NCBI GenBank assembly: GCA_947475545.1
Contig: CANJLL010000001.1
Coordinates: 755,734-819,733 of the forward strand
DNA length: 64,000 bases
DNA from: Chloroflexota bacterium
GTDB lineage: Bacteria > Chloroflexota > Limnocylindria > Limnocylindrales > CSP1-4
Reading direction: 5' to 3'
In this document: positions 1 to 64,000 of the stretch, in pieces
How the letters are laid out: the number at the start of each line of letters is the position of its first letter
Numbering within the stretch: position 1 is the first letter of the stretch
Program-made: the position numbers and the translations under genes
Notes under the pieces: model-generated
Databases searched by the model: none
What the model was told of the DNA's origin: nothing
The model's input: the letters and a program-made list of their open reading frames with translations, nothing else

Positions 1-494
1 ACCGCGATGTGATTGCGGTCCAGGCGCATCACGCGGTAGACCGACGCGTTGGCCAGCCCGTCCTCGGGATCGCGGCTGATCTCCAACGCGACGGTCACGT
101 ACGCGCCGCCGTCCTTGCCGGAATAGACCGGCAGCGGCAACGCGAACAGGTCGACGTCCTCGCCGGTCAGGACCACGTCCTGGCACTCCCCCGTCGCCAC
201 TTCGCGCGGCGGGATGGGCGAATGGAGGCCCCGAAGGAACTTCTCGTTCCCTTCGGCCGGCGTGGCGACGTCCAGGGCCAGCAGCGCCTTGGCCCGGTCG
301 GCGAAGAGCGAGCCCACGACGGGCATCGTCGAGCCCACGACGGATTCGAACCAGAGCGCGGGGCCCTTCGTGTCCGACATCTTCCGGATGCCGGCCGCGA
401 TCTCGAACTTGGTCTTGACCGGGCGGCGGACGCGCGCCAGCTGGCCTTCGGCCTCCAGCCGAGCAAGGAACTCGCGCAGGTCGCGGTAGGGCAC
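1..494 (-). CDS. UbiD-family (prFMN-dependent) decarboxylase, 5' portion only; gene continues past the window start
   Basis: The reverse-strand translation from the GTG at 494-492 reads VPYRDLREFLARLEAEGQLARVRRPVKTKFEIAAGIRKM..., a typical UbiD N-terminus. The ORF is not in the track because it runs off the edge. The plus-strand ORF 9..683 is its shadow. Confidence 0.8.
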   Translation of the reverse strand, partial: MPYRDLREFLARLEAEGQLARVRRPVKTKFEIAAGIRKMSDTKGPALWFESVVGSTMPVVGSLFADRAKALLALDVATPAEGNEKFLRGLHSPIPPREVATGECQDVVLTGEDVDLFALPLPVYSGKDGGAYVTVALEISRDPEDGLANASVYRVMRLDRNHIA

Positions 495-552
495 GCGGCG
501 ACTCCTGGGGATCGGCGCGGCCGGGACGCCCCCGGCCGCGTGGACCCCAAAC

Positions 553-960
553 CTACATCCCGGAGAGGCGCTCCGTGGGCAGCCCCATCGCGGTCCGCAT
601 CCCGGTCGCGCTTGCAGGCGCCTCGGCCGGGAAGTGGCGGACGGAGGCCCGGAGGTCTTCGAACGCGTACACCAGGCGCGTGAGGTCGGACGATGCGGTC
701 GTCACGTCGCGCGCGTTGAGCGTCACCTTGAACTTCTCGATGCGGGCGGCCAGCGTGCTTGCCTGCTCGGCCATCTTGCCGGGCCAGTCGTTCTCCGCCA
801 GCACCTGGAGGGCCTCGTCGTAGCACGGCAGGGCCATGTCGATGCCGGCCGCGGGCGTGCCCCAGCGGAGCTTGTACACGCTGGCCTTGTAGAGCTGGAG
901 GTCGATGTTGACCACCGCGGTCCACAGTGTGTTCTTCTTGATCTGCTCAGCGTCGTTCAC
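553..960 (-). CDS. Hypothetical 135-aa protein lying between two UbiD paralogs
   Basis: Clean ORF with a non-biased amino-acid composition (MNDAEQIKKNTLWTAVVNIDLQLYK...), unlike the overlapping frames. Same strand as the UbiD genes, with gaps of 32 bp and 58 bp. No family recognised. Confidence 0.55.
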   Translation of the reverse strand: MNDAEQIKKNTLWTAVVNIDLQLYKASVYKLRWGTPAAGIDMALPCYDEALQVLAENDWPGKMAEQASTLAARIEKFKVTLNARDVTTASSDLTRLVYAFEDLRASVRHFPAEAPASATGMRTAMGLPTERLSGM

Positions 961-991
961 CGGTTGATCCCTCGTCTGCTTCGGTCGGCGC

Positions 992-2386
992 TCAGCGCTT
1001 GGTAGGGACGATGTACTGGGAGAGGTCGATCTTCTCCCAGATCTCGCGCGGCACGTCGGCCCGCTCCTCGAAGGGAGCCTCGATTGGCATGGTCGCGTCG
1101 ATCGCCCACTTGGTGTTCATGGTGTCCTTCTCCCAGCGGCTCCAGATGGAGTAGCTGGCGGGGTCCAGGCGGCTCACGGCGGAGTCCTGGACGAAGAAGG
1201 TCGCCTTGTCGGGCTGGATGCGAGTCGCGATCGCCCAGAGGACGTCCGAGTCGTTGTCGATGTCGATGTCGTCGTCCACGATCACCGCCAGCTTGACGAA
1301 CGGGTCGGCGGCCAGGGCGGCCAGCGCGGCCAGCTTGCCCTCCCCGTCGAACTCCTTCTTGATCTGGACGTAGGCCGTGAAGCGGCAGATGCCCGACATG
1401 GGCATCCGGACCGCCTGGACGGACGGCACGGACTGCTTGACCCGCTTGTAGAGCACGGACTCCCGGCCCAGGCGGCCGGTCAGGTTGTGTTCCGGGTGGG
1501 CGGCGAACAGGTGGTGGTAGATGGCGTCGGCGCGGAAGGTGATCGCGGTCACTTCCATGATCGGCGACGAGCGCTCCAGCCCGTAGTACCAGGTGAACTC
1601 GCCGTACGGGCCCTCGGGGAGGCGGGCGCCGGGGAGGATGCGGCCCTCGATGGCCACCTCCGCGTAGGCCGGGATCAGGATGTCCACGGTCTTGCCCTTG
1701 ACCACGGCCAGGGGCTCCTCCAGGAGGCCGCCCATCACCTCGTACTCGTCCTCGCCGAAGGGGATCTTGGACTGCGAGCCGAGCAGGGTGGCCGGATGGT
1801 GACCCACCCAGACGACGCACTCCAGGGCCTCGCCGCGCGCCTCGGCGTGGCGATGCACGCGCCCGATGTGGGTGTGCTTCTCGTAGCTCATGCCCAGGGT
1901 CTTCTTGTCGTGGACCATCATCCGGTAGATGCCGGAGTTGTGGATCCCGGTCTCCGGATCCCTGACCGTGCTGACGCCGCCGGAGATGAACGCGCCCGAG
2001 TCCTTCTCGCAGTTGGTGACGATCGGCAGGTCGTACAGGTTGATATCGTCGCCGGTGATCGTGATCTCCTGCACCGGCCCCTGGCCCAGGATCTGCACCG
2101 GGTGGCGCTTGTCCTCGCGGTCGATGTAGGTCTGGGTCAGCTTGTCCGGGGTGGTCTCCAGCGCCTCGGCCAGGAGGCGGGTGCTCCCCAGGACGTTGGT
2201 GATGGCGCGAATCCGGCTCCCCTTGACGTGCTCGAAGAGGACGGCGGGGTCGCGGCGGTCCGCCTGAAGCCGGCGGACGACCGCCGGGATCTCGTAGACG
2301 GGGTCCACCTCGCGCTCGACGCGGACGAACTCGTCCGGGGCGTTCTCCTCGAGGCGCTTCAGAAAGCTGCGCAGATCCTTCGGCAT
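992..2386 (-). CDS. UbiD-family decarboxylase (paralog 2)
   Basis: Full-length UbiD-like protein. Preferred start is the ATG giving MPKDLRSFLKRLEE, with GGAG upstream; a GTG at 2395 is the alternative. TGA stop. Confidence 0.9.
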   Translation of the reverse strand: MPKDLRSFLKRLEENAPDEFVRVEREVDPVYEIPAVVRRLQADRRDPAVLFEHVKGSRIRAITNVLGSTRLLAEALETTPDKLTQTYIDREDKRHPVQILGQGPVQEITITGDDINLYDLPIVTNCEKDSGAFISGGVSTVRDPETGIHNSGIYRMMVHDKKTLGMSYEKHTHIGRVHRHAEARGEALECVVWVGHHPATLLGSQSKIPFGEDEYEVMGGLLEEPLAVVKGKTVDILIPAYAEVAIEGRILPGARLPEGPYGEFTWYYGLERSSPIMEVTAITFRADAIYHHLFAAHPEHNLTGRLGRESVLYKRVKQSVPSVQAVRMPMSGICRFTAYVQIKKEFDGEGKLAALAALAADPFVKLAVIVDDDIDIDNDSDVLWAIATRIQPDKATFFVQDSAVSRLDPASYSIWSRWEKDTMNTKWAIDATMPIEAPFEERADVPREIWEKIDLSQYIVPTKR

Positions 2387-2582
2387 CCCAGGCACGCTCC
2401 GCTACGTTCTTCGCTGATCATCCGCGTCTCGCGTTTCAGGCTCGCGTTTCAGGCCCGCGTTTCCGCATGTTGGCAACGGGTTCCCGAATCTGCGGGAACG
2501 ATACCACCCGGGCCGGGTCGCGGGCCCGAGGCTGGCGATGCTGCGCGACGGGTGGCGGCCCCGAGGCAGGCGCCGCCAGGCC

Positions 2583-3215
2583 TTAATCCGTGGCACCCCA
2601 GATCCCGCGCACCCGCGCCGTGCTGGCCACCTCGCCGAAGTTCGACGCGATGTTCGCCAGCGTCGCGTCCTGGGCCGCGGCGCTCGCGGTGCCGCACGCG
2701 TCGCCGACCATGACCAGGTGGAAGTCGCGCATATGCGCGGCTCGCGCCGTGCTCTCGACGCACACGTTGGTCGCCGTCCCACAGATCACGACCGTCCGGA
2801 TCCCGCGGGCCCGGAGCAGGAACTCCAGGTTGGTGCCCAGGAAGGCGTCGTAGCGGAACTTGTTGATCACCTCTTCGCCGGGGAGGGGCTCCACCTCGTA
2901 CCACTCCGCGCCCCACGAGCCGGCAATGGCGGCCCGGTGCTCCTGCGAGCCGCCCATCCGGACCAGGCGATCCACCCACGCGGCGCTGTCCGTCGCGGGA
3001 CGATGCCAATTCCGGGTGTGGATCACGTGGACGCCGGCCTCACGCGCGGTCGCGAGCAGGGCCTGCAGCGTGGGGACCATCTCGATGACGGAGCTGGTGT
3101 CGACGCCCTTGCTGGCCAGGTTTCCCTTGGGGTGGATGTAGTCGTTCTGCATGTCGATCACGAGCAGCACGGTGCTGGCCGGGTCGATCTTCTCGGCCAG
3201 TGTCAGGGCAGGCAT
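2583..3215 (-). CDS. Isochorismatase-family cysteine hydrolase
   Basis: Motifs LLVIDMQNDY and VVICGTATNVCVESTARAA are typical of isochorismatase/CSHase-like hydrolases. Confidence 0.85.
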   Translation of the reverse strand: MPALTLAEKIDPASTVLLVIDMQNDYIHPKGNLASKGVDTSSVIEMVPTLQALLATAREAGVHVIHTRNWHRPATDSAAWVDRLVRMGGSQEHRAAIAGSWGAEWYEVEPLPGEEVINKFRYDAFLGTNLEFLLRARGIRTVVICGTATNVCVESTARAAHMRDFHLVMVGDACGTASAAAQDATLANIASNFGEVASTARVRGIWGATD

Positions 3216-3343
3216 CGGACACCTCTCGCGCTCAGGGGCCGGCGGCCACGCCGCGGTTGGCGGCCATGATAGTCCGCGCGATCATGGCTCCGGGGCTGTG
3301 GCACACTCCGCCGTGCCCAGGCAGACGTCCCCGGGGAGGGTTG

Positions 3344-4219
3344 GTGGACAGTCATCTGACGACAGTCGTGGTCGCGCTGATCGCCGCCGTCCTCCTCGCC
3401 GCGAACCAGGTCTGCGGCCGCATCGGGCTGCAGTACGGCACGGTGCCCCAGTCGTGGCTGGTGGTCTTCTCGACCAGCGCCCTGCTGATCATCATCCAGG
3501 CGATGATCGTGGCACCGCAGCCGTTCCAGCTGACGGCCAGGGCCACCGGTCTCTTTGCCGCCGACGGGATCCTGTACGCCTGCGCGGCCGGGCTGATGCT
3601 GGTCAGCGGCCTCAAGGTGGGGCCGTCAACCGCCTCGGCAGTCAAGAACGCCTCCCCCGTCCCGGCAATCCTCCTCGCGATCCCGTTCCTGGGCGAGTTC
3701 CCCGGTCCAGCCGAGGTCATCGGGACGGCAATGGTCGTGGGCGGCGTGCTGCTGCTCTCCGGCAAGGCCGGCGCCAGGGGCAGGGCGGCGTTCTGGCGGC
3801 CGGCGATGGCCTTCCCGATTGCGGCCATGCTCTTCTTTGCCGTCGACAACGTCGTCCGCAAGCTTGGGGTGCACGAGGTTGCGCACCCCATGATCGGCGG
3901 GGCGGTCGCCGGCGTCGCCATGACGATCTTCGCCATCGTGGCCTTCCTGGTCACGCGCTCCCGGGTCCCCAACCTGCGAGCGTTCCGGTGGTTCCTGCTG
4001 ACCGGGGCCTTCCAGGGCTTTGCCTACTACGCCATCATCACGGCGCTCAACTCGGGCAGCGTCGCCGTCGTGGTCCCCATTTACACGTCGTCGCCGATCT
4101 TCGTCATCCTTGGGTCGCGACTCTTCCTGGGCCACCTCGAGACGCTGACGCGGCGCGTGGTCATCGGGGTCGTGACCGTCTTTGCCGGGATCGTGGTCAT
4201 CAGCATCTTCGGGGGCTGA
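3344..4219 (+). CDS. EamA/DMT-family membrane transporter
   Basis: Multi-TM hydrophobic protein with the two-repeat EamA architecture. Start placed at GTG 3344, 5 nt after GGAGG (3334-3338). The longer track ORF starts at 3200 inside the upstream gene. Confidence 0.7.
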   Translation: MDSHLTTVVVALIAAVLLAANQVCGRIGLQYGTVPQSWLVVFSTSALLIIIQAMIVAPQPFQLTARATGLFAADGILYACAAGLMLVSGLKVGPSTASAVKNASPVPAILLAIPFLGEFPGPAEVIGTAMVVGGVLLLSGKAGARGRAAFWRPAMAFPIAAMLFFAVDNVVRKLGVHEVAHPMIGGAVAGVAMTIFAIVAFLVTRSRVPNLRAFRWFLLTGAFQGFAYYAIITALNSGSVAVVVPIYTSSPIFVILGSRLFLGHLETLTRRVVIGVVTVFAGIVVISIFGG

Positions 4220-4256
4220 CAAGAGCGGGCTCCACTCAGCGCACAGGGAGGGTTCC

Positions 4257-5048
4257 ATGCCGAAGGACGGCTTCCTCACGGTCAACGGGCTGCGGATCCA
4301 CTACATCGACTTCCGTGGCGAGGGCCGCCCGGTCGTGGCGATCCACGGGATCGCGTCGGCCGGGATGGTCTGGCGCGAGCTTCGCGGTGCCCTTGGGCGC
4401 CGGGTGGTGGCCACGGACCTGCGCGGCCACGGCGACAGCCAATGGTCCCCGGACGGGACATATGGCTCGGCAGACGCGGCGGCGGACATCGCGGGGGTGA
4501 TCGCGAAGCTGGACCTTGGCGAGGTCGACGTGATCGGCCACAGCTGGGGCGGGCTGATCGCCATGTCGCTGGCCGACCGGCTGGGCGCGCAGGCGAGGCG
4601 GCTCGTCGTGGTGGACATCCCGCCCTCGTCTGCACAGAAGCCCGAGGAGGTCACGCCGCGGCAGGTCCAGTTCGACACTTGGGAGGCCGCGCTCGAGGCG
4701 GAGCGCAAGCGGAGCCCGCGTGGGTCAGACGCGGCCATCGCCAACCTTGCGGACCGGACCTACCGCCCGGCCGAAGGCGGCGGCTTCGTCAAGAAGCTGG
4801 ACCCGACGTTCCTGCGCCGCTGGGACTTCCGGACCGAGGACCACTGGGGCACGCTGGCCCGGCTGGCCCAGCCCACGCTGATCGTGAAGGGCGCGGGCTC
4901 CCCCACCGTCCCCGATGACGTCGCGCAGCGGATGGCGGATGCGCTGCCGAACGGCCGCTGGGTGACCGTTCCCGACACGGGACACGCAGTTCACGTGGAG
5001 AACCCGTCGGGGTTCATCGCCGAGGTGAAGCCCTTCCTGGAGGGCTAG
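4257..5048 (+). CDS. Alpha/beta-fold hydrolase
   Basis: HGIASAG, GHSWGG nucleophile elbow, and C-terminal DTGHAVHVE. ATG at 4257 is preceded by GGGAGGG with a 5-nt spacer. Confidence 0.85.
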   Translation: MPKDGFLTVNGLRIHYIDFRGEGRPVVAIHGIASAGMVWRELRGALGRRVVATDLRGHGDSQWSPDGTYGSADAAADIAGVIAKLDLGEVDVIGHSWGGLIAMSLADRLGAQARRLVVVDIPPSSAQKPEEVTPRQVQFDTWEAALEAERKRSPRGSDAAIANLADRTYRPAEGGGFVKKLDPTFLRRWDFRTEDHWGTLARLAQPTLIVKGAGSPTVPDDVAQRMADALPNGRWVTVPDTGHAVHVENPSGFIAEVKPFLEG

Positions 5049-5073
5049 CCGCGGTCCGACCTAGACTCCGCGG

Positions 5074-6096
5074 ATGAAGAAGATCGGCTTCCTCTCGTTC
5101 GGGCACTGGTCGGACTCGCCCCACTCCCAGGTGCGCTCCGCGTCCGACGCGCTGATCCAGTCCATCGAACTCGCCGAGGCGGTCGAGGACCTCGGCGGCG
5201 ACGGCGCCTACTACCGAGTCCATCACTTCGCCCAGCAGCTGGCATCCCCGTTCCCGCTCCTCGCCGCGGTGGGCGCGCGGACCAAGCGCATCGAGATCGG
5301 CACCGCCGTGATCGACATGCGCTACGAGAACCCGCTGTACATGGTCGAGGACGCGGGCGCCGCGGACCTGATCGCCGGCGGCCGACTCCAGCTGGGGATC
5401 AGCCGCGGCTCGCCGGAGCAGGTGATCGACGGGTTCCGGTACTTCGGCTATGCGCCGCCGGAGGGCGAGACCGACGCCGACATGGCCCGCCAGCACACCG
5501 ACGTCTTCCTCCAGGCCCTCTCGGGCGAGCGGTTCGCCCGGCCCAATCCCACGCCGATGTTCCCCAACCCGCCGGGCCTCCTCCGCCCCGAGCCGCACTC
5601 GCCCGGCCTGCGCGACCGGATCTGGTGGGGCGCCGGCTCGCGTGCGACGGCCGAATGGACGGCCCAGCAGGGCATGCACCTGATGTCGTCGACGCTGCTC
5701 ACCGAGGACGCGGGCGTCCCGTTCCACGTGCTCCAGGCGGAGCAGATCCAGCGCTTCCGCGACGCGTGGACGGCGGCGGGGCATTCCCGGGAGCCCCGGG
5801 TGTCGGTGAGCCGCAGCATCTTTGCGCTGGTCGACGACCGGGACCGGGCCTACTTCGGGCGCGGGAACCAGGCGAATGACCAGGTGGGGATGATCGACGC
5901 GCAGACCCGGGCGATCTTCGGGCGGTCCTACGCGGCAGAACCCGACGTGCTGGTCCGGGAGCTGGCGAACGACACGGCCATCCAGGCGGCGGACACGCTG
6001 CTCCTCACGGTCCCCAACCAGCTGGGCGTGGAGTACAACGCGCACGCCATCGAGAGCATCCTCAAGTACGTGGCGCCCGCCCTGGGCTGGCGGTAG
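5074..6096 (+). CDS. LLM-class (luciferase-like) flavin-dependent oxidoreductase
   Basis: MKKIGFLSFGHW... TIM-barrel LLM signature and length (~340 aa). Confidence 0.85.
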   Translation: MKKIGFLSFGHWSDSPHSQVRSASDALIQSIELAEAVEDLGGDGAYYRVHHFAQQLASPFPLLAAVGARTKRIEIGTAVIDMRYENPLYMVEDAGAADLIAGGRLQLGISRGSPEQVIDGFRYFGYAPPEGETDADMARQHTDVFLQALSGERFARPNPTPMFPNPPGLLRPEPHSPGLRDRIWWGAGSRATAEWTAQQGMHLMSSTLLTEDAGVPFHVLQAEQIQRFRDAWTAAGHSREPRVSVSRSIFALVDDRDRAYFGRGNQANDQVGMIDAQTRAIFGRSYAAEPDVLVRELANDTAIQAADTLLLTVPNQLGVEYNAHAIESILKYVAPALGWR

Positions 6097-6147
6097 GCCG
6101 ATCCGATCCGGCGCGGGGGCGCCGGGGCGCCGCGCCCGGGGAATCCC

Positions 6148-6963
6148 TCAGGCGTCGATCGTCTGGCCGCCGTCCACCGCCAGCGCGTGGCCAGTGACGA
6201 AGGAGGCCTCGTCGCTCGCCAGGAACAGGATCGCGTAGGCGATCTCCTCCGGCGCCGCCATCCGCCGGAGTGAGCGGGCCAGGTTGTCCATCCGCGCGCG
6301 GGTGGCGGCCGGGTCCGCCGAAGCGGCGATCCGCTCCTCCAGGCGCGGCGTCACCGTGGCGCCTGGGCAGACGCAGTTGACCCGGATCGCCGGGCCGTAG
6401 TCGATGGCCAGCTGGCGGGTCAGGTTGACCACCGCGGCCTTCGACGCGCAGTAGGCCGGGTAGGCGTCCGTCGCGAGGAGGCCGAACGACGAGGCGTTGT
6501 TGACGATGACCCCGCCGCCCTGGCGATCGAACATCGGCAGCACCGCGCGCACGCCGTGGAAGACGGAGTCCAGGTTCGTCCGGAGGACCGCGTGCCAGTC
6601 ATCCTCAGTGAGCTCGTGGAGGCGCGCGCGGATCCCGAACCCGGCGTTGTTGACGAGGATGTCGGCCCGGCCGAATTCGCCTTCGGTCACGTCGATCACG
6701 CGCGACCATTCGGCCGCCACGCCGGCGTCAGCCTCGACGTAGACCGCCCGGCCACTCCCCTGCCCCGCCGCCCCGTCCCGGGCGATCAGCTCGTCGATCC
6801 GCGGCGCGTCCCCGGGGCGTGCCAGCTCGGCGGGCCTGATGTCCGCGCAGACCACCGCGGCTCCCTCGCGCGCGAACAGGCGAGCCGTGGCGCGCCCGAT
6901 CCCCGAATCCGCCCCGGTGACGATCACCACCTTCCCCGTCAGCCGCCCCCGTCCGGGGCCCAT
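6148..6963 (-). CDS. SDR-family short-chain dehydrogenase/reductase
   Basis: GKVVIVTGADSGIG Rossmann motif, NNAG, and the YxxxK region (YCASK). The N-terminal Arg/Pro-rich extension in the track ORF is excluded. Confidence 0.8.
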   Translation of the reverse strand: MGPGRGRLTGKVVIVTGADSGIGRATARLFAREGAAVVCADIRPAELARPGDAPRIDELIARDGAAGQGSGRAVYVEADAGVAAEWSRVIDVTEGEFGRADILVNNAGFGIRARLHELTEDDWHAVLRTNLDSVFHGVRAVLPMFDRQGGGVIVNNASSFGLLATDAYPAYCASKAAVVNLTRQLAIDYGPAIRVNCVCPGATVTPRLEERIAASADPAATRARMDNLARSLRRMAAPEEIAYAILFLASDEASFVTGHALAVDGGQTIDA

Positions 6964-7064
6964 CTGCGGGTGCTCGTCGCTCACCGCCGGCACCTCCGCG
7001 CACGCTCGGCGCGACGTGCCCCGCCGCGCCGGGCCGCCGCCACCCAGGCCGCCACCAGCGCCGC

Positions 7065-7694
7065 CTACGTCCGGGCGATCATCAGGAACATCGGGTACTC
7101 GCGCTCCACCCCGCCGCGGACCTTGTGGACCGTGAGGACGTCGTCGAACTCGACCGACGCGAAGCCCGCCGCCAGCACCTTCTCGCCGAGCGGCTCTCGC
7201 TCGAAGCCGAAGTAGCCCTCGTACGCCTCGCGATGGAACGAGCCATCCTCCAGGTCCATGTCGGCCACCACCAGCACGCCGTCCGGGGCCAGGCAGGCGC
7301 GGAGTGCCCCGAGGATCTGATCCGTATCCATGATGTGGTGGAGGATCAGCTGGAGGCCGATGAGGTCGTAGCGCTCGGCCGGGAGCGGGTCGGTGGTCAG
7401 GTCCAGGCGCCGCCACTCGACGTCCGTCATCTCGCTGGCGGCGATCTTCTTCTGGACCTGGGCCAGCATCCCCTCGCTGATGTCGGCCAGCGTCATGTGG
7501 CCAACGAACGGCTTCAGGGCAAAGCCCAGCAGGCCCGTCCCGGCGCCGTACTCCAGCACCCGGGTGGCGGGCGTGGGTCCGACCAGCTCGTTGATGCGGC
7601 GCGCGACCGTCTGGGAGCGTGCGCGACGATCGGGCTCGTCATCCCAGGTGGCGGCTCGCTCGTCGTAGTCGCCGGTGGTGCCGAAGCCGGGCAT
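7065..7694 (-). CDS. Class I SAM-dependent methyltransferase
   Basis: VLEYGAGTGLLG (motif I) and a methyltransferase fold. Start placed at MPGFGTT. Confidence 0.8.
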   Translation of the reverse strand: MPGFGTTGDYDERAATWDDEPDRRARSQTVARRINELVGPTPATRVLEYGAGTGLLGFALKPFVGHMTLADISEGMLAQVQKKIAASEMTDVEWRRLDLTTDPLPAERYDLIGLQLILHHIMDTDQILGALRACLAPDGVLVVADMDLEDGSFHREAYEGYFGFEREPLGEKVLAAGFASVEFDDVLTVHKVRGGVEREYPMFLMIART

Positions 7695-7744
7695 GGGGAA
7701 GTCCTCCGCTGGCGGCGCCCGCGGCGCCGATGGAATTTGGCGCC

Positions 7745-8516
7745 CTAGAGCGCCTTGGGGAAGACCGCGAGCAGCCCGCCGTCGCACGGCAGGTCCACCC
7801 CGGTGATGAACGCAGCCTGGTCCGAGGCGAGGAAGAGCACGGCGCTGGCCTGGTCCTCGGGGCGGCCCCAGCGGCCCAGCGGGATGCTCCGCGCGGGGCC
7901 GGATCGCTCGAAGACATCCGCCTGGTAGCCGTAGCCCAGCGGCTGGCCGCTCTGCGTGGGCGTCACCGAGTTCACGCGGATCCCGTGCTGGGCAAGCTCC
8001 ACGGCGGCGACCCGGGTGAGGTTGAGCACGCCGCCCTTGGCGACCGGATAGGCGCCCTTGCCGATGTTCCCGCGGTGGCCGCTGGTGGACGCCATGTTGA
8101 CGATGGCGCCGCCGTGGCCCGCGGCGATCATCACCGCCGCGACCTTCCGGATGAGCAGGAACTGCGAGCGGAGCGTGACGCCGATCACGTATTCCCACTC
8201 GTCAAGCGAGGTCTCCAGCAGCGTCTTGTTGATGGTTGCGGCCGCGTTGTTGACCAGAAGGTGGACGCCGCCCAGCTGTCGGACGACTTGGTCCACTCCG
8301 CGGCCGACCTCGTCCTCGTCGCTGACGTCGGCGACGACCGCGATGGCGCGGCCACCGGCCGCCTCGATCTCAGCCGCGACAGCCTCCGCCCGGCCCTGGT
8401 CACGGTCCACCACGGCAACCGCGGCACCTTCCGCAGCGAACCGCAGGGCGATGGCCCGACCGATGTTCTGGCCCGCCCCCGTGACGATCGCAACCTTCCC
8501 GTCCAACTGTCCCACG
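7745..8516 (-). CDS. SDR-family oxidoreductase
   Basis: GKVAIVTGAGQNIG, NNAA, YPVAKGG. Divergent from the Fe-ADH gene. Confidence 0.8.
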
Positions 8517-8529
8517 CACCGCCTCCGGT

Positions 8530-8559
8530 TTGACACCGCCCCAATCCGGCGCCTACGGT
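8530..8559 (+). promoter_or_regulatory. Candidate sigma70-like promoter (TTGACA-18nt-TACGGT) in the divergent intergenic region ahead of the Fe-ADH gene
   Basis: Exact TTGACA at 8530-8535 and TACGGT at 8554-8559, about 100 nt upstream of the ATG at 8659. Confidence 0.3.
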
Positions 8560-8658
8560 ACACCTGCGATCCCGCCGACCGCGCGCCGCTCGCGACCCCC
8601 AGGGCGAGCGCCTCCGGCCCCGTTCCCGCCCCTCGCATCGATCGAAAGGTGACCGCTG

Positions 8659-9843
8659 ATGACTGCCGCCCCGGGCGCCCTCTCCCGCTATGCCGCCCCC
8701 ACCGAGCTCGTCTACGGACCGGGCAGCATCAAGCGACTGGGCGCCGAGGTGAAGCGCCTGGGTGGCACCAAGGTGCTCCTGGTGAGCGACGCGGGTCTGG
8801 CCAAGGTGGGCCTGGTGGCCAGGGCCGAGGCCTCGCTGACGGAGGCGGGCGTCGCCTTCACCACCGACTACAACGTCCCGCTCGACCCCACCTTCGCCGA
8901 CGTCGACCGCCTGGTTGCTGTCATCAAGGCAAACGGCTCGGACACCGTGGTCTCCGTGGGCTCCGGCTCCGTCCTGGCGGCCGGCCGGTCATCCGCGGTC
9001 GCGGCCACCCACGAGGGCCCCAGCAGCCTGATCGCCGGCGTGGACAAGTCGACCAACGACCCGCTGCTCTCCATCTGCGTGCCCACCACGGCGGGCTCCG
9101 GCGGCGAGGTGAGCCGGCAGGCCACCATCACCGACGATCACGGCCACAAGAGCGGCATCCAGGGCTGGGCCGTCGCGGCACGCCTTGCCATCCTGGACGC
9201 AGAGCTGTGCGTCTCGGCGCCCAGGCACCAGGCCGTGGCGTCCGGCGTTGACGCGCTGGTGCACGCGCTGGAGGCGTACGTCTCCAACCGCCACTCGCCC
9301 CTCACCGACGCACTGGCCCTGCCCGCCTTCGAGATCATGTACCACGACCTGCCCAAGGCGATCGCCAACCCCACGGTCGAGGTCTACGACCGCCTGCTCC
9401 TCGCCTCCAGCATGGCCAACCTGGCCTGCGGCAACGCCGGCCTGGGCCTGATCCACGGCATCAACAAGGGCATCACGTACCTGTTCCATACCGGCCGCTA
9501 CGCCACCCTGTCGTACGGCGACCTGCACAGCGTGATCATGCCGTTCGTCAACGCGTTCAACATCCAGGCCACCCCGGAGCGGTTCGCCGTGCTGGCGCGC
9601 CTGATGGGCGTCCCGGCCGACGTGCCGGATGCCGAGGCCGCGGCACGGAGCGTGGACCTGATCAAGGACTGGCTGGCCGGCCTGGGCGCCCCGCGACGCC
9701 TGCCCTGGGACAGCTGCCCGCCCGAGGACGTGGACACCATCGTCAACGACGTCAACGGCCGGATCATGGCCAAGGACAACCCGCGCACCAGCACGGCTGA
9801 GGACCTCCGCCAGATGGTCCTGGACTGCATCAAGGGCTGGTAG
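8659..9843 (+). CDS. Iron-containing (group III) alcohol dehydrogenase
   Basis: Fe-ADH family architecture, with a GGGS-like NAD site and His-rich metal-site region. GAAAGG RBS lies 9 nt upstream. Confidence 0.85.
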   Translation: MTAAPGALSRYAAPTELVYGPGSIKRLGAEVKRLGGTKVLLVSDAGLAKVGLVARAEASLTEAGVAFTTDYNVPLDPTFADVDRLVAVIKANGSDTVVSVGSGSVLAAGRSSAVAATHEGPSSLIAGVDKSTNDPLLSICVPTTAGSGGEVSRQATITDDHGHKSGIQGWAVAARLAILDAELCVSAPRHQAVASGVDALVHALEAYVSNRHSPLTDALALPAFEIMYHDLPKAIANPTVEVYDRLLLASSMANLACGNAGLGLIHGINKGITYLFHTGRYATLSYGDLHSVIMPFVNAFNIQATPERFAVLARLMGVPADVPDAEAAARSVDLIKDWLAGLGAPRRLPWDSCPPEDVDTIVNDVNGRIMAKDNPRTSTAEDLRQMVLDCIKGW

Positions 9844-9895
9844 CCAGGGCGACCGAAGACCGGACCACACGCCCGCCGCGCACCCGAAGCCGACC

Positions 9896-12094
9896 TTGGC
9901 AGGCACGGATTCGGCTTCGGGGCCGGTGAGCGCGTCCGGCCATGCCCCGTCCGGCGCGCCCACGTCCGGTCGGGCCGGCGGCTACGTCGTCGGCATCGAC
10001 ACCGGCGGCACCTTCACGGACTGCGTTGTCATCGACGCCGCGGGCGTTGTCCACATCGACAAGGCGTTCTCCACCCCGCACGACCCATCCGTGGGCGCGC
10101 GCGACGCCCTGCGCAACGTGGCGGCGCGGATCGGTGTCAGCGACCGGGAGATCCTGGCCGCCTGCGTCCGATTCGCGCACGGCACCACCGTGGGTACCAA
10201 TGCGCTGATCCAGCGGACCGGGACCACGGTGGGCCTCGTGACCACCCGCGGGTTCGAGGACACGATGATCATCGCCCGCGGGCCCATGGGTCGGAATACG
10301 GGAATCCCGCTGGCGCAGGCACTGGACTTCGTCCGCAACGAGAAGCCCGCCCCCTACGTGCAACGGCGGCTCACCTTTGGTGTGGGCGAGCGGGTGGACC
10401 TGGACGGCGAGGTGGTGGCGCCGCTCCGCGAGGAGGACGTCCTGGCAGCCGCCGAGGCGCTGAGGGCAGCCGGCGCGGACTCCGTGGCCGTCTCGCTGCT
10501 CTGGTCGTTCCGCAACCCCGCCCACGAGGAGCGCGTCCGCGAGCTGCTCCAGGCGGCCGTCCCCGGGCTGCAGATCAGCCTCTCGTCCGAAGTCTCACCG
10601 GTCTCCGGCGAGTACGAGCGGACCATGACCACCGTCGTCAACGCCTACCTGGCACCGGTCATGACCCGCTACATCACGCAGCTCGCCGAAGGGCTGGCGG
10701 CCGACGGCCTGCGCTACCCGGTCCAGCTGATGACCTGCGCGGGCGGCACCATCTTCCCCGGCGACGTGGCGAGGCGCGCGGTCTCGCTAATCAACGGCGG
10801 GCCGGTGGGCGGCCTGGTGGCGGCGCGCGAGCTGGGCGTCACGCTGGGCTTCGAGAACGTCATCACCACGGACATGGGCGGCACCAGTTTCGACGTGGGG
10901 CTGATCCACCGCGGCGTCATTCGGACCGAGGCGTCCACCTTCGTCTCGCAGGGCGCGCCAGTCCAGCTGGAGGCGGCCAAGGTGGTCGCCATCGGCGCCG
11001 GCGGCGGGTCCATCGCCTGGACGGACGGCGAGCGGCTCCTGGTCGGGCCAAACAGCGCCTCGTCGCGGCCGGGTCCGGCCTGCTACGGCCACGGCGGCAG
11101 CGAGCCCACGGTCACCGACGCGCTCGTGGTGCTGGGGCTCCTGGACCCGGCGGCCTTCTTCGGCGGGCGAACGCAGCTCCGGGTGGACCTGGCGGAGGAC
11201 GCCATCCGTACGCGGCTGGCGGAGCCGCTGGGGCTGGACGTCCGAACCGCCGCCGCGGGCATCTACGAGATCGTCACCGCCCGGATGAGCGACCTGGTCC
11301 GCCAGACCACGGTGTCGGAGGGCCTGGACCCGCGCGAGTTCACGCTGCTGGCGTACGGCGGCGCCGCGCCGCTCCACGCCGCGGCCTATTCGGAGCCGCT
11401 CCGCGTTCGGGACGTGATCGTGCCGCCCACCTCGTCGGTCTTCTCGGCGCTGGGCTGCGCGCTGTCAGACATCCGATACACGTACGCGCGCTCGTCGCCG
11501 CTCCGCCTGGAGGCCGCCGGCGCCGATGCCACCTCCGACGCGATCTTCGCCGACCTGCAGCGCCGGGCCGTCACGGACATGGCGGCCAGCGGCCACGCTG
11601 CGGCGGACGGTGCCGGCCTCACGCTCCGTCGTCGCCTCGACGTCCGGTACGCCGGCCAGATGAGCGAGGTCACGATCGAGCTGAGCGATTCGGACGAGGA
11701 CCTGGCCGGACAGGTCCGGCGCGCCTTCGAGGCCGAGTACGCCATCCGCTTCGGGGCCATGACCATCCCGAAGAAGGGACGTATCGAGCTGATCACGTTC
11801 CGGCTGGAGGCCCTGGTCCCGGCGGCCCGCCCGCCGGCCGCCACGATTGCGACCCGCACCGGTTCTGGGGCGGGCGCCCTGGTCCCGCGGACCACGCGGC
11901 GCATCTTCACCCGCCAGTACGGCGAGGCAGAGGCGGGCATCTTCGACGGCGCCGGGCTGCTGGCCGGGGACCGCGTGGCCGGCCCATCGCTGATCTCCCG
12001 CTCCGACACCACGATCTTCATCCCCAGCGGCCACCGCGCCGAGGTGGACGCGTTCGGGAACGTCCACATCGACGTGCGGAGGTCGATCTCGTGA
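9896..12094 (+). CDS. Hydantoinase/oxoprolinase A-family subunit (HyuA-like; acetone carboxylase beta-like)
   Basis: GIDTGGTFTDCVVID N-terminal ATPase motif and ~730 aa length. The true start is probably downstream of the TTG at 9896, since the G/S-rich leader is unconvincing. Confidence 0.85.
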   Translation: MAGTDSASGPVSASGHAPSGAPTSGRAGGYVVGIDTGGTFTDCVVIDAAGVVHIDKAFSTPHDPSVGARDALRNVAARIGVSDREILAACVRFAHGTTVGTNALIQRTGTTVGLVTTRGFEDTMIIARGPMGRNTGIPLAQALDFVRNEKPAPYVQRRLTFGVGERVDLDGEVVAPLREEDVLAAAEALRAAGADSVAVSLLWSFRNPAHEERVRELLQAAVPGLQISLSSEVSPVSGEYERTMTTVVNAYLAPVMTRYITQLAEGLAADGLRYPVQLMTCAGGTIFPGDVARRAVSLINGGPVGGLVAARELGVTLGFENVITTDMGGTSFDVGLIHRGVIRTEASTFVSQGAPVQLEAAKVVAIGAGGGSIAWTDGERLLVGPNSASSRPGPACYGHGGSEPTVTDALVVLGLLDPAAFFGGRTQLRVDLAEDAIRTRLAEPLGLDVRTAAAGIYEIVTARMSDLVRQTTVSEGLDPREFTLLAYGGAAPLHAAAYSEPLRVRDVIVPPTSSVFSALGCALSDIRYTYARSSPLRLEAAGADATSDAIFADLQRRAVTDMAASGHAAADGAGLTLRRRLDVRYAGQMSEVTIELSDSDEDLAGQVRRAFEAEYAIRFGAMTIPKKGRIELITFRLEALVPAARPPAATIATRTGSGAGALVPRTTRRIFTRQYGEAEAGIFDGAGLLAGDRVAGPSLISRSDTTIFIPSGHRAEVDAFGNVHIDVRRSIS

Positions 12095-14367
12095 GCAGCG
12101 CCCAGGGGGTGGACGCGCCCGACGGGGGCGTTCGTCCGTCGACGGTGGATCCCATCACCTTCGAGGTCATCAAGCACCGCCTGCTCCAGATCAACGACGA
12201 GCAGGGCATCACCATCAAGACGCTCTCGTCCTCGCCCATCGTGGTGGAGGGCAACGACTTCAACGTGGGCCTGTTCACGGCCCGCGGGGACATCGCCGTG
12301 GCCGGGCCGTACGTGCTGACCCACGTCACGACCATGGACTACATCATCAAGACCATCCTGGCCGAGACCGACCCGGCCGACATCACCGACGGCGATGTCT
12401 TCCTGGTCAACGACCCGTACATGGGCGCGCTCCACCAGAACGATGTGGCGTTCCTGTCGCCCATCTACCTCGACGGCCGGCTCGCGATGTGGGCCGGCAA
12501 CGTCCTCCACCACGCGGACCTGGGCGGCATCGACGAAGGCTCGTTCTGCGTCAACGCCACCAACGTCTTCCAGGAGGCGCCGCGCTACTTCCTGAAGATC
12601 GTGTCGGCCGGGCGGCTCAACCACGAGGTGGAGCGGACCTTCACATCCAACTCGCGCCTGGGCGAGATGGTCGCCATCGACCTGCGGGCCCAGCTGGGCG
12701 CCCTCTCCGTGGTCCGCGAGCGGCTGACGGAGTTGGTCGCGGACGTCGGGCTGGCCACCGTCGAGGAGGTCATGACCCGGACCGTGAACCTGTCCGAGCG
12801 GCGGCTGCGGCGGCGGATCGCCGGGCTGCCCGACGGCTCGTGGGTGACCGAGGTCTTCATGGACGGCGACCGGGTGGGCTCCGAGCGGATCATCCGCGTC
12901 CGCCTCCGGCTGACCAAGTCGGGCGATCGGCTCACCTTCGACTACGAGGGGACGGACCGCCAGTCGCAGGGCGCGGTCAACGCGCCGTACTCCGCCTGCT
13001 ACGCGGGCACCATCGTCCCCGTCTATACGCTGCTGTGCGGCGGCGAGATCGACTGGAACGCGGCGGCCAAGCACCTGGTGGACGTGGTAGCGCCGCTGGG
13101 CTCCGTGATGAACGCGGAGTTCCCGGCCGCGGTCAGCATCTGCTCCGTGGGCTTCACGTGGCTGGCCACGGCCGCCGCGATGAAGGTGGTCGCGATGATG
13201 CTCTCTGAATCCGAGGAGTTCCGCGACCGGGTGGTCCCCTCCTGGAACGTCGCGTGCAACGGCAACAACATCTTCGGCCGGGACCGGACGGGCAAGCTGG
13301 TGGGGGCGCTGCTCTCCGACCATCGCGGCGGCGGGGCCGGGGGTCGTTCGTTCGCGGACGGCTTCGACTTCTCCGGCAAGGCCACGTCACACCTGGGCTT
13401 CCTCTCCAACGTGGAGGCGCAGGAGTGGAAGCTGCCGCTGCTGTACGCCTTCCGGCGCGCGCTGCCGGACAGCGGCGGTCCGGGGATGCACCGCGGCGGC
13501 ATGACGGCGATGGCGGCGGTGGTGATCCACAAGGGGTCCGACGCCATCTGGAAGTCCACCAACACGGCGGGCTCGGACCAGTCCAACGCATCGGGGATCC
13601 ACGGCGGCTACCCGGGGGCCGGGTCGCAGTGCTCGGTGGTGCGCGACTCGCGGATCTGGGAGCAGTACGCCGAGGGGTCCGTGGGGCTGTCGCTGGATGA
13701 TCTGGGCGGCGCGGTGGAGCACCTCCCGTCCAAGTCCGAGGGGAAGCTGGGCGCCGCGGACGTGTTCGCGTTCTACCCGCCGGGCGGGGGTGGGTACGGG
13801 GACCCGCTGGATCGCGCGCCGGGGCGGGTGCTGACCGACGTGCTCAACGGGGCGGTCACGGCCGATGGCGCGCGGCGGTTCTACGGGGTGGTGATCGCGG
13901 ACGGGGCGGTGGACGCGGCGGCCACGGACCTGCTGCGCGCGCACCTGCGCGAGGCGCGGCTGGGCGACCGGGCGGTGGGCCTGGCGGCCGAAAGTGTGGT
14001 CGCCGGCGAAGTCGGCGCGGGCGGCGACCCGGGCGGCGGCGAAGCCCTGGTGCACCGGCATCTCATCGGGGAGTACCTGGAGGTCGTCGGTCCCGCCGCG
14101 ACGCCCGAAACGTCTCCCGCCACCCACGCCTCGCCGGGCGTCATCCGCTGCCGCCGCTGCGGCACCGTCCTCTCGGTCGAAGGCCGGGATCCCCGCGGCG
14201 GCGCAATCCGCCGGACCGAGCCCCTCGCCCACGCCGGCCCGTGGATCGCGCAGCGTTTCGGCGGCTACAGCCCCAACTTCGTGCTGGACGAGGCCATCTG
14301 CCCCGGCTGCGGCACGCTCTTCGACGTGGAGGAGCGCCTCGGGGCGGACATCGCGGGCCGCGGCTGA
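12091..14367 (+). CDS. Hydantoinase B/oxoprolinase-family subunit with a fused C-terminal Cys4 zinc-ribbon domain
   Basis: GTGA overlap with the upstream gene. The HyuB core runs to ...GGGYGDPLDRAPGRVLTDVLNG. It then continues ~135 aa in frame with two CxxC pairs (IRCRRCGTV ... ICPGCGTLF). Confidence 0.85.
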   Translation: MSSAQGVDAPDGGVRPSTVDPITFEVIKHRLLQINDEQGITIKTLSSSPIVVEGNDFNVGLFTARGDIAVAGPYVLTHVTTMDYIIKTILAETDPADITDGDVFLVNDPYMGALHQNDVAFLSPIYLDGRLAMWAGNVLHHADLGGIDEGSFCVNATNVFQEAPRYFLKIVSAGRLNHEVERTFTSNSRLGEMVAIDLRAQLGALSVVRERLTELVADVGLATVEEVMTRTVNLSERRLRRRIAGLPDGSWVTEVFMDGDRVGSERIIRVRLRLTKSGDRLTFDYEGTDRQSQGAVNAPYSACYAGTIVPVYTLLCGGEIDWNAAAKHLVDVVAPLGSVMNAEFPAAVSICSVGFTWLATAAAMKVVAMMLSESEEFRDRVVPSWNVACNGNNIFGRDRTGKLVGALLSDHRGGGAGGRSFADGFDFSGKATSHLGFLSNVEAQEWKLPLLYAFRRALPDSGGPGMHRGGMTAMAAVVIHKGSDAIWKSTNTAGSDQSNASGIHGGYPGAGSQCSVVRDSRIWEQYAEGSVGLSLDDLGGAVEHLPSKSEGKLGAADVFAFYPPGGGGYGDPLDRAPGRVLTDVLNGAVTADGARRFYGVVIADGAVDAAATDLLRAHLREARLGDRAVGLAAESVVAGEVGAGGDPGGGEALVHRHLIGEYLEVVGPAATPETSPATHASPGVIRCRRCGTVLSVEGRDPRGGAIRRTEPLAHAGPWIAQRFGGYSPNFVLDEAICPGCGTLFDVEERLGADIAGRG

Positions 14368-14425
14368 GGGTTCGCATCGCCGCCCATCACGCGGTCCAGC
14401 CGTCGACGAGCCCCCTTATCCGCCA

Positions 14426-14514
14426 GATGTCGATGCAGCCGACATCGCGTCCATGCGGCCGACGCCCGCAGGACTTGCGGCTGCCTATGCGCAGGAACGT
14501 CCATGCAGCCGACA
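14426..14514. repeat. Intergenic hairpin plus three copies of an ATGC(A/G)GCCGAC motif between convergent genes
   Basis: GATGTCG-N7-CGACATC inverted repeat at 14426-14446. Near-identical 17-mers CGTCCATGCGGCCGACG (14448-14464) and CGTCCATGCAGCCGACA (14498-14514). Confidence 0.4.
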
Positions 14515-14596
14515 GATGCCCGCCCAACAGGTCCGTATCCGCCGTGACGCCGCTCGGTCCCGTCCGTTCCCTTTGCTTACGCGGCCGCCGGCTCCC

Positions 14597-15835
14597 CTAC
14601 CCCGTCACCCTTGCCGCCGCGGCGCGGCGGGCAGCCAGCCGCTCCGGGCTCATCACCAGCGTGGTGATCAGCAGCAGCACCGAGAAGAACGCCAGGAGCA
14701 GCAGCGACCCCTGGAAGTTGCCCGTGAAGTCGCGGGCCGCGCCAAGCAGGAACGGCGCAGCCGCACTCACCCCGAAGCCGCCCGCCAGCATCATCGACGC
14801 CAGCGCCCCGACGTCCTGCGGCCGCTCCGCCAGGTCCAGCGGCAGCGTCAGCGCGATGGGGAAGAGCGTCCCGAGACAGGCCCCGCAGAAGAACGCCCCC
14901 AGGTAGCCGATGTCGGGCACCACCACCAGCAGCAGGCAGGCCACGATCAGCAGCGAGGTGGCGAGGCCCATGTACAGCCGGCGCGAGCCGCGCACGTCCG
15001 CCACCCGGGTCACCATCCAGGTCGCCGGGATCCCGCCCAGCGTCATCGCCGTGGGGAGCAGCCCCGCCGACGTCGCGTCCCAGCCGCGCTCCTGGTAGAC
15101 CGCCGGCAGCCACGAGAGCAGCGCCTGGAAGATGCCGGCCCGCAGGGCGAACGACGCCACCAGCATCCACGCCACCCGGTCGCGCAGCGGCCAGTGCGGC
15201 CTGGACGCCGCCGTCCGCTTCGCCTCCGTCGGGTTGTTGCCCGTTGAGAGGTGCCAGACCAGCGCCATCACCAGCGACACGACGGAGACCGCGATCAGCG
15301 CCTCACGCCAGCCGCCAAACAGGAGGGCCAGCGGCGCCGCGATCGCCGACGACAGGGCCGCCCCGGCCTGATACCCGTTCGTGTACATCCCGGTCGCGAA
15401 CGCGGGCCGCTTGCTGAACCGCTCCTTGACCGCGATGGGCAGCAGCGCCCCACCGATCCCGATCCCGATCCCGATCGGCACGGTGGCCGCCATCACCAGG
15501 AACGCGTTCGGCGCGATCGCGCGCCCGAAGCCGAAGATCGCGATCACCAGCAGCGACAGGGTCATCCCCCAGCGCGTGCCGAAGAGCTGCGCCGAGGTGG
15601 GCCCCGCCAGCGCGAAGATGCCCATGCAGACCAGCGGGATGGTCGAGAGGAGGCCTGCCACAGCGTGGGAGACGACGAGGTCCGTCTGGATCATGGGGAT
15701 GAGCGGTCCCACCGCCATCATCTGTGGCCGCGTCGCGAGGCCGCCCATGAACAGCGCGAACAGGCCCAGGGTGGTTCCCAGGTCGACCTTGGCGATGGGG
15801 CCGCCCGGGGCGGCCGAACCACCAGCCCTGCTCAC
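14597..15835 (-). CDS. MFS transporter, CynX/NimT-like subfamily
   Basis: 12-TM MFS protein. Its start overlaps the stop of the upstream Mo-hydroxylase gene (15832-15835). Confidence 0.85.
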   Translation of the reverse strand: MSRAGGSAAPGGPIAKVDLGTTLGLFALFMGGLATRPQMMAVGPLIPMIQTDLVVSHAVAGLLSTIPLVCMGIFALAGPTSAQLFGTRWGMTLSLLVIAIFGFGRAIAPNAFLVMAATVPIGIGIGIGGALLPIAVKERFSKRPAFATGMYTNGYQAGAALSSAIAAPLALLFGGWREALIAVSVVSLVMALVWHLSTGNNPTEAKRTAASRPHWPLRDRVAWMLVASFALRAGIFQALLSWLPAVYQERGWDATSAGLLPTAMTLGGIPATWMVTRVADVRGSRRLYMGLATSLLIVACLLLVVVPDIGYLGAFFCGACLGTLFPIALTLPLDLAERPQDVGALASMMLAGGFGVSAAAPFLLGAARDFTGNFQGSLLLLAFFSVLLLITTLVMSPERLAARRAAAARVTG

Positions 15836-18186
15836 GCCTTCGACCCCGAGGGTGCCGCGGCGCCCTTGAACGCCGCCGCGATCGACTCCGGGAGCACCGG
15901 GCAGCGATCCAGCTCCGCCCCGAACGGCGAGAGCGCGTCCTCCACCGCCCCGATGATCGCGGCCGGCACGGCGATCGTCCCGGCCTCGCCTACCCCCTTG
16001 ACCCCGAGCGGGTTCCGCGTGCTGGGCGTCTCCATGTGGTGCATCTCCACGTCGGGCACGTCACTGGCGCGCGGGAGGCCGTAGTCCATCAGTGTCCCGT
16101 TCACCAATTGCCCATCCTCGTCGTAGACCAGGCGCTCGAACAGCGCCCCGCCGAGTCCCTGCGCAATGCCGCCCTGGATCTGCCCCTCCACGATGAGCGG
16201 GTTGATGATCCGGCCGCAATCGTGGACCACCACGTAGCGGAGGATGCTGACCGCGCCGGTCAGCGGATCCAGCTCCACCACCGCCGCGTGGACGCCGCTG
16301 GCGAAGGTGACCGTGTCGGGCGCGAAGGCGGATTCGGCCTGCAGCCCGGTGGAGTCGGCGGAGGCCTGCCGGCCGATCCCTGGGGCCGAGGCGGACGCCA
16401 GCTGGCCGGTGCCGAACCCGCGGTCGGGCGACCCGGCCACGAAGACCCGGCCGTTCTCGAAGATCAGGTCGGCGACCGCGACCTCCAGGCGCTCCGAGGC
16501 CAGGCGGGCGACCTGGTCGCGGACGTCGTGTGCCGCGGCGTGGACCGCGTTGCCCACGACCACGGCGGTCCGGCTGGCGATGGTGCCGCCGCCCCACGGG
16601 TGCGTGAGGGTGTCACCGCTGATGACGCGGACCCGGTCCATGGGGATGCCCAGCGCGTCGCCCACCAGTTGGGCCAGCACTGTCTCGTGGCCCTGCCCCT
16701 GGGACGGGAGCGCCGTGGTGACGATGGCCTCGCCGCCCCCGGTCAGACGGACGCGGGCGGTCTCGAAGGGGCCCACGCCCGTCCCCTCGATGTACGTCCC
16801 GAATCCGATCCCGATGTGCCGCCCCTCTGCGCGCCCGGCAGCCTGCTCAGCCCGCAGCTCGTCGTAGCGGAGGGCGGCGAGGACCCCGTCCAACGCGCCG
16901 TGGAAGTCGCCGCCGTCCAGCACCAGCTGCTTCCCGTCCCGGTAGAGGATGCCGGCGTCGTAGGGCATCTCCTGAGCCGTGACCATGTTCCGGCGGCGCA
17001 GCTCGGCCGGGTCCATGCCCAGCGCCCGGGCGGCGCGGTCCACGATCCGGTCCATCGCGAAGATGGCCTCTGGGCGGCCCGCGCCGCGGTAGGCGGACAG
17101 CGGCGCCTTGTTGGTCAGGACCACCGTGCACTCGATCGCCAGTGCCGGGATCCGGTAGACCGACTGGAGGTGGGATGTGGTGTTGTACGGGACGATCAGG
17201 TTCTCGACGTTGCTGGCGCCAGCATCCACGAGGTAGTCGTCCCTCATGCCCAGGATGTGGCCCTCCGCGTCCAGGGCGAGGGAGATCCGGTGGCGCTGCC
17301 CGCGCGAGTGGATGGCGGACAGGAAGCTCTCGCGGCGCGTGTCCATCCAGCGCACCGGGCGGTTGAGCCGGCGAGCCAGCTCGGCCACCACGAGCTCCTC
17401 GGGGTAGACCATCGACTTGACGCCAAAGCCGCCGCCCACGTCCGGGGCGATGACGCGGAGCCGCGCCTCCGGGATGCCCAGGCATCGGACGATCGCATCG
17501 CGCAGCCAGTGCGGTGCCTGGTTGCTGGACCAGACCGTGAGGCCGCCACGCCGGTCCGGCACGCCCAGCGCGCCGCGCGCCTCCAGCGGCACCCCCGTCT
17601 GGCGCTCCATGGTGAAGGTGCCCTCGACGATGGTGTGTGCGGCCGCAAAGGCAGCGTCGGCGTCGCCCTTGGTGACCGTGAAGTGGAGCGACAGGTTGGT
17701 GCCGTGGTCCGGCTGGACAAGCGGCGTGTCTGCGTCCAGCGCGCGCTCCGGGTCCGTGTTGACCGGCAGCGGGTGCAGGTTCAGCTCCACCAACCGTGTT
17801 GCGTCGTCCGCGACGTAGCGGTTGGAGGCCGCGACCACCGCGACCGGCTCACCGGCAAACCGCACGTCGCCCGCGGCCAGGAGCCGGATGTGCTCGGGGT
17901 GGAGCGTTGGGTTGATCGCCGCGCGCAGGGCGTCGTTGGGCGGGAACCAGGTTGGATGGGGATGCGGCCCGTTCGCAGCACCCAGCGATTCGGCCGTGAA
18001 CACGCCCGCCACCCCGGGGAGCGCCGCGGCGGCCGTCGTGTCCACGCCGACGATCCGCGCGTGCGCGTAGGGGCTGCGGACGAACGCGAGGTGGAGTGCG
18101 CCCGGGGCCGCGATGTCGTCGACGTACTCGCCGAGGCCGCGCAGGAGGCGAGGGTCCTCGACCCGGCGAATCCGCTGCCCGAACAC
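15832..18186 (-). CDS. Xanthine dehydrogenase-family molybdopterin-binding large subunit (CoxL form II-like), orphan
   Basis: ~784 aa with DVGGGFG, the AYRGAGRPEA active-site loop (not the CODH form I AYRCSFR), and GVGE. No M/S subunit genes adjacent. Confidence 0.9.
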   Translation of the reverse strand: MFGQRIRRVEDPRLLRGLGEYVDDIAAPGALHLAFVRSPYAHARIVGVDTTAAAALPGVAGVFTAESLGAANGPHPHPTWFPPNDALRAAINPTLHPEHIRLLAAGDVRFAGEPVAVVAASNRYVADDATRLVELNLHPLPVNTDPERALDADTPLVQPDHGTNLSLHFTVTKGDADAAFAAAHTIVEGTFTMERQTGVPLEARGALGVPDRRGGLTVWSSNQAPHWLRDAIVRCLGIPEARLRVIAPDVGGGFGVKSMVYPEELVVAELARRLNRPVRWMDTRRESFLSAIHSRGQRHRISLALDAEGHILGMRDDYLVDAGASNVENLIVPYNTTSHLQSVYRIPALAIECTVVLTNKAPLSAYRGAGRPEAIFAMDRIVDRAARALGMDPAELRRRNMVTAQEMPYDAGILYRDGKQLVLDGGDFHGALDGVLAALRYDELRAEQAAGRAEGRHIGIGFGTYIEGTGVGPFETARVRLTGGGEAIVTTALPSQGQGHETVLAQLVGDALGIPMDRVRVISGDTLTHPWGGGTIASRTAVVVGNAVHAAAHDVRDQVARLASERLEVAVADLIFENGRVFVAGSPDRGFGTGQLASASAPGIGRQASADSTGLQAESAFAPDTVTFASGVHAAVVELDPLTGAVSILRYVVVHDCGRIINPLIVEGQIQGGIAQGLGGALFERLVYDEDGQLVNGTLMDYGLPRASDVPDVEMHHMETPSTRNPLGVKGVGEAGTIAVPAAIIGAVEDALSPFGAELDRCPVLPESIAAAFKGAAAPSGSKA

Positions 18187-18371
18187 GCGCCTGCCAGTCC
18201 CTCCACCGGCCAGGAGCCGGGCCCATATGCGTCATCGTTGACGGCCCGGGCATCCGCCCGAAGCCGGGTCAGGATACCGTACGTCGGGACGACGATTCCC
18301 CGGTGCGGCGCCACCGAGACCCCGCCGCGGATCGGCGCAGCGCAGGAGGCCAGGTGAACCGAGGCGGCGTC

Positions 18372-19538
18372 ATGGCGCGCATGGCCGTCCTTGCGATCGC
18401 CGCCCTCGCGCTCCGGCCGCAACTGGTCGGGGTGGGCCCGCTGGCACCCCTGATCCGGGCCGACCTGGGCCTGAGCTACGCGGAGGCGGGCCTCCTCACC
18501 ACCATCCCGCTGCTGTGCATGGGCATCTTCGCCCTGACCACGCCGAGCGTCGTGGCGGCGCTGGGCTCCGGACGGACGGTGGCGGGCAGCCTGCTCCTGA
18601 TCGGCCTGGCGGGGTTGCTCCGTGGGCTGGCGCCAAACGGCCCGTGGCTGCTCCTGCTGACGATCCCGGTGGGCCTCGGGATCGGCACGGCCGGGGCTGC
18701 CTTCCCGGTCCTGGTCAAGGAGTGGTTCCCCGGCCGCGGCGCCACGGCGACCGGGGTCTACACCACGGCGATCCAGGTGGGGGCCACCGTCTCGGCGGCC
18801 ATCGCGGTCCCGCTGTCGCTGGCCCTGGGCTCATGGCGCGGGACGCTGACGGCCTACGCCGCCGCGGCCGCGGTCTCCATCGGGGCCTGGCTCCTGTTTG
18901 CCGAGCGAACGCCCCGCCCGCCGCGTCGAACGGGCCGAGGACTCCTGGCGCCCATCGCCGTCCGAAGCCCCGCCGCATGGCTGCTGGCTGCCCTGTTCGC
19001 CCTCACGGCGCTCCCCTACTACGGCCTCAGCGCGTGGCTCCCGTCGGCGTACGTGGAGCGCGGCTGGAGCACCGTTGATGCCGGCGCGCTCTTCGCGGTG
19101 TTCGGGATCGCGGGGCTGCCGGCCAGCCTCATCGCATCGGTGCTGGCGGACCGGTTCGGGACCCGCCGCCACTACCTGGTGGGCGCGTCATTGGTCGTGA
19201 TCGTCTCGCTGACCGGGTTGATCGTGGCGCCCTCCTTCGCCTGGCTCTGGGCCGTGACCGGCGGCACCTTCCTGGCGGTGCTCTTCACGATCGGCCTGAC
19301 GCTCCCGCTGGACACCAGCCACGACCCGGCGAAGGTGGCGCCCGTCGTGGGCCTGATGATGTTCGTGGGCTACCTGGTCATGGCGTTCATGCCAGCGCTG
19401 CTTGGCGCCATCCGCGACATCACCGGCGGCTTCACCACCAGCCTCTGGGTGATCGTGGCCGGTATGGTGCTGATGTTGGGCGCCAGCCTGCTGGCGTCGC
19501 CGGAGCGGCTGGCTCGCGGCGAGCGTCCCGCCGCCTGA
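18372..19538 (+). CDS. MFS transporter, CynX/NimT-like (paralog of 14597..15835), divergent from the Mo-hydroxylase
   Basis: Clear paralogy to the other CynX-like ORF (MARMAVLAIAALALRPQLVGVGPLAPLI vs ...RPQMMAVGPLIPMI). Start chosen at the ATG at 18372; the long upstream extension is Arg-rich junk. Confidence 0.8.
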   Translation: MARMAVLAIAALALRPQLVGVGPLAPLIRADLGLSYAEAGLLTTIPLLCMGIFALTTPSVVAALGSGRTVAGSLLLIGLAGLLRGLAPNGPWLLLLTIPVGLGIGTAGAAFPVLVKEWFPGRGATATGVYTTAIQVGATVSAAIAVPLSLALGSWRGTLTAYAAAAAVSIGAWLLFAERTPRPPRRTGRGLLAPIAVRSPAAWLLAALFALTALPYYGLSAWLPSAYVERGWSTVDAGALFAVFGIAGLPASLIASVLADRFGTRRHYLVGASLVVIVSLTGLIVAPSFAWLWAVTGGTFLAVLFTIGLTLPLDTSHDPAKVAPVVGLMMFVGYLVMAFMPALLGAIRDITGGFTTSLWVIVAGMVLMLGASLLASPERLARGERPAA

Positions 19539-19660
19539 TCGTGCCCGACGTGCGGGCCTCCGGCGTTCGCACTGGCCTGCTGCCGTGCGCGCGGCGGGCC
19601 CAGCCCGGTCCGGTGTCCGCGGGTGTACGGTACGCCGAGGCGGAGATGGAGCCCCGCGGA

Positions 19661-19674
19661 TCGGCAGCTGCCGA
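19661..19674. promoter_or_regulatory. Perfect 14-bp palindrome TCGGCAGCTGCCGA in an intergenic region
   Basis: Read directly from the sequence. It lies ~120 nt after the MFS stop and ~55 nt before the small ORF at 19727. Confidence 0.3.
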
Positions 19675-19726
19675 CCTCGCACGCCCCTCGCCGTAGGCGG
19701 TCGCGCCGCCGCCGGAGGCCTCAAGC

Positions 19727-19954
19727 GTGGATGTCATCGAGTTCAAGCGACTCACGGCCCAGGTGGTCGCGACGCGAAATGCGGAGTCGCGCGGGTTCCT
19801 GGCCGCGTTCGACGTGAACCCCGGCACGCTCGGCGGCTGGTCGAACGACGCCGCAGCCAGGTGGCGCACTTGGGCCGCCGCAAACGGGGCGTTGCGGGCC
19901 GCCGTCGCGCAGCTGGAGGCGTTTCTCCGGGCACCGGATCCCGTCGCTCGCTAG
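19727..19954 (+). CDS. Possible small hypothetical protein (75 aa)
   Basis: GTG start with GGAGG ~10 nt upstream. The composition is less biased than the shadow ORFs. No family recognised. Confidence 0.3.
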   Translation: MDVIEFKRLTAQVVATRNAESRGFLAAFDVNPGTLGGWSNDAAARWRTWAAANGALRAAVAQLEAFLRAPDPVAR

Positions 19955-20024
19955 GCCAATCCACCGCTCCAGGCCAATCCGACGATCGTCGCCAGGCTGG
20001 TCCCGACTCGCCGGCCTCGAACGT

Positions 20025-21368
20025 CTACGGCGTCCGCGTGATCGCTGCCAGCTCCGCGTGCAGTGCGTCCGTCACGTGGTCCAGCCCTCGGTCTACCCAC
20101 CACGCCGGGACCTCGTTGACCACCAGCCTGGCCCCGCCGAGGGCCGCCAGCGCACCGGCAATCTGGCCAACATTCGCGCTGAACACGCCGACCCCTAGCC
20201 CACTGGCCACCTCGCCCACGGCCCGGATGGCCACTGCGAGGTCGTCGTACGGCCAGAGGCAGACCGTGGGCCCAACCGCATCAACGCGGCAGATCGCCAT
20301 GTCGATGCGTGCGTCGACCAGCATCGTGGTCCCCAGGACGTTCTTCTCGCGGCCAGCCGGGAAGAGCGTCGTCGCTCCGGCGGCCACTGCCTCGCGGACC
20401 AGCGCCTCCGCACGATCTGCCGACTCGCGGTCGATCATCGGCCCCAGGTGCGTCTCCTCCTGACCGGGATCGCCCAGCTCCAGGGCCTCCAGCCGGTCCA
20501 TGAGCAGATCGGTGAAGCGGTCCCAGGCCCCGCGCGCCACGTGGACGCGCCGGACGGCGAGACCCGACTGGCCTTCGAACTCGAAGGCGCCCACCACGAC
20601 GCGGTCAGCGGCGAGGTCCAGGTCAGCGTCGTCGTGGACGATGACATCGACCGTCCCGCCGGGCTCCAGGGTGACACGGGCGTTCGGAGCCGCCGGCCCA
20701 ATTCGGTGCCCGACCGCCGCCGAACCGGTGAAGGTGATCGCCCGGACTCGCTCGTCCGACAGGGCGGCCAGGACATCCTCGTCGGTCGCGGTGACGACGG
20801 AGACCGCCTCGGCCGGCCAGCCGGCGTCGCGGATCAGCCAGGCCAGCTGGAGGGCGGGGGTGGGTGCGTCACCGGGGGGCTGCAGGACGATGGCACTCCC
20901 CGCGGCGATGGCGGCGGCCAACTTGACGGCAGCCGTCGCCAGCGGGGCGCCCAGTGCGGCGATAGCCACGACGGGGCCGAGTGGGGTCCGATCGGCGATC
21001 GGCGCCAGAGCCTCCGCCGCCGCGGCGGCGAAGGCGGCCGACGACCAGTCGACTTCGGCCCGCGCCGCGCGAATCGTCTTGCCAGCCTGCAGCGTGATGG
21101 TCCGGGCCATCGTCTCGTGCTCCTGGGCGATTCGGCGGCTCACGGTCTGGAGGACCCGCACCCGATCCTCACCGGATGTCCGTCGCGTCGCGTCGAAGGA
21201 CGACGCGGCTGCGGCGAGCGCATCGCGGATGTCCTGGGGGCCGGCCCCGGCGACCTCGGCGACCACCTTCCCGCTATATGGGCTGCGGATCGTCAGGACG
21301 TCGTCGGTCAGGCGCCAGGACCCGGCGACGGGGATGCCCGCCACGGATCGGTCGTCGGTCTCGGCCAT
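20025..21368 (-). CDS. Aldehyde dehydrogenase-superfamily protein with atypical active-site motifs
   Basis: ALDH-like layout (FTGSAAVGH, TLEPGG, GDP...GPMI). The conserved GQxC cysteine region reads FEFEGQSGLA, and the PWNFP-like motif is degenerate. Start MAETDD shares 1 nt with the IclR stop. Confidence 0.75.
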   Translation of the reverse strand: MAETDDRSVAGIPVAGSWRLTDDVLTIRSPYSGKVVAEVAGAGPQDIRDALAAAASSFDATRRTSGEDRVRVLQTVSRRIAQEHETMARTITLQAGKTIRAARAEVDWSSAAFAAAAAEALAPIADRTPLGPVVAIAALGAPLATAAVKLAAAIAAGSAIVLQPPGDAPTPALQLAWLIRDAGWPAEAVSVVTATDEDVLAALSDERVRAITFTGSAAVGHRIGPAAPNARVTLEPGGTVDVIVHDDADLDLAADRVVVGAFEFEGQSGLAVRRVHVARGAWDRFTDLLMDRLEALELGDPGQEETHLGPMIDRESADRAEALVREAVAAGATTLFPAGREKNVLGTTMLVDARIDMAICRVDAVGPTVCLWPYDDLAVAIRAVGEVASGLGVGVFSANVGQIAGALAALGGARLVVNEVPAWWVDRGLDHVTDALHAELAAITRTP

Positions 21369-22159
21369 CAGTGGGCCGCCACAAGGCCAAGCGCGCGGGC
21401 CACCTCTGCGGCGGCCGCCATGGTCAGCGCCACGAAGCGCCGCTGCGCTTCGGCGGAATGCCGCGAGAGCGGACTCGCGATCCCCAGGGCCGCGATCGCG
21501 CGCGATTCGGGGTCCAGGATGGGCGCGGCAACGCCCCACGCGCCGCTGTCGGTCTCCTCGGCGCTGAACGCGAAGCCCGCCTCGCGGATCCGGGCAAGCT
21601 CGGCCTGGAGGCGGGGCAGGTCCGTGAAGGTGTTGCGCGCCAGCGACGGGAGCCCGGAGCGGCTGGCCAACGCCTCGACCTCGTCCGAGCGGAACCAGGC
21701 CAGGAGCACCTTGGACGATGCCCCAGCGTGGAGCGGCGTCTGCTCCCCCACTTCCAGGTGGAGGCGGAGGTCATGGCGGCTCTCGATCCGCTCGATGCAC
21801 ACCGCGCGGTCACGCGCGTCGTTGACCACCGTGAGGACCACGGTCTCGCCGGTCTCCTCCGCGAGCCGCCGCATGATGGGGTCGGCGACCTGGCGGATGG
21901 GCAGGCTGGAGGCCGCGCGCCGACCAAGATCGATGGCGCCGTAGCCCAGTCGATACTTCTTGGAGCCGGGGTCCTGGGCGAGCAGGCCATGGCGGCGCAG
22001 TACGGTCACGATCCGGTGGAGCGTGGAGACGGGCAGCCCGGCGACTTCGGACAGCTCCTGGAGCCCCCACTCGGGACGGCCGGTCGTGAACAGGTCGAGG
22101 ACCTTGAGCGTCTTCTCCAGGGCTTTCAGGATTCGTGTCCTCCTATTGGCCCGGGCCAA
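21368..22159 (-). CDS. IclR-family transcriptional regulator
   Basis: N-terminal wHTH (LKALEKTLKVLDLF ... LSEVAGLPVSTLHRIV) and a C-terminal IclR effector domain. The start is uncertain. AGGAGG (22139-22144 on the reverse strand) is followed by ATC or CTG rather than a canonical start. An in-frame TTG lies inside the palindrome TTGGCCCGGGCCAA (22146-22159). Confidence 0.75.
   Translation of the reverse strand: MARANRRTRILKALEKTLKVLDLFTTGRPEWGLQELSEVAGLPVSTLHRIVTVLRRHGLLAQDPGSKKYRLGYGAIDLGRRAASSLPIRQVADPIMRRLAEETGETVVLTVVNDARDRAVCIERIESRHDLRLHLEVGEQTPLHAGASSKVLLAWFRSDEVEALASRSGLPSLARNTFTDLPRLQAELARIREAGFAFSAEETDSGAWGVAAPILDPESRAIAALGIASPLSRHSAEAQRRFVALTMAAAAEVARALGLVAAH
22146..22159. promoter_or_regulatory. 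Perfect 14-bp palindrome TTGGCCCGGGCCAA directly upstream of the IclR RBS (candidate operator)
   Basis: Read from the sequence. Its position is consistent with autoregulation. Confidence 0.35.
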
Positions 22160-22457
22160 CAAGTGGGCGAGCGCCGGTCGGGATGATGGCGGGGCGGGCG
22201 GATTTGGAAATCGGCCTCCACGTGTTGGAGTCGGCGCCCAGCGCAGCATACGCCGACGCGCGGCCCCATCAGGCAGACGGGCGGACCATGTGGCGGTTCC
22301 GCGGCAGGACGGGGTGATCGGGCGCCGGCCGGCGACGGTACGACACCGCCCGGCGGCCCGGCGGTGGGGCCAGGGCGCGACGTCCCGTGGCCTGCCAACC
22401 CCCCCCGCAGTCGAGGACCGGCGGCGACCTCCGCGGCCAGCCGCCCGGACCCCAGGC

Positions 22458-23108
22458 TCAGTCCTCGGGGACCAGCCCGGCCTCCGCGGCGACCTCCGCG
22501 GCGGCCTTGTGCTCCAGGACCTTGTCCGCCAGCGACGCCGCCCCGCCCTGCCAGCGCTTGAAGAGGTCGGCGGGCAGCTCCAGGCGCAGCTGGTCGCAGA
22601 TGCGCTGCACCGTCTGGTCGATGATGTCTTCCACCGACTTGGGCCGGTGGTAGAAGGCCGGCATCGGCGGGACGATGATCGCGCCCATCTCCGCCACCTG
22701 GAGCATGGCCCGGAGGTGGCCGATGTGGAGGGGCGTCTCGCGCGGCGCCAGGATCAGCGTCCGGTGCTCCTTGAGGGTCACGTCCGCGGCCCTGGTCAGC
22801 AGGTTGTCGCTGATCGAGTAGGCAATGCCCGTCAGCGTGCGCATGGAGCACGGCAGGACGACCATCGCGTCGACCTTGAACGAGCCCGACGACGGCTTCG
22901 CGGCGATGTCGCCGTAGCGATGCGTCTCGGTGGCCAGGGCCTCCACCTGGGCGGACGTCCAATCCGTCTCCAGCTGGATGGTGGCCCGCCCGGCAGGCGT
23001 GATGACCAGGTGGGTCTCGACCTCGGGAAGGTCGTGCAGGACCTGGAGGAGCCGGATCCCATAGATGGCGCCCGTGGCGCCCGAGATCCCGACGACGATA
23101 CGGCGCAT
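22458..23108 (-). CDS. ubiX: UbiX/Pad1-family flavin prenyltransferase (prFMN synthase)
   Basis: MRRIVVGISGATGAIYGIRLL ... and the full UbiX fold, ~216 aa. GGGAGA RBS upstream. Confidence 0.9.
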   Translation of the reverse strand: MRRIVVGISGATGAIYGIRLLQVLHDLPEVETHLVITPAGRATIQLETDWTSAQVEALATETHRYGDIAAKPSSGSFKVDAMVVLPCSMRTLTGIAYSISDNLLTRAADVTLKEHRTLILAPRETPLHIGHLRAMLQVAEMGAIIVPPMPAFYHRPKSVEDIIDQTVQRICDQLRLELPADLFKRWQGGAASLADKVLEHKAAAEVAAEAGLVPED

Positions 23109-23199
23109 GGTGTCTCCCACTAGCCTGCCGGGCCGGGACGGGGCTCGCCCTGACCACTGGCTCCTCGGCGGCGGACCGAACCGGAGACCCGTCCCTGGG

Positions 23200-23655
23200 T
23201 CAAACCCGGGGCAGGGTGGCCTTGCCGCGGAGGCATTCGAAGAACTGGTTCAGCATCATTGTCGCAACCCCGCCGAGGAGCCGCTGGGCGACCCCGGCGA
23301 TCAAGCCACCAACCTGCCCGTCGCCCACCACGACAACGTCGCATTCGTCGGGCGCGTCGGCCGCCGGCGTGATGGTAACCGCTGCCTCGCCCTTGATGAA
23401 GCCGGGGCCGCCCTTGCCGTGGACGAGCATCCGGAACGCCTCCGGCTCCCGCCGATCCACCAGCTGGACCTGGCCCTTGTAGACGCCCTTCACCGCGCCC
23501 ACGCCCACCTTGACGGTGGCGACGTACTGGTCAGGACCGATCGCCTCCAGCCGTTCGCAGCCCGGGATGCAGCCCGCCAGGACCTCCGGGTCCAGCAGCA
23601 TCGCGAAGACCGTCTCGCGCGGCGCCGGGAAGCGAAACGTGCCTTCGACTCGCAT
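23200..23655 (-). CDS. CoxG-family SRPBCC protein (carbon monoxide dehydrogenase subunit G-like)
   Basis: MRVEGTFRFPAPRETVFAMLLDPEVLAGCIPGCERLE... is the characteristic CoxG N-terminus. It lies downstream of ubiX on the same strand. Confidence 0.75.
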   Translation of the reverse strand: MRVEGTFRFPAPRETVFAMLLDPEVLAGCIPGCERLEAIGPDQYVATVKVGVGAVKGVYKGQVQLVDRREPEAFRMLVHGKGGPGFIKGEAAVTITPAADAPDECDVVVVGDGQVGGLIAGVAQRLLGGVATMMLNQFFECLRGKATLPRV

Positions 23656-23692
23656 GTCGTGTGCTCCTGCGCTTGGGGGGTCAAGTGTGCCT

Positions 23693-23780
23693 GACCGACG
23701 GGAGTTGGACCGGCCCGTCGGCCAGGGTGCTCTCTGGACGACGGCCAACTCGTTCCCGTATTATGGAACCCAGTTTCCAT
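23693..23780. promoter_or_regulatory. Divergent regulatory region: 10-bp imperfect inverted repeat plus AT-rich island with TATTAT and ATGGAA-N6-TTCCAT
   Basis: GACCGACGGG (23693-23702) pairs with CCCGTCGGCC (23714-23723). The AT-rich stretch 23756-23785 is exceptional for a 70% GC sequence. It sits between the ubiX-coxG operon and the catabolic operon. Confidence 0.4.
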
Positions 23781-23922
23781 TTTCGCCGCCGAAGTGGGCC
23801 GCTGGGCGCTCGCTCGAGCCCGCACTCGATCGCATCCATGATCTCGCGCACCGGCCTGGCCCACCCGCCCTCCATGGCCCACACCCACCGCTCAACCAGC
23901 CAACGAAAGGACGAGCCCGACC

Positions 23923-24816
23923 GTGCTCCGACCGCGACCGGACCTGGAGATCCTCAAGGGCGCCATCGACATGCACGCCCACACCCACCCGGCGCTCTTC
24001 AAGCGCCCGCTGGATGACGCGGACCTGGCCCAGCTGGCCCAGGAGTACGGCATGCGTGGATTCGTGATCAAGGATCACGACTCGTCGTCCACGGGGCGAG
24101 CCTACCACGTGGGCAAGGCCTTCCCGGACATGAGCATCAACGGGGCCATCGTCCTCAACCGGTCCGTTGGCGGGATCAACCCGCACGTGGTCCAGGCGGC
24201 GATCCACCATGGCGCCAAGGTCATCTGGATGCCCACCAACCACAGCAAATGGCATTCCGAGTACTTCAAGATGTCCGACTACCCGCAGCTGGGGCGGCCC
24301 AAAAAGCAGCTGCCTGGGGCCGGCGTGACCATCCTGGGCGAGGACGGGAAGATCACCCAGGAGGCCCTGACCATCCTGGACCTGGTGGCCGAGGCCGACG
24401 TCACCATCGCCAGCGCCCACCTGCACCTGGACGAGACGCGGATCCTCCAGGCCGAGGCCAACAAGCGCGGAATCAAGAAGTTCCTGGTGACCCACGTGAA
24501 CTGGGCGCTGACCAAGTACGACCTGACCATCCAGCAGGAGCTGCTGGACAACGGCGCGTACCTGGAATACGTGGCCATCTCGTGCGTCTCGCCGACGTTC
24601 TACGAGCAGGACCCGGTGGAGCTGGCCGGCTGGATCAACGCGAACAACGGCCGGAAGCTGATCCTCACCTCCGACCTGGGCCAGTACTCCGCCGCCCCCC
24701 ACCCCGAGGGCCTGCGGATGATCATCGCCACGCTGCTGGACTACGGGGTCTCGCGCGACATGCTCACGCTGATGACCCAGGTCCATCCCGCCGAGCTGCT
24801 CAACCTGTCCGTCTAG
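23923..24816 (+). CDS. Amidohydrolase-superfamily-like TIM-barrel protein of unknown function
   Basis: N-terminal DMHAHTHP (HxH metal motif) and a later KDHD. ~297 aa. First gene of the operon. Confidence 0.55.
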   Translation: MLRPRPDLEILKGAIDMHAHTHPALFKRPLDDADLAQLAQEYGMRGFVIKDHDSSSTGRAYHVGKAFPDMSINGAIVLNRSVGGINPHVVQAAIHHGAKVIWMPTNHSKWHSEYFKMSDYPQLGRPKKQLPGAGVTILGEDGKITQEALTILDLVAEADVTIASAHLHLDETRILQAEANKRGIKKFLVTHVNWALTKYDLTIQQELLDNGAYLEYVAISCVSPTFYEQDPVELAGWINANNGRKLILTSDLGQYSAAPHPEGLRMIIATLLDYGVSRDMLTLMTQVHPAELLNLSV

Positions 24817-24844
24817 CGCCCCCGGCCACAGGAGGGAACGACCC

Positions 24845-25687
24845 ATGTCACTCGCCATCCGCGCCTCCGACACGGAGCGCCTCAACCTCGACCGCGGCAG
24901 CCGCCGGCTGGAAGGCAAGGTCGTCCTGATCACGGGCGGCGCCAAGGGGATGGGCGGCACCATCGCCGAGCTCTTCGCCCACGAGGGTGCCTCGCTCGCG
25001 CTGGCCGCCCGAAGTGTTGAGGACCTCGACGCCGAGGCGGCCCGGATCCGCGCCGACCTGCCAGGCCTGGCGTCCATCTCGGTCGGGGTCGACGTCACCA
25101 ACGGCGATTCGTGCCAGGCCATGGCCCAGGCCGTCCTGGACCGCTACGGCCGAATCGACGTCCTGGTCAACACCGCCGGGGTCATCGGCCCCATCGAGAC
25201 GGCCGCCCAGAACGTCAGCGAGGAGGAGTGGGAGCACGTCCTGGGCGTCAACGCCAAGGGCACGTTCCTGTCCATCAAGGCCGCCCTCCCGTCGATGATC
25301 GCGGCCAAGTCCGGCAAGATCGTGAACATCGCCGGCACCTCCGGCCTGCGCGGCTACAAGAACCGCGTCTCCTACTCCGCCTCCAAGTGGGCCGTCCGCG
25401 GCATCACCCGGACAGTCGCCCTGGAGGTTGGCGTCCACAACATCAACTGCAACTGCGTGGCGCCGGGGCCCATCTACGGCGACCGGATGGACAAGATCAT
25501 CCGGGGCAAGGCGGCGACCAAGGGCATCAGCTACGAGCAGGTCTTCAACGATTACCTGTCCGAGCAGGCCATCAAACGCTTCACGTCGGCCGTGGACATC
25601 GCCTACGCTTGCCTCTACCTCGCCAGCGACGAATCGCGGCAGGTGACGGGCCAGTGCCTGACGGTGGACGGCGGCTGGGACGTCTAG
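24845..25687 (+). CDS. SDR-family oxidoreductase
   Basis: GKVVLITGGAKGMG, NTAG, YSASK. Confidence 0.85.
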   Translation: MSLAIRASDTERLNLDRGSRRLEGKVVLITGGAKGMGGTIAELFAHEGASLALAARSVEDLDAEAARIRADLPGLASISVGVDVTNGDSCQAMAQAVLDRYGRIDVLVNTAGVIGPIETAAQNVSEEEWEHVLGVNAKGTFLSIKAALPSMIAAKSGKIVNIAGTSGLRGYKNRVSYSASKWAVRGITRTVALEVGVHNINCNCVAPGPIYGDRMDKIIRGKAATKGISYEQVFNDYLSEQAIKRFTSAVDIAYACLYLASDESRQVTGQCLTVDGGWDV

Positions 25688-25811
25688 CGCAACGGAGCCA
25701 ACCTCGAGGTTCGGCGGGCGGACCGGCGGCAAGGCCGGCCCCCACCGCCTGGCCGGCGACCGATCCGCGGGTCGTCGGTGATCATCCGGTGAGGCGGTCG
25801 GGAGGTTCACG

Positions 25812-28268
25812 TTGAAGCAGGTCGGACGCCGCGTCACCGGGCTGACCAACACCCAGCTGGCCGCCGGCAAGGGCACGTTCGTCAACGACGTCGTCCTCCC
25901 GGACATGGCCTTCCTCGCCTTCCTGCGCAGCCCGTACGCCCACGCCCGGATCCGGTCCGTTGACATCTCCGCGGCCATGGCGCGCCCCGGCGTCATCAAG
26001 GTCCTCACGGGTGAGGACGCCTACCGCGACCTGCGCCCCATCCCGGAGGCCTGGAACACCCGTGAGATTGGCGCCAAGGGCGTCCTCTGGTACCCCATCG
26101 TCAAGGACCGCGTCCGCTACGTGGGCGAGGTGGTCGCGGCCGTGGTGGCCGAGGACCGCTGGACCGCCGCCGCGGCCCTGGACGACATCGAGGTGGACTA
26201 CGAGGAGCTGCCGGTCGTCACGGACCCCATCAAGGCGATGGAGCCGGGTGCCGACCTGGTGGAACCGGCCTGGGGCGACAACCTGCTGATCACCCGCGAC
26301 TGGATCGCCGGCGACGTGGACGCCGCCCTGGCCGGCGCGGACCGCGTCGTGACCGGGACCGTCCGCTCCAACCGGATCACCGGTGTCTCCATCGAGGGAC
26401 GTGGCTGCGTCGCCCAGTGGGACGCGTTCGCGCGGAAGCTGACCTTCTGGGAATCCACCCAGAACCCGCACCCGCTGCGCAGCTTCCTGGCCGAGACGCT
26501 CAACATGTCGGAGAACTCGATCCACGTGATCCAGCCGCACGTCGGCGGCGGATTCGGGCTCAAGCAGCCGCCCTTCCAGGAGGAGCCGGTCGTGGCCCAC
26601 GCCGCCATGGTCACCGGTCGGCCGGTGAAGTGGATCGAGGAGCGCGCCGAGAACTTCATGGCCACGGGCCACTCGCGCGATACCCGCTTCGAGTACACCG
26701 TGGGCTTCAACGCCGATGGCCGGGTCCACGGGCTGCGGATCAAGGTCATCGCCGATGTGGGGGCGCCCACGGCGCTCCTGGGCTGGGGCCAGTCGTTTGT
26801 CACCGGCTACAGCCTGCCGGGCGGCTACGACATCCCCGACACCAACGTCCAGCTGTACGTCGTGGTCACCAACAAGTGCCCGTGGAACGCCTACCGCGGG
26901 TTCGGGAAGGACGCCCAGTCGTTCGTCATGGACCGGATCATGGACCACGTGGCGCGCGAGACCGGCCTCGACCGGACGGCGATCCGCTACGCCAACTTCA
27001 TCCGCCCGGACGACTTCCCCCACTCCCAGCCGTCTGGCGCGATCCTGGACTCCGGCAACTACCAGGGCGCGCTCGACAAGCTGCTCAAGAAGATCGACTA
27101 CGCCGGGTTCCGCGCGCTGCAGGCGCAGGCCGCGGCCGAGGGGCGTCGGATCGGACTGGGCCTGGGCCAGGAGCTGACGCCCGAGGGCTGCGCCATGCCT
27201 GGCGCGCTGATGATCTCCGCCTACGACGGTGCCACGGTGCGGGTCGCACCCTCCGGCGAGGTCACCATCCTGACCGGCGTCACCTCGCCCGGCTGCGGGA
27301 ACGAGACCGCCTTTGCCCAGATCGCGGCGGACGTCCTCGGCTGCAAGCTGGAGACCATCCGGGTGATCCAGGGCGACACGGAGCTGTGCCCGTACGGCCT
27401 GGGCAACTACTCGTCGCGCGGCACCATGTACGGCGGCTCCGCCACCCAGCTCGCGGCGCAGGACCTCCGCAACAAGCTGGCAGAGGTGGCCGCATCCATG
27501 CTGGAGGCCGCCCCGGCGGACCTCGAAGCCGCGGACGGCACCTTCTTCGTGCAGGGCAGCCCGGATCGCTCGGTCGCCTTCAACGCGGTCGTCAACCAAG
27601 TCTACCGACACACCTTCGGCAAGCACGCCGAAGGTGTGGAACCGGGCCTGGAGTCCACCCGCTACTTCCGGATGGGCAACATCTACCACCAGCCAGAGAC
27701 CCAGGGCCGCTTCTCCAACTACCCGGCCTGGCCCTTTGGGAGCAGCGCCGTGGTGGTGGAGGTGGATCCCCAGACCGGGATGGTCAAGGTGCTGGAGTAC
27801 ACGCTGGTCGAGGACGCCGGGACCGTGATCAACCCGCTCCTGGTGGACGCCAACCTGCATGGAGCCATCACCCAGGGCATCGGCTCCGCGATGTACGAGA
27901 ACATCTCGTACGACGAGAACGGCCAGCTCCAGACGGCCACGCTGATGGACTACACCATCCCCACGGCCATCGAGATGCCGATGTTCTCCATCGAGCACCA
28001 GGAGACGCCCTCGCCGTTCACGCCGCTGGGCATGAAGGGCGCCGGCGAATCGGGCCTGGGCTCCACGCTCGGCGCGCTGTGCGGCGCGATCGAGGATGCC
28101 TTCCCCGAGCTTGACCTGCGGATCACTGACCTGCCGCTCACCCCCAACCGGGTCTGGCAGTCGCTCCGGACCGCACCCCGAAAGGATGGGTCCGGCTTCG
28201 GCCCGTCACCGTCCGCCACGGGTGCTGCCCGGCCCGCCGTCGCCGGCGCCGTGGAGGCCATCCGATGA
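25812..28268 (+). CDS. Xanthine dehydrogenase-family molybdopterin-binding large subunit
   Basis: TTG start 6 nt after GGAGG (25801-25805). HVGGGFG, NAYRGFGKDAQ loop, GAGESG. ~818 aa. Confidence 0.9.
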   Translation: MKQVGRRVTGLTNTQLAAGKGTFVNDVVLPDMAFLAFLRSPYAHARIRSVDISAAMARPGVIKVLTGEDAYRDLRPIPEAWNTREIGAKGVLWYPIVKDRVRYVGEVVAAVVAEDRWTAAAALDDIEVDYEELPVVTDPIKAMEPGADLVEPAWGDNLLITRDWIAGDVDAALAGADRVVTGTVRSNRITGVSIEGRGCVAQWDAFARKLTFWESTQNPHPLRSFLAETLNMSENSIHVIQPHVGGGFGLKQPPFQEEPVVAHAAMVTGRPVKWIEERAENFMATGHSRDTRFEYTVGFNADGRVHGLRIKVIADVGAPTALLGWGQSFVTGYSLPGGYDIPDTNVQLYVVVTNKCPWNAYRGFGKDAQSFVMDRIMDHVARETGLDRTAIRYANFIRPDDFPHSQPSGAILDSGNYQGALDKLLKKIDYAGFRALQAQAAAEGRRIGLGLGQELTPEGCAMPGALMISAYDGATVRVAPSGEVTILTGVTSPGCGNETAFAQIAADVLGCKLETIRVIQGDTELCPYGLGNYSSRGTMYGGSATQLAAQDLRNKLAEVAASMLEAAPADLEAADGTFFVQGSPDRSVAFNAVVNQVYRHTFGKHAEGVEPGLESTRYFRMGNIYHQPETQGRFSNYPAWPFGSSAVVVEVDPQTGMVKVLEYTLVEDAGTVINPLLVDANLHGAITQGIGSAMYENISYDENGQLQTATLMDYTIPTAIEMPMFSIEHQETPSPFTPLGMKGAGESGLGSTLGALCGAIEDAFPELDLRITDLPLTPNRVWQSLRTAPRKDGSGFGPSPSATGAARPAVAGAVEAIR

Positions 28269-29137
28269 TCACCGCCGAGCTCCAGTTCCACCGGCCCGGG
28301 TCCGTCGCTGAGGCCCTGGAGCTGCTGGCCCGCCACGGCGACGACGCCAAGATCCTGGGTGGTGGCATGAGCCTGGTCCCCACCATGACCCTGGGCCTCG
28401 CCCGCCCCGAGATCGTCATCTCCCTCAACCACATCACCGAGCTCCGCGTCATCGCGGAGGACGCGGCCGCAGGCACGCTCCGGATCGGCGGGACGGCGCG
28501 CCACAACGACGTGATCGCCTCGCCCCTGGTCGCGCGTCATGCCCCGCTCCTCGCCGATGCGGCGCGCCACATCGGCGACATGCAGGTCCGCAACCGCGGC
28601 ACCATCGGCGGCAGCGTGGCCCACGCGGATCCCGCGGCGGACTACCTCCCGGCCCTGGTCGCGCTGGACGCGTCCGTGGTGGTCCGCAGCACGCGCGGCG
28701 AGCGGGTCATCCCAGCCGCGGAGTTCTTCATCGACGTCATGGCCACGGCCCTGGCGCCCGACGAGTTGATCGCCGAAATCCGTGTCCCGTCGCAGGGCAC
28801 CGCGCGGGGTGCCTATCGGCGCCTCACCCGGGTCGAGGGCTCCTTCGCCATCGTCAACGCCGCGGCCCTGGTCCGTCCGGCCGGCTCGGGCGCCTCGGTG
28901 GTAGCCATTGGCGGGGTCGCCGGGGCGCCAGTCGCGGTGGACGCCAGCACGGCCGTCTCGGCCGGCCTCACGGGCTCCGCCCTGGCGGCCTTCGAGGATG
29001 CGGTTCGCGCCGCCTGCCCCGAGCCCTTCGAGGATCTCAACGGCGACGCGGTCTACCGCCGCGAGATGGCCGTCATCCACGCCCGCCGCGCGCTGCTTGC
29101 GGCTGCGGGCCGCGCAGCCGCCGGCGTGACCGTCTGA
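28265..29137 (+). CDS. FAD-binding subunit of molybdenum hydroxylase (CoxM/XdhB-like)
   Basis: ATGA overlap with the L gene. ILGGGMSLVP and RNRGTIGGSVAHADPA motifs. Confidence 0.85.
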   Translation: MITAELQFHRPGSVAEALELLARHGDDAKILGGGMSLVPTMTLGLARPEIVISLNHITELRVIAEDAAAGTLRIGGTARHNDVIASPLVARHAPLLADAARHIGDMQVRNRGTIGGSVAHADPAADYLPALVALDASVVVRSTRGERVIPAAEFFIDVMATALAPDELIAEIRVPSQGTARGAYRRLTRVEGSFAIVNAAALVRPAGSGASVVAIGGVAGAPVAVDASTAVSAGLTGSALAAFEDAVRAACPEPFEDLNGDAVYRREMAVIHARRALLAAAGRAAAGVTV

Positions 29138-29179
29138 CCCGCTGACCCGCGCGACCCCACGAGCGCAGGAGACCCCCTG

Positions 29180-29719
29180 ATGCAGACCACCATCAAGCTC
29201 ACCGTCAACGGCCGGGCGCGGACCGTCGAGGTTGACTCGCGGATGATCCTCGCGGACATGCTCCGCGACCAGCTCCGCCTGACCGGCACGCACATCGGCT
29301 GCGGCACCGGCAACTGTGGCGCGTGCACGGTCATGCTCGACGGCCGGACGGTGAAGTCGTGCTGCGTCCTGGCGGCCGACGCGGACGGCGCCGACGTCCT
29401 CACCGTGGAGGGCCTGTACACCTCCCCGGACGACCTCCACCCCATCCAGCAGGCGTTCATCGCCAACCAGGGGCTCCAGTGCGGCTACTGCACCCCCGGG
29501 ATGATCCTCTCCGCCAAGCAGCTGCTGGACGCCAACCCCGATCCCACGGAGGACGAGATCCGGCACGGCATCTCGGGCAACCTGTGCCGCTGCACCGGCT
29601 ACCACTTCATCGTGGAGAGCATCCAGGATGCCGCCCGGGTCCTGCGCGGCGAGGCGTCGGCCCCGTCGGCCTCCATCACGGGCCTGCCGGCAAGCCCCGC
29701 GACCGACGTGGCCGGCTGA
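29180..29719 (+). CDS. (2Fe-2S)-binding subunit (CoxS/XdhC-like)
   Basis: [11 protein letters not shown] and CGYCTPG...CRCTGY cysteine clusters. Confidence 0.9.
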
Positions 29720-29778
29720 CCAACCGGGCACCAAACCCGCCTCGCCCTCCCCCACCCCGCCACGGAGCCCCCCTTCCC

Positions 29779-31203
29779 ATGGCACATGACCTCCGCAGCG
29801 CCCTCGATCTCCTCGACGCCGCCGGCGACCTGGAGACGGTCGCGCGCCCGGTGGATCGCGCCTGGGAGGTGACCGCTGTCCTGGACCGTCTCGAGCGTGA
29901 CGGGCGGTTCCCCGCGGTCCGGTACGATGCCGTCGAGGGCTTCCCCGGCTGGGCGATCGCGGGCAACCTCTTCGCCACCCGGTCCAAGATCGCCGCGTTC
30001 CTGGGCTGCGCGCCGGACCAGGTGACGGAGACTCTGGCCGCGCGCCTGGAGTCCCCGATTGACCCCATCCTCGTTTCCGGCGGTCCCGCCGCGCCGTCCC
30101 AGGAGGTGGTCCTGCTGGGCGACGACGCCACCCTGGACCGGATCCCGCTGGTCACTCACCACGAGCGGGACGCCGCGCCGTATGTCTCGCTGGGCGTGAC
30201 CATCGCCAAGGATCCCGAGACCGGCCGCCGGAACATGGGCGTCTACCGCTACATGCAGCACGGGCCTCGCTCGTTGATCCCGTCGCTCACGTCCATCGCC
30301 AACATCAGCGACCTGTTCAAGAAGGCCGAGGAGCGAGGCGTGCCCCTCGAGATCGCCATCCTCCCCGGCGTCCATCCGTTGCTCGCCCTGGCCGCCTCGT
30401 ACTCCGCCCCAACCGGCACGGACGAGCTGGCCCTGGCCGGCGGCCTCCTGGGCCGCCCCGTGGAGCTGGTCCGGGCCAGGACGCTCGACCTGGAGGTCCC
30501 GGCCGAGGCCGAGGTGGTCATCGAGGCCCGGATCATGCCCGGCGGGCGCTACCCGGAGGCGCCCTTCGCCGACATGTCGCGCTCGTACAGCCGGGTGAAG
30601 CAGGGGCCCATGACGGAGGTCTCGGCGATCACGCACCGGCGCAACCCCATCCTGCAGCTGGCCTTCTCCGGCCACCCCGACGCGACCAACATGGCCGCGG
30701 TCTGCCACGAGGTCGCCATCCTGCGGGCCACCCGCCAGGCGTCCCGTGGGATCACCGGCGTGCACGTCCCCGCCAGCGGCTACGGCTTCCACTGCTACAT
30801 CGCCATGAAGAAGCGACCCACGGTGGAGGGACGCGAACGCGGCGAGCAGATGAACGTGATGCTGGCGGCGCTGGGAGCCGTCCCGCAGATCAAGCTGATC
30901 ATCGTGGTCGACGACGACGTCGACATCTACCAGGACGAGGCCGTGCTGGGCGCCCTGGCCCGCCGGTTCCAGGTGGTGGACCCCATCACCCGCGATCAGC
31001 GGATCCTGGTCATCCCGGCCGCCAAGGGCGCGTCGTACGACCCGTCCAGCTTCCACCGCGAGTATCCCAACTCCAAGCTGCTCATCGACGCCACCATCCG
31101 GAGCGACCTGACCGACGAGCAGCGCAACAGCTTCACCGAGGCCGCCACCATCGGCGCCGACCGGATCGATCTCGCCCAATACCTGGAGGAGCGCACCCGA
31201 TGA
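29779..31203 (+). CDS. UbiD-family decarboxylase (paralog 3)
   Basis: Start [18 protein letters not shown]. Full-length UbiD fold. Its stop overlaps the next gene's start (ATGA). Confidence 0.9.
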
Positions 31204-32615
31204 GCCAGGCCGATCTCGTCATCAAGGGCGGCAAGGTCGTCAGCGAGCATGGCATCCGCGAGCAGTCGATTGCCGTCAAGGACGGGAAGATCGTCGCCGT
31301 GGGCGAGCAGGAGTCGATGCCGTCCGCCGCCCGGACGATCGATGCCGGGGGCAAGCACGTCTTCCCCGGGATCATCGACCCCCACATCCACCTGCAGACG
31401 TTCTCGAACAAGTTCGACATCAACATCAAGACCGAGTCGAAGTCCGCGGCGATCGGCGGCGTGACCACCATCATCCCCACCCTCCTCAACCGCGAGGACA
31501 ACCAGCTCTCCTTCCTGGAGCACTTCCCGTGGTGCAAGGAGGCGGTCGACAAGTACGCCACCATCGACGTGGCATTCAGCGCCGTGCTGGGCAGCACCGC
31601 CCAGATCCGCGAGATCCCCGAGATGGCCAGGCTGGGGATCAGCTCGTACAAGTTCTACATGGCCTACACCCAGGACGAGGCGAGCGTCTTCGGGATCAGC
31701 GCCATGGACGACGGCCAGGTCCTGGAGGGCCTGCGGGTCATCAAGGAGGTGGGCTACCCCGCCATGATGATGGTCCACGCCGAGAACATGACGATCATCC
31801 ACAAGCTCAAGGGCGAGTACATCGCCGCGGGCCGGGACGACCTCAAGGCGTGGACCGACGCGCGGCCCGACATCGCGGAGGAGGAGGCCACCCGGCGGGC
31901 CATCTGGTACGCCAGGGAGACCGGCAGCCGCCTGTACATCGTCCACATGACGATCGGGCGCGGCGTGCAGTGGGTCCGCGAGGCGCAGGCGCAGGGCGTG
32001 GACGTCATCGCCGAGACCTGCCCGCACTACCTGGTCCTGACCAAGTACGACAACGACAAGGTGGGCCGGCTGGGCAAGGTCAACCCCCCGCTCCGCGACC
32101 TCGAGAGCCAGGAGGCGCTCTGGGAGGGGATCCGCAACGGCGCCATCTCGTGCGTGGGCTCGGACCACTCCACCATCACGCCGCTGGCCGACAAGGTCCA
32201 GAAGGACATCTGGACAGCAGTCCCGGGCTTCCCCGGCTCCGGGATGCTCCTGCCGATCATGCTCAGCGAGGGCTACCACAAGGGCCGCGTCTCGCTGGAG
32301 AAGATCGCCTGGATCCTGTCCACCAACAACGCCCGCGTCTGGGGCCTCTACCCGGAGAAGGGCACCATCCAGGTGGGCTCGGACGCGGACTTCGCCATCG
32401 TCGACATCGATCGCAAGATGACGGTCAGCCCGGAGTACATGCAGTCCTTCGCGGACTGGGGCCTGTACGATGGCTGGGAGGTGACCGGCTGGCCGACGCA
32501 CACCATCGTGCGCGGCGAGGTGGTGATGGAGAACGGGAAGATCGTGGGTCGCGAGGGCTACGGCAAGTACATCCCGCGCTACCCGCGGTCGCGTCCCGAA
32601 GGGCCGCGCGCGTAG
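31200..32615 (+). CDS. Dihydropyrimidinase/D-hydantoinase-like cyclic amidohydrolase
   Basis: [10 protein letters not shown], carbamylated-Lys region ([10 protein letters not shown]), VHAEN, GSDHS. ~471 aa. Confidence 0.85.
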
Positions 32616-32654
32616 CAAGGGCGTGGGCCGCCCGTCGGCCCCAGTGTCAACTGG

Positions 32655-33712
32655 TCAGCCCGTCGGCGCGTCCAGCTCGCGGGCGTAGGCCGGGAAGCGG
32701 AACCGGTGATCGCGGGTGAGAATCCCGCCGTGGCCGATGCCGGACACCAAGCGCGGAGTGGGAGCCTCGCCGGTCAGCAGGCGCGGCAGCACCAGGTCGG
32801 CCGCGGTGGCCTTCGAGAACGCACCGCAGGTGGGCAGGCCCAGGATCGCCGTGCGGCCCACCCGGCCCAGCCAGAGCATTGAGCCCGGGTGCGCCGGCAC
32901 GCCCTGGCGCACCACGCGGCCGCCCAGCGCCGCCACCGCCAGGTAGAACGGGTCGGCCGGGTCCGTGCTGCCGCCGCCGGCCGTCAGGACCACCTCCGCT
33001 CGCCCGGGTCCACGGGTCAGGCGACGCAGCGCCTCGACCACCGACGCCTCGTCGTCCGCGTAGTCGATCCCCACCAGGGTTGAGCCCAGCGTCTCCACCT
33101 TGGCCCGCACGCTGGCTTCGAACCGCTCGCGCGCCAAGGCGTGGAGCGACTCCAGGACCACGGCGCCCACGCGCATTGGCTTGAAGGGCGCCACCCAGAC
33201 CAGCGGGCGCCGCGCCTCACCGGGGCCTGCCGCGATCCGCTCGCCGCGGGCGACCACGGCTTCGGCCACCACGTGGGGCGCCACCTTGGCGCTGGCCACC
33301 AGGTCGCCCGCCTTGACGATCGAACCGTCAAGAACCGTGAAGACCTCCAGCGGGTCGATCCGGTTGAGCCGCTCCAGCTGGGTCGTCCGGACGTGGACCA
33401 CGCCCGGCCAGGCGGCGCGCAGGTCCACCCGGCTCTCGTTGGGGCCATGGGTGGTGAGCCCCTCGCCGGCCACGGCGGCCGCCAGGCGCAGCGCGGCGTC
33501 GTCCTCGTGCAGGTCGCCTGGCTCCATCACCACCAGGGTCAGCAGGCCGCTCGGGAGCCCATCCGGTCCCAGGGTGACGAGCCGGTCCAGGTCCGCGGCG
33601 CTCAGGCGGCGGCCCTTGTCCCAGCGCTCGCCGTCCACGCGCACGTCGCGCGCCAGCACGGCGCCCACAGGACGCTCGAAGGGCTGGCCGGGCTGGAATC
33701 GGACGATCCGCA
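32655..33712 (-). CDS. MoeA-like molybdopterin-binding protein (MoCF-biosynthesis domain)
   Basis: C-terminal VVLTAGGGSTDPADP...GLPTCGAFSKATAADLVLPRLL resembles the MoeA/MogA cofactor-binding domain. The N-terminus is GAVLARDVRV-like. Start chosen at MRIVRF; the upstream track extension is junk. Confidence 0.5.
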
Positions 33713-33763
33713 TCTCGCCCGACAGTCTGCACGATGCCGCACCCGCCCGCAGCCGACGGCGGT

Positions 33764-34106
33764 TCAGCCGCGGCCCAGGACCACGTCGATGCCGGCCAGG
33801 ACCAACTGGAGGTTCGACGCCGACAGGCGTCCGGCTCGCTCCGTCAGCGCCGCGCGATCCAGCGTGACCAGCTGCGAGACGTTGGCCGCCGACGGCGTGG
33901 CCAGCCCGGTCGCCCGGCCCGACAGGAGCACGTTGCCCGGCGCATCGGCCCATCGGCCATTGCTCGTCAGGGCGACGCAGACCACCGTCCGAATGGTGCT
34001 GGCGTTGAAGGCATCGCCGTGGACGACGACGGGCCGACGGAACCCGTGGGCCGAAGCGGCCGGGTCGCCCAGGTCGGCCCACCAGACCTCCCCCTCCGGC
34101 GATCAC
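33764..34106 (-). pseudogene. MazF/PemK-family toxin gene with an apparent +1 frameshift near its 5' end
   Basis: The frame after the antitoxin TGA encodes SPEGEVWWADLGDPAASAHGFRRPVVVHGDAFNAS...QLVTLDRAAL... (MazF-like) but has no start codon. The GTG overlapping the antitoxin stop (GTGA) is in the +1 frame. The GGAGGGGGAGG run has five G where four would restore MIAGGEVWWADLGD.... Confidence 0.55.
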
Positions 34107-34342
34107 CAGTCCACGGCCTCCAGGGTCCGGCGGGCTGCAGCGGAGACAAAGCCGTCGGCAGCGTGCTCATCGATCGCCGCCAGGGCGGCGTCCAGGCCTG
34201 CAGTCACCTCGTCGGGCGCGTGCCGGGCGAGGTACTCGCGGAGGGCGGCGCTGTACACGTCGCTCCGCGAGCGGCGCTCCCGGCTGGCCAGGCGATCCGC
34301 CCGCGCAAAAAGGTCGTCGGGCACGGACACGGCGGTCTTCAT
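34103..34342 (-). CDS. Ribbon-helix-helix (CopG/PemI-like) antitoxin
   Basis: 79 aa, starting MKTAVSVPDDLFARADRLASRERRSRSDVYSAALREYL. It lies directly upstream of the MazF-like ORF. Confidence 0.65.
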   Translation of the reverse strand: MKTAVSVPDDLFARADRLASRERRSRSDVYSAALREYLARHAPDEVTAGLDAALAAIDEHAADGFVSAAARRTLEAVDW

Positions 34343-34413
34343 ACCGGGAGAATGACCGTGGGCCCAGGCTCCATCGCGTTCCGGGTCTCGCGGCTCCTAT
34401 GCGACCTCGTGGT

Positions 34414-37050
34414 CTAGCTCGCCTTGCGCACCTTGACCTTGACGCACGAGTCGATCGCCGCCGAGAGCGCGTCCATCCGGTCCGGCGTGTACTTGAGCAG
34501 CGAGTTCACGTGGACGCCCTTGCCCTGCGATTCCTTGCGGCCCAGCTTCTTGCGGCCCAGGATCGAGGGCACCGCCAGGCACTCGGGGTGGACCCCCTCG
34601 GTCAGGCGGGCCACCCCTTGGGCCGTCCGGCCATGCGTCGTCTCCAGGACGATGGTGTCGCCGTCGCGGATCCCCTTCTTCTCCGCGGTGGCGCGGTTGA
34701 TCCCGATGGTGAACACGCGGCTGTTGCGGTCCGCCATGTCCATCAGGACCGGGTTCTCGGCGCTGTAGGTGCCGGCCAGGAAGGTGAGCTTGTTGTTCAC
34801 CACCCAGAGGTCGTACTCGGCCGGGGCCTCCTCCGGCGTCAGGCACGGCTTCCAGTCCACCATGGGCGTGTAGTCGCCGGTGTCCCACGGGACACCCTGC
34901 ATGTCCGTGTAGGCCTTCACGTCAAGGCCGGCATCGATGTAGTGCTCCAGGTAGAGCGGCACCCGGCCGGCGTTGTGGATCTTTGGGTAGCTGTACTTGG
35001 CCGGCCGGTTCTCGCCCGAGTAGTAGCCGTGCTCGACCATGTACGCCAGGCCGTGCTCCTCGCCCAGCTGCGATCGAAGCCAGCGGTCGGAGATCTCCTC
35101 CCACGTGTACTTCTTGTCGCGCGCCAGCGCGTTGGACCCCTCCAGGACGGCCATCGCGTTGAGCGCGGTGTACATGTCGGGGAGGACACCCACGCGGTCC
35201 GCCGCGTCCAGGAGCACCTCGCCCCAGTGGCGGGCCAGCGGGACGGCCTTGACGATGGGGTGCTGGATGTTCCAGCTATAGGGCCGTCCGGGGAGCGGCG
35301 GGTCCATCAGGCCGTCCGGGTTGGACACGATGGGGACGAGGCGTTCCAGCGAATGGGTGTCCGGCAGCAGCAGGTCCGCAAACTGGGCGGTCTCGTCCGG
35401 GTAGGTGTTCATCGAGCAGATGAACGGGATGGTCCGGAGCGCCTCGGCCATGATCTCCGGGTCCGGGCCGCTGGCCATGATGTTGCCGCGGCACTGGAGC
35501 AGGACCTCGCACTTGTAGGTGAGGCCGTACTCCTCGCCGTGGAGGAGCGAGTGGCCCACCATCGCGCGGCTGTAGACGGCCGTGGGGAAGAGCTCCAGGA
35601 GCTCCAGCGTCTCGGGCGGCTTGATCTCGCGCCGCGGCAGCGCGGACTTCATGTGGCCGCCCCGGGGGTTGCCGGGGGTGATCATCCCGTCCGGGTCCAG
35701 CTTGGGGCCCCAGGTGGGTCCCGACGACGACGAGTTGAGCGTCCCGCCCGGCACGTCCACCGCGCCCAGGAGGATGTTGAGCTGGCCCATGGCCTGTCCG
35801 CTCATCATCCCGTGGCGGTGGGCGGAGATGCCGCGGTAGAAGGTGACGGCGGCCGACCGGAGCGGGTAGGTGACGCCGTCGATCTCGATGGTCCCGCCGA
35901 TCCCGGCGGCCTCCACCAGCTCCCTGGAGATCCGAGTGATGGACCCGGCCGGGATGGTGGTGATCTCCTGGACGCGGGCCGCGGTGTACGGCGCCAGGTG
36001 TTGCTTGAACGGGACGAACGCGGGGCTGACGGCAACGCCGTTGACCACGAACTCGCCCTCCAGAGCGGCCGCGTCCGGGTCCACCTGGTCGAAGCGGCCG
36101 GTGGCGCCGGTCGCCGAGATGCCCACCAGGGGCTTGCCGGACTCCGGGTCGCGGACGTACCGACCGTCCTGGCCCACCAGGTAGGTAGCGTTGGAGTACC
36201 GGCGCAGGAACGGCTTGTCGTACTGATCCAGGACCAGCACCCACTGGTGCATGATCCCCAGCGCGAGCGCGGCGTCGGTGCCGGGACGGATCGGGAGCCA
36301 CTCGTCGGCGTGGGATGCGGCCGCGGTGAGGACCGGGTCCACCACCACCAGCTTCATGCCGCGGGCGCGGGCGTCGGCCATCTCGCGGCTGAGCCCCATG
36401 GAGTTGTGGCCACCCACAAAGCCCAGCGACGCCCCGGCCATCAGCAGGTAGTTGCAGTGCTTGATGTCGGGGTGCATGTCGTTGCTGGCGGTCAGCGTGT
36501 ACGCCACGGGGTGCGAGGCGTTGCCGCAGAACATGCCGGCGGAGCCCGAGGTGACGTTGGGCGTCCCCAGCGCGTACGCGAAGGCGCGCAGGAGCGGGTA
36601 GCTGTAGATGTCGAAGGTGAGACCCAGGATCCCGCGCGGGTCCCTCTCCACGGCGGCCCGCAACTTCGTCGCGAGCAGGACCATGGCCTCGTCCCAGGAG
36701 ACCTCCTTCCAGCCTGGATCGACGCCGATCCCCTTCTGCGAGGTGGTCCGCACCATGGGCGCCTTGACCCGGTTGGGGGAGTAGACGTTCATGAGGGCCG
36801 ACAGGCCCTTGGCGCACGTTCGGCCGTAGTTGGGCGGGGCGTCCGGCACGCCCTCGATCTTCACCGCGACGCCATCGACGCGGTGGACGCGGACGGTGCA
36901 GGCGTTGAAGCACATGTCGCAGCCGGTGGTGAGCCAGACGTCTTCCTTGACGCCCCGGCCCGGACCCGTGGCGGCACCCGAGGCCGCACCGGCGCCCGGA
37001 CCCACCCCCGGGACCCCGCCCGCATTGATCACCGGAAGCTGGACTGCCAC
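34414..37050 (-). CDS. Molybdopterin oxidoreductase of the DMSO-reductase (bis-MGD) family with N-terminal [4Fe-4S] motif
   Basis: CDMCFNACTVRV...C cysteine cluster, followed by an ~830-aa Mo-bisPGD catalytic body. Start placed at the GTG 6 nt after GGAGG (reverse of 37057-37061). The track ORF extends to 37179. Confidence 0.8.
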   Translation of the reverse strand: MAVQLPVINAGGVPGVGPGAGAASGAATGPGRGVKEDVWLTTGCDMCFNACTVRVHRVDGVAVKIEGVPDAPPNYGRTCAKGLSALMNVYSPNRVKAPMVRTTSQKGIGVDPGWKEVSWDEAMVLLATKLRAAVERDPRGILGLTFDIYSYPLLRAFAYALGTPNVTSGSAGMFCGNASHPVAYTLTASNDMHPDIKHCNYLLMAGASLGFVGGHNSMGLSREMADARARGMKLVVVDPVLTAAASHADEWLPIRPGTDAALALGIMHQWVLVLDQYDKPFLRRYSNATYLVGQDGRYVRDPESGKPLVGISATGATGRFDQVDPDAAALEGEFVVNGVAVSPAFVPFKQHLAPYTAARVQEITTIPAGSITRISRELVEAAGIGGTIEIDGVTYPLRSAAVTFYRGISAHRHGMMSGQAMGQLNILLGAVDVPGGTLNSSSSGPTWGPKLDPDGMITPGNPRGGHMKSALPRREIKPPETLELLELFPTAVYSRAMVGHSLLHGEEYGLTYKCEVLLQCRGNIMASGPDPEIMAEALRTIPFICSMNTYPDETAQFADLLLPDTHSLERLVPIVSNPDGLMDPPLPGRPYSWNIQHPIVKAVPLARHWGEVLLDAADRVGVLPDMYTALNAMAVLEGSNALARDKKYTWEEISDRWLRSQLGEEHGLAYMVEHGYYSGENRPAKYSYPKIHNAGRVPLYLEHYIDAGLDVKAYTDMQGVPWDTGDYTPMVDWKPCLTPEEAPAEYDLWVVNNKLTFLAGTYSAENPVLMDMADRNSRVFTIGINRATAEKKGIRDGDTIVLETTHGRTAQGVARLTEGVHPECLAVPSILGRKKLGRKESQGKGVHVNSLLKYTPDRMDALSAAIDSCVKVKVRKAS

Positions 37051-37200
37051 GGGGCGCCTCCATTGCTTGCGTCGATGTTGATCGGCCCGCGCGGGCGGGT
37101 GATTGCGGGGATGCTGGCACCGCGAAGCGTCGGTGGCAATTGGGACCGTGCGTCCGGCGCCTCTCCGCGCCGGACGCACGCGATGCCGTTGGGGTCGCGC

Positions 37201-38061
37201 TCAGCCGACGCGCTCGATCGCGGCCTCGAGCGCTCGGCGGACCTGGACCCGGATAAGCGCCGTCCGGTACTCGCGGTCGGCGTGGATGTCGGAGGCGACC
37301 AGGACGCCGTCCGTGGCGTGGGCGGCGGCGGCGGCCGGATCGCCGGAGCTGAGGAACTCCTGCTCCGCAGCCGAGGCCCGGTAGGGGCACTCACCGACCC
37401 CGGTGATCCCGATGGCCGCCCGGTCGAACCGGCCGCCTCCACCGGTCGAGCGGCCGATGACAACGGCGGCCCCGGCGAGCGCGTACCCCGAAGCCGGCTG
37501 CTCCTGGGCGCGGTAGGCAGACCTGTAGTCACCCGATGCGGCCGGCAGGCGGATCTCCGTAATGAGCTCGTCGGGGAGGAGCACGGAGTTGAACGCACCT
37601 TCAAAGAAGCTGGTAAGGGCGATGGTTCGACCGCCTCGAGCCGACCGGACCACCACCTCGGCGTCGAGCACCAGGAGGCAGGCTGGGAGATCGGCGGCGG
37701 GGTCCACGTGGGCGACCGCTCCTCCGATCGTCCCCCGGTTGCGCACCTGGACATCGCCGATGGTGGGCAGGACGTCCGCCAGCAGGCCGTAGACGGTGAT
37801 GGCCGGGTTTGCCAGGAGCTCGGAGTAGGTTGTCAGGGCGCCGATCGAGAGCCCGCCGTCGCCGAGGCGGTTCACGCCGCGCAGCTCGTTCAGGCGCCCG
37901 ATGTCGATGAGCCGGTCGGGCCGGGCCAGCCTGGTCTTCATGATGGGCAGCAGGCTGTGGCCCCCGGCCAGCACCTTGGTGCCCGGGTCCGCCTCGGCGA
38001 GGAGGGCCAGGGCCTGGTCCACGCTGTCCGCCCGGCGATAGTCGAACGCGAGCGACGTCAT
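37201..38061 (-). CDS. FAD-binding subunit of molybdenum hydroxylase (CoxM-like)
   Basis: LAGGHSLLP and RNRGTIGGAVAHVDPA. ATGA overlap with the upstream L gene. Confidence 0.85.
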   Translation of the reverse strand: MTSLAFDYRRADSVDQALALLAEADPGTKVLAGGHSLLPIMKTRLARPDRLIDIGRLNELRGVNRLGDGGLSIGALTTYSELLANPAITVYGLLADVLPTIGDVQVRNRGTIGGAVAHVDPAADLPACLLVLDAEVVVRSARGGRTIALTSFFEGAFNSVLLPDELITEIRLPAASGDYRSAYRAQEQPASGYALAGAAVVIGRSTGGGGRFDRAAIGITGVGECPYRASAAEQEFLSSGDPAAAAAHATDGVLVASDIHADREYRTALIRVQVRRALEAAIERVG

Positions 38062-40460
38062 GCCTGGCCTCCCTTCGCGGTCTGGATCGCGCGCCAGACG
38101 GTCTGTGGCGTGTACGGCATGTCGAGGTGACGGACCCCGAGCGGGCCCAGCGCGTCCACCACGGCATTGGCCACCGCTGCGGTGCTGGCGATGGCGCCAG
38201 CCTCACCGACGCCCTTGACCCCGATGGGGTTGACCGGCGACGGCGTGACGGTCTCGTCGAGCTCGAACGACGGCAGCCAGGCGGCCCGGGGCAGCGCGTA
38301 GTCCAGCAGCGAGCCGGACAACAGCTGGCCCTGGTCGTCGTAGACGGCGCCCTCCCAAAGCGCCTGGCCGACGCCCTGGGCGATCCCGCCGTGGAGCTGG
38401 CCGTCCACGATCATCGGGTTGATCTTGTTGCCGACGTCGTCCACGGCGACGTAGCGGACCAGGTCGACATGCCCGGTCTCCTCGTCGATCTCGACGATGG
38501 CGATGTGCGTCCCGAACGGCCACGTGCAGTTCGTCGGGTCGTAGTACGCCGTCTCGTCGAGGTACGGCTCCATGCCCACGGGGGTATCGAACGCAAGGTC
38601 AAGCGCGAAAGCGATCTCCTGGAGGGTCTTCACCTTGTCCGGGCTGCCCCGCACGCTGTAGTTGGCGCCGTCGATCTCGATATCCTCGGGCGCCGCCTCG
38701 AGCATGTGCGCGGCGTAGCGCCTCGCCTTCTCCCGGATCTTGCCCGCGGCCTTGATCGCCGCCGTGCTCCCGACCGACGAAGTCCGGCTGCCGTACGACC
38801 CGTAGCCGAACGGCGTCCCCTGGGTGTCCGAGTGCTGGACGATGACGTCGTCCACCGGCACGCCCAGCTCGTGGCTGATGACCTGCGAGTAGGTCGTCTC
38901 GTGACCCTGTCCCTGCGGGGAGGTCCCGATGGTGAGGACGACCTTCCCGGTCAGGTGGACGCGGATGTTGGACGACTCCCACATCGCGGCACCCCAGCCT
39001 TCGCCGACCGCACCGATCCACTTGCTGGGCGCGACGCCGCAGACCTCGAGATAGGTGCTCAGGCCGAGGCCCAGGTACTTGCCGCGCAGGCGGGCATCGG
39101 CCTTCCGGGCGGCCAGGTCCTCGTAGCCGACCATGGCGAGGGCCTTGTCGAGCGCCGGCTCGTAATTGCCGGAGTCGATGTAGATCTTCGCGCCGCCGGA
39201 CGCGGTCCCGAGGCCCGACGGGTTGTCGTAGGGGAAGGCGTTGGGGGCGATGAAGTTGCGGCGCCGGATCTCCGCGCGGTCCATGCCGATCTCGCGGGCG
39301 AACAGGTCCATCGCCCGTTCGATCACGTAGGTCGCCTCGGGTCGGCCGGCGCCCCGGTAGGCGTCCACGAACGTCGTGTTCGTGTAGACGCCGGTCACCT
39401 CGGCCTACACGTTGGGGATCTTGTAGCAGCCGCTCAGGACCCTGGCGTATAGCGTTGTGGGGATGCCCGGGCCGATGGTGGACAGCCGCCCGCCGAGATT
39501 GGCCAGCGTCTTGACCCGCAGCCCGGTGATCTCGCCGTCACGCTTGCCGGCGATCTCGAGGTACGTAATGTGATCGCGCCCGTGGATCGTGGACTGGTAG
39601 TTCTCGCGCCGACCCTCGATCCACTTGACCGGGCGCCCACCGATCCGCTTGGAGGCCAGCAGGACCAGGGCATAGTCGGCGTAGCAGAAGATCTTGGTTC
39701 CAAAGGCGCCGCCGACATCCGGCGCGATGCAGCGGAGCTTGTGCTCCGGGATGCCCATCGTGAAGATGCCGACCAGCAAACGCTGGATGTGCGGCGTCTG
39801 GCTGGACATCCAGAGGGTGTACTCCTCGGTGCCCGGGTTGTACCAGCCGATGTCGCCGCGCGTCTCCATCGGGTTGGGGATCAGGCGCTGGTTCACGAGT
39901 CGCTGGCGGACCACGACCTCGGCCGTATCGATGGCCGCCTCGGTGCCGGCCTTGTCGCCGACGCTCCACTCGAAGACGACGTTGTTCGGGGCGTTCTCGT
40001 GGAGCTGCGGCGCGCCCGCGGCGACGGCCTTCTCCGCGTCCACGACCGCCGGCAACGGCTCGTAATCCACGACGATCTCGGCCAGGGCATCGAACGCCTG
40101 GGCCGGGGTCTCCGCGACGACCGCGGCGACGCCCTCGCCGGTCCACTTGACCCCATCGGTGGCCAGAATCCGCGGCGAGTTCACGTTGTTCCTGAGGCCG
40201 GCCGAGCCGCCCGCCGGCCAGACCATCGGCAAGGGGTTGTACGGGACGTCCGCGCCGACAATCACGTGGATGACGCCCGGCATGGCCCTGGCGGCCGTGA
40301 CGTCAACGGAGCGGATATTGGCGTGGGCATATGGGCTGCGCAGGATGGCCATGTGGGCCATCGACGGCAGCTTGATGTCATCGATGTAGTTGCCCGCACC
40401 GGTGATGAACCGGGGATCCTCGCGGCGCTTGATGGAAGCGCCGAGTGCGTCGATCGCCAT
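38058..40460 (-). pseudogene. Xanthine dehydrogenase-family molybdopterin large subunit interrupted by one in-frame TAG (complement 39405..39407); may instead be a naturally split gene
   Basis: The N-terminal part (351 aa: MAIDALGASIKRREDPRF...GCYKIPNV) and C-terminal part (446 aa: GVYTNTTFVDAYRGAGRPEA...GVGEAG) are contiguous in one frame. A single amber codon separates them. A GTG lies 2 codons after it. Confidence 0.75.
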
Positions 40461-40472
40461 CGAAGCCTCCCC

Positions 40473-40973
40473 CTACCCGACGATGCCGGAGTCGGATGCC
40501 GACCCGGTGTGCATGGTCACGGCGGCCTCACGGATGGCCGCGACGATGTTGTGATAGCCCGTGCAGCGGCACAGGTTGCCGTGAATCGCGTGGCGAATCT
40601 GCTGGTCGCTGGGATCCGGGACGCGGGCCAGCAGGTCTGCGGCGGACATGATCATGCCGGGCGTGCAAAAGCCGCACTGGAGGCCATGCTTCTCCCAGAA
40701 CGCAGCCTGGATCGGATGGAGCTCGCCTCCGGCCGCCAGTCCCTCGATCGTCGTCACGGTGGCGCCGTCCGCCTGCACGGCCAGGACCGTGCACGACTTC
40801 ACCGACTGGCCGTCCATGTGGACCGTGCATGCGCCGCACTGTGAGGTGTCACAGGCGACGTGGGTGCCGGTCAGGCCAAAGTCTTCGCGCAGGACCTCGA
40901 CCAGCAACCGCCGCGGCTCGACGTCGACCTCCCGGCGCTGGCCATTCACCACGAGCGTCACGTGTTCGGCCAC
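40473..40973 (-). CDS. (2Fe-2S)-binding subunit (CoxS-like)
   Basis: [11 protein letters not shown] and CGFCTPG...CRCTGY. Confidence 0.9.
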
Positions 40974-41178
40974 GGGCGGACCCCCCTTCTGTGCGGTCGC
41001 CGGCGAGGCGACCTGCGGACCACCACGAGGGCTCGCCAGGAGGTTGCCGGCTTACCGGCACCGAGCGGGCCAGAAGTGCCGCAGATGCTGGCACCGCGAA
41101 GGGGCGCTGGCAAGTGGGTGATGTCGATCCGGCGCAGCGGCCCGCGGCCGACACGGGAGCGGCGGCGCGGACCCGAGG

Positions 41179-42435
41179 TCAGGCCCGCGCGACCTCCTCG
41201 AGCGCCCTTCCGAAGCCGTCCACGATCGCGTCCAGCTCCGCCTCCGTGATCACGAACGCCGGCGACAGCTGGATGGCGTGGCCGCGGATGCTGCGCGTCG
41301 CCACCCCGTGGCGGATGCACGCCGCCGCCACCTTGTCCGCGAGCGCCGGGTCGGCCGCCAGGAGGTCGGGCCGCAAGGCGACCGCGCCCGTCAGGCCCAC
41401 GGTGCGAATCTCGCTCACCAGCGGTGCACCCTCCAGGCGCCGGAGCGCCCGGTCCAGGATCGGCGTCATGGTTCGGACCCGCCCGATCAGGTCCTCGCGC
41501 TCGACGATGTCCAGGTTCGCCAACGCCGCGACGGCAGATGCCGCGTGTCCGCTATACGTGTAGCCGTGCTTGAAGACGCCGCCCGGCACCGGGTTGTCCC
41601 AGAATGGCGCCCGAACGCGTTTGCCCACGAGCACCCCGCCGATCGGGAGGTACCCGGATGAGACGCCCTTGGCGAAGGTCATCATGTCCGGCTGGATCCC
41701 GTACGCGATGCTGCCGAACCACTCACCCATTCGGCCAAACCCGCAGATGACCTCGTCGGCGATGAGCAGGATGTCGTGCTCGCGGCAGAGGCGGTTCACC
41801 TCCGCCCAGTAATGCGGCTCCGGGGCGATGACCCCGCCGGCCCCGATGACCGGTTCGCCGATGAACGCGGCAATCTCGTGGCCACGCTGCTCGAAGAGCG
41901 CGCCCAGGCCCTCCGTGTCACCGACGCCGACGTGGATCACCTCGTCGATGAAGGCGCCGCCGTAGCCCGCCTTGTTGCCGGGGATGCCCGCCAGCGACGT
42001 GCCCCAGCCGTGCATCCCGTGGTAGCCGTGCTCACGGGAGACGATGACCCGCTTCCCGGGCTTGCCGAGGAGGTCCCAGTAGCGGCGCGCCAGCTTGGCG
42101 GCCGTGTCCACCGCGTCGGAACCGCCGGCGCCGAAGAAGACGACCGTGTCCTCCATCGGCGAGAGGGCCGCCAGGCGGTCGGCAAGCTGGATGGTGGCTT
42201 CGGTGGCGAACGCCCCGAAGTTGGAGTAGGCGTGGAGCTGCGTCAGCTGGGCTGCGACGCGGTCGGCGATCTCCTGGCGCCCGTACCCAACGTTGCAGTA
42301 CCAGAGGGATGCGGTGGCATCCAGGTAGTCGCGGCCGTGCACGTCGGTGATGACGACGCCCTTGCCGGAGCGGATGATCAGCTCGGCGTTCGCCACGCTG
42401 TGCATGTCGGCGAACGGATGCCAGAGCGAGCCCAT
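41179..42435 (-). CDS. Class III (omega) aminotransferase, PLP-dependent
   Basis: Aspartate-aminotransferase-fold class III motifs with the FAKGVSSGYLP lysine region. ATG preceded by AGGAGG with a 5-nt spacer. Confidence 0.85.
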   Translation of the reverse strand: MGSLWHPFADMHSVANAELIIRSGKGVVITDVHGRDYLDATASLWYCNVGYGRQEIADRVAAQLTQLHAYSNFGAFATEATIQLADRLAALSPMEDTVVFFGAGGSDAVDTAAKLARRYWDLLGKPGKRVIVSREHGYHGMHGWGTSLAGIPGNKAGYGGAFIDEVIHVGVGDTEGLGALFEQRGHEIAAFIGEPVIGAGGVIAPEPHYWAEVNRLCREHDILLIADEVICGFGRMGEWFGSIAYGIQPDMMTFAKGVSSGYLPIGGVLVGKRVRAPFWDNPVPGGVFKHGYTYSGHAASAVAALANLDIVEREDLIGRVRTMTPILDRALRRLEGAPLVSEIRTVGLTGAVALRPDLLAADPALADKVAAACIRHGVATRSIRGHAIQLSPAFVITEAELDAIVDGFGRALEEVARA

Positions 42436-42564
42436 CGACACCTCCTGGACGCGACTCACGGGGCGCTCGACCTGTGGGCGGTGGCCGCGTTCTCCAGAGC
42501 GATGGTAGCGAGCCGGACGGGCGCCGTGGCGGGCGGCCGACAGGTCCACCCCCGGGCGGGAGGA

Positions 42565-43878
42565 CTACCCGCCGAGCCGCACCCGTTCTGCCAGCGCCAT
42601 CGGGGCGCTGACCGTCCCGCCGTTCTGGCCGGGATTCGGCGTGCGGACCGGGCTGGCCCAGCGGGCCTGGCCGCCCACCATCCCGGCCACCATCAGGATC
42701 ACCAGGAGCGCGATCCCGATCAGGGGCACGAGCCGGCGCTGGAGCGGGCTCTCCGGCTCGCCGGCGCCCACCCACATGGAGGCCAGGGTTGGGACCTTGC
42801 CGGGCCGAACCACGAAGCCCAGCCATGCCCCCGTGACAAGCCCGCCCAGGTGCGCCAGGTTGTCGATCCCCGGGATCATGAAGCCCAGGACCAGGTTGAT
42901 CAGCACGATGCTGCCCAGTTGCGCCACCACCATGCGCGCCTGCCGGTCCAGGACCGGCCGATGCGTGCGGTTGGCCGCAATCAGCACGCCGAACAACCCG
43001 AAGATGGCCCCGGATGCGCCCACCGCGAGCCGACCGGACCCCAGCATGTAGCTGGCGATCGAACCGCCCAGGGCGCACAGCAGGTAGAGGACCAGGAACC
43101 ACTTCCAGCCGTACTGGCGCTCCACCACCGGGCCCACCAGGTAGAGGGCGTACATATTGAACCCCAGGTGGAGCAAGCCGGCATGGAGCAGCGTGACGCT
43201 CAGGAGCCGCCACCACTCCCCGGCCGCCACCGCGACCTTGTCCAACTGGAGGCCCTGGTCAATGGCGTTGCCCGGGGCGTACATGGCGATCAGCGAGACG
43301 GCGACCGTGATCCCGATGACCGCCCGCGCCGCGGAGACGGCCGGCCCGTCGCCCCGGGACCGGGCGAAATAGCGGCCGGCAGCGCGGCGGTCGCCGGTCT
43401 CCTTGGCCAGCCAGCCCAGGCGTGACGCGATCTCCGCGCGATCCTCGGCTGGGGCCCGGCGGTCCGCCTGACGGTAGGCCTCGATGGCGCCGGTCAGGTC
43501 CTTGTCCCGCACCCGGGCGGATGCCAGCCGCCGCCAGGCCTGGTAGGTGGACGGCGATTCCGCAAGGCGGGGAATGGACTCCCACGTCTGGATGGCGCCG
43601 GCATCCTGGTCGAGGCGGTACAGCGAGTCCCCGAGGCCCAGCAGGGCCTGTGCGGTGATGACGTGATCGTCGAAGCCGACGACACGCTGGTAGTGGGCCG
43701 CCGCGGGGCCGAAATCTCCGTCCGCCAGCAGGGCGTCGGCGCGCGCCAGCAGGGCGAGCGCCGTGGGGCGATCCAGCGGGCCGGTGGGAATGGCCTGGGA
43801 TGCCGGACCCGAGGGCGCGGCCGGAATTGACGGCGGGGTCAAAGCCGCCTGGGCGGCGACGGGGTCGTTGGCGTCCAT
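42565..43878 (-). CDS. Rhomboid-family intramembrane serine protease with N-terminal TPR-like soluble domain
   Basis: Rhomboid GxSG (VGASGAIFGL) and LHLGFNMYAL helices, plus a C-terminal His region. N-terminal ~190 aa are TPR-like. Confidence 0.75.
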   Translation of the reverse strand: MDANDPVAAQAALTPPSIPAAPSGPASQAIPTGPLDRPTALALLARADALLADGDFGPAAAHYQRVVGFDDHVITAQALLGLGDSLYRLDQDAGAIQTWESIPRLAESPSTYQAWRRLASARVRDKDLTGAIEAYRQADRRAPAEDRAEIASRLGWLAKETGDRRAAGRYFARSRGDGPAVSAARAVIGITVAVSLIAMYAPGNAIDQGLQLDKVAVAAGEWWRLLSVTLLHAGLLHLGFNMYALYLVGPVVERQYGWKWFLVLYLLCALGGSIASYMLGSGRLAVGASGAIFGLFGVLIAANRTHRPVLDRQARMVVAQLGSIVLINLVLGFMIPGIDNLAHLGGLVTGAWLGFVVRPGKVPTLASMWVGAGEPESPLQRRLVPLIGIALLVILMVAGMVGGQARWASPVRTPNPGQNGGTVSAPMALAERVRLGG

Positions 43879-43906
43879 TCCGGGCGACGATACTAGACTT
43901 CGGGGC

Positions 43907-44626
43907 ATGTGCGGACGGTTCACCCAGCAACGCCCCGCCTCGGACCTCGCCGAGATCTTCGACGCCGAGGATCGCATCGGCGCGCCCGGTGGCCACTTCA
44001 ACATCGCGCCCACCAACGAGGCGGCCGTGGTCGTGCAGCGCGATGAGCGGCGCGCCATCGCCGCCTACCGCTGGGGGCTGATCCCCCACTGGGCCAAGGA
44101 CGCGAAGATCGGCAACCGGATGTTCAACGCGCGGGCCGAGACGGTGGCCATCAGCCCCGCCTTCCGCGATGCGTTCCGCCGCCGCCGGTGCATCGTGCCG
44201 GTCGATTCGTTCTACGAGTGGCGGCGGGACGGGAAGGTGCGCCAGCCGTTTCGCATCGTCCGGACCGACGGGCGGCCGCTCGCCGTCGCCGGGCTCTGGG
44301 CCGCCTGGAAGGAACCCTCGACCGAGGCGGTCGTTCGAACGTTCACGATCATCACCGGCGAGCCGATCGACGGAGTCCGCGAGATCCACGACCGGATGCC
44401 CATCGTGCTCCACGAGGATGCCTGGCCGCTCTGGCTTGACCCGGCGCTTGGCGACCCAGGGGAGCTGCAGGCCATGCTGACGCCGTTCGAGGGCCTGGAC
44501 CTCGACATCTACCCGGTCGGGTCGAAGGTCAACAACGTCCGCTTCGACGGGCCCGAGCTGATCGAGCCGGTGGTGCTGGCGGCCGGCCCGCCGCCGTCCG
44601 CCGAAGGGCGGCTCCTCCTGGGCTGA
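43907..44626 (+). CDS. SOS-response-associated peptidase (SRAP/YedK/HMCES family)
   Basis: Hallmark N-terminus MCGRF with Cys2 nucleophile. ~240 aa. Confidence 0.85.
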   Translation: MCGRFTQQRPASDLAEIFDAEDRIGAPGGHFNIAPTNEAAVVVQRDERRAIAAYRWGLIPHWAKDAKIGNRMFNARAETVAISPAFRDAFRRRRCIVPVDSFYEWRRDGKVRQPFRIVRTDGRPLAVAGLWAAWKEPSTEAVVRTFTIITGEPIDGVREIHDRMPIVLHEDAWPLWLDPALGDPGELQAMLTPFEGLDLDIYPVGSKVNNVRFDGPELIEPVVLAAGPPPSAEGRLLLG

Positions 44627-44627
44627 C

Positions 44628-45358
44628 TCAGGCCCGCTGGGCACCGATGCGACGGGTGGCGGCGGCCCAGGCCTCGGCCGGTGCCTTGCCGGCGTCCAAT
44701 GCGACCGCGTACTCGGCGACCAGGGTGGTGAAGATGCCGTCCGCATCAGTGGTGGGGGCCGACAGGATGGTGGCATTCTGGGGCGCGCCCTCGGCGAGGA
44801 GCGCCTCCGGGTCGCCGATGATCACCAGCGCGGCCCCGGCAAATGCGGCACCGTCTGCCGCGGCGGCGACGAGGCCCGACGCGGCCGGATCGGCGAGCAC
44901 GACGACCGAAAGGTCCGTCAGGTAGCGGAGCGCCAGCTCCAGGTCGCCGGGCTCCAGCGCCAGGCCAGTCGCATCCAGCTCCAGGTCCGCGCGGGCGGCG
45001 TCGTCGCCATCCTCGGCCTCGGCCTCCGCCTCGATGGCATCGAGCCACTCGTCGTCCGCATCGTCCATGTCGGCGGACCGGGCCGCGACGGGCTCGGGGG
45101 CGATCACGGGCGTGGGCCGCGATGGATCACGGAGGATCGCGGCGTGGCCAACCGAGGCGCGCGTCAGCGCGAAGAGGGTCGCATCGCCGACCGGATCATC
45201 GCCCAGTTTGGCGATCAGCTCCACGCGGGACCCATCGGCGGCCGCGGCGACCGCGATCCGACCGGCCAGGCCACCGACGCCGACCCGGGTGCCCTCCGTC
45301 CCGGTTGCCATCGTTTCCTGGTCCGCTACCGCGAGGAGCCGCCCGATCACAGCAATCA
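44628..45358 (-). CDS. Hypothetical protein with an acidic Asp/Glu-rich insert
   Basis: ORF with plausible composition from MIAVIGRLLAV. No confident family; weak PfkB-like hints only. Confidence 0.4.
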
Positions 45359-45439
45359 TGGGCTGGAGCGTAGCGGTTTCCACGGCCAGCCGCCCCGCGA
45401 CCAAGGGCGGGGCGGGCACCACCCGAGGCCCGCAGTCCG

Positions 45440-46300
45440 CTAGGGCGTGGCCCCAGGGCTCGTCGTCGGGTTCGCGCTCGATCCGCCACCACCCCCGCCG
45501 CCGCTGTTCGGGCTGGTGGCCCTGGGCGTGCCGATCGGCGTCGCCGTCGGTGATGGCTTGGGCACGTGGCTGCCGTCGGGTGACGCCAATGGCGAGGGCG
45601 AAGCCGTCTGACCAGGGCCGAGCCTGGGATCGTCCGACCCGCGCCCGCGGCGGTCGTCCGTCGCGGCCGGGAGTCCGCTGGCATCGGGGGCCGTGGTCTC
45701 GCCCGGTCCCGCGGAGGACGCAGGCTCGACGGACGCGCCGGGTGCGCGGGTCTCGCCCGGGGCCAGTGACCGACCCGGAACCAGGGTGCTCCCGGGGACC
45801 GCCGCCGGCTGCGAGGCCACGGGCGCCGGCGTGGAGGTTCCGTCCGGCGAGAGGAGCGACGCGGTGCCGACCACGGCGACGCTGGCCGCGGAACCCAGCA
45901 CCGCAAGGGCGACGAAGACATAGGCGAGGGCCCCAGCACGCCCGACCAGCGAGCGGCCCGGACCAAAGGCGACACACCATGCGTCGCGGAAGGCGGCGAG
46001 GCCGGCCGAAACGATACCCAGCCCGGCTGTCTTGCCGGCAACCACCGCCGCCGATCGCGGCGCCGGCTCGCGCTCGATCGCGACCATCACGCGCGCCACG
46101 AAGTCGGGATCCGCCGCGCCCGTGCCTCCACCGGCGAGTCCGAACTCCTCGACCGGGCTCCCGTCCCTGGCAACGGCGGAGCTCAGCTCCCGCGCCATCG
46201 CCCAGGCATGACCCAGCTCGGCGTTGGACGGATCGGGTCCGTCTCCGCCGCGGAGCTCGTCAGGATCGAAGCCAGGCCGAAGGCCCCCGGGGCCGCTCAC
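45440..46300 (-). CDS. Anti-sigma factor (single-pass membrane protein with Pro/Ser/Thr/Gly-rich extracytoplasmic tail)
   Basis: Overlaps the sigma gene stop. Central TM segment ALAYVFVALAVLGSAASVAVVG. Low-complexity C-terminus ending in a Gly run. Confidence 0.6.
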   Translation of the reverse strand: MSGPGGLRPGFDPDELRGGDGPDPSNAELGHAWAMARELSSAVARDGSPVEEFGLAGGGTGAADPDFVARVMVAIEREPAPRSAAVVAGKTAGLGIVSAGLAAFRDAWCVAFGPGRSLVGRAGALAYVFVALAVLGSAASVAVVGTASLLSPDGTSTPAPVASQPAAVPGSTLVPGRSLAPGETRAPGASVEPASSAGPGETTAPDASGLPAATDDRRGRGSDDPRLGPGQTASPSPLASPDGSHVPKPSPTATPIGTPRATSPNSGGGGGGGSSANPTTSPGATP

Positions 46301-46932
46301 AGGTGATCTCCTTTTTCGAGGCGCTCACGAAGTCGCAGCAGGCCGCGGCGAAGGTGAGTCTTGACGGTTGCGAGCGGGCGGCCGGTCTCGGCCGCGATCT
46401 CGTTGAGGGAGCGTTCCGCGAAGAAGCGGAGGGCGACGGTCTCGCGATACGGCTCGTCCAGGCGACTGACCGCCAGGCGGATGGCGGCGGTTCGCTCGGT
46501 CTGGATGAGGTTGATGGCCGGATCGGCGGCAGACCGGCTGCCCCCGAAGCCTACGACCGCCTCGGCGCCCGACTGGGTTTCCCCCATCGGCTCGGGCGAG
46601 GTCCACGTGACCTCACGGCGGCGCTTTGCGCGGCGAATGGCGTCGCGGACGGCGATCCGCGAGAGCCAGGCCCCGAAAGGCCCGTCGCCGCGCCACGTCC
46701 CGAGGGACCGGTAGGCGATCACAAAGGCCTCCTGGGCGACGTCCTCGGCCTCGTGCAGGTCCCCGAGGATGCGCTGGCAGGCGCGGATGACCGAGGCCGA
46801 TTCGCGCTCGACCAGCGTGCGGAATGCATCGCGGTCACCCCCCAGGACAGCCCTGACGATCGCGAGATCGTCGGCCTGGGGTCCCGGCGTGCCGGGGGCC
46901 GCTGGCCCGATGGTGGCGGATTGCGTCGCCAC
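46297..46932 (-). CDS. ECF-subfamily RNA polymerase sigma-70 factor
   Basis: Region 2 (FRTLVERESASVIRACQRILGD..EDVAQEAF) and region 4 (ETVALRFFAERSLNEIAAETGRPLATVKTHLRRGL). The start is uncertain. The GTG at 46932 was chosen; the 252-aa track ORF is longer. Confidence 0.8.
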   Translation of the reverse strand: MATQSATIGPAAPGTPGPQADDLAIVRAVLGGDRDAFRTLVERESASVIRACQRILGDLHEAEDVAQEAFVIAYRSLGTWRGDGPFGAWLSRIAVRDAIRRAKRRREVTWTSPEPMGETQSGAEAVVGFGGSRSAADPAINLIQTERTAAIRLAVSRLDEPYRETVALRFFAERSLNEIAAETGRPLATVKTHLRRGLLRLRERLEKGDHL

Positions 46933-47088
46933 CTCGGGCGGCCGGTTCCGTTCGATGGTCGCACTCCCGGTCGACGACGCTGTCCGCCTGGCGGCCGCCA
47001 CGTTCGTGTCGGCTGCCATCATGGGCGAATTCGACGTTGGCCATCGTGCGACCACGGATCCGGATGCGGCTGGGTTGGAGGGGCAGGT

Positions 47089-47611
47089 TCAGGAGGGCGT
47101 CCGCAGGCCGCTTGGCTCAGCGGTGGCCGGAGCCGTCGTTGGAGCCACCACCCGAGCCGCCCGAGCCGGAGTTGGATCCGCTCGAGGTAGATGCGCGGGG
47201 GGATTCGCTGGGCTTCGGGGTCTTGCCGGGCTCAGGTGACCCGCTGGGACGAAGGCCGCCCTTGTCGTCGCCGGCCTCGACGCCCGCGCCGTGATCGTCG
47301 TTCGCCTCGTCCGCGTCGTCCGCGTCCACGCCGTTGTCATCGCCGGCCTCGGCCGCCTCGGACGGTTCCGGCGAGTGGGATGCCTCGGCGCGCTCCGACG
47401 GCTCGGGGCTGTGGTTCGCCTCAATGGCGCCGGCGCCGCCGGGGGCGGCCGAGCCGTCCGGAGCCGCGACCAGCAGCGAGTGCACCAGGCCGGCCGAGGC
47501 CGAGCTGTTCCCGCGGACAATCGCGTCCGCGCCGAGCGCGCCACCGACAATCAGGACGAGGCAGGCTGCGGCGATCCCCAGGCCGCGGATGATCCGAACG
47601 GGACCGATCAT
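47089..47611 (-). CDS. Small acidic low-complexity protein with N-terminal signal-anchor and imperfect tandem repeat
   Basis: N-terminal hydrophobic helix (LGIAAACLVLIVGGALG). Repeated SHSPEPSE(R/A)AEA units. Lies upstream of the ECF sigma on the same strand. Confidence 0.4.
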
Positions 47612-47773
47612 GGCTGTGTGCTCCCTGTGGCAGTGGTCTCGCGGGCCCTGGACTCGGGTGCCCGTCGTGCTGCCTCTGCCAACCTGAGTCAGCTTCCCGC
47701 GAGGAAGTTTCAGGTTCGGCCAGGAATCTCTAACCGGTTTGCAACACCGCTTTGCTCGAACGGTTGTCGGCCG

Positions 47774-49168
47774 TCAGGGCGTGCTGGTCGCGGCGTCATG
47801 GGCGCGAATGCGCGAGGGGTGAAGCACCCGGAGCTCGGGCGACCCGAACCAGGCCCACGCGACGGCCGCCAGGGTGATGACCCCGCCACCCGCCAGGGCC
47901 ACCTGGACGCCCAGCTGTTCCGCGATCAGGCCGGACAGGACGTTCCCCAGCGGTGCGACACCCAGCGCCATCACCATATACAGCGACATCACGCGACCAC
48001 GCATCCTGGGCACCGAGAGCACCTGGAGGAGCGACTGGATCGTCGAGTAGAAACCCACCTGTGCCGCGCCATAGATGACGAGCCCGACAATCGAGACGGG
48101 CAGTGACGTGGACACCGCGAAGATCGTGAGCATGACGGCCACCAGGCCCAGGCCGCCCATCATCAGCCGCGCGCTGCCGCCGCCGGGCAGCACGACCGCG
48201 TAGCTGCCCGCACCCAGGATGGCACCCGCCCCAACCGCGCCCAGGAGGAGCCCGAGGCCGGGCGCCCCGATCTCCAGGATGTCGCGCGCATACACGGGGA
48301 AGAACGTGAAGACGTTCAGGACGAACAGGCCGGGCACCCCTGCCAGGAGCACCAGCAGAGCGATCATCGGCTGCGATCGCACGTAGCCGATGCCGGCGAG
48401 GAGGTTCGACCAGAGGCTGGCCTGGGTCCGGGCGCCAGGGCGTGGAGGAATCGGCAGCCGCCACATGATCGCGGCGACCACCAGGTAGCCCGCGGCGTTG
48501 GCCCAGAAGCCCACCACGAGCCCGCCGGCGGCGATCGCCAGCCCGGCCAGCGCGGGCCCAAGGATCCGTGCGATGTTGTACGAGACCGAGTTGAGCGCGA
48601 TGGCATTGCCGATGGCGCTCCGGTGGACCATCGTCGGCAGGATTGACTGCTGCGACGGATACGAGACGGCCTGCGTGGCGCCGCCGAGGAACGCGAGGAC
48701 GACAATCTCCCAGTAGACGACGGCGTTGGTCATCGTGAGCACTGCCAGCACCACCGCCAGGAGTGCGCCAGCCAGGTAGGTCAGGACCAGCAGCCGGCGC
48801 CGGTCAACCTGGTCGGCGAGCGCCCCCGCCAGGAGCGAGATCAGGAGCATTGGGGCGTTCTGGGCCGCGGTCGTGAGTGCCAGGAGCCCCGGCGAATTGG
48901 TCAGCGTCAGGACCAGCCAACCCTGGGACGTGGAGTACATCAGGCCGCCGATCGTCGCCACCGTGTAGCCGAACAGGAGGTTCCGATAGGCCGGCGACGC
49001 GAGGGCCGGCAGGTGCCTGATGACGCGGCCGCCGAGGCCGCCAGAGACCAGGATCGGACGCGGCGTGTCCACCCCCGGCTGGACGCCGGGCCCATCCGGG
49101 GACGATCCCTCCGCGCTGGGTGGGGTGGTGTCAGGGCCGGTCGGCGAGGTGCCGCCGACCGAAGCCAT
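47774..49168 (-). CDS. MFS transporter (EntS/enterobactin-exporter-like subfamily)
   Basis: 12-TM MFS protein. The Pro/Gly-rich N-terminal leader is retained from MASVGG. Confidence 0.8.
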   Translation of the reverse strand: MASVGGTSPTGPDTTPPSAEGSSPDGPGVQPGVDTPRPILVSGGLGGRVIRHLPALASPAYRNLLFGYTVATIGGLMYSTSQGWLVLTLTNSPGLLALTTAAQNAPMLLISLLAGALADQVDRRRLLVLTYLAGALLAVVLAVLTMTNAVVYWEIVVLAFLGGATQAVSYPSQQSILPTMVHRSAIGNAIALNSVSYNIARILGPALAGLAIAAGGLVVGFWANAAGYLVVAAIMWRLPIPPRPGARTQASLWSNLLAGIGYVRSQPMIALLVLLAGVPGLFVLNVFTFFPVYARDILEIGAPGLGLLLGAVGAGAILGAGSYAVVLPGGGSARLMMGGLGLVAVMLTIFAVSTSLPVSIVGLVIYGAAQVGFYSTIQSLLQVLSVPRMRGRVMSLYMVMALGVAPLGNVLSGLIAEQLGVQVALAGGGVITLAAVAWAWFGSPELRVLHPSRIRAHDAATSTP

Positions 49169-49175
49169 CTCCCCT

Positions 49176-50582
49176 TCAGTCGGCGGCGTCGGCAGCCCCT
49201 GGCTCCTGTGTCCGCCCGGCGTCGTCCCGCTGGATCGTAATGGGTCCAAGGCCGGCCGCCTCGAGGTCCGCCCCGAACGCGTCCGCGTCGCCCACGAGGA
49301 CGATCGCCGAGCGCTCCGGCTGGATGTGGGCCCGCGCGGCGGTCAGCACCTGCTCCGCCGACACGGCCTCGATGGCCGGCCGGTAGAGGTTCAGCTCGTC
49401 GTCGGGAAGGCCCATCGAGACCAGGCCACCCAGCGCACCGACCACCGCGCCCGGTGTCTCGAACCGGAGCGGGAAGATGCCGACCAGGAAGTCGCGGGCG
49501 GCGTTCAGCTCGTCCCGGGAGACCAGGCCGTCGCGGATGCGGTCCAGCTCGGCCAGCATGTCTTGCACGGCCGGGACGGTGACCTCGGTGTTGACGGCTG
49601 CGCGCGTTCCGAACGGGCCGGCGGACCGACGCAGGTCGAACCCGGCGCTGGCGCCATAGGTGTAGCCCTTCTCCTCGCGCAGCTTCATGTTCATCCGCGA
49701 GTTGAACAGGCCGCCCAGGATCGCGCTCATCACCGAGACCGCGTGGAAGTCAGGGATCCGGCGCGCCGCCCCCGGGTGGCCGATCCGGATCTCCGTCTGG
49801 ACCGCGCCCGGGCGATGGACCACGCGGACAAACCTGGATTCCACCGCCGAGTCCGCCGAGATGTCACCGGGCACCACGGCCCTGGGATGGCGGTCCCACG
49901 CGCCGAACAGCGTGCTGGCAATGTGGTGGACATCCAGGCCGGCGAGCGAGCCACCGATGACCAGCGTGGTTCGCGCGGGATCAAACCAGCGGGCCCAGGC
50001 CCCCTCCACCCGGTCGCGGTTGAGCCCGGCAACCGTTTCGCGGGTCCCGCCCATGGGCCGGCCGTACGGCGAGCCGCGGTAGATGGAGAGCGCGAACTCC
50101 TCCTCGGCGCGGCGGCGCGGATCCGCCTTGGCCTGGAGCAGGTCGTTGAGCCGCTCGTCGCGAAGGCGGTCCACCTCGGCCTCCGGGAAGGCGGGTTCCA
50201 GGACCATCTCGGCGAGCAGCTCCAGCGCCGGCAGGAGCCGCGCGGCCGAAACGGCCACGCCGGCGGTCACGGCATCCCAGCCCGCCTCGGCGTGGAGCGA
50301 GGCGCCCCACCGTTCGGCATTCTCGGTGAGCTCGATCGCGTCGCGGAACTTGGTGCCCTCGGACAGGGCCCTTGCCGCCAGCACCGTGGCACCGGCCTGG
50401 TCCGCGGGCTCGTCCGCCGCGCCGGAGCGGAAGACCAGCTGGGCGGAGAGGAGCGGGCGTCCCGGCAGGTCCACGACCAGCACGTTGAGCCCATTGGCCA
50501 GCTGCCGGCGCTCAAACGGCGGGAACTGGTAGGGCCGGGGCGTGCCCGGGGTGGGCCGCTCCTTGACGACGATGTCGGTCAT
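49176..50582 (-). CDS. M16-family peptidase, non-catalytic (beta-like) subunit
   Basis: M16 fold without the HxxEH zinc motif. Paired with the active M16 gene upstream. Confidence 0.8.
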   Translation of the reverse strand: MTDIVVKERPTPGTPRPYQFPPFERRQLANGLNVLVVDLPGRPLLSAQLVFRSGAADEPADQAGATVLAARALSEGTKFRDAIELTENAERWGASLHAEAGWDAVTAGVAVSAARLLPALELLAEMVLEPAFPEAEVDRLRDERLNDLLQAKADPRRRAEEEFALSIYRGSPYGRPMGGTRETVAGLNRDRVEGAWARWFDPARTTLVIGGSLAGLDVHHIASTLFGAWDRHPRAVVPGDISADSAVESRFVRVVHRPGAVQTEIRIGHPGAARRIPDFHAVSVMSAILGGLFNSRMNMKLREEKGYTYGASAGFDLRRSAGPFGTRAAVNTEVTVPAVQDMLAELDRIRDGLVSRDELNAARDFLVGIFPLRFETPGAVVGALGGLVSMGLPDDELNLYRPAIEAVSAEQVLTAARAHIQPERSAIVLVGDADAFGADLEAAGLGPITIQRDDAGRTQEPGAADAAD

Positions 50583-51921
50583 GCCACCACCTGCTTGTCA
50601 TCGGAACCGGCCTCACCGGGCACGTCCTGCGCGTCGCCGTCGGGTGGCGCCACCTTGGGCACGTAGGTCAGCACCACGCGGTTGTCGGGCCGCAGCACGT
50701 CGGCGGCCACCGCCTGGATCTGCTCCGCCGTCACCGACAGGTAGCGGTCCAACATGCGGTTGATCATGTCGGGGTCGTCGAACAGCGTGGCGTACATGGA
50801 CAGCCGATCGGCCCGCTCCTCGGTCCGCTGAAGCGCGCCCAGCTCATCCGACTCGATCAGCGCCTTGGCCCGTTGGAGCTCGTCCGCGGTCACCGGCTCC
50901 CGGGTCAGCAGCTCCAGCTCCTCCCAGTAGGCGGCCTCGACCACAGCAAGATCCACGCCGGGCCGGACCGTGGCCCAGCCGGCCGTGATGGAGGCGCCGC
51001 CCACGAAGCCCATCGAGAAGAACGACACGTCCTGCGCCAGCCGCTCCTTGCGGACCAGCCGGCGATGGAGCCGGCTCCCCTTCCCGCCCGACAGGATCTG
51101 GCCGGCCAGGTCGAGCGCGTCGAGCCGCGGGTCGCCGAACGCCGGCGAGCGGAATCCCCAGTAGATGCGCGGCAGCGGCACGTTGTCCGTGACGGTCTCA
51201 CGGATCTCGCCACCGATGGTGGGCGGCAGGCTGAGGTCACCCAGCTGCGGGAAGCTGGCGTTGGCCGGGATGGCACCGAAGTAGTGGTCCACCCAGCGAC
51301 GGACCTCGGCGGGATCCACGTCGCCCACCACGGAGAGGACCGCATTGTTGGGCGCGTACCAGGTGCGGAAGAACTGGCCGACGTCCTCCAGGGAGGCGGC
51401 GTCGAGGTCTTCCATGCTGCCGATGGTCGTGTGGTGGTACGGGTGCCCCTCCGGGTAGAGGTACTCCTGGATCTTCTCGCTCCACGACCCGTACGGCCGG
51501 TTGTCGTACGACCAGCGCTTCTCGTTCTTGACGACAGCCCGCTGGTTGTCGAGGTTCTCCTGGCTGAGCGCGGCCAGGAGGGTACCCATCCGGTCGGCCT
51601 CCAGCCAGAGCGCCAGCTCCAGCTGGTGGGACGGCATGGTCTCGAAGTAGTTGGTCCGGTCCAGCCACGTGGTCCCGTTCATGGAGCCGCCAGCGGCCTG
51701 GATCAGGGCGATGTGCTCGGCCTTGCCCACGTTGGCGGAGCCCTGGAACATCACGTGCTCGAAGAGATGCGCAAAGCCCGTCTTGCCGGGCTGCTCGTGC
51801 TTGGAGCCGACGTTGTACCAGACGTTGACGGCGGCGACCGGGGCCAGGTGGTCCTCGGCGATAATCAGGCGCAAGCCGTTGGGCAGGCGCTCGTCGGTGA
51901 ACGGGACGTGGACGTCGGACA
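50579..51921 (-). CDS. M16-family zinc metallopeptidase (pitrilysin-like), catalytic subunit
   Basis: HLFEHVMFQG inverted zinc-binding motif. Stop overlaps the start of the downstream gene. Confidence 0.85.
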
Positions 51922-52055
51922 TGGGCGGTGGGGCTCCAAGCGGCCGGTGGGGCACTGTTTGAGCGATTGTAGTTGGCTCCGGCCGAAGGTCTTCGGGGTT
52001 GGCGAGGCTGCGAGCGCCGAGGGACGACACGCAAATGCGCCGAGGCGATGCCGGG

Positions 52056-52874
52056 CTAGAAGTCCCGCGGGTCCGCGAAGCCGGCCCGCTCGGCCTGCAG
52101 GAACGTGACCATCTCGAACGCGGCTCCAGCGTCCAGGGTGCGGTTGAGCTGCTCCACCACGTGGCGGTTGACCACGCGCTTCGTCCAGGCCAGCGCGTAG
52201 GCGGGGCGCTGGAGCAGCCGTCGGACGAAGTCGTCGACCGTGGCGTCCAGCTCCCCGGCCGGGACGGCGCGGTTGATCAGGTGCATGTCGGCCAGCTCCC
52301 GACCGCTGAACGTGCGTCGGAGCATCAGGAACTCCTTGACCACCGGCGGCGAGAAGAAGAGTGGCGCCAGCGCCATGCCGCCGTCCCCGGGCACGATCCC
52401 GAACGGGGCACCAAACGGCTCGCCGTTCAGTTCCAACTCCGCGAGCGCCAGGTGGGTGTCCCCAACGAGCGCGTCCTCGCGGGCGATGATCAGATCACAG
52501 CCGAACATGAATGCCGGCGCAAACCCCATGACGGTTCCGTTGACCCGCGCCACGATGGGCTTCTCGATCTGCGCCATCGCCTCGTGGCAGCGGACCAGGC
52601 CGGTGAACGTGCGCCAGAGGCGACGCGGGTCCGTGAGCGTCCCCGGCGTAGCCATCGAGGCTCGATACTGGGCCGTGGTGGGGCCCAGCGAGAAGATCCC
52701 GTCGTGCTCGCCCGTGATCACGATGACGCGGACGGAATCCTCGCCGCGCAGGGCGCTGAACACCTCCCCGAGGTCCCAGTGGATGTCGCCGCCCGGCCGC
52801 TTTGGGTGACGGATCCGGATGGTGGCCACCTGCCCGGCCACGTCCATGGCGATCGATGGATAGTCGAGCTTCAC
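52056..52874 (-). CDS. Enoyl-CoA hydratase/isomerase (crotonase)-family protein
   Basis: Crotonase fold (ATIRIRHPKRP..., ARVNGTVMGFAPAFMFGCDLIIA). GTG at 52874 or ATG at 52847. The upstream Arg/Gly-rich extension is excluded. Confidence 0.7.
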   Translation of the reverse strand: MKLDYPSIAMDVAGQVATIRIRHPKRPGGDIHWDLGEVFSALRGEDSVRVIVITGEHDGIFSLGPTTAQYRASMATPGTLTDPRRLWRTFTGLVRCHEAMAQIEKPIVARVNGTVMGFAPAFMFGCDLIIAREDALVGDTHLALAELELNGEPFGAPFGIVPGDGGMALAPLFFSPPVVKEFLMLRRTFSGRELADMHLINRAVPAGELDATVDDFVRRLLQRPAYALAWTKRVVNRHVVEQLNRTLDAGAAFEMVTFLQAERAGFADPRDF

Positions 52875-52947
52875 GGGCCCCTCCTGTCCCGCGGATCGTA
52901 CCGCCGACACGTACGGCGACAGCTGGCCGAACCTACAATCCCCGCCA

Positions 52948-53567
52948 TGCACACCCCGTCGTCCCTTCACCGGGCCCTCGCCACCGCCGCCATGGCGATC
53001 CTGGTCCTCCTGGTGGCACCCATGGGGGCCCTGGGGCATGCGGCCCTCAACGCCAGCGACCCCGCGGACAAGGCCACGGTCCCCGGTCCGCACCCGGGGC
53101 CCATCACCCTGGCCTTCTCGGAAGCACTCCGGTCGGGCAGCCACGCGGAGCTGCTGAACGCCGGCGGGACCAAGGTGGCCGACGCGGCCATCAACGCGGC
53201 CAACCCGGCCCTCATGACCTTCACCCTGGCGGCGCCGCTGGCGCCGGGCGCCTATTCGATCCAGTGGACGAGCGTCGCCGCGGACAAGGACGTCGCCCGC
53301 GGGACCCTGTCGCTCACGGTCGCCCAGCCCACGCCGGCGCCCGCCGCGCCGACCATCGCCACCACGGCCACACCCGCCGCGCCGACGGCCCCGTCGGCCG
53401 CCGCGTCCATCGCCCCGTCGACGGCGGCCCCCGCGACCGCCGCCCCGGCCGCCGGCTCGGACGCGGCGTCGTCGGGCGGCATGGACGTGCTCATCCCGAT
53501 CATCGCCGTGGTCGTGCTCGTCGGCGTCGTAACGACCGTGCTCGTCCGCCGCAAGCCCGCAGCCTGA
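52948..53567 (+). CDS. CopC-domain copper-binding protein with C-terminal membrane anchor
   Basis: Signal peptide, then HAALNASDPADKATV (CopC N-terminal His site), a Pro/Ala/Thr linker, and a C-terminal TM. Confidence 0.7.
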
Positions 53568-53578
53568 TCCGCCGCCTA

Positions 53579-54967
53579 ATGCCAACCCGCACCTGGGCGT
53601 CCCGCCTCGTCCGGCTGGGTGGAGCCGCGGGCGCCGCCCTCGTCACCCTGGCCCTGCCGGCCACGGCCGCCGCGCACCAGGCCAGCGCGGTCTACGCGAG
53701 CCGGCTGCCGCTGGCGGTGTACGTCGCCGGCGCAGGCCTGGTGGTGGCGCTGTCGTTCGTCTTCGTGCTGGCCCGCGACCTGCGGGCGGCCGTGCCGGCC
53801 CCGGACAGCGCGCAGCGCGTGATCGTCCCGGGCGCGCTCCGCGGCCTGCTCCGCGTCCTTGGCCTGGTCGCGTGGACGTGGATCATGGCCCAGGGCATCG
53901 TGGGCGGCTCATCGAGCGCCGAGGTGGGCCACCTCTTCCTGTGGATCTACGGCTGGGTGGGGCTGGCGATGGTCAGCGCCTTCGTGGGTCCCGCCTGGGA
54001 GTGGCTGGATCCCTTCGCCACACTCCACGACCTGGGGGCCTGGGCGCTGCGCCAACTTGGCGTCACGGACATCACGCCGGCGGAGCTCCCCACCCGCCTC
54101 GCGATCTGGCCGGCCGTCGCCGGCTTCGCCCTGTTCGTGGGGTTGGAGCTGATCCTGGGCGGCGGTGACGCCTTCACGCTCTTCGCCGTCGTCCTTGCGT
54201 ACACCGTCTTCACGCTGGCGATGATGGCCCAGTTCGGCCGCGACGAGTGGCGCGCCAGCGGCGAGACGTTCACGGTCTGGTTCGGCCTGCTGGGGCGCCT
54301 GGCCCCGCTGACCCTCACCGATGACGATGGTTCGCTCCGGCGCCGCGGGTTTGGGACCGGCCTGCTCGAGGAGGGCTGGCTGGCCGCGGACGTCGTCCTT
54401 GTGGGGCTGGGCACGGGCTCGATCCTGTTCGACGGCCTGTCGCAGACGCAGGCCTGGTTCAACCTCTTCGGCGCCCCGGCAACGCTGGGCCAGGCAGGCC
54501 TCCTGGTCGCCTTCCTCGCGGTCATCGTGGGTGCCGCCTTCCTCGCGGTCCGGGCGGTTGGGGTGCCGGCAACTGGCGCCGCCCTCCTGCCCATCGCGAT
54601 CGGCTACCTGGTCGCCCACTACCTGACCTACCTGCTGGTGGACGGCCAGCGGATCGTGGTGGCGCTTGCGGACCCGCTCCAGCAGGGCTGGGCGCTCCTG
54701 CCGACCGCCTTCTACGAGCCGAGCGGCGCCTGGCTGCCGGCCGGCCTCGTCTGGACGATCCAGCTGGCGGCGGTCGTGGGCGGGCACATGCTGGGCGCTT
54801 GGGGCGGGCACGTGGTTGCAGCGCGGGATACCGGGCGGACGACGAATGACGCACGCCCCGGTCGGGACCGACGCCTCCGCGAGGTTCCCCTGGCCATCGT
54901 GATGGTGGGCCTGACCACGCTGACCCTCTGGTCGCTGGGCCAGTCGCTGGTGGTCCAGGCGCCGTAG
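53579..54967 (+). CDS. Polytopic membrane protein, possibly CopD-like
   Basis: N-terminal signal ending in AAAHQ, followed by multiple TM helices. Family assignment is tentative. Confidence 0.45.
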   Translation: MPTRTWASRLVRLGGAAGAALVTLALPATAAAHQASAVYASRLPLAVYVAGAGLVVALSFVFVLARDLRAAVPAPDSAQRVIVPGALRGLLRVLGLVAWTWIMAQGIVGGSSSAEVGHLFLWIYGWVGLAMVSAFVGPAWEWLDPFATLHDLGAWALRQLGVTDITPAELPTRLAIWPAVAGFALFVGLELILGGGDAFTLFAVVLAYTVFTLAMMAQFGRDEWRASGETFTVWFGLLGRLAPLTLTDDDGSLRRRGFGTGLLEEGWLAADVVLVGLGTGSILFDGLSQTQAWFNLFGAPATLGQAGLLVAFLAVIVGAAFLAVRAVGVPATGAALLPIAIGYLVAHYLTYLLVDGQRIVVALADPLQQGWALLPTAFYEPSGAWLPAGLVWTIQLAAVVGGHMLGAWGGHVVAARDTGRTTNDARPGRDRRLREVPLAIVMVGLTTLTLWSLGQSLVVQAP

Positions 54968-55035
54968 CCCCCAGGCGGCCCAAGGCGGGCGGTCAGCCCG
55001 GCCGCGCCGCGATCAGCGCGGCCGCCGCGCAGTGA

Positions 55036-58000
55036 TCAGCGGCTTCCGCGGACCTCGGGTCGGGGCTGGACCCACTCGTTGAGCGAGCGCACCTCGGAGA
55101 TCCTGGCCGCAATCGCCGGATCGAGCGCCTCGGCCGCCGCCACCGCCGTCTCGATCGCCGTCAGGCAGAGGATCCCCTCCCCCGTCGCCGCCAGTCGGAT
55201 CGCCATTGCGTCGCGCTCCACCCCGGAGCGCGGCGTGGGCGTGTTGATGACCAGCTGAACCTCGCCGCTGGTGATGAGGTCAAGGACCGGTACCTCGTCA
55301 CCCGCCGGCTGCTCGCCCAGCCTGGCGACCCCCGCCGCCTCGATCCCCGCCGCGGCCAGGCCGGCCCGGGTCCCCGGCGTCGCGGCCACGCGGTAGCCGG
55401 CCATCATCAGCGCCCGGCCCAGGCGTGCCAGGTGCTTCTTGTCGCGGTCGGCGATCGAGACCAGGGCGAGCAGCCTGGGCCCGCCCACCGCCGGCCGTGG
55501 CGGGATGAGCGCCGCACCCTGGAGCGCCTTGGCCAGCGCCACGCGCGGGTCCGTGTGGATTCCGATCACCTCGCCGGTGGACTGCATCCCGGGCCCCACG
55601 GAGGGATCCACGCCACGCAGCTTGAACGTGGAGAACGCCGGCGCCTTGACCGAGACGAACGGCGGTGGCGGGAGGAGCCCGCCGCCCCAGCCCAGCTCGG
55701 GCAGCGTGGCGCCCAGCGCGATCTTGACCGCCAGCTCCACCATCGGCACGCCGGTCACCTTGGACATGAACGGCACGGTGCGCGACGCGCGCGGATTCAC
55801 CTCGATCAGGTAGACCCCGTCTTCGCGGACGATGAACTGCGCGTTCACGAGGCCGCGGGCACCCAGCGCGCGGACCACCCGCTCCATCGACGCGACGATC
55901 AGGCCCTGGTCCGCCTCCGAGACCGACTGCGGCGGGAACATCCCCATCGAGTCGCCCGAGTGGACGCCGGCCTGTTCCACGTGCTCCAGGAGCCCCGGGA
56001 TGAGCACGGTGTGGCCGTCGGAGATGGCGTCGATGTCCACCTCGGTGCCCTCGAGGTAACGGTCGATCCGGACGGGCCGGTCGGGGTCCACGACCGTGGC
56101 GACCGCCAGCTGCCGGACCAGGTCCTCGGGCGAGTAGCAGAAGTCGATGGCGAGGCCGCCGATGACGAACGACGGGCGGACGATGACGGGGTAGCCGATC
56201 CGGTCGGCGATGGCGATGGCCTCGTCCACGGAGCGGGCCATCCCGCCCTCGGGTTGCGGGATCCCCAGTCGGTCCAGCAGGGCGGCGAAGCGGACGCGCT
56301 CCTCCGCCTGGTCGATGGCCTCCAGGTCGGAGCCCAGGAGCGGGACCCCGCCGTCGTGGAGTGGCGCCGCGAGGTTCAGCGGCGTCTGGCCCCCGAAGGC
56401 CACCACCGCGGGCAGGAGCCCGTAGCCGACGGGGGCGGCCGGGTCGGCGTTGGGTGCCCCATCCGGCCCGGACCCGCCCGATTCGGCGTCGATGACGCTC
56501 CGGACACTCTCCGCGTCGAGCGCCTCGAAGTAGAGCCGGGTCGAGGCATCGAAGTCCGTGGAGACGGTCTCCGGGTTGGAGTTGATCATCACCGCGCTCC
56601 AGCCCGAGCGGCGGAGCGTGTCGGCCGCCTGGACGGCGCAGTAGTCGAACTCGATCCCCTGCCCGATCCGGACCGGGCCCGAGCCGATGACGAGGGCGGC
56701 CGGCCGCTGGACCGGCGGCGCCTCGGGCGCCGAGCCCGAGGCGGCATAGGTGGAGTAGAAGTACGGGGTCTCCGCCGCGAACTCCGCGGCGCACGTGTCG
56801 ACCATGGCGTAGCCCGGCACGATGCCCAGCGCGAGCCGTGTCGCCCGGAGGTCCGTCTCCGCCACCCCAGCCAGCGTCGCCAGCTCCCGGTCCCCGAAGC
56901 CGGCCCGCTTGACGGTGGCCAGCAGCTCCGCCGCCTCGGCGTCGGTGGCGTCGGCCAGCCGTGGCCCGATGGCCGTCACCGCCAGCTCCAGGTCCACGTT
57001 CCGGCGCAGCTCCGACACGAACCACGCGGAGATCGCCGTGGCCCGCACGATCACGTCCTCCGGCACCCCGCGCCGGAGGAGGCCCAGGATCCGCCAGAGC
57101 CGGTTGTCCGACGGGGTGAGGAACTGCTTCAGGACGATGGGCGCGGCCGAGCGCTGGGCGAACCGCGTGGACTCACAGGCGCTGCCGTCTTCGCCCACCC
57201 AGTGGATCGCCTGGTCGCCGCGGGCATCCTCGCCTTCGGCCGGGAAGACCGCGCCGAGATAGTCCAGCGTGGGGCCCCAGGCCGGGTCCTCGGCCAACGG
57301 GCCAGCGCCCGCCTGCTCCAGGCCGCGGAGGGCCTTGTTGAGCGCAGAGCCAAAGGTGCGATCGATCGCCATGACCTCGCCGGTGGCCTTCATCTGGCTG
57401 CCCAGCGAGCGGTCCGCGCGCGGGAACTTGTCGAACGGGAAGCGCGGCAGCTTGACCACCACGTAGTCCAGCGCGGGCTCAAACGCGGCCACGGTGGTCC
57501 CGGTGACCACGTTGGGGATCTCCGCCAGGCGCCTGCCCATGGCGATCTGCGCCGCCACCCGGGCGATGGGGTAGCCGGTGGCCTTGGACGCCAGCGCCGA
57601 CGACCGGCTCACCCGTGGGTTCACCTCGATGACCGCGTAGTCCGTGGAGTCGGGCGAGAGCGCGAACTGGACGTTGCAGCCGCCCTCCACGCCCAGGGCG
57701 CGGATGATCGCCAGCGCGGCGGAGCGCAACCGCTGGTGGACCGCGTCCGTCAGCGTCTGCACCGGGGCCACCACGATCGAATCGCCGGTGTGAACCCCCA
57801 GCGGGTCCACGTTCTCCATGGAGCAGACGGCGATGCACGTGTCATCGGCGTCGCGCATCACCTCGTATTCGACCTCCTGCCAGCCCACCAGGCAGCGCTC
57901 GACCATGACCTGGCCGATGGGGCTGGCGCGCAGCCCCGCGCGAATCCGCTCGTGGTAGGCCTCCAGCGTCTCGACGATGCCGCCGCCGGTGCCGCCCAGC

Positions 58001-58581
58001 GTGAACGCGGGCCGGACGATGGCCGGCAGGCCGATCTCGCGGAGCGCCTCGTCGCGCGAGGCTTCGCGGGCCTCCGGCGTGGCGCCCTCCACGATGAAGG
58101 ACGGCGCATATGGCTGCCCGATCCGGTCCAGGAGGTCACGGAATGCCTCGCGGTCTTCGGCCATGTGGATGGCCTCGAGGGGCGTGCCCAGGAGCTTGAC
58201 GTTGTACCGGTCCAGGACGCCGGCGTTGGCCAGGTCCATGGCCAGGTTCAAGCCGGTCTGGCCACCCAGGCCGGCGAGCAGGCCGTCCGGCCGCTCGCGG
58301 GCGATCACCGCCTCGACCGCCGGCACGGTCAGCGGCTCGAGGTAGATCACGTCCGCCACCGTGGGGTCCGTCATGATCGTGGCCGGGTTGGAGTTCACCA
58401 GGATGGTCCGGACGCCCTCGGCGCGCAGCGCGCGGCAGGCCTGCGTGCCGGCGTAGTCGAACTCGGCGGCCTGGCCGATTACGACCGGGCCCGAGCCCAG
58501 GATCAGGACGGACCTCGGGCGCGCGTGTCTCGGCGCATCCGACGCCGCCGCCGGCCCCTGCTGACTCGGCGCCGCGCTCAC
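55036..58581 (-). CDS. carB: Carbamoyl-phosphate synthase large subunit
   Basis: Duplicated ATP-grasp halves (ILGSGPVVIGQAAEFDYAGTQ, IGSGPVRIGQGIEFDYC) and a C-terminal MGS-like domain. Confidence 0.95.
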   Translation of the reverse strand: MSAAPSQQGPAAASDAPRHARPRSVLILGSGPVVIGQAAEFDYAGTQACRALRAEGVRTILVNSNPATIMTDPTVADVIYLEPLTVPAVEAVIARERPDGLLAGLGGQTGLNLAMDLANAGVLDRYNVKLLGTPLEAIHMAEDREAFRDLLDRIGQPYAPSFIVEGATPEAREASRDEALREIGLPAIVRPAFTLGGTGGGIVETLEAYHERIRAGLRASPIGQVMVERCLVGWQEVEYEVMRDADDTCIAVCSMENVDPLGVHTGDSIVVAPVQTLTDAVHQRLRSAALAIIRALGVEGGCNVQFALSPDSTDYAVIEVNPRVSRSSALASKATGYPIARVAAQIAMGRRLAEIPNVVTGTTVAAFEPALDYVVVKLPRFPFDKFPRADRSLGSQMKATGEVMAIDRTFGSALNKALRGLEQAGAGPLAEDPAWGPTLDYLGAVFPAEGEDARGDQAIHWVGEDGSACESTRFAQRSAAPIVLKQFLTPSDNRLWRILGLLRRGVPEDVIVRATAISAWFVSELRRNVDLELAVTAIGPRLADATDAEAAELLATVKRAGFGDRELATLAGVAETDLRATRLALGIVPGYAMVDTCAAEFAAETPYFYSTYAASGSAPEAPPVQRPAALVIGSGPVRIGQGIEFDYCAVQAADTLRRSGWSAVMINSNPETVSTDFDASTRLYFEALDAESVRSVIDAESGGSGPDGAPNADPAAPVGYGLLPAVVAFGGQTPLNLAAPLHDGGVPLLGSDLEAIDQAEERVRFAALLDRLGIPQPEGGMARSVDEAIAIADRIGYPVIVRPSFVIGGLAIDFCYSPEDLVRQLAVATVVDPDRPVRIDRYLEGTEVDIDAISDGHTVLIPGLLEHVEQAGVHSGDSMGMFPPQSVSEADQGLIVASMERVVRALGARGLVNAQFIVREDGVYLIEVNPRASRTVPFMSKVTGVPMVELAVKIALGATLPELGWGGGLLPPPPFVSVKAPAFSTFKLRGVDPSVGPGMQSTGEVIGIHTDPRVALAKALQGAALIPPRPAVGGPRLLALVSIADRDKKHLARLGRALMMAGYRVAATPGTRAGLAAAGIEAAGVARLGEQPAGDEVPVLDLITSGEVQLVINTPTPRSGVERDAMAIRLAATGEGILCLTAIETAVAAAEALDPAIAARISEVRSLNEWVQPRPEVRGSR

Positions 58582-59756
58582 CCTGGACCCCCAGCGCGGG
58601 CGGCCGCATGGGCCACGAACCGGTCGAAGACGGCCAGCGCATCCAGCGGGCCCGGCGCGCCCTCCGGGTGGTACTGGACGGTCTCGATGGGCAGCTCGCG
58701 GTGGCGCAGGCCCTCCACCGACCGGTCGTTCAGGTTGATCTGGCTGACCATGAAGCCGCTGGCGGCGGGCAGCGAGTCCCCGACCACCTGGACCTCGTGG
58801 TTCTGCGCCGTGATCTGGACGATGCCCGTCTCCACGTCCTGGACGGGGTGGTTGGCGCCGTGGTGCCCAAAGCGCAGGCGGCGCGTGTCCGCCCCCGCCG
58901 CCCGGCCGATCACCTGGTGGCCCAGGCAGATCCCAAGGAGGGGCCGCTGGTCGGCGATCACCGCGCGGGCGAGCGATACCAGGCCTTCCAGCCGCGCCGG
59001 GTCCCCGGGGCCGGGCGAAAGGACCACGCCGTCGACGTCGGAGGAGAGCAGGTCTGCGGGGCTCGTGGTGTGGGGCAGCACCCGGACGCGGACGTTCCTG
59101 CGCCGGAGGCTGCGCACGATGTTGGCCTTGAGGCCCATGTCCACGATGGCCACCAGCGGGCCCCCTTCGGACGGGCTGCCGTACTCGACGGCCTCCGAGG
59201 GCGAGACCTGGCTGACAAAGTCCTGGTCTTCCCAGCGCCCGACGGCGCGGGCCATGGCGATGGCCTCCACCGGATCCGTGCCACCCGGCGCCATCAGGAT
59301 CCCGCGCAGGCAGCCGGTCTCACGCAGGTGACGGGCGAGGGCCCGGGTGTCGACCCCGGCGAGCGCGGGGATCCCCTGTCCGCGCAGGAGGGTGGCCAGC
59401 TGGCGCGCATCCTCGAGGACCGCCGCCGTGGCGTTGGCCACGATCAGCCCGCGCAGCCATGGCCGAAGGGACTGGTCGTCGGCCGGGAGGCGGCCGTAGT
59501 TGCCGATCAGGGGGTACGTCATGACCACGACCTGGCCGGCGTACGAGGGGTCCGTGCAGACCTCCTGGTAGCCGGTCTGGCTGGTGTTCACCACCAGGTC
59601 CCCGCCGGCGGCGAGCGGTGCCCCGAACGAGATCCCCGGGAAGACCGTCCCGTCCTCCAGCGCGAGCAGCGCCGGGCCGTGGTCCCCGATGCGCGGGTCC
59701 ACGACGGCGCTGGAGCGCGGCGGTGGCGGCAGGATCAAGCGCTGACTCCCGGGCAT
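58578..59756 (-). CDS. carA: Carbamoyl-phosphate synthase small (glutamine amidotransferase) subunit
   Basis: ALLALEDGTVFPG N-terminus and GICLGHQ catalytic Cys. 4-nt overlap with carB. Confidence 0.9.
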   Translation of the reverse strand: MPGSQRLILPPPPRSSAVVDPRIGDHGPALLALEDGTVFPGISFGAPLAAGGDLVVNTSQTGYQEVCTDPSYAGQVVVMTYPLIGNYGRLPADDQSLRPWLRGLIVANATAAVLEDARQLATLLRGQGIPALAGVDTRALARHLRETGCLRGILMAPGGTDPVEAIAMARAVGRWEDQDFVSQVSPSEAVEYGSPSEGGPLVAIVDMGLKANIVRSLRRRNVRVRVLPHTTSPADLLSSDVDGVVLSPGPGDPARLEGLVSLARAVIADQRPLLGICLGHQVIGRAAGADTRRLRFGHHGANHPVQDVETGIVQITAQNHEVQVVGDSLPAASGFMVSQINLNDRSVEGLRHRELPIETVQYHPEGAPGPLDALAVFDRFVAHAAARAGGPG

Positions 59757-59996
59757 GGGGTGCCGGCGACGGGTCCCCGGGAGCGCCGTCCCGGAATCGG
59801 AACGGAAACACCGGCCACGGGCTGCGATGGGCGGCGAGCGGCGCCGCGGATGTACCCGGACACGGTGGACAAGCCTCCTTCCCGGCCTCACGGGACCGGT
59901 ACGCCAGCCTCACGGGACCGGCAGCGAAAGGATGATCAAAGCGTAGCACGCTCGCACCGGGTGCTTCCGGGGCGATGGCGCCGCTAGACTAGCGTC

Positions 59997-60596
59997 ATGT
60001 CGAACGCATGGGACCGCACCGCCCCCACCCCGTCCCCCTATCCCCTGGCAGCGCCGGAGGCCGGGCCCGCCCCGCTCGCCGTGACGCACGTCCTCAAGCG
60101 GACGCGCCAGGTCCGGGACTTCCTCCCGACCGCCGTCCCGGAGTCCATCCTCACCGATATCCTGGACGTCGCCCGCTGGACGGGCAGCGGCGGCAACCGC
60201 CAGCCGTGGACCTTCATCATCGTCACGGAGCCGGCAACCCGGGCGCGCATGGCCGAGATTGCCACCTATACGCCGCACATCGGCATCGCCCCGGTCGTGA
60301 TCTGCATCGCCACGGTGCCGCACGGCAACCCGGACAACGAGAGCTACGACGAGGGTCGCCTCTCGGAGCGGATCATGATCGCGGCCACCGCCCACGGCCT
60401 GGCCAGCGCCATCGGCCGCGTGCGGCGGGAGCACCAGGCGGAGATCGGTGCGCTCCTCGGCGTCCCGGAGGACCAGGTCCTGCGCTCGATGGTCTCGATC
60501 GGGTACCCCACGGAGGCCGGACGGGCACCCAAGGCGGCCCCGGGCACGGCGCGCAAGCCGCTCGAGGAGCTGGTGCGCCGGGAGCGCTACGGGTGA
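59997..60596 (+). CDS. Nitroreductase-family protein
   Basis: RQVRDF and NRQPW motifs. ~199 aa. Confidence 0.8.
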   Translation: MSNAWDRTAPTPSPYPLAAPEAGPAPLAVTHVLKRTRQVRDFLPTAVPESILTDILDVARWTGSGGNRQPWTFIIVTEPATRARMAEIATYTPHIGIAPVVICIATVPHGNPDNESYDEGRLSERIMIAATAHGLASAIGRVRREHQAEIGALLGVPEDQVLRSMVSIGYPTEAGRAPKAAPGTARKPLEELVRRERYG

Positions 60597-61099
60597 GCCC
60601 CGCGTCCCCACTGGCCCCGGGCGTCGTGGCGGCGATCACCGCTGCCGTCGAGCGGATCATCCCGTCCGATGACGGACTCCCTGGCGCCCGCGAGGCGGGC
60701 ACCATCAACTTCGTCCTGGGCGAGCTGGGCGACGCCCCACCGCGCGTGGCGAGCATCATCCAGTTGGCGCTGACCCTGGACGCGGCCGCCGTGACCGCGG
60801 ACCCGCTCCGGCCCGGCTGTTCGTTCGCCGCGCTCAGCGGCGAACAGCAGGACACCATCCTGCTGACCCTGGAGACCGAGGGCAGCCCCGAGCTGAGCTG
60901 GCTGGTGGAGACCACGATGGAGGGCTTCTACGGCGACCCGCGCCATGGCGGCAACGCGAACGGCGTGGGCTGGGAGGCCATCGGCTTCCCCGGCCCCACG
61001 GGTGGCTCCGGCTATGAGCCGCCCTTCGGCTGGTACGACGCCAACGAACCCAATCTGCCGGGCCTGGGCCCGGACGGCACCACAGACCCCACCCGCTGA
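60593..61099 (+). CDS. Gluconate 2-dehydrogenase subunit 3-family protein
   Basis: GTG start overlapping the upstream stop (GTGA). This family usually partners with GMC/FAD dehydrogenases. Confidence 0.6.
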   Translation: MSPASPLAPGVVAAITAAVERIIPSDDGLPGAREAGTINFVLGELGDAPPRVASIIQLALTLDAAAVTADPLRPGCSFAALSGEQQDTILLTLETEGSPELSWLVETTMEGFYGDPRHGGNANGVGWEAIGFPGPTGGSGYEPPFGWYDANEPNLPGLGPDGTTDPTR

Positions 61100-61112
61100 G
61101 CGCCCAACCAAC

Positions 61113-62771
61113 ATGACCGCCGCGCCTCGCAGCCATCCCGGCGTGGACGTCGTCGTGGTGGGCTCTGGAGCAGGGGGGATGCCGGCGGCCGTGCGGCTCG
61201 CCGAGAAGGGCTTCCGCGTCGTGGTCCTGGAGCGCGGGCCGTGGATGAGCCGGCGCGACTTCATCGAGGACGAGATCCTGGCGCGGCGCGGCCTGCTGTG
61301 GCCCACCGTGGAGGAGGAGCCGCGGACCTGGCGGCCCACGGACGCGGTCCCCGCCGTGCGGCTGGCCACCTCCGTCCAGCTCTTCTCCAACGCGATGGTC
61401 GTGGGTGGGTCCACCGTCCACTACTCGGCCCTGGCCTGGCGCTTCCGCGAGTCGGACTTCCGGGTGCTCTCGGAGGAGGGCGCGGTCGCGGGCGCCAGCC
61501 TCGCCGACTGGCCCATCGACTACACCGAGATGGAGCCCTACTACGACCAGGCCGAACGCCTGATCGGCGTCTCGGGTTCGGCGGCCCTGAGTCCGTTCGA
61601 GCCTCCGCGCCAGCACGAGTATCCGCTCCCGCCCGTCCCGCGCAACAGCGCCGGGGCCATCCTGGAGCGCGGCGCCCGAGCCCTGGGGCTCCACCCGCAG
61701 CCGGTCCCGCTGGGGATCCTGTCCCGGGACTACGACGGCCGTTCGCGGTGCATGGCCAAGGGCTTCTGCTCGTCATACGGCTGCCCCAACGGGGCCCGGG
61801 CCAGCACCACCGAGACCTTCCTGCCCAAGGGCCTGGCGACCGGCCGGCTGGAGGTTCGGGCCAACTCGTTCGTCACCCGCGTGGTCCAGGACCCGGCGAC
61901 CGGGCGCGCCCGCGGCGTGGAGTACCTCGACGACAGCGGGGCGCTCCACCTCCAGGAGGGCGACATCGTGATCCTGGCAGCCGGCGGGGTGGAGACGCCC
62001 CGCCTGCTGCTCAACTCGGCGAGCGCCGCCGCGCCTGACGGCCTGGCCAACTCGTCGGGCCTGGTTGGCAGGAATTTCATGCTCCACTCGCCCGGCGCCA
62101 CGGTGTACGCCGTGTTCCCGGAGGCCGTGGATGGCCACAAGGGCACCGAGGCGACTCGCACGGAGATGGACGACTACGCCACAGACACCAGTCGCGGCTT
62201 CATCCGCGGCGGCTTCATCCACCCCCGGGCGCACGGCGGGGAGCCGGTGGAGCTGGCTGGCCGGCCGATGCACCCGGCGAAGTGGGGCCTCGCCCACAAG
62301 CGGTCGATGCGCGAGACGTGGCGGCATTACCTGTTCAGCCACGTCACCGGCGAGAGCCTGCCGGTCGAAGCCAACGGGGTGGACCTGGACCCCCAGGTGA
62401 AGGACCGATTCGGTCTCCCGGTCGCGCGGATCACCTACACGGCGCATGACAACGACGTGCGCCTCGCCACCTGGTTCGCGGGCCGGGCCGTCGAGATCCT
62501 GGAGGCGGCCGGCGCGTCCCGGGTCGTGAACAACGGCCCGGTGATCCGCAAGCTGCACAACCACCAGATGGGCGCCACCCGGATGGGCAACGACGCGTCC
62601 CGCTCGGTGGTGGACCGCTGGTGCCGGGCCCACGACGTCCCCAACCTGTACGTCACGGATTCGTCGGTGTTCGTCACGTCGGCGGGGCTCAACCCGTCGC
62701 TCACCATCCAGGCAAACGCCCTCCGTGTCGCGGACCGCATCGCGGCCACGCGCGGCGACCCGGCGTCCTAG
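61113..62771 (+). CDS. GMC-family (glucose-methanol-choline) FAD oxidoreductase
   Basis: VDVVVVGSGAGG FAD motif at the N-terminus, and a C-terminal region with the active-site His (NHQMGATRMG). Confidence 0.85.
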   Translation: MTAAPRSHPGVDVVVVGSGAGGMPAAVRLAEKGFRVVVLERGPWMSRRDFIEDEILARRGLLWPTVEEEPRTWRPTDAVPAVRLATSVQLFSNAMVVGGSTVHYSALAWRFRESDFRVLSEEGAVAGASLADWPIDYTEMEPYYDQAERLIGVSGSAALSPFEPPRQHEYPLPPVPRNSAGAILERGARALGLHPQPVPLGILSRDYDGRSRCMAKGFCSSYGCPNGARASTTETFLPKGLATGRLEVRANSFVTRVVQDPATGRARGVEYLDDSGALHLQEGDIVILAAGGVETPRLLLNSASAAAPDGLANSSGLVGRNFMLHSPGATVYAVFPEAVDGHKGTEATRTEMDDYATDTSRGFIRGGFIHPRAHGGEPVELAGRPMHPAKWGLAHKRSMRETWRHYLFSHVTGESLPVEANGVDLDPQVKDRFGLPVARITYTAHDNDVRLATWFAGRAVEILEAAGASRVVNNGPVIRKLHNHQMGATRMGNDASRSVVDRWCRAHDVPNLYVTDSSVFVTSAGLNPSLTIQANALRVADRIAATRGDPAS

Positions 62772-62778
62772 CCCGGCG

Positions 62779-63756
62779 TCAACGTCCGGCGGGTGGCTGT
62801 CCGATCGCCGTCCCGAAGAACGTGGACAGGCGCTGCTCATAGTCGCCAGGGTGGTCGAGGATCGACTTGATGTGCTCCGAGCCGTCGACGATCCACGGCT
62901 CGACCTTGCCGCCGCCCGCCCGATAGGCCACGGCCAGGTCGTTGGCGTACTGGGTGCTCAGCCGCGAGTCCGCCGTCCCGTGCACGATGTACAGGGGCCG
63001 ACCATGGAGCTTGGCCATCGCACCAAAGGGGCTGAGAGAAAGAAGGTCGTCACCGCTCTCGACCCGAGCCGCGAGGTACGCGGCGTACTCGAAGAAGGTC
63101 GGATACCCGTTGCGGGTCAGCTCGGCGCGAAGCGCCACGCGGAGGTCGGCGTAGCTGCTGTCCTCCCAGACTGCGGCGACTCTGGGTTCCTCGCCGGCAG
63201 CCATGATGACCGTTGCCGCGCCCAGTGAGAAGCCGAGCAGCCCGATGCGCGCGGGATCGACGCCCTTGGCCGTGACCAGCCAGTCCCAGGCGCCCAGGAC
63301 GTCTCGATACTCGTTGGTGCCGCCCGCGTGACGCCCGTTGACGATCGTCGAGTCGCCGTGATTCCGCAGGTCGATCAGCAGCACGGCGTACCCGAATCGA
63401 TGCGCCATCCCCGCCGCCACCAGCTCTTGCGGCTCTCGTACGCACACGTTGTGGCCATGCACGATCAGGATCGTTCCGGCATTGGGGGTCGCGGTGGCCG
63501 GTATGTACAAGCCGTGCAAGGAGATCGAGGGTTCGCGACTGGCGATCCTCACGGCCTCGTAGATCGGCATCCGGAAGGGTTGGGTGTCCAGGTCCTCGGA
63601 CGTGAAGTCCGAGGGGGTGTTGGCCGGCCAGCGTCCTCCGCAGTTGGCTTCGGTGAGGGAGACCTTGTCGTAGATCAGCGACCCGACAAACAGGTATCCC
63701 CCAACCAGGGTGACGGCCAGGAGCCCGAGGGCAAGACCAACGCGACGTCGTGACAT
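62779..63756 (-). CDS. Membrane-anchored alpha/beta hydrolase (prolyl oligopeptidase/DLH-like)
   Basis: N-terminal TM, then GFSLGAA nucleophile elbow and HGTAD. Confidence 0.75.
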   Translation of the reverse strand: MSRRRVGLALGLLAVTLVGGYLFVGSLIYDKVSLTEANCGGRWPANTPSDFTSEDLDTQPFRMPIYEAVRIASREPSISLHGLYIPATATPNAGTILIVHGHNVCVREPQELVAAGMAHRFGYAVLLIDLRNHGDSTIVNGRHAGGTNEYRDVLGAWDWLVTAKGVDPARIGLLGFSLGAATVIMAAGEEPRVAAVWEDSSYADLRVALRAELTRNGYPTFFEYAAYLAARVESGDDLLSLSPFGAMAKLHGRPLYIVHGTADSRLSTQYANDLAVAYRAGGGKVEPWIVDGSEHIKSILDHPGDYEQRLSTFFGTAIGQPPAGR

Positions 63757-63914
63757 TGAGATCCCCGGCGCCATGAGTGTAGGCACCGATATGACGCGCT
63801 GCCGCCGAGACCGTCACCCCGTCGTCGCTGCGAGCACCCACCCGACCGTCGAGACGCCTGCTGACCCGCTACGATGCGAGACATTGCCGCAGCGAGGGAT
63901 CGTTCGTGACCAAG

Positions 63915-64000
63915 ATGCGTTTCGCCGTGCGAGTACCCCACATCGGCCCGGCCGCCAGCGTCGACCGGCTGGTGGAGGTGACCCAGGAGGCGGAGGCGCT
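63915..64000 (+). CDS. LLM-class F420-dependent oxidoreductase, 5' fragment; continues beyond the window end
   Basis: MRFAVRVPHIGPAASVDRLVEV... is the typical N-terminus of actinobacterial F420-dependent LLM enzymes. Confidence 0.5.
   Translation, partial: MRFAVRVPHIGPAASVDRLVEVTQEAEA

What the first reader, a model, noticed from the sequence alone, without database searches (positions are those of the whole stretch)
9896..14367. Hydantoinase A/B pair whose B subunit is fused to a Cys4 zinc ribbon: acetone-carboxylase-like beta-alpha-gamma architecture in two genes
The HyuB-like ORF continues ~135 aa beyond the usual C-terminus in the same frame. The extension has two CxxC pairs (CRRC...CPGC) about 55 residues apart, which makes a Cys4 zinc-ribbon signature. 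ATP-dependent acetone and acetophenone carboxylases are A/B homologs plus a separate small zinc-binding gamma subunit. Their gene order is beta (A-like), alpha (B-like), gamma. Here the order is identical, but the gamma-like module is fused to the B subunit. The genes are GTGA-coupled, and an Fe-ADH plus two SDRs lie just upstream. That fits an alcohol to ketone to ATP-dependent carboxylation route better than a simple hydantoinase.
Basis: partly seen in the sequence, partly recalled or inferred. Interest (0 to 1): 0.6.

Follow-up and report, generated by a model that had tools for sequence, protein, structure and literature searches.

The report
Hydantoinase B fused to carboxylase gamma subunit

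Summary
A HyuA-like gene (9896/9926-12094) and a 758-aa HyuB-like gene (12091-14367) overlap by GTGA. The B protein continues about 130 aa past the usual end, and the only cysteines after residue 600 are C687, C690, C737 and C740.

The tail is a diverged acetone-carboxylase gamma (PF08882) domain, not a generic zinc ribbon and not a read-through artefact.
- It is 39% identical to a free-standing 96-aa PF08882 protein. That protein is encoded 18 bp after an unfused HyuB (45% identical to this B) in a split A-B-gamma operon.
- Profile comparison to Pfam-positive fused tails gives 98.4% probability.
- The AlphaFold model of the tail matches only Acx-gamma and Apc small-subunit chains in the PDB.
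- At least 120 homologue clusters keep the fusion with all four Cys invariant.

In an NJ tree, every gamma-bearing B subunit, including Acx-alpha and Apc-beta, separates from caprolactamase, N-methylhydantoinase and tail-less B proteins (bootstrap 96/100).

A dehydrogenase gene is the usual neighbour. It is an Fe-ADH in the closest relatives and an orthologous SDR across the clade.

Chemistry and substrate are unproven. Carboxylation of a carbonyl compound is the leading hypothesis (about 0.45), and lactam hydrolysis is the main rival. I rate this a new variant of a known kind.

The parts
9896..12094 (+). A subunit (HyuA-like ATP-binding subunit). It corresponds to Acx-beta, Apc-alpha and CapA. 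The probable start is the GTG at 9926.
   Evidence: Pfam Hydant_A_N, Hydantoinase_A and Hydant_A_C. ATP motifs DTGGTFTD, DMGGT and SRPGP are present. PDB scores: CapA 412, Apc-alpha 393, NMHase 376, Acx-beta 329 bits.
12091..13965 (+). B core (aa 1-625) of the fused gene. It corresponds to Acx-alpha, Apc-beta and CapB and carries the metal tetrad D56, H115, D118, H140.
   Evidence: Pfam Hydantoinase_B, 1.5e-116. PDB scores: 5l9w_A 156, 7hk5_A 152, 6yra_B 141, 5m45_A 106 bits. The tetrad is invariant in alignment A2 and aligns to Apc-beta D65/H123/D126/H148. Foldseek TM 0.72-0.85.
13966..14040 (+). Gly/Ala-rich linker (aa 626-650) at the position where the split homologue has its stop codon and an 18-bp spacer.
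   Evidence: pLDDT is below 50 at 633-635 and 642-649. The unfused 614-aa B in L091 ends opposite about aa 624-627.
14041..14367 (+). Gamma-subunit-like domain (aa 651-751) plus a short tail and the stop codon. It is a diverged Acetone_carb_G domain.
   Evidence: 39% identity to the free-standing PF08882 protein P0146, E 8e-22. hhalign A1 vs A3: 98.4%. The A3 tails all hit PF08882, and the A3 profile hits 5l9w_C and 5m45_C at 1e-9. The tail model's top five Foldseek PDB hits are only Acx-gamma and Apc small-subunit chains.
14149..14160 (+). First Cys pair, C687-x-x-C690 (CRRC).
   Evidence: Invariant in A1 and near-invariant to invariant in A2. Aligns to Acx-gamma Cys74/Cys76.
14299..14310 (+). 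Second Cys pair, C737-x-x-C740 (CPGC).
   Evidence: Invariant. Aligns to Acx-gamma Cys124/Cys127 in the shared motif CPxCGTL.DVE.
12078..12094 (+). Translational coupling signal: GGAGG Shine-Dalgarno, then the GTGA start/stop overlap.
   Evidence: Read directly from the sequence.
8659..9843 (+). Group III iron-containing alcohol dehydrogenase, first gene of the probable three-gene operon.
   Evidence: Pfam Fe-ADH and ADH_Fe_C. The same position is kept in the homologues at 79% and 65% identity. Nearest solved relatives are methanol and 1,3-propanediol dehydrogenases; no NCBIfam equivalog cut-off is reached.
7745..8515 (-). Classical SDR ('SDR2'), transcribed divergently here. It is a conserved partner of the A/B-gamma pair.
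   Evidence: Orthologues at 47-53% identity lie directly upstream of A on the same strand in L005, L006, L012 and L013, and with an MFS gene between in L004. In L009 the orthologue is 86% identical and divergent. A 42%-identical SDR lies before A in a Binatia gamma-fused clade, L040.

Best explanation
The two translationally coupled genes encode a heteromeric ATP-dependent enzyme of the hydantoinase/oxoprolinase-ketone carboxylase family. It has the three modules of acetone carboxylase: an A-type ATP-binding subunit, a B-type metal subunit and a gamma module. Here gamma is fused to the C-terminus of B. The shown parts are as follows. The A protein has the ASKHA-type ATP motifs. The B core keeps the Asp-His-Asp-His metal site that is essential in caprolactamase and binds Mn in acetone carboxylase. 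Residues 651-751 are a diverged gamma domain whose four invariant Cys correspond to the Zn ligands of Acx-gamma and the Apc small subunit. The B core belongs to the gamma-associated branch of the family, together with Acx-alpha and Apc-beta, not to the lactamase branch. The inferred mechanism follows the solved homologues. A binds ATP and phosphorylates the enol or enolate form of a carbonyl substrate and, as in acetone carboxylase with its single ATP-binding subunit, probably also bicarbonate. The activated species pass through an internal tunnel to the metal site in B, where a C-C bond forms to give a beta-keto acid. The Zn-gamma domain is a structural clamp on B, far from the active sites, and is not catalytic. 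The substrate is probably a small carbonyl compound made or consumed by the adjacent Fe-ADH and/or the conserved SDR. My sub-confidences are: the gamma identity and a real, conserved fusion 0.95; membership of the gamma-bearing branch 0.8; carboxylase chemistry 0.45; any particular substrate below 0.1.
For: Domains and motifs. Fusion conserved in at least 120 clusters of 690-760 aa at 50-85% identity, covering 96-98% of the query, from Actinomycetota, Alphaproteobacteria, Binatia and Clostridia. The four Cys are invariant. Gamma identity: the A1 profile hits 5m45_C at E 0.03 with both Cys pairs in register; 14 of 48 tails reach PF08882 hits, best 1.9e-5; fused tails of more distant B clades (A3) all pass the PF08882 cut-off and their profile hits 5l9w_C at 1.5e-9 and 5m45_C at 5e-9; A1 vs A3 gives 98.4% probability, E 1e-14; the tail is 39% identical to the free-standing PF08882 protein P0146, which lies in a split A(703)-B(614)-gamma(96) operon whose B is 45% identical to this B. 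Structure: full-length model pLDDT 85, pTM 0.89, tail mostly above 88; that model also hits 5svc_C and 5l9w_C; the tail-only model has pLDDT 88, and its top five PDB hits are only Acx-gamma chains (TM 0.64-0.65, rmsd 2.4-3.4 A) and 5l9w_C, with the next hit at E about 1. Tree: the split 'all gamma-bearing B plus Acx-alpha plus Apc-beta' against 'CapB, NMHase and tail-less B' has bootstrap 96/100. Context: Fe-ADH-A-B-gamma in the window, in L009 and in the P0017 contig; SDR-A-B-gamma in L005, L006, L012, L013 and L040. Literature: gamma is reported only for Acx and Apc and as absent from all Hyd complexes, and its Zn is structural (PMC5214803, PMC5543143).
Against: No residue or motif is known that separates carboxylases from lactamases in this family. 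The metal tetrad and the ATP motifs are shared, and caprolactamase also needs bicarbonate (PMC8453981, PMC5214803). Only two gamma-bearing enzyme types have been characterised, so 'gamma implies carboxylase' rests on two data points. The A subunit is roughly equidistant from CapA (412 bits), Apc-alpha (393) and Acx-beta (329), and NCBIfam scores it highest against caprolactamase CapA, far below the cut-off. Acx Glu89 is Asp here, as in Apc and CapB. Neighbourhoods across the clade also hold genes suggestive of N-heterocycle or aromatic-acid breakdown: a lone Mo-hydroxylase large subunit, amidase, UbiD and AMDase-family genes. That fits lactam opening as well. The Fe-ADH is nearest to enzymes acting on primary alcohols and aldehydes. 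The tree is NJ with four reference sequences and a locus sample biased by the search patterns.
Confidence: 0.5

Rival explanations
1. It is an ATP-dependent lactam, imide or hydantoin hydrolase (Hyd-type chemistry) that happens to retain a gamma domain. A phosphorylates the lactim form of a cyclic amide. The metal site in B hydrolyses it. The gamma domain is only a structural relic. The substrate would be an oxidised N-heterocycle, for example one made by the nearby Mo-hydroxylase or a dehydrogenase.
For: The catalytic motifs are the same as in CapAB (PMC8453981). The A subunit scores highest against CapA in the PDB and in NCBIfam. A lone Mo-hydroxylase large subunit lies near the pair in the window, L006 and L009. 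Amidase, isochorismatase-like and AMDase-family genes (Asp/Glu/hydantoin racemase superfamily) occur in related loci. From my own knowledge, a Mo-hydroxylase paired with a hydantoinase-like lactamase is proposed for anaerobic indoleacetate degradation; PMC5214803 mentions the lactamase.
Against: The B core groups with Acx-alpha and Apc-beta and away from CapB and NMHase (bootstrap 96). Gamma is reported as absent from all known Hyd complexes (PMC5214803). The most conserved neighbour is a dehydrogenase (SDR or Fe-ADH), not an amidase or carbamoylase.
Confidence: 0.3
2. It is an ATP-dependent enzyme of this family with a third chemistry, neither carboxylation nor lactam hydrolysis. One example would be phosphorylation-driven activation of an enolisable carbonyl for isomerisation, hydration or another group transfer at the B metal site.
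For: Neighbourhoods vary widely across the clade (UbiD, AMDase x2, luciferase-like monooxygenase, beta-hydroxyacid dehydrogenase, NMT1-type ABC transporters). The clade is 24-26% identical in structure-based alignment to the characterised B subunits. The family is known to be functionally under-sampled (PMC5214803).
Against: There is no positive evidence. All characterised members are carboxylases or lactam hydrolases.
Confidence: 0.15
3. The extension is an artefact (a frameshift or a lost stop codon in this assembly), or a generic zinc ribbon unrelated to gamma subunits, for example a nucleic-acid-binding or regulatory add-on.
For: The single sequence hits only generic zinc-ribbon Pfam models weakly, and PF08882 at 12.6-14.2 bits, below its cut-off of 21. 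Two short free-standing tail proteins (P0002, P0004) appear among close homologues.
Against: The identical 758-aa protein is found on at least 24 independent contigs. At least 120 homologue clusters carry the same in-frame tail. P0002 comes from a contig in which every gene is fragmented. The specific gamma homology and fold are shown.
Confidence: 0.02

Closest known systems
Acetone carboxylase AcxABC (Xanthobacter autotrophicus; PDB 5M45, 5SVB, 5SVC)
   Same: Gene and module order is A-like, B-like, gamma. There is a single ATP-binding subunit, with no second alpha' subunit. The B subunit has a His/Asp metal site. Gamma has a Cys4 Zn site whose four ligands align with C687, C690, C737 and C740. 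The tail model superposes on the gamma chains (TM 0.64-0.65). The B core is in the same gamma-associated branch of the tree.
   Different: Gamma is fused to B and lacks the roughly 65-residue N-terminal part of the 168-aa AcxC. The B core is only 23-24% identical and scores lower (106 bits) than against Apc-beta. Acx Glu89 is Asp56 here. The first Cys pair is CxxC, not CxC. Substrate and ATP stoichiometry are unknown.
[quoted passage not shown]
   Same: It gives the best-scoring B-type relative (5l9w_A: 156 bits, Foldseek E 6e-41, TMt 0.82). Its small Zn(Cys4) subunit is of similar size (129 aa) and wraps the B-type subunit. The C-terminal arm of the B-type subunit contacts gamma, which makes a fusion plausible.
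   Different: No alpha' (ApcA) or epsilon gene is present. The gene order differs (apcABCDE has gamma before alpha). NCBIfam ApcC and ApcD scores (405 and 183 bits) are far below their cut-offs of 1500.
Split three-gene relatives: HyuA(703)-HyuB(614)-gamma(96, PF08882), locus L091 (uncharacterised, metagenomic)
   Same: This is the closest arrangement found. Its B is 45% identical over aa 18-624. Its gamma is 39% identical to the tail and shares the motifs GEYLE...RCxxCG...PL..AGP...SP.F.L.E..CPGC. The order A-B-gamma is the same.
   Different: Gamma is a separate gene 18 bp after B, and function is unknown. The window clade's gamma has diverged further (AGPW / SPNF motifs), so Pfam no longer detects it.
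ATP-dependent lactamases of the Hyd branch: caprolactamase CapAB (PDB 6YRA) and N-methylhydantoinase (PDB 7HK5, 9H03)
   Same: They share the A and B folds, the ATP motifs, the Asp-His-Asp-His metal site, and a two-polypeptide or single-polypeptide composition. The A subunit scores slightly higher against CapA than against the carboxylase subunits.
   Different: They have no gamma module. Their B subunits end about 130-180 residues earlier. They fall on the opposite side of the B tree (bootstrap 96).

Membership tests
Hydantoinase/oxoprolinase-ketone carboxylase superfamily (A plus B subunits) | A subunit with the Hydant_A_N, Hydantoinase_A and Hydant_A_C domains and the ASKHA ATP motifs DxGGTxTD, DxGGT and GxxPGP | tested here: met
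   Pfam E-values 7e-44, 8e-84 and 9e-11. DTGGTFTD, DMGGT and SRPGP are present.
Hydantoinase/oxoprolinase-ketone carboxylase superfamily (A plus B subunits) | [quoted passage not shown] | tested here: met
   PF02538 at 1.5e-116. D56, H115, D118 and H140 are invariant in 35 homologues and align to Apc-beta D65/H123/D126/H148.
Acetone_carb_G (PF08882) gamma subunit | Score above Pfam's gathering threshold (21 bits) | tested here: not met
   The window tail scores 12.6-14.2 bits, E 0.055-0.16. Only 14 of 48 clade members give any PF08882 hit at E up to 0.1.
Acetone_carb_G (PF08882) gamma subunit | Homology to bona fide members, shown by more sensitive comparison | tested here: met
   39% identity, E 8e-22, to the PF08882 protein P0146. 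hhalign gives 98.4% to an alignment whose 10 members all pass PF08882. The A1 profile hits 5m45_C at E 0.03 in register.
Acetone_carb_G (PF08882) gamma subunit | Four conserved Cys at the positions of the Zn ligands (Acx Cys74/76/124/127; Apc Cys22/25/75/78) | tested here: met
   C687, C690, C737 and C740 are invariant and align to the ligand positions (PMC5543143, PMC5214803). Actual Zn binding cannot be tested here.
Acetone_carb_G (PF08882) gamma subunit | Gamma-subunit fold | tested here: met
   The tail model (pLDDT 88) has as its top five PDB hits only Acx-gamma and Apc small-subunit chains: probability 1.0, TM 0.54-0.65.
Acetone_carb_G (PF08882) gamma subunit | Encoded directly after the B-type gene and associated with the B-type subunit | tested here: met
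   It is fused in frame to B. The split relative has gamma 18 bp after B. The full-chain pTM of 0.89 implies confident packing on the core.
Acetone carboxylase (AcxABC) proper | Close sequence relationship to AcxA/AcxB, long Acx-type subunits, and the Glu89 gating ligand | tested here: not met
   Of the solved B-type relatives, the B core scores lowest against Acx-alpha (106 bits, 23-24% identity). The position equivalent to Glu89 is Asp56. The gamma lacks the Acx-specific N-terminal extension.
Acetone carboxylase (AcxABC) proper | Acetone plus bicarbonate plus ATP giving acetoacetate plus AMP plus 2 Pi | not testable with these tools
   This needs an enzyme assay.
Acetophenone carboxylase (ApcABCDE) | A second ATP-binding subunit alpha' (ApcA) and an epsilon subunit, with gene order apcABCDE | tested here: not met
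   Only one A-type gene lies next to B in the window and in all related loci. ApcA, ApcC and ApcD NCBIfam scores are far below their cut-offs.
Hyd branch (ATP-dependent lactamases: CapAB, OplAB, HyuAB, NMHase) | Two-module alpha-beta composition without gamma, and B clustering with the Hyd branch | tested here: not met
   A gamma module is present. In the NJ tree CapB and NMHase fall with the tail-less B proteins, on the other side of a split with bootstrap 96/100. CapA and CapB NCBIfam scores (555 and 166 bits) are below the cut-off of 1000.

The most novel reading that the evidence does not exclude
The window clade and its sister clades, all with gamma fused to B, could be a large uncharacterised class of minimal two-polypeptide, biotin-independent, ATP-dependent carboxylases. 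They would fix bicarbonate onto carbonyl compounds supplied by a partner dehydrogenase, on substrates other than acetone or acetophenone. The covalent B-gamma link would show that gamma is an obligatory structural part of the carboxylase branch.
Probability: 0.35. Interest if true: 0.7.

Novelty: new variant of a known kind. Interest (0 to 1): 0.5.

Why it matters
Biotin-independent ATP-dependent ketone carboxylases are known from only two enzyme types, and the role of their gamma subunit is unexplained. Four things follow from this finding.
- Gamma is not confined to Acx and Apc. It marks a whole branch of B subunits and exists free, fused, or degenerate without Cys.
- In a widespread clade the domain has diverged so far that standard annotation misses it. 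These proteins are labelled only 'hydantoinase B/oxoprolinase family'.
- The published rule of thumb that two genes mean a hydrolase and three or more mean a carboxylase cannot be applied by counting genes.
- The window gives a compact two-gene target, with a candidate dehydrogenase partner, for finding new CO2-fixing biocatalysts. A natural fusion also offers a way to test what gamma does.

Tried and rejected
- phmmer of the tail alone against the PDB found no gamma subunit. It gave only a marginal, evidently spurious CyaY/frataxin hit at E 0.026.
- Single-sequence Pfam and NCBIfam scans gave only sub-threshold generic zinc-ribbon hits.
- A word-index homologue search with the tail alone returned just five proteins.
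With the full-length alignment it used generic family motifs, so most of the 80 loci were non-fused HyuB genes. That turned out to be useful as an outgroup.
- The hint of free-standing tail genes (P0002, P0004) was followed up and rejected as a product of a fragmented assembly.
- The organism could not be identified. The cluster look-up returned no names, and the window has no tRNA genes or Rfam matches. The nearest named relatives are Streptosporangiales and Actinobacteria MAGs.
- Neither the A subunit, nor the metal tetrad, nor SDR or Fe-ADH subtyping discriminated carboxylase from hydrolase or suggested a substrate.
- Literature searches for a described B-gamma fusion, for PF08882, and for a hydantoinase with an AMDase cluster found nothing relevant.
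- The tools do not return model coordinates, so Cys-Cys distances in the model could not be measured.
Full report
OBSERVATION. The ORF list shows a 732-aa ORF at 9896-12094 (+) and a 758-aa ORF at 12091-14367 (+). A gene caller on an identical metagenomic contig starts the first gene at the GTG at 9926, giving 722 aa. The two genes overlap in GTGA at 12091-12094, and a GGAGG lies 8 nt upstream of the B start. Pfam assigns Hydant_A_N, Hydantoinase_A and Hydant_A_C to the first protein and Hydantoinase_B (aa 20-572, E 1.5e-116) to the second. Alignments to every solved B-type subunit stop at aa 616-625, which leaves about 130 extra residues. The only cysteines after residue 600 are C687, C690, C737 and C740, in CRRC and CPGC. 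The description is therefore correct apart from small numerical details.

NOT AN ARTEFACT. The identical 758-aa protein is read on at least 24 independent contigs. A homologue search returned at least 120 clusters of 690-760 aa, at 50-85% identity, that cover 96-98% of the query. They come from Actinomycetota, Alphaproteobacteria, Binatia and others, and sources name them only 'N-methylhydantoinase B' or 'hydantoinase B/oxoprolinase family protein'. Their C-termini share the pattern GEYLE..RCxxCG..PL..AGPWLALRW.G.SPNF.L.E..CPxCG.L.DV.E. In a 48-sequence tail alignment (A1) and a 35-sequence full-length alignment (A2), the four Cys are invariant or nearly so. The one apparent free-standing tail gene among close relatives (P0002, 75 aa) lies on a contig where every gene is broken into fragments, so it reflects assembly errors.

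THE TAIL IS A DIVERGED GAMMA SUBUNIT. Single-sequence searches are inconclusive. PF08882 (Acetone_carb_G) scores 12.6-14.2 bits against a cut-off of 21, and phmmer against the PDB finds nothing relevant. Five more sensitive tests agree.
1. The A1 profile hits Acx-gamma (5m45_C, 5svb_C) at E 0.03 across both Cys pairs in register. It hits the Apc small subunit (5l9w_C) at E 0.35.
2. Among 80 genomic loci recovered with family motifs, several much more distant HyuB genes (26-35% identical cores) also carry C-terminal Cys4 tails. They come from Burkholderiales, Acidimicrobiaceae, Solirubrobacterales, Conexibacter, Deltaproteobacteria, Binatia and Syntrophobacteraceae. All ten of these tails (A3) pass the PF08882 threshold, best E 7e-11. 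Their profile hits 5l9w_C at 1.5e-9 and 5m45_C at 5e-9. A1 against A3 gives hhalign probability 98.4%, E 1e-14, over 84 columns.
3. An exhaustive search of 1.84 billion representatives with A1 found 302 clusters at E up to 1e-3. These include real free-standing proteins of 92-104 aa that start with Met at the domain boundary. One of them, P0146, is a precomputed PF08882 member and is 39% identical to the window tail (E 8e-22).
4. In its contig, P0146 sits 18 bp after an unfused 614-aa HyuB that is 45% identical to the window B over aa 18-624. That HyuB in turn follows a 703-aa HyuA. This is the split A-B-gamma version of the window's two genes, in the same order as acxABC (PMC5214803).
5. AlphaFold2 models are confident. 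The full-length model has pLDDT 85.3 and pTM 0.89, with the tail mostly above 88. The tail-only model has pLDDT 88.4. In a Foldseek search of the PDB, the tail model's top five hits are four Acx-gamma chains (TM 0.64-0.65, rmsd 2.4-3.4 A over 92-94 columns, probability 1.0) and the Apc small subunit (TM 0.54); the next hit has E about 1. The full-length model also picks up 5svc_C and 5l9w_C in addition to the B-type chains.

The published Zn ligands are Cys74/76/124/127 in Acx-gamma (PMC5543143) and Cys22/25/75/78 in Apc-gamma (PMC5214803). They correspond to the four Cys here. Both papers regard the Zn as structural and distant from the active sites.

WHERE THE ENZYME SITS IN THE FAMILY. The B core scores 156 bits against Apc-beta (5l9w_A), 152 against N-methylhydantoinase, 141 against CapB and 106 against Acx-alpha. 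The A subunit scores 412 (CapA), 393 (Apc-alpha), 376 (NMHase) and 329 (Acx-beta). No NCBIfam equivalog cut-off is approached. Raw scores therefore do not decide the question. I built an NJ tree of 88 B cores. It used the window clade, the other loci, and four reference sequences transcribed from the alignments. Every B protein associated with a gamma module falls on one side. That set includes the fused Cys4 forms, a group with a degenerate Cys-less tail, and Acx-alpha and Apc-beta, whose gamma is a separate gene. CapB, NMHase and all tail-less B proteins fall on the other side. With 63 taxa and 100 bootstrap replicates, that split is recovered 96 times. The narrower set, the window clade plus the other Cys4-fused clades plus Acx-alpha and Apc-beta, is recovered 90 times, and the window clade itself 100 times. 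Weidenweber et al. state that gamma is absent from all Hyd complexes and that gene number (2, 3, or 4-5) distinguishes Hyd, Acx and Apc (PMC5214803). The window enzyme breaks the gene-count rule but respects the underlying link between gamma and the non-Hyd branch. Caveats are the NJ method, the four references and the biased locus sample.

WHAT CANNOT BE DECIDED FROM SEQUENCE. The ATP motifs in A (DTGGTFTD, DMGGT, SRPGP) and the metal tetrad in B (D56, H115, D118, H140) are shared by carboxylases and lactamases. In caprolactamase the tetrad is essential and the enzyme also needs bicarbonate (PMC8453981). Weidenweber et al. explicitly failed to find signatures that discriminate the functions. 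There is no second A-type (alpha') gene and no epsilon gene. If the enzyme is a carboxylase, it must work like Acx, with one nucleotide site activating both substrates in turn, rather than like Apc.

GENOMIC CONTEXT. In the window the order is as follows:
- alpha/beta hydrolase (+)
- luciferase-like monooxygenase (+)
- SDR1 (-), methyltransferase (-) and SDR2 (-)
- Fe-ADH (+), A (+) and B-gamma (+)
- MFS transporter (-)
- a lone Mo-hydroxylase large subunit (-)

Fe-ADH-A-B-gamma recurs in the homologues at 79% identity (L009) and 65% identity (P0017 contig). Across the wider clade (50-60% identity), an orthologue of SDR2 at 47-53% identity sits directly upstream of A on the same strand in L005, L006, L012 and L013. 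In L004 an MFS gene lies between. A 42%-identical SDR precedes A in a Binatia gamma-fused clade. So a dehydrogenase is the most consistent partner, in 8 of 12 window-clade contexts examined. This parallels the route from secondary alcohol to ketone to carboxylase for isopropanol/acetone and 1-phenylethanol/acetophenone, which I cite from established knowledge and PMC5214803. The partner could equally reduce a beta-keto-acid product.

The Fe-ADH is nearest to methanol, 1,3-propanediol and lactaldehyde dehydrogenases and reaches no equivalog cut-off. SDR2 is a generic classical SDR, nearest to 2,3-butanediol dehydrogenase and FabG types. Other recurrent neighbours are two AMDase-family genes after B-gamma (L005, L006, L012), UbiD (L006, L008, L011), NMT1-type binding proteins and the Mo-hydroxylase large subunit (window, L006, L009). 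They do not point to one substrate and leave the lactamase reading open.

VERDICT. The enzyme is not a member of Acx or Apc proper, nor of the Hyd branch. It is a two-gene, three-module member of the gamma-bearing branch. Carboxylation of a carbonyl compound supplied by a dehydrogenase is the most likely chemistry (about 0.45), ATP-dependent lactam hydrolysis is the main rival (about 0.3), and other chemistry takes about 0.15. I found no paper describing a B-gamma fusion. Pfam would, however, show the two-domain architecture for the more canonical fused clades, so the fusion as such is probably visible in domain databases. What is new is the cryptic, diverged gamma in this widespread clade, the branch-wide association of gamma with B, and the failure of gene counting as a functional predictor. 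I rate it a new variant of a known kind with interest 0.5.

Noticed in passing
L019 (Streptosporangium sp.), L029 (Amycolatopsis rubida), L048 (Streptomyces sp.), L065 (Brevibacterium sp.); B genes at about 7001-9140 in each locus: One actinobacterial HyuB clade carries a C-terminal tail with the gamma layout, but most Zn-ligand Cys are replaced (WYCPASG...DEFxSPxCGTLL). It looks like a degenerate, probably Zn-free gamma domain. The clade is monophyletic (bootstrap 100) and lies on the gamma-bearing side of the B tree.
   Followed up: partly
L023, L026, L027, L030, L032, L036, L051, L075, L081, L082, L084, L086, L087, L090 and others (Bradyrhizobium, Aureimonas, Rubrobacter, Leucobacter, Arthrobacter, Streptomyces, Mesorhizobium): Another HyuB clade, on the hydrolase side of the tree, has a different conserved C-terminal extension of about 120 aa with no CxxC pair (e.g. 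...DPE.VA..YR.G.I..LDVIR.H.VILDWG.G.LLP.ST.QFRE.F.RRS...W). It is unrelated to gamma and its function is unknown.
   Followed up: no
window 15832-18186 (-); also L006 239-2596 and L009 8299-10680: A xanthine-dehydrogenase/CODH-family Mo-hydroxylase large subunit (784 aa) stands alone, with no adjacent FAD or Fe-S subunit genes. It overlaps the MFS transporter gene (14597-15835) by 4 bp. A similar lone large subunit recurs near the A/B-gamma pair in two other loci.
   Followed up: partly
L005 5117-13371 (Cryobacterium glaciale), L006 4888-13780 (Hyphomicrobiales MAG), L012 2956-12725 (Xanthobacteraceae MAG): There is a recurrent cluster: SDR, A, B-gamma, AMDase-family gene, one intervening gene, a second AMDase-family gene, then an NMT1- or TctC-type binding protein. 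This looks like a conserved pathway module of unknown substrate.
   Followed up: partly
window 29323-31203 (+); L006 15830-17518, L008 1821-3278, L011 3262-4569: UbiD-family (prFMN-type) decarboxylase genes occur about 15 kb from the pair in the window. They lie close to the pair in three related loci and directly upstream of A in L011.
   Followed up: no
window about 14092-14133 (B aa 668-681): The window's gamma domain has a Pro/Thr/Ala-rich insertion (PAATPETSPATHAS) between the first two strand pairs. It is absent from the more distant homologues and has low model confidence (pLDDT about 62).
   Followed up: no
L013 3926-6995 (Clostridia MAG): The A gene is split into two overlapping ORFs. 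ORF 3926-6109 carries Hydant_A_N and the first part of Hydantoinase_A, and ORF 6018-6995 carries the rest. This is either a frameshift or a true split.
   Followed up: no
window 34399-38130 (+), 25782-27998 (-), 27950-29785 (-), 45034-47190 (+), 52802-54967 (+): Several ORFs of 600-1240 aa have no Pfam match at E up to 1e-5. In a 71% G+C genome some may be wrong-frame shadows of real genes, since long ORFs overlap on the opposite strand. The correct frames were not worked out.
   Followed up: no
window 55036-58581 (-), 60945-62771 (+), 20025-21539 (-): The window also holds a carbamoyl-phosphate synthase large subunit (CarB), a GMC oxidoreductase and an aldehyde dehydrogenase. The window has no tRNA genes and no Rfam matches.
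   Followed up: no

Follow-up and report, generated by a model that had tools for sequence, protein, structure and literature searches.

Gene content and layout of the locus

The window, a 64-kb stretch of DNA from an uncultured Chloroflexota bacterium, holds nine cluster genes: ubiX and coxG on the reverse strand and seven genes running forward from a divergent regulatory region (Table 1). Pfam and NCBIfam searches returned the same coordinates and domains as the first-pass annotation, and an independent gene caller gave these coordinates on 24 public contigs with an identical UbiD. The true ATG of ubiD is at 29779, within an open reading frame that starts at 29323. The ATGA overlaps described earlier were found at both the L/M and the UbiD/amidase junctions, and the remaining gaps in the forward run are 28, 124, 42 and 59 nt, with the 124-nt gap directly 5' of the Mo large-subunit gene. 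No terminator-like sites were found in 22300-33000. The forward genes plausibly form the single operon first proposed, with the 124-nt gap counting against co-transcription, while one conserved functional unit is supported.

Table 1. Features of the cluster and its surroundings in the window
Feature	Position	Strand	Evidence or remark
UbiD paralog, truncated	3-494	-	third copy in window
UbiD paralog	992-2386	-	second copy in window
RutB/BiuH-like ureido-hydrolase	2583-3215		
HyuA/HyuB	9926-14367		
Lone Mo large subunit	15832-18186	-	
Aldehyde dehydrogenase (Aldedh), 447 aa	20025-21368	-	PF00171
IclR-family transcriptional regulator	21368-22162	-	PF09339, PF01614
UbiX flavin prenyltransferase	22458-23108/23120	-	PF02441
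CoxG-like SRPBCC protein	23200-23655	-	PF06240 at 3e-25
Divergent regulatory region	23656-23922	.	promoter-like site and palindrome
Promoter-like site	23735-23764	+	9/12 matches
Palindrome	23764-23779		at divergent promoter
DUF6282	23923-24816	+	PF19799 at 2e-61
Classical SDR	24845-25687	+	adh_short and adh_short_C2 at 1e-50 to 1e-54
Mo-hydroxylase L, molybdopterin subunit (MoL)	25812-28268	+	TTG start; Ald_Xan_dh_C, MoCoBD_1, MoCoBD_2
Mo-hydroxylase M, FAD subunit	28265-29137	+	FAD_binding_5 at 4e-53, CO_deh_flav_C
Mo-hydroxylase S, 2x[2Fe-2S] subunit	29180-29719	+	Fer2_2 at 1e-32, Fer2
UbiD	29779-31203	+	all three UbiD domains
Cyclic amidohydrolase, hydantoinase/dihydropyrimidinase/allantoinase type	31200-32615	+	PDB match 1gkr
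MoCF_biosynth-domain protein	32655-33713	-	PF00994; convergent with amidase gene
Second FAD/split-L/Fer2 set	37201-40973	-	
Class-III omega-aminotransferase	41179-42549	-	PF00202 at 7e-76
GMC oxidoreductase	61158-62771		

The palindrome of the regulatory region, TGGAACCCAGTTTCCA, is found a single time in 64 kb, where 0.01 occurrences would be expected, and is also present in L006, a relative 96% identical. We take it to resemble the E. coli IclR/AllR box, TGGAAA-N-TTTCCA. The window IclR, whose best NCBIfam matches (BhcR, PcaR, IclR and AllR) are all under cut-off, is 41-45% identical to the IclR present in every related locus. The cluster thus appears, on sequence grounds, to be under IclR control.

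Predicted activities of the encoded enzymes

UbiX matched PF02441 at 3e-44 and NF004685 with 269 bits (cut-off 188), and shares 53% identity with UbiX from the Ensifer lumazine-type cluster. UbiD exceeded the TIGR00148 cut-off (250.8 vs. 244.85 bits) but scored only 142 bits for PRK10922, whose cut-off is 788, so a canonical ubiquinone UbiD was rejected, in keeping with the earlier reading. It falls in a clade of its own, marked by the motifs EAPFADM and SGHPDATN, and its family forms one 50%-identity cluster beyond which identity falls to 38%. Among the aligned UbiD relatives, the acid motif is EAPFAD in this subfamily and EGPFGE in the others, and the motif H-x-P-x-SG-x-x-FH-x-Y of this subfamily recurs only in the clade of xanthine-8-carboxylate decarboxylase (XCDC). 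No variation was seen at the catalytic Arg (RNxGxYR) or at the acid pair E260/D265. We place the window UbiD in a separate, uncharacterised subfamily. Since UbiX adjoins UbiD, an active prFMN decarboxylase is predicted, as first argued from the divergent ubiX, with added support from a PhdC-type prFMN maturase in relatives, whose gene adjoins UbiX in seven fetched loci (PDB 9SRG, 9e-38).

The Mo large subunit carries NAYRGFGK at residue 360 and a C-terminal GAGESG motif. AYRCSFR was looked for in this subunit and was absent, so form-I CO dehydrogenase was rejected, as the first-pass annotation had concluded from the AYRG-type loop. The best PDB matches were CoxL-like 8uem (1e-147) and quinoline 2-oxidoreductase 1t3q, all NCBIfam equivalogs remained under cut-off, and orthologs from other phyla are 66-80% identical, consistent with a CoxL/Qor-like subunit with an AYRGFG loop. 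CoxG adjoins MoL in related loci and is predicted to be an accessory of the Mo hydroxylase.

The cyclic amidase matched L-hydantoinase 1gkr best in the PDB (6e-89), scored 344 bits for TIGR02033, under the cut-off of 393, and retains all metal ligands of a binuclear site, including GSDHS. The AF2 model of DUF6282 (pLDDT 85, pTM 0.88) was closest to phosphotriesterase-like lactonases, E. coli PHP, LigI and TatD (TM 0.55-0.64), and H18, H20, H107, H111, H166, H191 and D251 are invariant; comparison with DHLI isomerase gave no detectable similarity. DUF6282 is accordingly modeled as a putative metal-dependent TIM-barrel hydrolase of the amidohydrolase superfamily. The SDR passes none of the NCBIfam equivalogs.

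A larger conserved cluster

A neighborhood search in other genomes, as proposed at first pass, recovered the same gene set in about 40 loci (12 genome and 32 metagenome; UbiD identity 59-87%) from Chloroflexota, Actinomycetes, Acidimicrobiia and sponge-associated Spongiisociaceae. The cluster is hence conserved among soil and sponge bacteria of several phyla; the family was sampled from metagenome or MAG loci, with no member from a cultured or assayed organism. SDR-CN_hydrolase-UbiD, MoLMS, amidase, IclR, Aldedh and omega-aminotransferase co-occur in at least four lineages, and component identities rise and fall together, with MoL at 54-80% and amidase orthologs at 65-79% alongside the UbiD range. 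Co-occurrence across these loci places the linkage far beyond chance. The fuller consensus reads Aldedh-IclR-SDR-CN_hydrolase-UbiD plus CoxG-MoLMS-UbiX-omega-aminotransferase-amidase, the SDR lying directly 5' of CN_hydrolase-UbiD in almost every relative with enough coverage; frequent extra genes encode the PhdC-type prFMN maturase, CoxD/E and a TRZ/ATZ deaminase. In the window copy, carbamoylase, PhdC-like maturase, CoxD/E and TRZ/ATZ deaminase were looked for and are absent; it is a reduced variant of the larger cluster.

Some consensus members may lie outside the nine genes. The window Aldedh gene is directly downstream of the IclR gene, an adjacency kept in relatives, and its best NCBIfam matches (lactaldehyde, phosphonoacetaldehyde and sulfoacetaldehyde dehydrogenase-like) are all under cut-off; with only 32% identity to the cluster-type Aldedh, its membership is uncertain. 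The window omega-aminotransferase shares PRK07480 (NCBIfam) with the amidase-adjacent aminotransferases of relatives, is 46-49% identical to them, and is possibly a displaced cluster member. The MoCF_biosynth gene, a possible molybdenum-cofactor helper, has the same position on the near-identical same-lineage contigs examined and apparently also in L006.

Relatives differ in their neighboring genes. L028 carries, 7 kb away from the cluster, an XCDC ortholog (58-59% identity) along with a DHLI-like Amidohydro_2 gene, L017 has two pterin-deaminase-like genes directly after UbiD, TRZ/ATZ genes (guanine/8-oxoguanine deaminase-like) precede the SDR in actinomycete versions, and L012 has a Bmp/PnrA-type binding protein. 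These features, along with the XCDC-clade motif, point toward purines or pteridines, the pterin-gene links being confined to two loci. Transporters vary by lineage (NMT1-type ABC, Bmp, MFS) and so name no substrate.

Comparison with known pathways and proposed step order

The earlier statement that no characterized pathway has this gene set overlooks two of the same logic, the Cupriavidus lumazine/pterin cluster of 2025 (PMC12391406) and, as far as its citation in PMC12507026 describes it, the clostridial xanthinase purine pathway of 2023; both combine a Mo hydroxylase, amidohydrolase(s) and UbiD/UbiX. Yet there is no orthology between the window and lumazine clusters, and the likeness of the window cluster to the xanthinase pathway is one of logic, not homology. 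The window UbiD shows 35% identity to PtHmfF as well as to the window paralog, and 35-37% to XCDC orthologs. At these values the hmf (furan) pathway, already judged a poor fit at first pass, and the XCDC of the lumazine pathway were both rejected, and sequence comparison indicates that the window enzymes are not orthologous to those of either. The picolinate and nicotinate pathways are presumably also distinct, going by their published gene sets.

We lean slightly toward a catabolic role under IclR control, with the cluster acting on a polar N-heterocycle that resembles a nucleobase. The likeliest substrate is a compound of purine or pteridine type that contains a fused uracil ring, or else a pyrimidine bearing substituents. 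UbiX would make prFMN, which is loaded into the new-subfamily UbiD, and the Mo/FAD/[2Fe-2S] hydroxylase of CoxL type, together with CoxG, would introduce an oxo group from water beside a ring nitrogen, making or completing a cyclic ureide or imide whose ring the hydantoinase/dihydropyrimidinase-type amidase could hydrolyze. Where relatives have the complete version, the CN-hydrolase would take off the carbamoyl group. UbiD would take off a ring carboxylate, while DUF6282, SDR, aldehyde dehydrogenase and omega-aminotransferase may process side chains or small ring fragments. Taken as a whole, with these roles and the order favored below, we regard this best explanation as evenly poised between right and wrong.

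The xanthinase pathway of Tong et al. 2023 reportedly comprises four hydrolases and one prFMN decarboxylase. An order of this kind (hydroxylation, ring opening, carbamoyl removal, decarboxylation), in which UbiD would last decarboxylate the amino-heteroaryl carboxylate left after carbamoyl removal, is tentatively favored by analogy, though at less than even odds. The N-carbamoyl hydrolase gene, where present, is directly upstream of UbiD, its stop overlapping the UbiD start in five loci with gene calls (L020, L022, L024, L028 and L029) and a 46-nt gap separating the two in L027; in Chloroflexota-type loci, ubiD and the amidase gene overlap. Among solved structures, the CN-hydrolase comes closest to N-carbamoylputrescine amidohydrolase, beta-alanine synthase and D-carbamoylases, which act in ureide chemistry, and a ureido-hydrolase non-homologous to the CN-hydrolase lies upstream of the UbiD paralog at 992-2386 in the window. 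However, the window copy is without the carbamoylase that this order needs, and the invariant SDR, Aldedh and omega-aminotransferase have no obvious role in it. These three enzymes would fit better if a side chain were oxidized, from alcohol or amine through aldehyde to acid, ahead of decarboxylation, as would the Rieske VanA-like and Zn-ADH genes adjoining Aldedh in sponge-type loci. Both argue for the sequence originally put forward, decarboxylation, hydroxylation and then ring opening, which we consider nearly as likely and equally viable: the CN-hydrolase/UbiD gene arrangement fits either order equally well.

Of the remaining genes noted at first pass, the two further UbiD copies, the two further Mo-hydroxylase sets, the hydantoinase pair (HyuA/HyuB), the IclR regulator and the GMC oxidoreductase are all present in the window, the last being probably unrelated to the cluster, 29 kb off and beyond housekeeping genes.

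Gene Content and Organization of the Cluster

Every gene named in the first-pass annotation, which had described ubiX and coxG diverging from a forward operon of seven genes, was recovered in Pfam and NCBIfam scans (see the table), and a public gene caller gave the same coordinates on 24 contigs bearing an identical UbiD protein. The ATGA overlaps that had been cited in favor of a single operon are both present, one at the junction of the genes for the large (MoL) and FAD (MoM) subunits of the Mo hydroxylase and one between ubiD and the amidase gene; the remaining gaps are 28, 124, 42, and 59 nt. The gene ubiX, whose product makes the cofactor prFMN, lies 6.7 kb upstream of ubiD on the opposite strand, inside the same cluster. 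The G+C content of the window is ∼71%.

Genes of the cluster in the window, as identified by Pfam and NCBIfam scans
Gene	Position	Strand	Remark
UbiX	22458-23108/23120	-	
CoxG	23200-23655	-	
DUF6282	23923-24816	+	
SDR	24845-25687	+	
MoL	25812-28268	+	XDH/CoxL family
MoM	28265-29137	+	
MoS	29180-29719	+	
UbiD	29779-31203	+	Start at ATG 29779, after GGAG
Amidase	31200-32615	+	Hydantoinase/dihydropyrimidinase type

Within positions 22300–33000, the only sigma-70-like site found lies in the 267-nt divergent region (23735–23764, forward strand), and no terminator-like site was found in the same interval. The −10 element of this predicted promoter is abutted by the palindrome TGGAACCCAGTTTCCA (23764–23779), which occurs once in the 64 kb, against 0.01 occurrences expected, and is kept in a relative 96% identical to the window. 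We take the palindrome to resemble the IclR/AllR box of Escherichia coli. Promoter and palindrome together would fit control by the adjacent IclR gene (21368–22162), and we infer that the cluster genes are cotranscribed and subject to repression.

A Separate UbiD Subfamily

The UbiD protein matches all three domain models of the family (PF20695, PF01977, and PF20696; i.e., UbiD_N, UbiD, and UbiD_C) as well as TIGR00148 (250.8 bits vs. a cutoff of 244.85), and it fails all specific UbiD models of NCBIfam. Membership in the canonical ubiquinone-biosynthesis clade, an outcome that the first-pass annotation had named as refuting its reading, was rejected, with PRK10922 scoring 142 bits vs. a cutoff of 788 and the E. 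coli enzyme (2idb) matching at 4e-40 over residues 104–397 only. The best solved relative is HmfF of Pelotomaculum (6h6v; 1e-70), which aligns end to end at 35% identity. Orthologs at 59–87% identity are abundant, and in a HMMER search of 1.84 billion cluster representatives, all of them fell into one 50%-identity cluster (676 bits, 65%), after which the next match dropped to 276 bits and 38% identity. The closest subfamilies beyond the clade reach 42% identity at most, and the next ten subfamilies consist of MAG proteins; where one of these nearest subfamilies bears a name, it derives from Xanthobacteraceae or Actinomycetota MAGs and lacks a specific functional assignment. Among the 120 best homologs, there was no named or characterized close homolog, only proteins with automatic names. 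In a neighbor-joining tree, the orthologs formed a tight clade, separate from the branches of HmfF, of the xanthine-8-carboxylate decarboxylase (XCDC) of the Cupriavidus lumazine cluster, and of the window paralog.

The hallmark of the UbiD family is the E(D)-R-E motif, a catalytic Arg with an acidic pair. Across 23 orthologs of the cluster UbiD, R157 (within RNxGxYR) and both E260 and D265 (within EAPFAD) are invariant. The second acid is thus Asp, while it is Glu in the other 33 UbiD-family sequences compared, the acid motif reading EAPFAD(M) in the clade vs. E(G/A)P(F/Y)GE in the sequences it was compared with. In HmfF, furan specificity is set by His296/297 (PMC7976604). The corresponding position in the cluster UbiD is Ala/Thr, within an invariant SGHPDATN, whereas the XCDC clade keeps a His; R304 and R331 of HmfF are aligned with His and Gly. 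One segment, H-x-P-x-SG-x-x-FH-x-Y, is common to the cluster UbiD and the XCDC clade only, a weak hint that the two might act on similarly polar, oxo-substituted substrates. At the level of sequence, the UbiD subfamily is sharply set apart: its active site bears a distinctive signature, and its gene context is rich and conserved.

This separation bears on the name under which nearly all clade members (P0003–P0120) appear in JGI/IMG, "2,5-furandicarboxylate decarboxylase 1." Taken at face value, that name would make the cluster a furan (HMF/FDCA) pathway, with an HmfF/HmfG decarboxylase and an HmfABC-like furoyl-CoA dehydrogenase. HmfF is indeed the closest solved structure, UbiX is paired with the decarboxylase, and a Mo hydroxylase is present, HmfABC being itself a three-subunit Mo hydroxylase. 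However, since the identity to HmfF is 35% and the specificity residues are not conserved, the JGI name is very likely a systematic overannotation; HmfF identity was rejected on these two grounds and on the separate clade. The acid motif also differs (EAPFAD vs. EGPFGE). Neither the cluster nor the related loci contain HmfD/HmfE-type genes (AMP-binding, ECH), that is, an acyl-CoA synthetase or a hydratase, the window's only ECH gene lying at 52056–52910, and the conserved partners are instead enzymes of nitrogen chemistry (amidase, carbamoylase, aminotransferase, and deaminase). We therefore regard a furan pathway as very improbable.

Predicted Activities of the Partner Enzymes

The Mo hydroxylase is complete, with a hammerhead and two MoCo domains in MoL, an FAD domain in MoM, and two [2Fe-2S] domains in MoS, and the GAGESG motif carrying the catalytic Glu near the C terminus of MoL is present. 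MoL resembles CoxL and quinoline oxidoreductase (8uem, 1e-147; 1t3q, 4e-138). Its loop reads NAYRGFGK, in keeping with the AYRG type reported earlier, and not AYRCSFR; on this loop and on TIGR02416 (551 bits vs. a cutoff of 991), a form-I aerobic CO dehydrogenase was rejected. No substrate-specific NCBIfam equivalog for the Mo hydroxylase passed its cutoff. The amidase is closest to the L-hydantoinase of Arthrobacter (1gkr; 6e-89), and in alignments to 1gkr and 1k1d, it keeps all the binuclear metal ligands (HxH, carbamylated Lys, two His, and Asp; GSDHS). It scores below the equivalog cutoffs both for dihydropyrimidinase (TIGR02033, 344 vs. 393 bits) and for allantoinase (TIGR03178, 314 vs. 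358 bits). A substrate could likewise not be read from the subfamilies of the accessory enzymes, all of whose NCBIfam equivalog scores were below cutoff.

DUF6282 had no sequence match in the PDB and zero mentions in a full-text literature search. An AlphaFold (AF2) model built from 32 homologs (pLDDT 85, pTM 0.88) was matched by Foldseek to phosphotriesterase-like (PLL) lactonases, E. coli PHP, LigI, and TatD, with a probability of 1.0 and TM scores of 0.55–0.64. H18, H20, H166, H191, and D251, an HxH/His/His/Asp set, are invariant. On the model, DUF6282 is predicted to be an amidohydrolase-superfamily (β/α)8 barrel.

The Cluster Recurs Across Phyla

We then turned to other genomes, the closest of which is the uncultured Chloroflexi MAG LJ_bin-2554, with cluster proteins 92–100% identical. 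Twelve related loci came from a GTDB scan and 32 from a scan of JGI metagenomes, and their partner genes were scored with tblastn panels and public gene calls. The same partners were found in Chloroflexia, Limnocylindria, Actinomycetes, Acidimicrobiia, and Candidatus Spongiisociaceae, so that the neighborhood search suggested in the first-pass annotation yielded the same gene set in about 40 loci across phyla. The consensus consists of two blocks, Aldedh-IclR-SDR-CN_hydrolase-UbiD (Aldedh, aldehyde dehydrogenase) and CoxG-MoL-MoM-MoS-(UbiX)-omega-aminotransferase-amidase. Optional genes encode DUF6282, a TRZ/ATZ-type deaminase-like amidohydrolase, a Zn-ADH, a VanA-like Rieske oxygenase, CoxD/CoxE maturation proteins, ABC transporters with NMT1- or Bmp-type binding proteins, DUF1989, and a type-2 IPP isomerase. 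The stop codon of the CN_hydrolase gene overlaps the ubiD start in L020, L022, L024, L028, and L029, all loci with gene calls; 46 nt separate the two genes in L027, and in the loci covered by tblastn only, CN_hydrolase is directly upstream of UbiD. Since the families nearest to this CN_hydrolase are carbamoyl-type (N-carbamoylputrescine amidohydrolase, β-alanine synthase, and D-carbamoylases), it is probably a ureido hydrolase and not a nitrilase. A 3.5-kb gap in the actinomycete loci contains an unrelated TPR insertion.

By tblastn, the window and its 96% relative are without a CN_hydrolase, a PhdC homolog, CoxD/E, and the TRZ/ATZ gene. The window's Aldedh is only 32% identical to the cluster-type enzyme, and its best candidate for the omega-aminotransferase (41179–42549; 46–49% identity; same subfamily, PRK07480) is 9 kb off. 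Because genes are absent, the Aldedh is divergent, and the aminotransferase candidate is so distant, the window copy is, judged by its gene content, a reduced variant of a conserved multiphylum cluster.

Seven of the fetched loci (L020, L027 [4223–4696], L028, L029, L038, L039, and L046) have a 157-aa ORF without a Pfam match adjoining ubiX, and this ORF is clearly homologous to PhdC, a maturase of prFMN (9e-38 to PDB 9SRG). The combination of UbiD, UbiX, and a PhdC-type maturase recalls PhdA/PhdB/PhdC, which act on phenazine-1-carboxylate; in contrast to that system, the window has no PhdC homolog, and its UbiD is distant from PhdA (6da6; 7e-39). Near ubiX in two loci, there is also a type-2 isopentenyl-diphosphate isomerase (L028, 16315–17355; L047, at about 2653; TIGR02151, 340 bits, above cutoff), which may provide the dimethylallyl donor needed to make prFMN. 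One actinomycete locus (L027) has a DUF1989 protein of the urea-amidolyase-associated/carboxyguanidine-deiminase-like kind directly after the amidase (20544–21140), a further hint that fragments of the urea or guanidine type are released. Transporters vary by lineage (NMT1-type ABC, Bmp, MFS, or none), and naming a substrate from them was abandoned as inconsistent between lineages.

Could the genes be accidental neighbors rather than one pathway? The island at 1–42 kb is rich in unrelated oxidoreductases and hydrolases, and the gene order differs between lineages. However, the same set is kept through these rearrangements in about 40 loci across phyla, and several pairs are translationally coupled, so that we consider chance proximity very unlikely. 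A full-text literature search, whose coverage did not extend to the clostridial xanthinase paper, returned no paper with this synteny. The cluster is genuine, conserved, and apparently uncharacterized.

Relation to Known Nucleobase Pathways

The first-pass annotation had known of no characterized pathway with this gene set, a claim that is outdated, as a lumazine/pterin pathway (2025) and the xanthinase pathway (2023) share the logic. In Cupriavidus sp. LA-1, a Mo-dependent lumazine dehydrogenase (LuDH), an Amidohydro_2 isomerase (DHLI) aided by a GTP-binding protein, and XCDC/UbiX convert lumazine to xanthine (Doi et al. 2025; PMC12391406); the same gene cluster (cluster I) also encodes a pterin deaminase. 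Both clusters thus combine a three-subunit XOR-family Mo hydroxylase, a member of the amidohydrolase superfamily, and UbiD/UbiX on a nucleobase-like ring, and the best plasmid matches of the window UbiD are lumazine-type clusters (Ensifer pT173d and Paracoccus p2), with UbiX 49–53% identical. Nevertheless, orthology was rejected after a protein-by-protein comparison with these two clusters. The window UbiD is 35–37% identical to the Ensifer and Paracoccus XCDC, while XCDC orthologs share 58–62% among themselves and with the second UbiD of L028; MoL identity is 33%. In tblastn, neither the DHLI Amidohydro_2 pair nor the COG0523 GTPase was found in the window, and DUF6282 is unlike DHLI, with no BLAST match to DHLI-β and an hhalign probability of 3%. 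Their place in the window is taken by a hydantoinase-type amidase, DUF6282, and an SDR, to which the relatives add a carbamoylase, an omega-aminotransferase, and an Aldedh. Moreover, L028 carries an XCDC ortholog (58–59% identity) and a DHLI-like Amidohydro_2 gene at 18820–21416, 7 kb from a cluster of the present type; the two UbiD types therefore coexist side by side. That the cluster is simply the Cupriavidus one can, in our judgment, be all but dismissed. In L017, two tandem genes directly after ubiD (12603–15379) are 44–46% identical to the putative pterin deaminase of the Ensifer lumazine-type cluster. The neighbors in L028 and L017 suggest combined pterin/purine catabolic islands in sponge-associated bacteria.

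Tong et al. (2023, Cell Chem Biol) reportedly assigned the xanthinase pathway to four hydrolases drawn from different families, together with a decarboxylase that depends on prFMN. If the cluster were a true ortholog of this clostridial/bacillar pathway, it would already be known. The clostridial route runs from xanthine through 4-ureido-5-imidazolecarboxylate, 4-amino-5-imidazolecarboxylate, and 4-aminoimidazole to glycine, its genes being unknown in 2012 (PMC3519856), and the passage of PMC12507026 that cites their report in 2023 places them in Clostridia and Bacilli only. Compared by description only, the two agree in their logic, in which an XDH-family enzyme would be joined by a cyclic amidohydrolase that hydrolyzes a fused uracil ring, by ureido hydrolysis, by decarboxylation through a prFMN enzyme, and by further hydrolases; this matches the conserved coupling of CN-hydrolase, UbiD, and amidase. 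Conversely, the xanthinase pathway is reported from anaerobic Firmicutes only, while the present cluster occurs in Chloroflexota, Actinomycetota, and sponge symbionts, with an invariant SDR, Aldedh, and omega-aminotransferase that orthology would leave unexplained. None of the NCBIfam models of June 2026 names any protein of the cluster, and the nearest outside UbiD subfamilies are distant, those with a name lacking a specific function. True orthology thus seems improbable to us.

At the family level, there is also a likeness to the Pyd pathway with its PydD/PydE extension, which consists of dihydropyrimidinase, β-ureidopropionase, omega-aminotransferase, and an SDR or aldehyde dehydrogenase. 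Amidase, CN-hydrolase, omega-aminotransferase, and SDR or aldehyde dehydrogenase recur in the cluster, which differs in having no dihydropyrimidine dehydrogenase, in an amidase that falls short of the dihydropyrimidinase cutoff, and in possessing UbiD and a Mo hydroxylase instead. The cluster is best classed with the nucleobase-type catabolic clusters that combine a Mo hydroxylase, an amidohydrolase, and UbiD/UbiX.

Order of Steps and Candidate Substrates

We consider it slightly better than an even chance that the cluster is a catabolic unit that degrades an N-heterocycle via a cyclic ureide or imide, with a predicted active prFMN decarboxylase, water-dependent Mo hydroxylation, and metal-dependent ring hydrolysis. 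Of the earlier interpretation, a genuine conserved cluster around a distinct UbiD subfamily stands, while the lack of precedent does not and the copy in the window proved incomplete. As for the order of steps, we tentatively and slightly favor a xanthinase-like one, in which the Mo hydroxylase would produce a dioxo ring, the amidase would open it, the CN-hydrolase would take off the carbamoyl group, and UbiD would decarboxylate the resulting ortho-amino heteroaryl carboxylate. Speaking for this order, the carbamoylase/UbiD adjacency is widely conserved, overlapping wherever gene calls exist except in L027, and UbiD and amidase genes overlap in the Chloroflexota type. The window also has a second, nonhomologous ureido hydrolase upstream of a UbiD paralog, and the neighboring genes include lumazine-type and pterin-deaminase genes, guanine-deaminase-like TRZ/ATZ genes, and a Bmp/PnrA-type binding protein.

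The alternative keeps the order of the first-pass annotation and puts a side-chain oxidation of a heteroaromatic alcohol, amine, aldehyde, or methyl compound before it. The SDR or Zn-ADH, the omega-aminotransferase, the Aldedh, and, in some loci, the Rieske oxygenase would yield a carboxylate; UbiD would strip it; the Mo hydroxylase would form a lactam or ureide; and the amidase would open the ring, followed by the CN-hydrolase. Candidate substrates would be 6-substituted pterins via pterin-6-carboxylate, 5-hydroxymethyl- or 5-formyl-uracil via iso-orotate, the thiamine pyrimidine HMP/AmMP, and the deazapurines preQ1/CDG. Such a route gives every conserved enzyme a standard reaction type and would let the window copy run without a carbamoylase between steps. 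It also draws on the neighbors: an ADH_Zn-Aldedh pair and a VanA-like Rieske gene adjoin the cluster in sponge-type loci, actinomycete loci have the TRZ/ATZ deaminase gene directly upstream of the SDR gene and encode an NMT1 (ThiY/THI5-family) binding protein as well, and pterin-deaminase-like genes follow ubiD in L017. In addition, the introduction of PMC12391406 ascribes the removal of pterin 6-side chains to chemical reactions and describes no enzyme for it. However, the nearest Aldedh families (lactaldehyde, sulfoacetaldehyde, and succinic semialdehyde dehydrogenases) act on small aliphatics, as does the nearest omega-aminotransferase family, which is of the β-alanine type, and the translational coupling of carbamoylase and UbiD in most related loci is left unexplained. 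HMP and the deazapurines are trace compounds, and given how widespread the cluster is, growth on several of these candidates would come as a surprise. We deem this order short of probable, only slightly behind the xanthinase-like one.

Across both orders, we infer as candidate substrates xanthine/urate, lumazine/pterins, pterin-6-carboxylate from folate or biopterin decay, 5-carboxyuracil, the thiamine pyrimidine, and 7-carboxy-7-deazaguanine. It is possible, although short of probable, that the cluster encodes an undescribed nucleobase-type route, either uricase-independent hydrolysis of purines/pteridines or enzymatic removal of the C6 side chain from folate-/biopterin-derived pterins via pterin-6-carboxylate. 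It would occur widely across Chloroflexota, Actinomycetota, Acidimicrobiia, and sponge symbionts, and at its core would stand a UbiD of a new subfamily that uses Asp as its general acid and acts on an amino-/oxo-substituted heteroaromatic carboxylate accepted by no known UbiD.

Substrates are known for very few UbiD enzymes, and the cluster subfamily offers a well-defined target for a new prFMN reaction. Its hosts are abundant yet uncultured lineages from soil and sponges; solving the cluster would therefore assign a function to a recurrent "hypothetical" catabolic block that includes DUF6282. It would also reveal how N-rich rings (purines, pterins, vitamin fragments, and modified bases) are recycled in these organisms and correct the 2,5-furandicarboxylate decarboxylase misannotation in JGI.

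Other Genes in the Window

The further genes listed in the first-pass annotation were all found as well. Two UbiD paralogs lie at 992–2386 and, truncated, at 3–494. The former (reverse strand; 35% identical to the main UbiD) is directly downstream of an isochorismatase-family hydrolase gene (2583–3215), whose best NCBIfam matches are RutB (ureidoacrylate amidohydrolase) and biuret amidohydrolase (BiuH); this hydrolase could take over the role of the carbamoylase that the main cluster lacks. The hydantoinase pair HyuA/HyuB (9926–14367, forward strand) matches caprolactamase and acetophenone-carboxylase subunits best, below cutoff, and is therefore of the ATP-dependent lactamase/carboxylase type, not a classical hydantoinase; it is flanked by Fe-ADH, SDR, methyltransferase, and luciferase-like monooxygenase genes. 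The GMC oxidoreductase gene is present at 61158–62771. Since the region past ∼42.5 kb is housekeeping (rhomboid protease, SRAP, M16 peptidases, and carAB), its membership in the cluster is unlikely.

Additional Mo-hydroxylase genes comprise a lone MoL (15832–18186, reverse strand) and a second XDH-type set (37201–40973). The lone MoL is 61% identical to the MoL (16181–18577) of a second set, MoS-MoM-(159-aa ORF)-UbiD-MoL, beside the cluster in the Chloroflexia locus L020. The window has no corresponding UbiD, FAD, or Fe-S genes at that position, so that the lone MoL seems to be either a remnant or part of an arrangement with shared subunits. Between the cluster and a downstream molybdopterin oxidoreductase gene, the stretch 33764–34342 (reverse strand) holds a PemK-family toxin gene with a small upstream ORF (79 aa), which is probably the antitoxin; an RHH/PemK pair is near the cluster in L020 too. 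The oxidoreductase (878 aa) is of the bis-MGD type and PhsA/ArrA/Fdh-like, below all cutoffs, and it is followed by the second XDH-type set, which has a split large subunit (39405–40460 and 38058–39398) and FAD and 2Fe-2S subunits. This whole arrangement (34414–40973, reverse strand) is conserved in the 96% relative.

Follow-up and report, generated by a model that had tools for sequence, protein, structure and literature searches.

Predicted lineage-specific insertion of a bis-MGD molybdoenzyme gene beside a Limnocylindrales XDH-type operon

Two classes of molybdoenzyme lie side by side in a stretch of Chloroflexota DNA, analysed here over its full 64 kb (the window). On the minus strand, the 2Fe-2S subunit (S), the large subunit (L, with one in-frame TAG) and the FAD subunit (M) of an XDH-type hydroxylase are followed, after a gap of 150 nt, by the gene for an 878-aa bis-MGD enzyme of the DMSO reductase family. 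Are these genes one operon, do they serve one pathway, or are they simply neighbours? A first-pass annotation of this DNA had described a mixed operon, and proposed either that the bis-MGD enzyme acts in the same pathway as the hydroxylase, or that it replaces a damaged large subunit.

Gene content of the locus

All the genes of the first-pass annotation were found by Pfam domain matches, in the order and on the strand given there (Table 1). The molybdopterin oxidoreductase, described as about 880 aa long with an N-terminal Cys4 motif, has 878 aa and carries the FS0 cysteines, and the flanking aminotransferase is a conserved upstream neighbour of the S-L-M operon. The M start and the L stop overlap by 4 nt. 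The bis-MGD gene starts at a GTG at 37050, with a GGAGG ribosome-binding site just upstream, so that the gap behind M spans exactly 37051-37200. Both S and M are intact, and purifying selection acts on them, with a dN/dS of 0.019 for S against the relative L008.

Table 1. Features of the locus (all on the minus strand) and the evidence for each
Feature	Coordinates	Strand	Evidence or remark
MoCF_biosynth-domain "molybdopterin-binding protein" (MoCF), 352 aa	32655..33713	-	Pfam, 32.5 bits
PemK/MazF toxin	33764..34102	-	Pfam PemK_toxin, E=8e-19
RHH antitoxin (MazE-like)	34103..34342	-	Pfam RHH_1
bis-MGD (DMSO-reductase-family) catalytic subunit, 878 aa	34414..37050	-	Pfam Molybdop_Fe4S4, Molybdopterin, Molydop_binding
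Promoter-like core, copy 2	37110..37139	-	60 nt upstream of bis-MGD start codon; 27/30 bases as in copy 1
Perfect 14-bp G+C-rich hairpin, 6-nt loop	37147..37180	-	20 nt past M stop; terminator-like, without U tract
XDH/CoxM-type FAD subunit (M)	37201..38061	-	Pfam FAD_binding_5, CO_deh_flav_C
XDH / form II CoxL-type large subunit (L), nonsense-interrupted	38058..40460	-	Pfam Ald_Xan_dh_C, MoCoBD_1, MoCoBD_2 over two halves
In-frame TAG, a recent TAC to TAG nonsense mutation	39402..39404	-	L008 codon is TAC (Tyr)
XDH/CoxS-type small subunit (S), two [2Fe-2S] domains	40473..40973	-	Pfam Fer2, Fer2_2 (E=6e-36)
Promoter-like core, copy 1, TTGCCA-17 nt-CAGCAT with TG extension	41084..41113	-	Upstream of S
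Class III aminotransferase	41179..42435	-	Pfam Aminotran_3, E=7e-76; 69% identity to same-position gene in L096

The hydroxylase resembles the form II CoxL-type enzymes (CoxS/CoxL/CoxM of aerobic CO dehydrogenase; archaeal glyceraldehyde dehydrogenase), with which it shares the three subunits and their Pfam domains. Its L contains AYRGAGR, GGAFG and GVGEAG, the best NCBIfam matches are the CO_dehy_Mo_lg and glyceraldDH models, and maturation genes of the CoxD, CoxE, XdhC and MocA types occur at orthologous loci, downstream of MoCF in the relative L096. It differs in that it falls below every NCBIfam equivalog cut-off, and in that its L is cut by a nonsense codon. Form I CO dehydrogenases have their own active-site signature in place of AYRGAGR. 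As the window L reads DAYRGAGRPE, CO oxidation is unlikely; its halves score 279 and 441 bits against a CO_dehy_Mo_lg cut-off of 991, and a form I identity was rejected.

Gene order in relatives

In other Limnocylindrales, aminotransferase-S-L-M is followed directly by the MoCF gene. L096 has the order Aminotran_3-S-L-M-MoCF, with an M-MoCF gap of 40 nt and an intact large subunit of 804 aa (83% identical). L097 has the same core and, upstream, SRAP and rhomboid genes matching those of the window. In L098, where MoCF is 81% identical, a 117-aa ORF stands between M and MoCF. A bis-MGD gene at this junction was found only in the window, in the assemblies L001-L004 and in L008, a relative at 96% nucleotide identity with the same gene order. 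P0002, which encodes an 85% identical bis-MGD ortholog, has this gene directly upstream of MoCF on a contig that ends before M. Conservation of the four-gene order, on which a mixed operon would depend, is therefore confined to the window and a 97% identical MAG, and probably extends to the 85% identical ortholog on its truncated contig. Relatives with MoCF at 66-81% identity have M, then MoCF, and no bis-MGD gene.

As judged from gene order, the bis-MGD gene is a lineage-specific insertion between M and MoCF, in one narrow freshwater lineage of Chloroflexota. MoCF, which this insertion separated from M, is the fourth gene of the ancestral S-L-M operon. The segment separating M from MoCF measures 3.5 kb and holds the hairpin, a copy of ~80 nt from upstream of S, the bis-MGD gene and a MazEF pair. 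The two enzyme classes thus appear to be adjacent through a recent event, and not as an ancestral mixed operon.

A putative transcription boundary

The hairpin behind M is the most stable 40-nt window on both strands of the 64 kb (-33.7 kcal/mol). In a comparison of two sequences, L008 preserves the stem despite a compensatory change of one G:C pair to C:G. The window contains exactly two copies of the promoter-like element next to the hairpin, where 0 would be expected. A local alignment of ~80 nt between the two promoter regions scores 53, against 19.9±2.9 for shuffles, and both copies are conserved in L008; upstream of S in L096, TTGCAG-17-CACCAT can be read by eye. Only 3/6 positions of the -10 hexamer agree with the consensus, and a strict promoter and terminator scan gave no matches.

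A terminator/promoter pair at 37051-37200 had been named in advance as a finding that would speak for independent transcription. The gap does hold a strong terminator-like hairpin, albeit one lacking a U tract, and then a promoter-like element. It is probably a transcription boundary between two units, which are probably co-regulated. Alternatively, transcription may read through from the S-L-M promoter into the bis-MGD gene. Given the hairpin and the second copy of the promoter-like element in the gap, and given relatives that have S-L-M-MoCF without the bis-MGD gene, the locus does not look like a single operon. On in silico grounds, the mixed operon is contradicted twice, by the unconserved linkage and by the boundary within 37051-37200.

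The bis-MGD protein and its relatives

The FS0 cysteines (C41-x2-C44-x3-C48-x27-C76) and C172 are invariant in 35 relatives, and C172 aligns with the Mo-ligand Cys of ArrA (SSVCAEAH stretch). The protein is a predicted bis-MGD enzyme whose Mo/W ligand is a Cys and whose N-terminal part holds a [4Fe-4S] site. It is predicted to be cytoplasmic, since neither the query nor any of the 34 relatives in its alignment has an RR (Tat) motif. An AF2 model (pLDDT 88.5, pTM 0.90) has the four-domain fold of the DMSO reductase family, with a Foldseek probability of 1.00 to ArrA, Psr, Nap, Fdh and acetylene hydratase. A dN/dS of 0.084 indicates strong purifying selection on the gene.

The best sequence and structure matches are ArrA (131 bits, TM 0.71/0.76), PsrA (TM 0.68/0.80) and PhsA, which have the FS0 cluster and the Mo Cys ligand in common with the window protein. 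However, identity is ~20%, the sequence matches lie mainly over the first 280 residues, and the window protein has neither a Tat signal nor genes for B or C subunits beside it. Scores against the NCBIfam equivalogs (PhsA 208 vs 694, ArrA 158 vs 1600) led us to reject both identities. The protein belongs to an unnamed clade; of the solved structures, ArrA, PsrA and acetylene hydratase come closest to it, at about this same identity.

Relatives at 64-67% identity (P0004, P0005, P0006, P0009, P0011) adjoin genes for a MoaD-like protein, a Fer4_11 subunit and an NrfD anchor, and thus share the Fer4_11 and NrfD pairing of Psr. Both partner genes are absent throughout the window and in L008, and no other electron-partner gene was found within the window. 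The orphan subclade, in which the MoaD-like, B and C genes are lost, is the one found beside S-L-M. The bis-MGD protein may therefore descend from a cytoplasm-facing A-B-C complex of a MoaD-like protein, a catalytic subunit, a four-cluster ferredoxin subunit and an NrfD quinone anchor, the partners having since been lost.

Catabolic context

A UbiD gene lies within 10 kb in 9/49 loci of the clade and any XDH subunit in 8/49, against 0/34 loci of a remote clade in both cases, the clades compared being from different phyla. The order in L010 is XDH-L, UbiD, bis-MGD paralog. A Bacillota MAG (L038) carries, on one strand, XDH L-M-S, two UbiD genes, ABC transporter genes, the bis-MGD gene and two NMT1 genes. 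The recurrence of the clade across phyla near UbiD decarboxylases, XDH-type enzymes and NMT1 ABC transporters suggests a role in the catabolism of aromatic or heteroaromatic acids. Of the initial interpretation, the mixed operon and the replacement of L are not supported; a shared pathway or shared control still stands, as indicated by the duplicated promoter-like element from upstream of S and by the recurrence near XDH-type enzymes and UbiD in other phyla.

In aromatic acid catabolism, gallate decarboxylase, of the UbiD family, pairs with pyrogallol-phloroglucinol transhydroxylase, of the DMSO reductase family. The UbiD-bisMGD neighbourhood of the clade resembles this pairing as an analogy of pathway logic only. 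The transhydroxylase α subunit uses a Ser ligand and lacks a cluster, in contrast to the Cys ligand and FS0 of the window protein. An identity as this enzyme or as resorcinol hydroxylase was rejected: the solved transhydroxylase α subunit is not the closest match, and the transhydroxylase was found neither among 46 PDB sequences at E≤0.001 nor in the top 50 Foldseek matches.

On balance we consider it probable, as a joint reading, that the locus combines a Limnocylindrales XDH / form II CoxL operon with a lineage-specific bis-MGD insertion, that the two are adjacent and co-regulated units, and that the inserted gene encodes a redox enzyme for aromatic acids. The starting state would be the conserved operon aminotransferase-S-L-M-MoCF. 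In one lineage, a bis-MGD segment would have entered between M and MoCF, together with its own copy of the host promoter. S-L-M would then form one transcription unit, and bis-MGD, MazEF and MoCF an adjacent second one; as paralogous promoters would drive both, they would be co-regulated. The most likely redox chemistry would be hydroxylation, dehydroxylation or hydroxyl transfer, with a phenolic or N-heteroaromatic acid, or its decarboxylated product, as the substrate. The electrons would go to a soluble carrier, or to B/C subunits whose genes lie elsewhere. The enzyme could thereby belong to the same catabolic network as its neighbours in the window, which include a UbiD decarboxylase, XDH-type hydroxylases and a cyclic amidohydrolase.

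Alternative explanations

The adjacency could also be devoid of metabolic meaning. The M-MoCF junction would then be an insertion hot spot, reached by the bis-MGD gene by chance, and the promoter copy would have been kept since it restores MoCF expression after a polar insertion. The cargo of the junction does vary (the 117-aa ORF in L098, MazEF in the window, a further ORF in L008), and 41/49 loci of the clade have no XDH genes nearby. XDH paralogs moreover abound in these genomes (the window alone has three L genes), so that proximity to one is weak evidence. Against chance stand the strong purifying selection on the bis-MGD gene and the repeated proximity of the clade to XDH and UbiD genes across unrelated phyla. 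The promoter copy, whatever its origin, lies directly upstream of the bis-MGD gene and would place it under the same control. We regard a chance insertion as rather unlikely.

The missing electron partner would be explained if the protein were a non-redox hydratase of the acetylene hydratase type. Like that of Pelobacter acetylenicus, it appears to be a cytoplasmic, monomer-like, Cys-ligated protein with one [4Fe-4S] cluster and a similar fold, and acetylene hydratase is among its nearest structures (TM 0.65/0.77). Nevertheless, sequence identity is ~19%, and the close relatives of the window protein belong to redox complexes, those at 64-67% identity keeping their Fer4_11 and NrfD partners. 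Asp13 of acetylene hydratase, just after the second FS0 cysteine, is described as catalytic. Where CQSCDINC of that enzyme aligns with CDMCFNAC of the query, the Asp position is taken by Phe45, and the clade consensus is Tyr or Phe. A hydratase is thus improbable.

Very improbable is a hybrid enzyme from one true operon, in which the orphan bis-MGD protein borrows S (2Fe-2S) and M (FAD) for electron transfer. The intact state of S and M, the lack of any other partner gene in the window, and the position of the partnerless subclade beside S-L-M would fit such a complex. They are opposed by the strong hairpin and separate promoter copy between M and bis-MGD, and by orphans with no S or M genes nearby (L009, L012, L028, L062, P0010, P0021). 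In L038, the two gene sets are kept apart by UbiD and transporter genes. We know of no demonstrated case in which a subunit of the DMSO reductase family docks on CoxS/CoxM-type subunits.

The interrupted large subunit

The TAG in L falls inside MoCoBD_1, and all domains and the three motifs of L are otherwise present. Four more assemblies, made from other samples (L001-L004), have the same TAG, which rules out an assembly error, and TAG is the ordinary stop of 12/38 window genes. The orthologs in L008 and L096 are uninterrupted. With a dN/dS of 0.066 and 0.152 for the two halves, and no second lesion found in them, the mutation is recent. The bis-MGD insertion is older, as L008 has S-L-M-bisMGD with an intact L. 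That the bis-MGD enzyme functionally replaces L, as proposed earlier from the interruption now seen in this and four other assemblies, is hardly credible, given the recent origin of the TAG, the constraint still visible on L, the same architecture with an intact L in L008, and the unrelated folds and cofactors of the two enzymes.

MoCF and the MazEF pair

The gene downstream of the insertion had been called MoeA-like, at 32655-33712. A MoCF_biosynth gene is indeed there, ending at 33713, but it is not a canonical MoeA: it has no MoeA_N or MoeA_C domain and scores 20 bits against an NCBIfam MoeA cut-off of 440. No PDB relative of its protein was found at E≤1. Its dN/dS is 0.13.

Between the bis-MGD and MoCF genes lies a MazE/MazF pair (33764-34342), absent from the first-pass annotation. 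The MazE-like antitoxin is absent on the contig of the 85% identical ortholog, and the pair was probably added after the bis-MGD insertion.

Gene content of the locus

A gene map based on third-codon-position G+C, Pfam and NCBIfam, in a window of ~71% G+C, confirmed the gene content and order described by the first-pass annotation: the 2Fe-2S (S), large (L) and FAD (M) subunits of an XDH/form II CoxL-type molybdenum hydroxylase, followed by a catalytic subunit of the DMSO reductase family (bis-MGD enzyme). The bis-MGD gene starts at a GTG (37050) with a GGAGG site 5' of it, which sets the gap between M and the bis-MGD gene at 37051-37200, as that annotation had it. Its product, 878 aa long, is identical to the database protein P0001. 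None of the genes of the locus reached any NCBIfam equivalog cut-off. Among genome records, the nearest is the MAG 'uncultured Chloroflexi bacterium LJ_bin-2554' (sister MAG, L008), with 96% nucleotide identity across 8.6 kb, and the homologs of the MoCF_biosynth-domain (MoCF) gene, where their source is named, belong mostly to Candidatus Limnocylindrales. Elsewhere in the window, a 1428-aa ORF has a coding-like third-codon-position G+C.

Features of the molybdoenzyme locus and its surroundings (window positions)
Feature	Position	Strand	Domains or remarks
UbiD	992-2401
Isochorismatase	2583-3281
Luciferase-like oxygenase	5065-6096
Hydantoinase A	9662-12094
Third XDH/CoxL-type large subunit	15832-18231	-
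CoxG and UbiX-like flavoprotein	22458-23760
DUF6282 and SDR	23842-25687
Second XDH-type set	25782-29719	+	L-M-S order
Hairpin within the second set	27609-27638		12-bp stem
UbiD decarboxylase	29779-31203
Dihydropyrimidinase-like amidohydrolase	31200-32615
MoCF_biosynth-domain protein	32655-33713	-
PemK/MazF toxin	33764-34102	-
RHH antitoxin, MazE-like	34103-34342	-
bis-MGD enzyme	34414-37050	-	Molybdop_Fe4S4, Molybdopterin, Molydop_binding (Pfam)
Promoter-like element, gap copy	37110-37139
Gap hairpin	37147-37180		14-bp stem
M	37201-38061	-	FAD_binding_5, CO_deh_flav_C (Pfam)
L	38058-40460	-	Ald_Xan_dh_C, MoCoBD_1, MoCoBD_2 (Pfam)
In-frame TAG in L	39402-39404	-
S	40473-40973	-	Fer2, Fer2_2 (Pfam)
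Promoter-like element, copy upstream of S	41084-41113
Class III aminotransferase	41179-42435	-
1428-aa ORF	55036-59319	-

Insertion into a conserved operon

Conservation of the gene order was checked by tracing the MoCF gene through other Limnocylindrales genomes. On a 2.8-Mb contig (L096), Aminotran_3, S, L, M and MoCF genes follow each other, with a gap of only 40 nt between M and MoCF and an intact L of 804 aa (83% identical). After MoCF come TPR, AAA (CoxD-like), VWA_CoxE, XdhC_CoxI and NTP_transf_3 genes. A second locus (L097) has the same core and, like the window, SRAP and rhomboid genes upstream, and in a third (L098, MoCF 81% identical) M is followed by a 117-aa ORF and then by MoCF. 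A bis-MGD gene between M and MoCF was found only in the window, in four other assemblies (L001-L004) and in L008, so the four-gene order is not conserved in these other Limnocylindrales. Because M and MoCF are linked in relatives without a bis-MGD gene, a conserved S-L-M-MoCF operon has received this gene as a lineage-specific insertion. The juxtaposition of two molybdoenzyme classes is a recent event in one lineage only and does not establish a new kind of mixed operon.

The genes for a MazE-like antitoxin and a PemK/MazF toxin, which separate the bis-MGD gene from MoCF, are a further insertion. MoCF directly follows the bis-MGD gene, without MazEF, next to the 85% identical ortholog P0002, on a contig that ends 226 nt upstream. 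In L008 an extra ORF occupies the same place, and the junction of M and MoCF has the appearance of a hot spot for insertions. Neither the window, over its whole length, nor L008 has the cox-type maturation genes found 3' of MoCF in L096. Synteny is also lost beyond MoCF, at the start of a convergent amidohydrolase-UbiD-S-M-L cluster in the window.

A hairpin and a duplicated promoter-like element

The gap between M and the bis-MGD gene holds a perfect, G+C-rich inverted repeat with a 6-nt loop, which starts 20 nt past the M stop and ranks first (-33.7 kcal/mol) among all 40-nt windows of both strands. It is one of only two perfect hairpins of at least 11 bp in the 64 kb; the other falls within the coding sequence for the second XDH large subunit. 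In L008, 11 contiguous pairs of the stem are kept, with one double change from G:C to C:G. Seven nt beyond the hairpin lies a promoter-like element (TTGCCA, a 17-nt spacer and CAGCAT, with a TG extension), of which a second copy, identical in 27 of 30 bases, is found upstream of S. The window holds exactly these two copies, against 0 expected. Their similarity spans ~80 nt and surpasses every other non-self match in the window, with a local alignment score of 53 compared to 19.9±2.9 (maximum 31) for shuffles. Both copies are kept in L008, and the adjacent bases vary. Upstream of S in L096, TTGCAG-17-CACCAT can be read by eye, as expected if the element is the S-L-M promoter.

As cautions, the hairpin lacks a U tract and the -10 hexamer matches the consensus in only three of six positions. 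A strict promoter and terminator scan of 32000-43000 found nothing, yet it demands a T run and at least four of six matches per hexamer, and is thus blind to these elements. A search of the whole window against Rfam at the gathering score matched no family, and the gap contains neither a Moco riboswitch nor one of another class. As read from the sequence, the gap would hold a transcript end and then a second copy of the operon's promoter, an arrangement in which S-L-M and the bis-MGD gene are probably two co-regulated transcription units. With this hairpin and promoter copy, and with an order that is not conserved, the single operon that had been proposed is probably wrong. The locus illustrates cleanly how a conserved operon can gain a gene along with a second copy of its own promoter.

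A recent nonsense mutation in L

Around its in-frame stop, the L frame reads …IPNV*AEVTGVYTNT…. The identical TAG is present in L001-L004, four further assemblies from different samples, and is therefore not an assembly error. In L008 the codon is TAC (Tyr) and the frame continues uninterrupted across the site. The amber codon arose recently in one population, at strain level, by a nonsense mutation from TAC to TAG. The two halves of L have dN/dS values of 0.066 and 0.152 against L008, the AYRGAGR, GGAFG and GVGEAG motifs are retained, and no second lesion was seen in L.

A split L, re-initiated at GTG 39398, is unlikely because the break falls within MoCoBD_1. Recoding is ruled out, since TAG is the normal stop codon of 12 of the 38 window genes, and the sister MAG has TAC. 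The first-pass annotation had also offered that the bis-MGD enzyme replaces the damaged L, but L is intact in L008 within an identical gene arrangement, and this idea fails. As a separate observation, the orthologous S and L on a JGI contig (L097, 3186-6029) are broken into several short ORFs, either by assembly frameshifts or as another decaying copy of the same operon.

An uncharacterised clade of cytoplasmic molybdoenzymes

Across an alignment of 35 relatives, C41, C44, C48 and C76 of the N-terminal [4Fe-4S] site (FS0) are invariant, as is C172, which lines up with the region of the Mo-ligand Cys in ArrA, PsrA and acetylene hydratase. A twin-arginine motif is missing from all 35 N-termini, and only 7-40 residues precede the first cluster cysteine, which indicates that the clade is cytoplasmic. 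The bis-MGD gene is under selection (dN/dS 0.084 against L008). For the AlphaFold model, which is confident (pLDDT 88.5, pTM 0.90), the nearest solved structure is ArrA (TM 0.71/0.76, 20% identity), and PsrA (TM 0.68/0.80) and acetylene hydratase (TM 0.65/0.77) are also among the nearest. The protein fits no named family, as the best NCBIfam model, PhsA, reached 208 bits against a cut-off of 694. Phe45, aligned with the catalytic Asp of acetylene hydratase, speaks against such a hydratase, and pyrogallol transhydroxylase appears in neither the sequence nor the fold match lists.

Below orthologs of 85-100% identity, the next relatives are 64-67% identical (P0004, P0005, P0006, P0009, P0011). 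Where contigs reach, they share a context of a 99-aa MoaD/ThiS-like ORF, the catalytic subunit, a Fer4_11 four-cluster subunit and an NrfD anchor, and some of these loci also have Amdase-family, UbiD, AMP-ligase, isochorismatase or NMT1 genes. No MoaD-like, Fer4_11 or NrfD genes were found near the window's copy. The ~99-aa ORF, whose ThiS match is weak (E=6e-4), adjoins the bis-MGD gene in seven of 49 clade loci, usually directly upstream (for example L005, 9669-9968; equivalents in L009, L015, L017, L023, L062 and L088).

The 49 non-redundant clade loci were compared, within 10 kb, with 34 loci of a remote proteobacterial clade (28-30% identical), for which SoeA or PadB is no more than a guess; its proteins from Magnetospirillum and Halorhodospira loci fall below every NCBIfam equivalog cut-off. 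UbiD was found in 9/49 versus 0/34 loci, any XDH subunit in 8/49 versus 0/34, and NrfD in 17/49 versus 0/34, a comparison in which taxonomy and the many XDH paralogs of these phyla act as confounders. In the same MAG as L008, XDH-L, UbiD and a 61% identical bis-MGD paralog stand in a row (L010). On one strand of a Bacillota groundwater MAG locus (L038, bis-MGD protein 43% identical), an aldehyde:ferredoxin oxidoreductase, XDH L-M-S, two UbiD, an ABC ATPase, a permease, the bis-MGD gene and two NMT1 genes are found together. The neighbours of P0010 and P0021 include NMT1, UbiD, amidase, DHOase-like and cytosine/purine-permease genes. The Bacillota MAG NC_groundwater_661 (L012, L038, L062) carries at least five paralogs of the clade, including two tandem pairs, which fits a substrate-diversified catabolic family.

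The clade is widespread (Chloroflexota, Actinomycetota, Binatia, Deltaproteobacteria, Nitrospinota and Bacillota) and entirely uncharacterised within the DMSO reductase family. A scan of metagenome contigs for close orthologs found only relatives of 31-41% identity, and a literature search found nothing on this clade or on clusters of UbiD and bis-MGD genes.

Potential function and catabolic setting

The recurrence across phyla supports a role of the bis-MGD enzyme in aromatic or N-heteroaromatic acid catabolism. Its most likely reaction would be a redox one (hydroxylation, dehydroxylation or hydroxyl transfer), with a phenolic or heteroaromatic acid or the decarboxylated product of such an acid as substrate, and electrons from FS0 would pass to a soluble carrier or to the B/C subunits of a paralogous operon. 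Gallate decarboxylase pairs with pyrogallol transhydroxylase, a useful analogy in pathway logic, although the bis-MGD protein is not in that subfamily. Of the earlier interpretation, a shared pathway or regulon stays plausible, given the promoter copy and the recurrence near XDH and UbiD genes; its operon part is probably wrong, and its L-replacement part is wrong.

It is very improbable that the orphan bis-MGD enzyme, without its own ferredoxin or NrfD and recruited under the S-L-M promoter copy, docks onto the XDH-type 2Fe-2S and FAD subunits. If true, this would be a hybrid molybdoenzyme, with a DMSO-reductase-family catalytic subunit and an XDH-family electron-transfer module. Both enzymes are members of known superfamilies. 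Worth keeping is a clade found repeatedly beside UbiD decarboxylases, NMT1-type ABC transporters and XDH-type hydroxylases. Should the association prove functional, it would suggest that abundant uncultured bacteria of freshwater and groundwater use a so far undescribed Mo-dependent step to degrade aromatic or heteroaromatic acids.

The window itself is a dense catabolic island, with two UbiD genes, a UbiX-like gene, three XDH L genes and a CoxG gene, besides SDRs and MFS transporters. The true metabolic partner of the bis-MGD enzyme may lie in the XDH/UbiD/amidohydrolase stretch at 22458-32615. In it, the second XDH-type set is intact, with DUF6282 and SDR genes ahead of it, UbiD and amidohydrolase genes after it, and the CoxG and UbiX-like genes on the other strand. 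The third large subunit gene stands between MFS transporter genes, without S or M beside it. A further catabolic block (992-12094) holds EamA transporter, α/β hydrolase, SDR and Fe-ADH genes in addition to those in the table, and UbiD, isochorismatase and luciferase-like genes also occur near the 64% identical paralog P0009.
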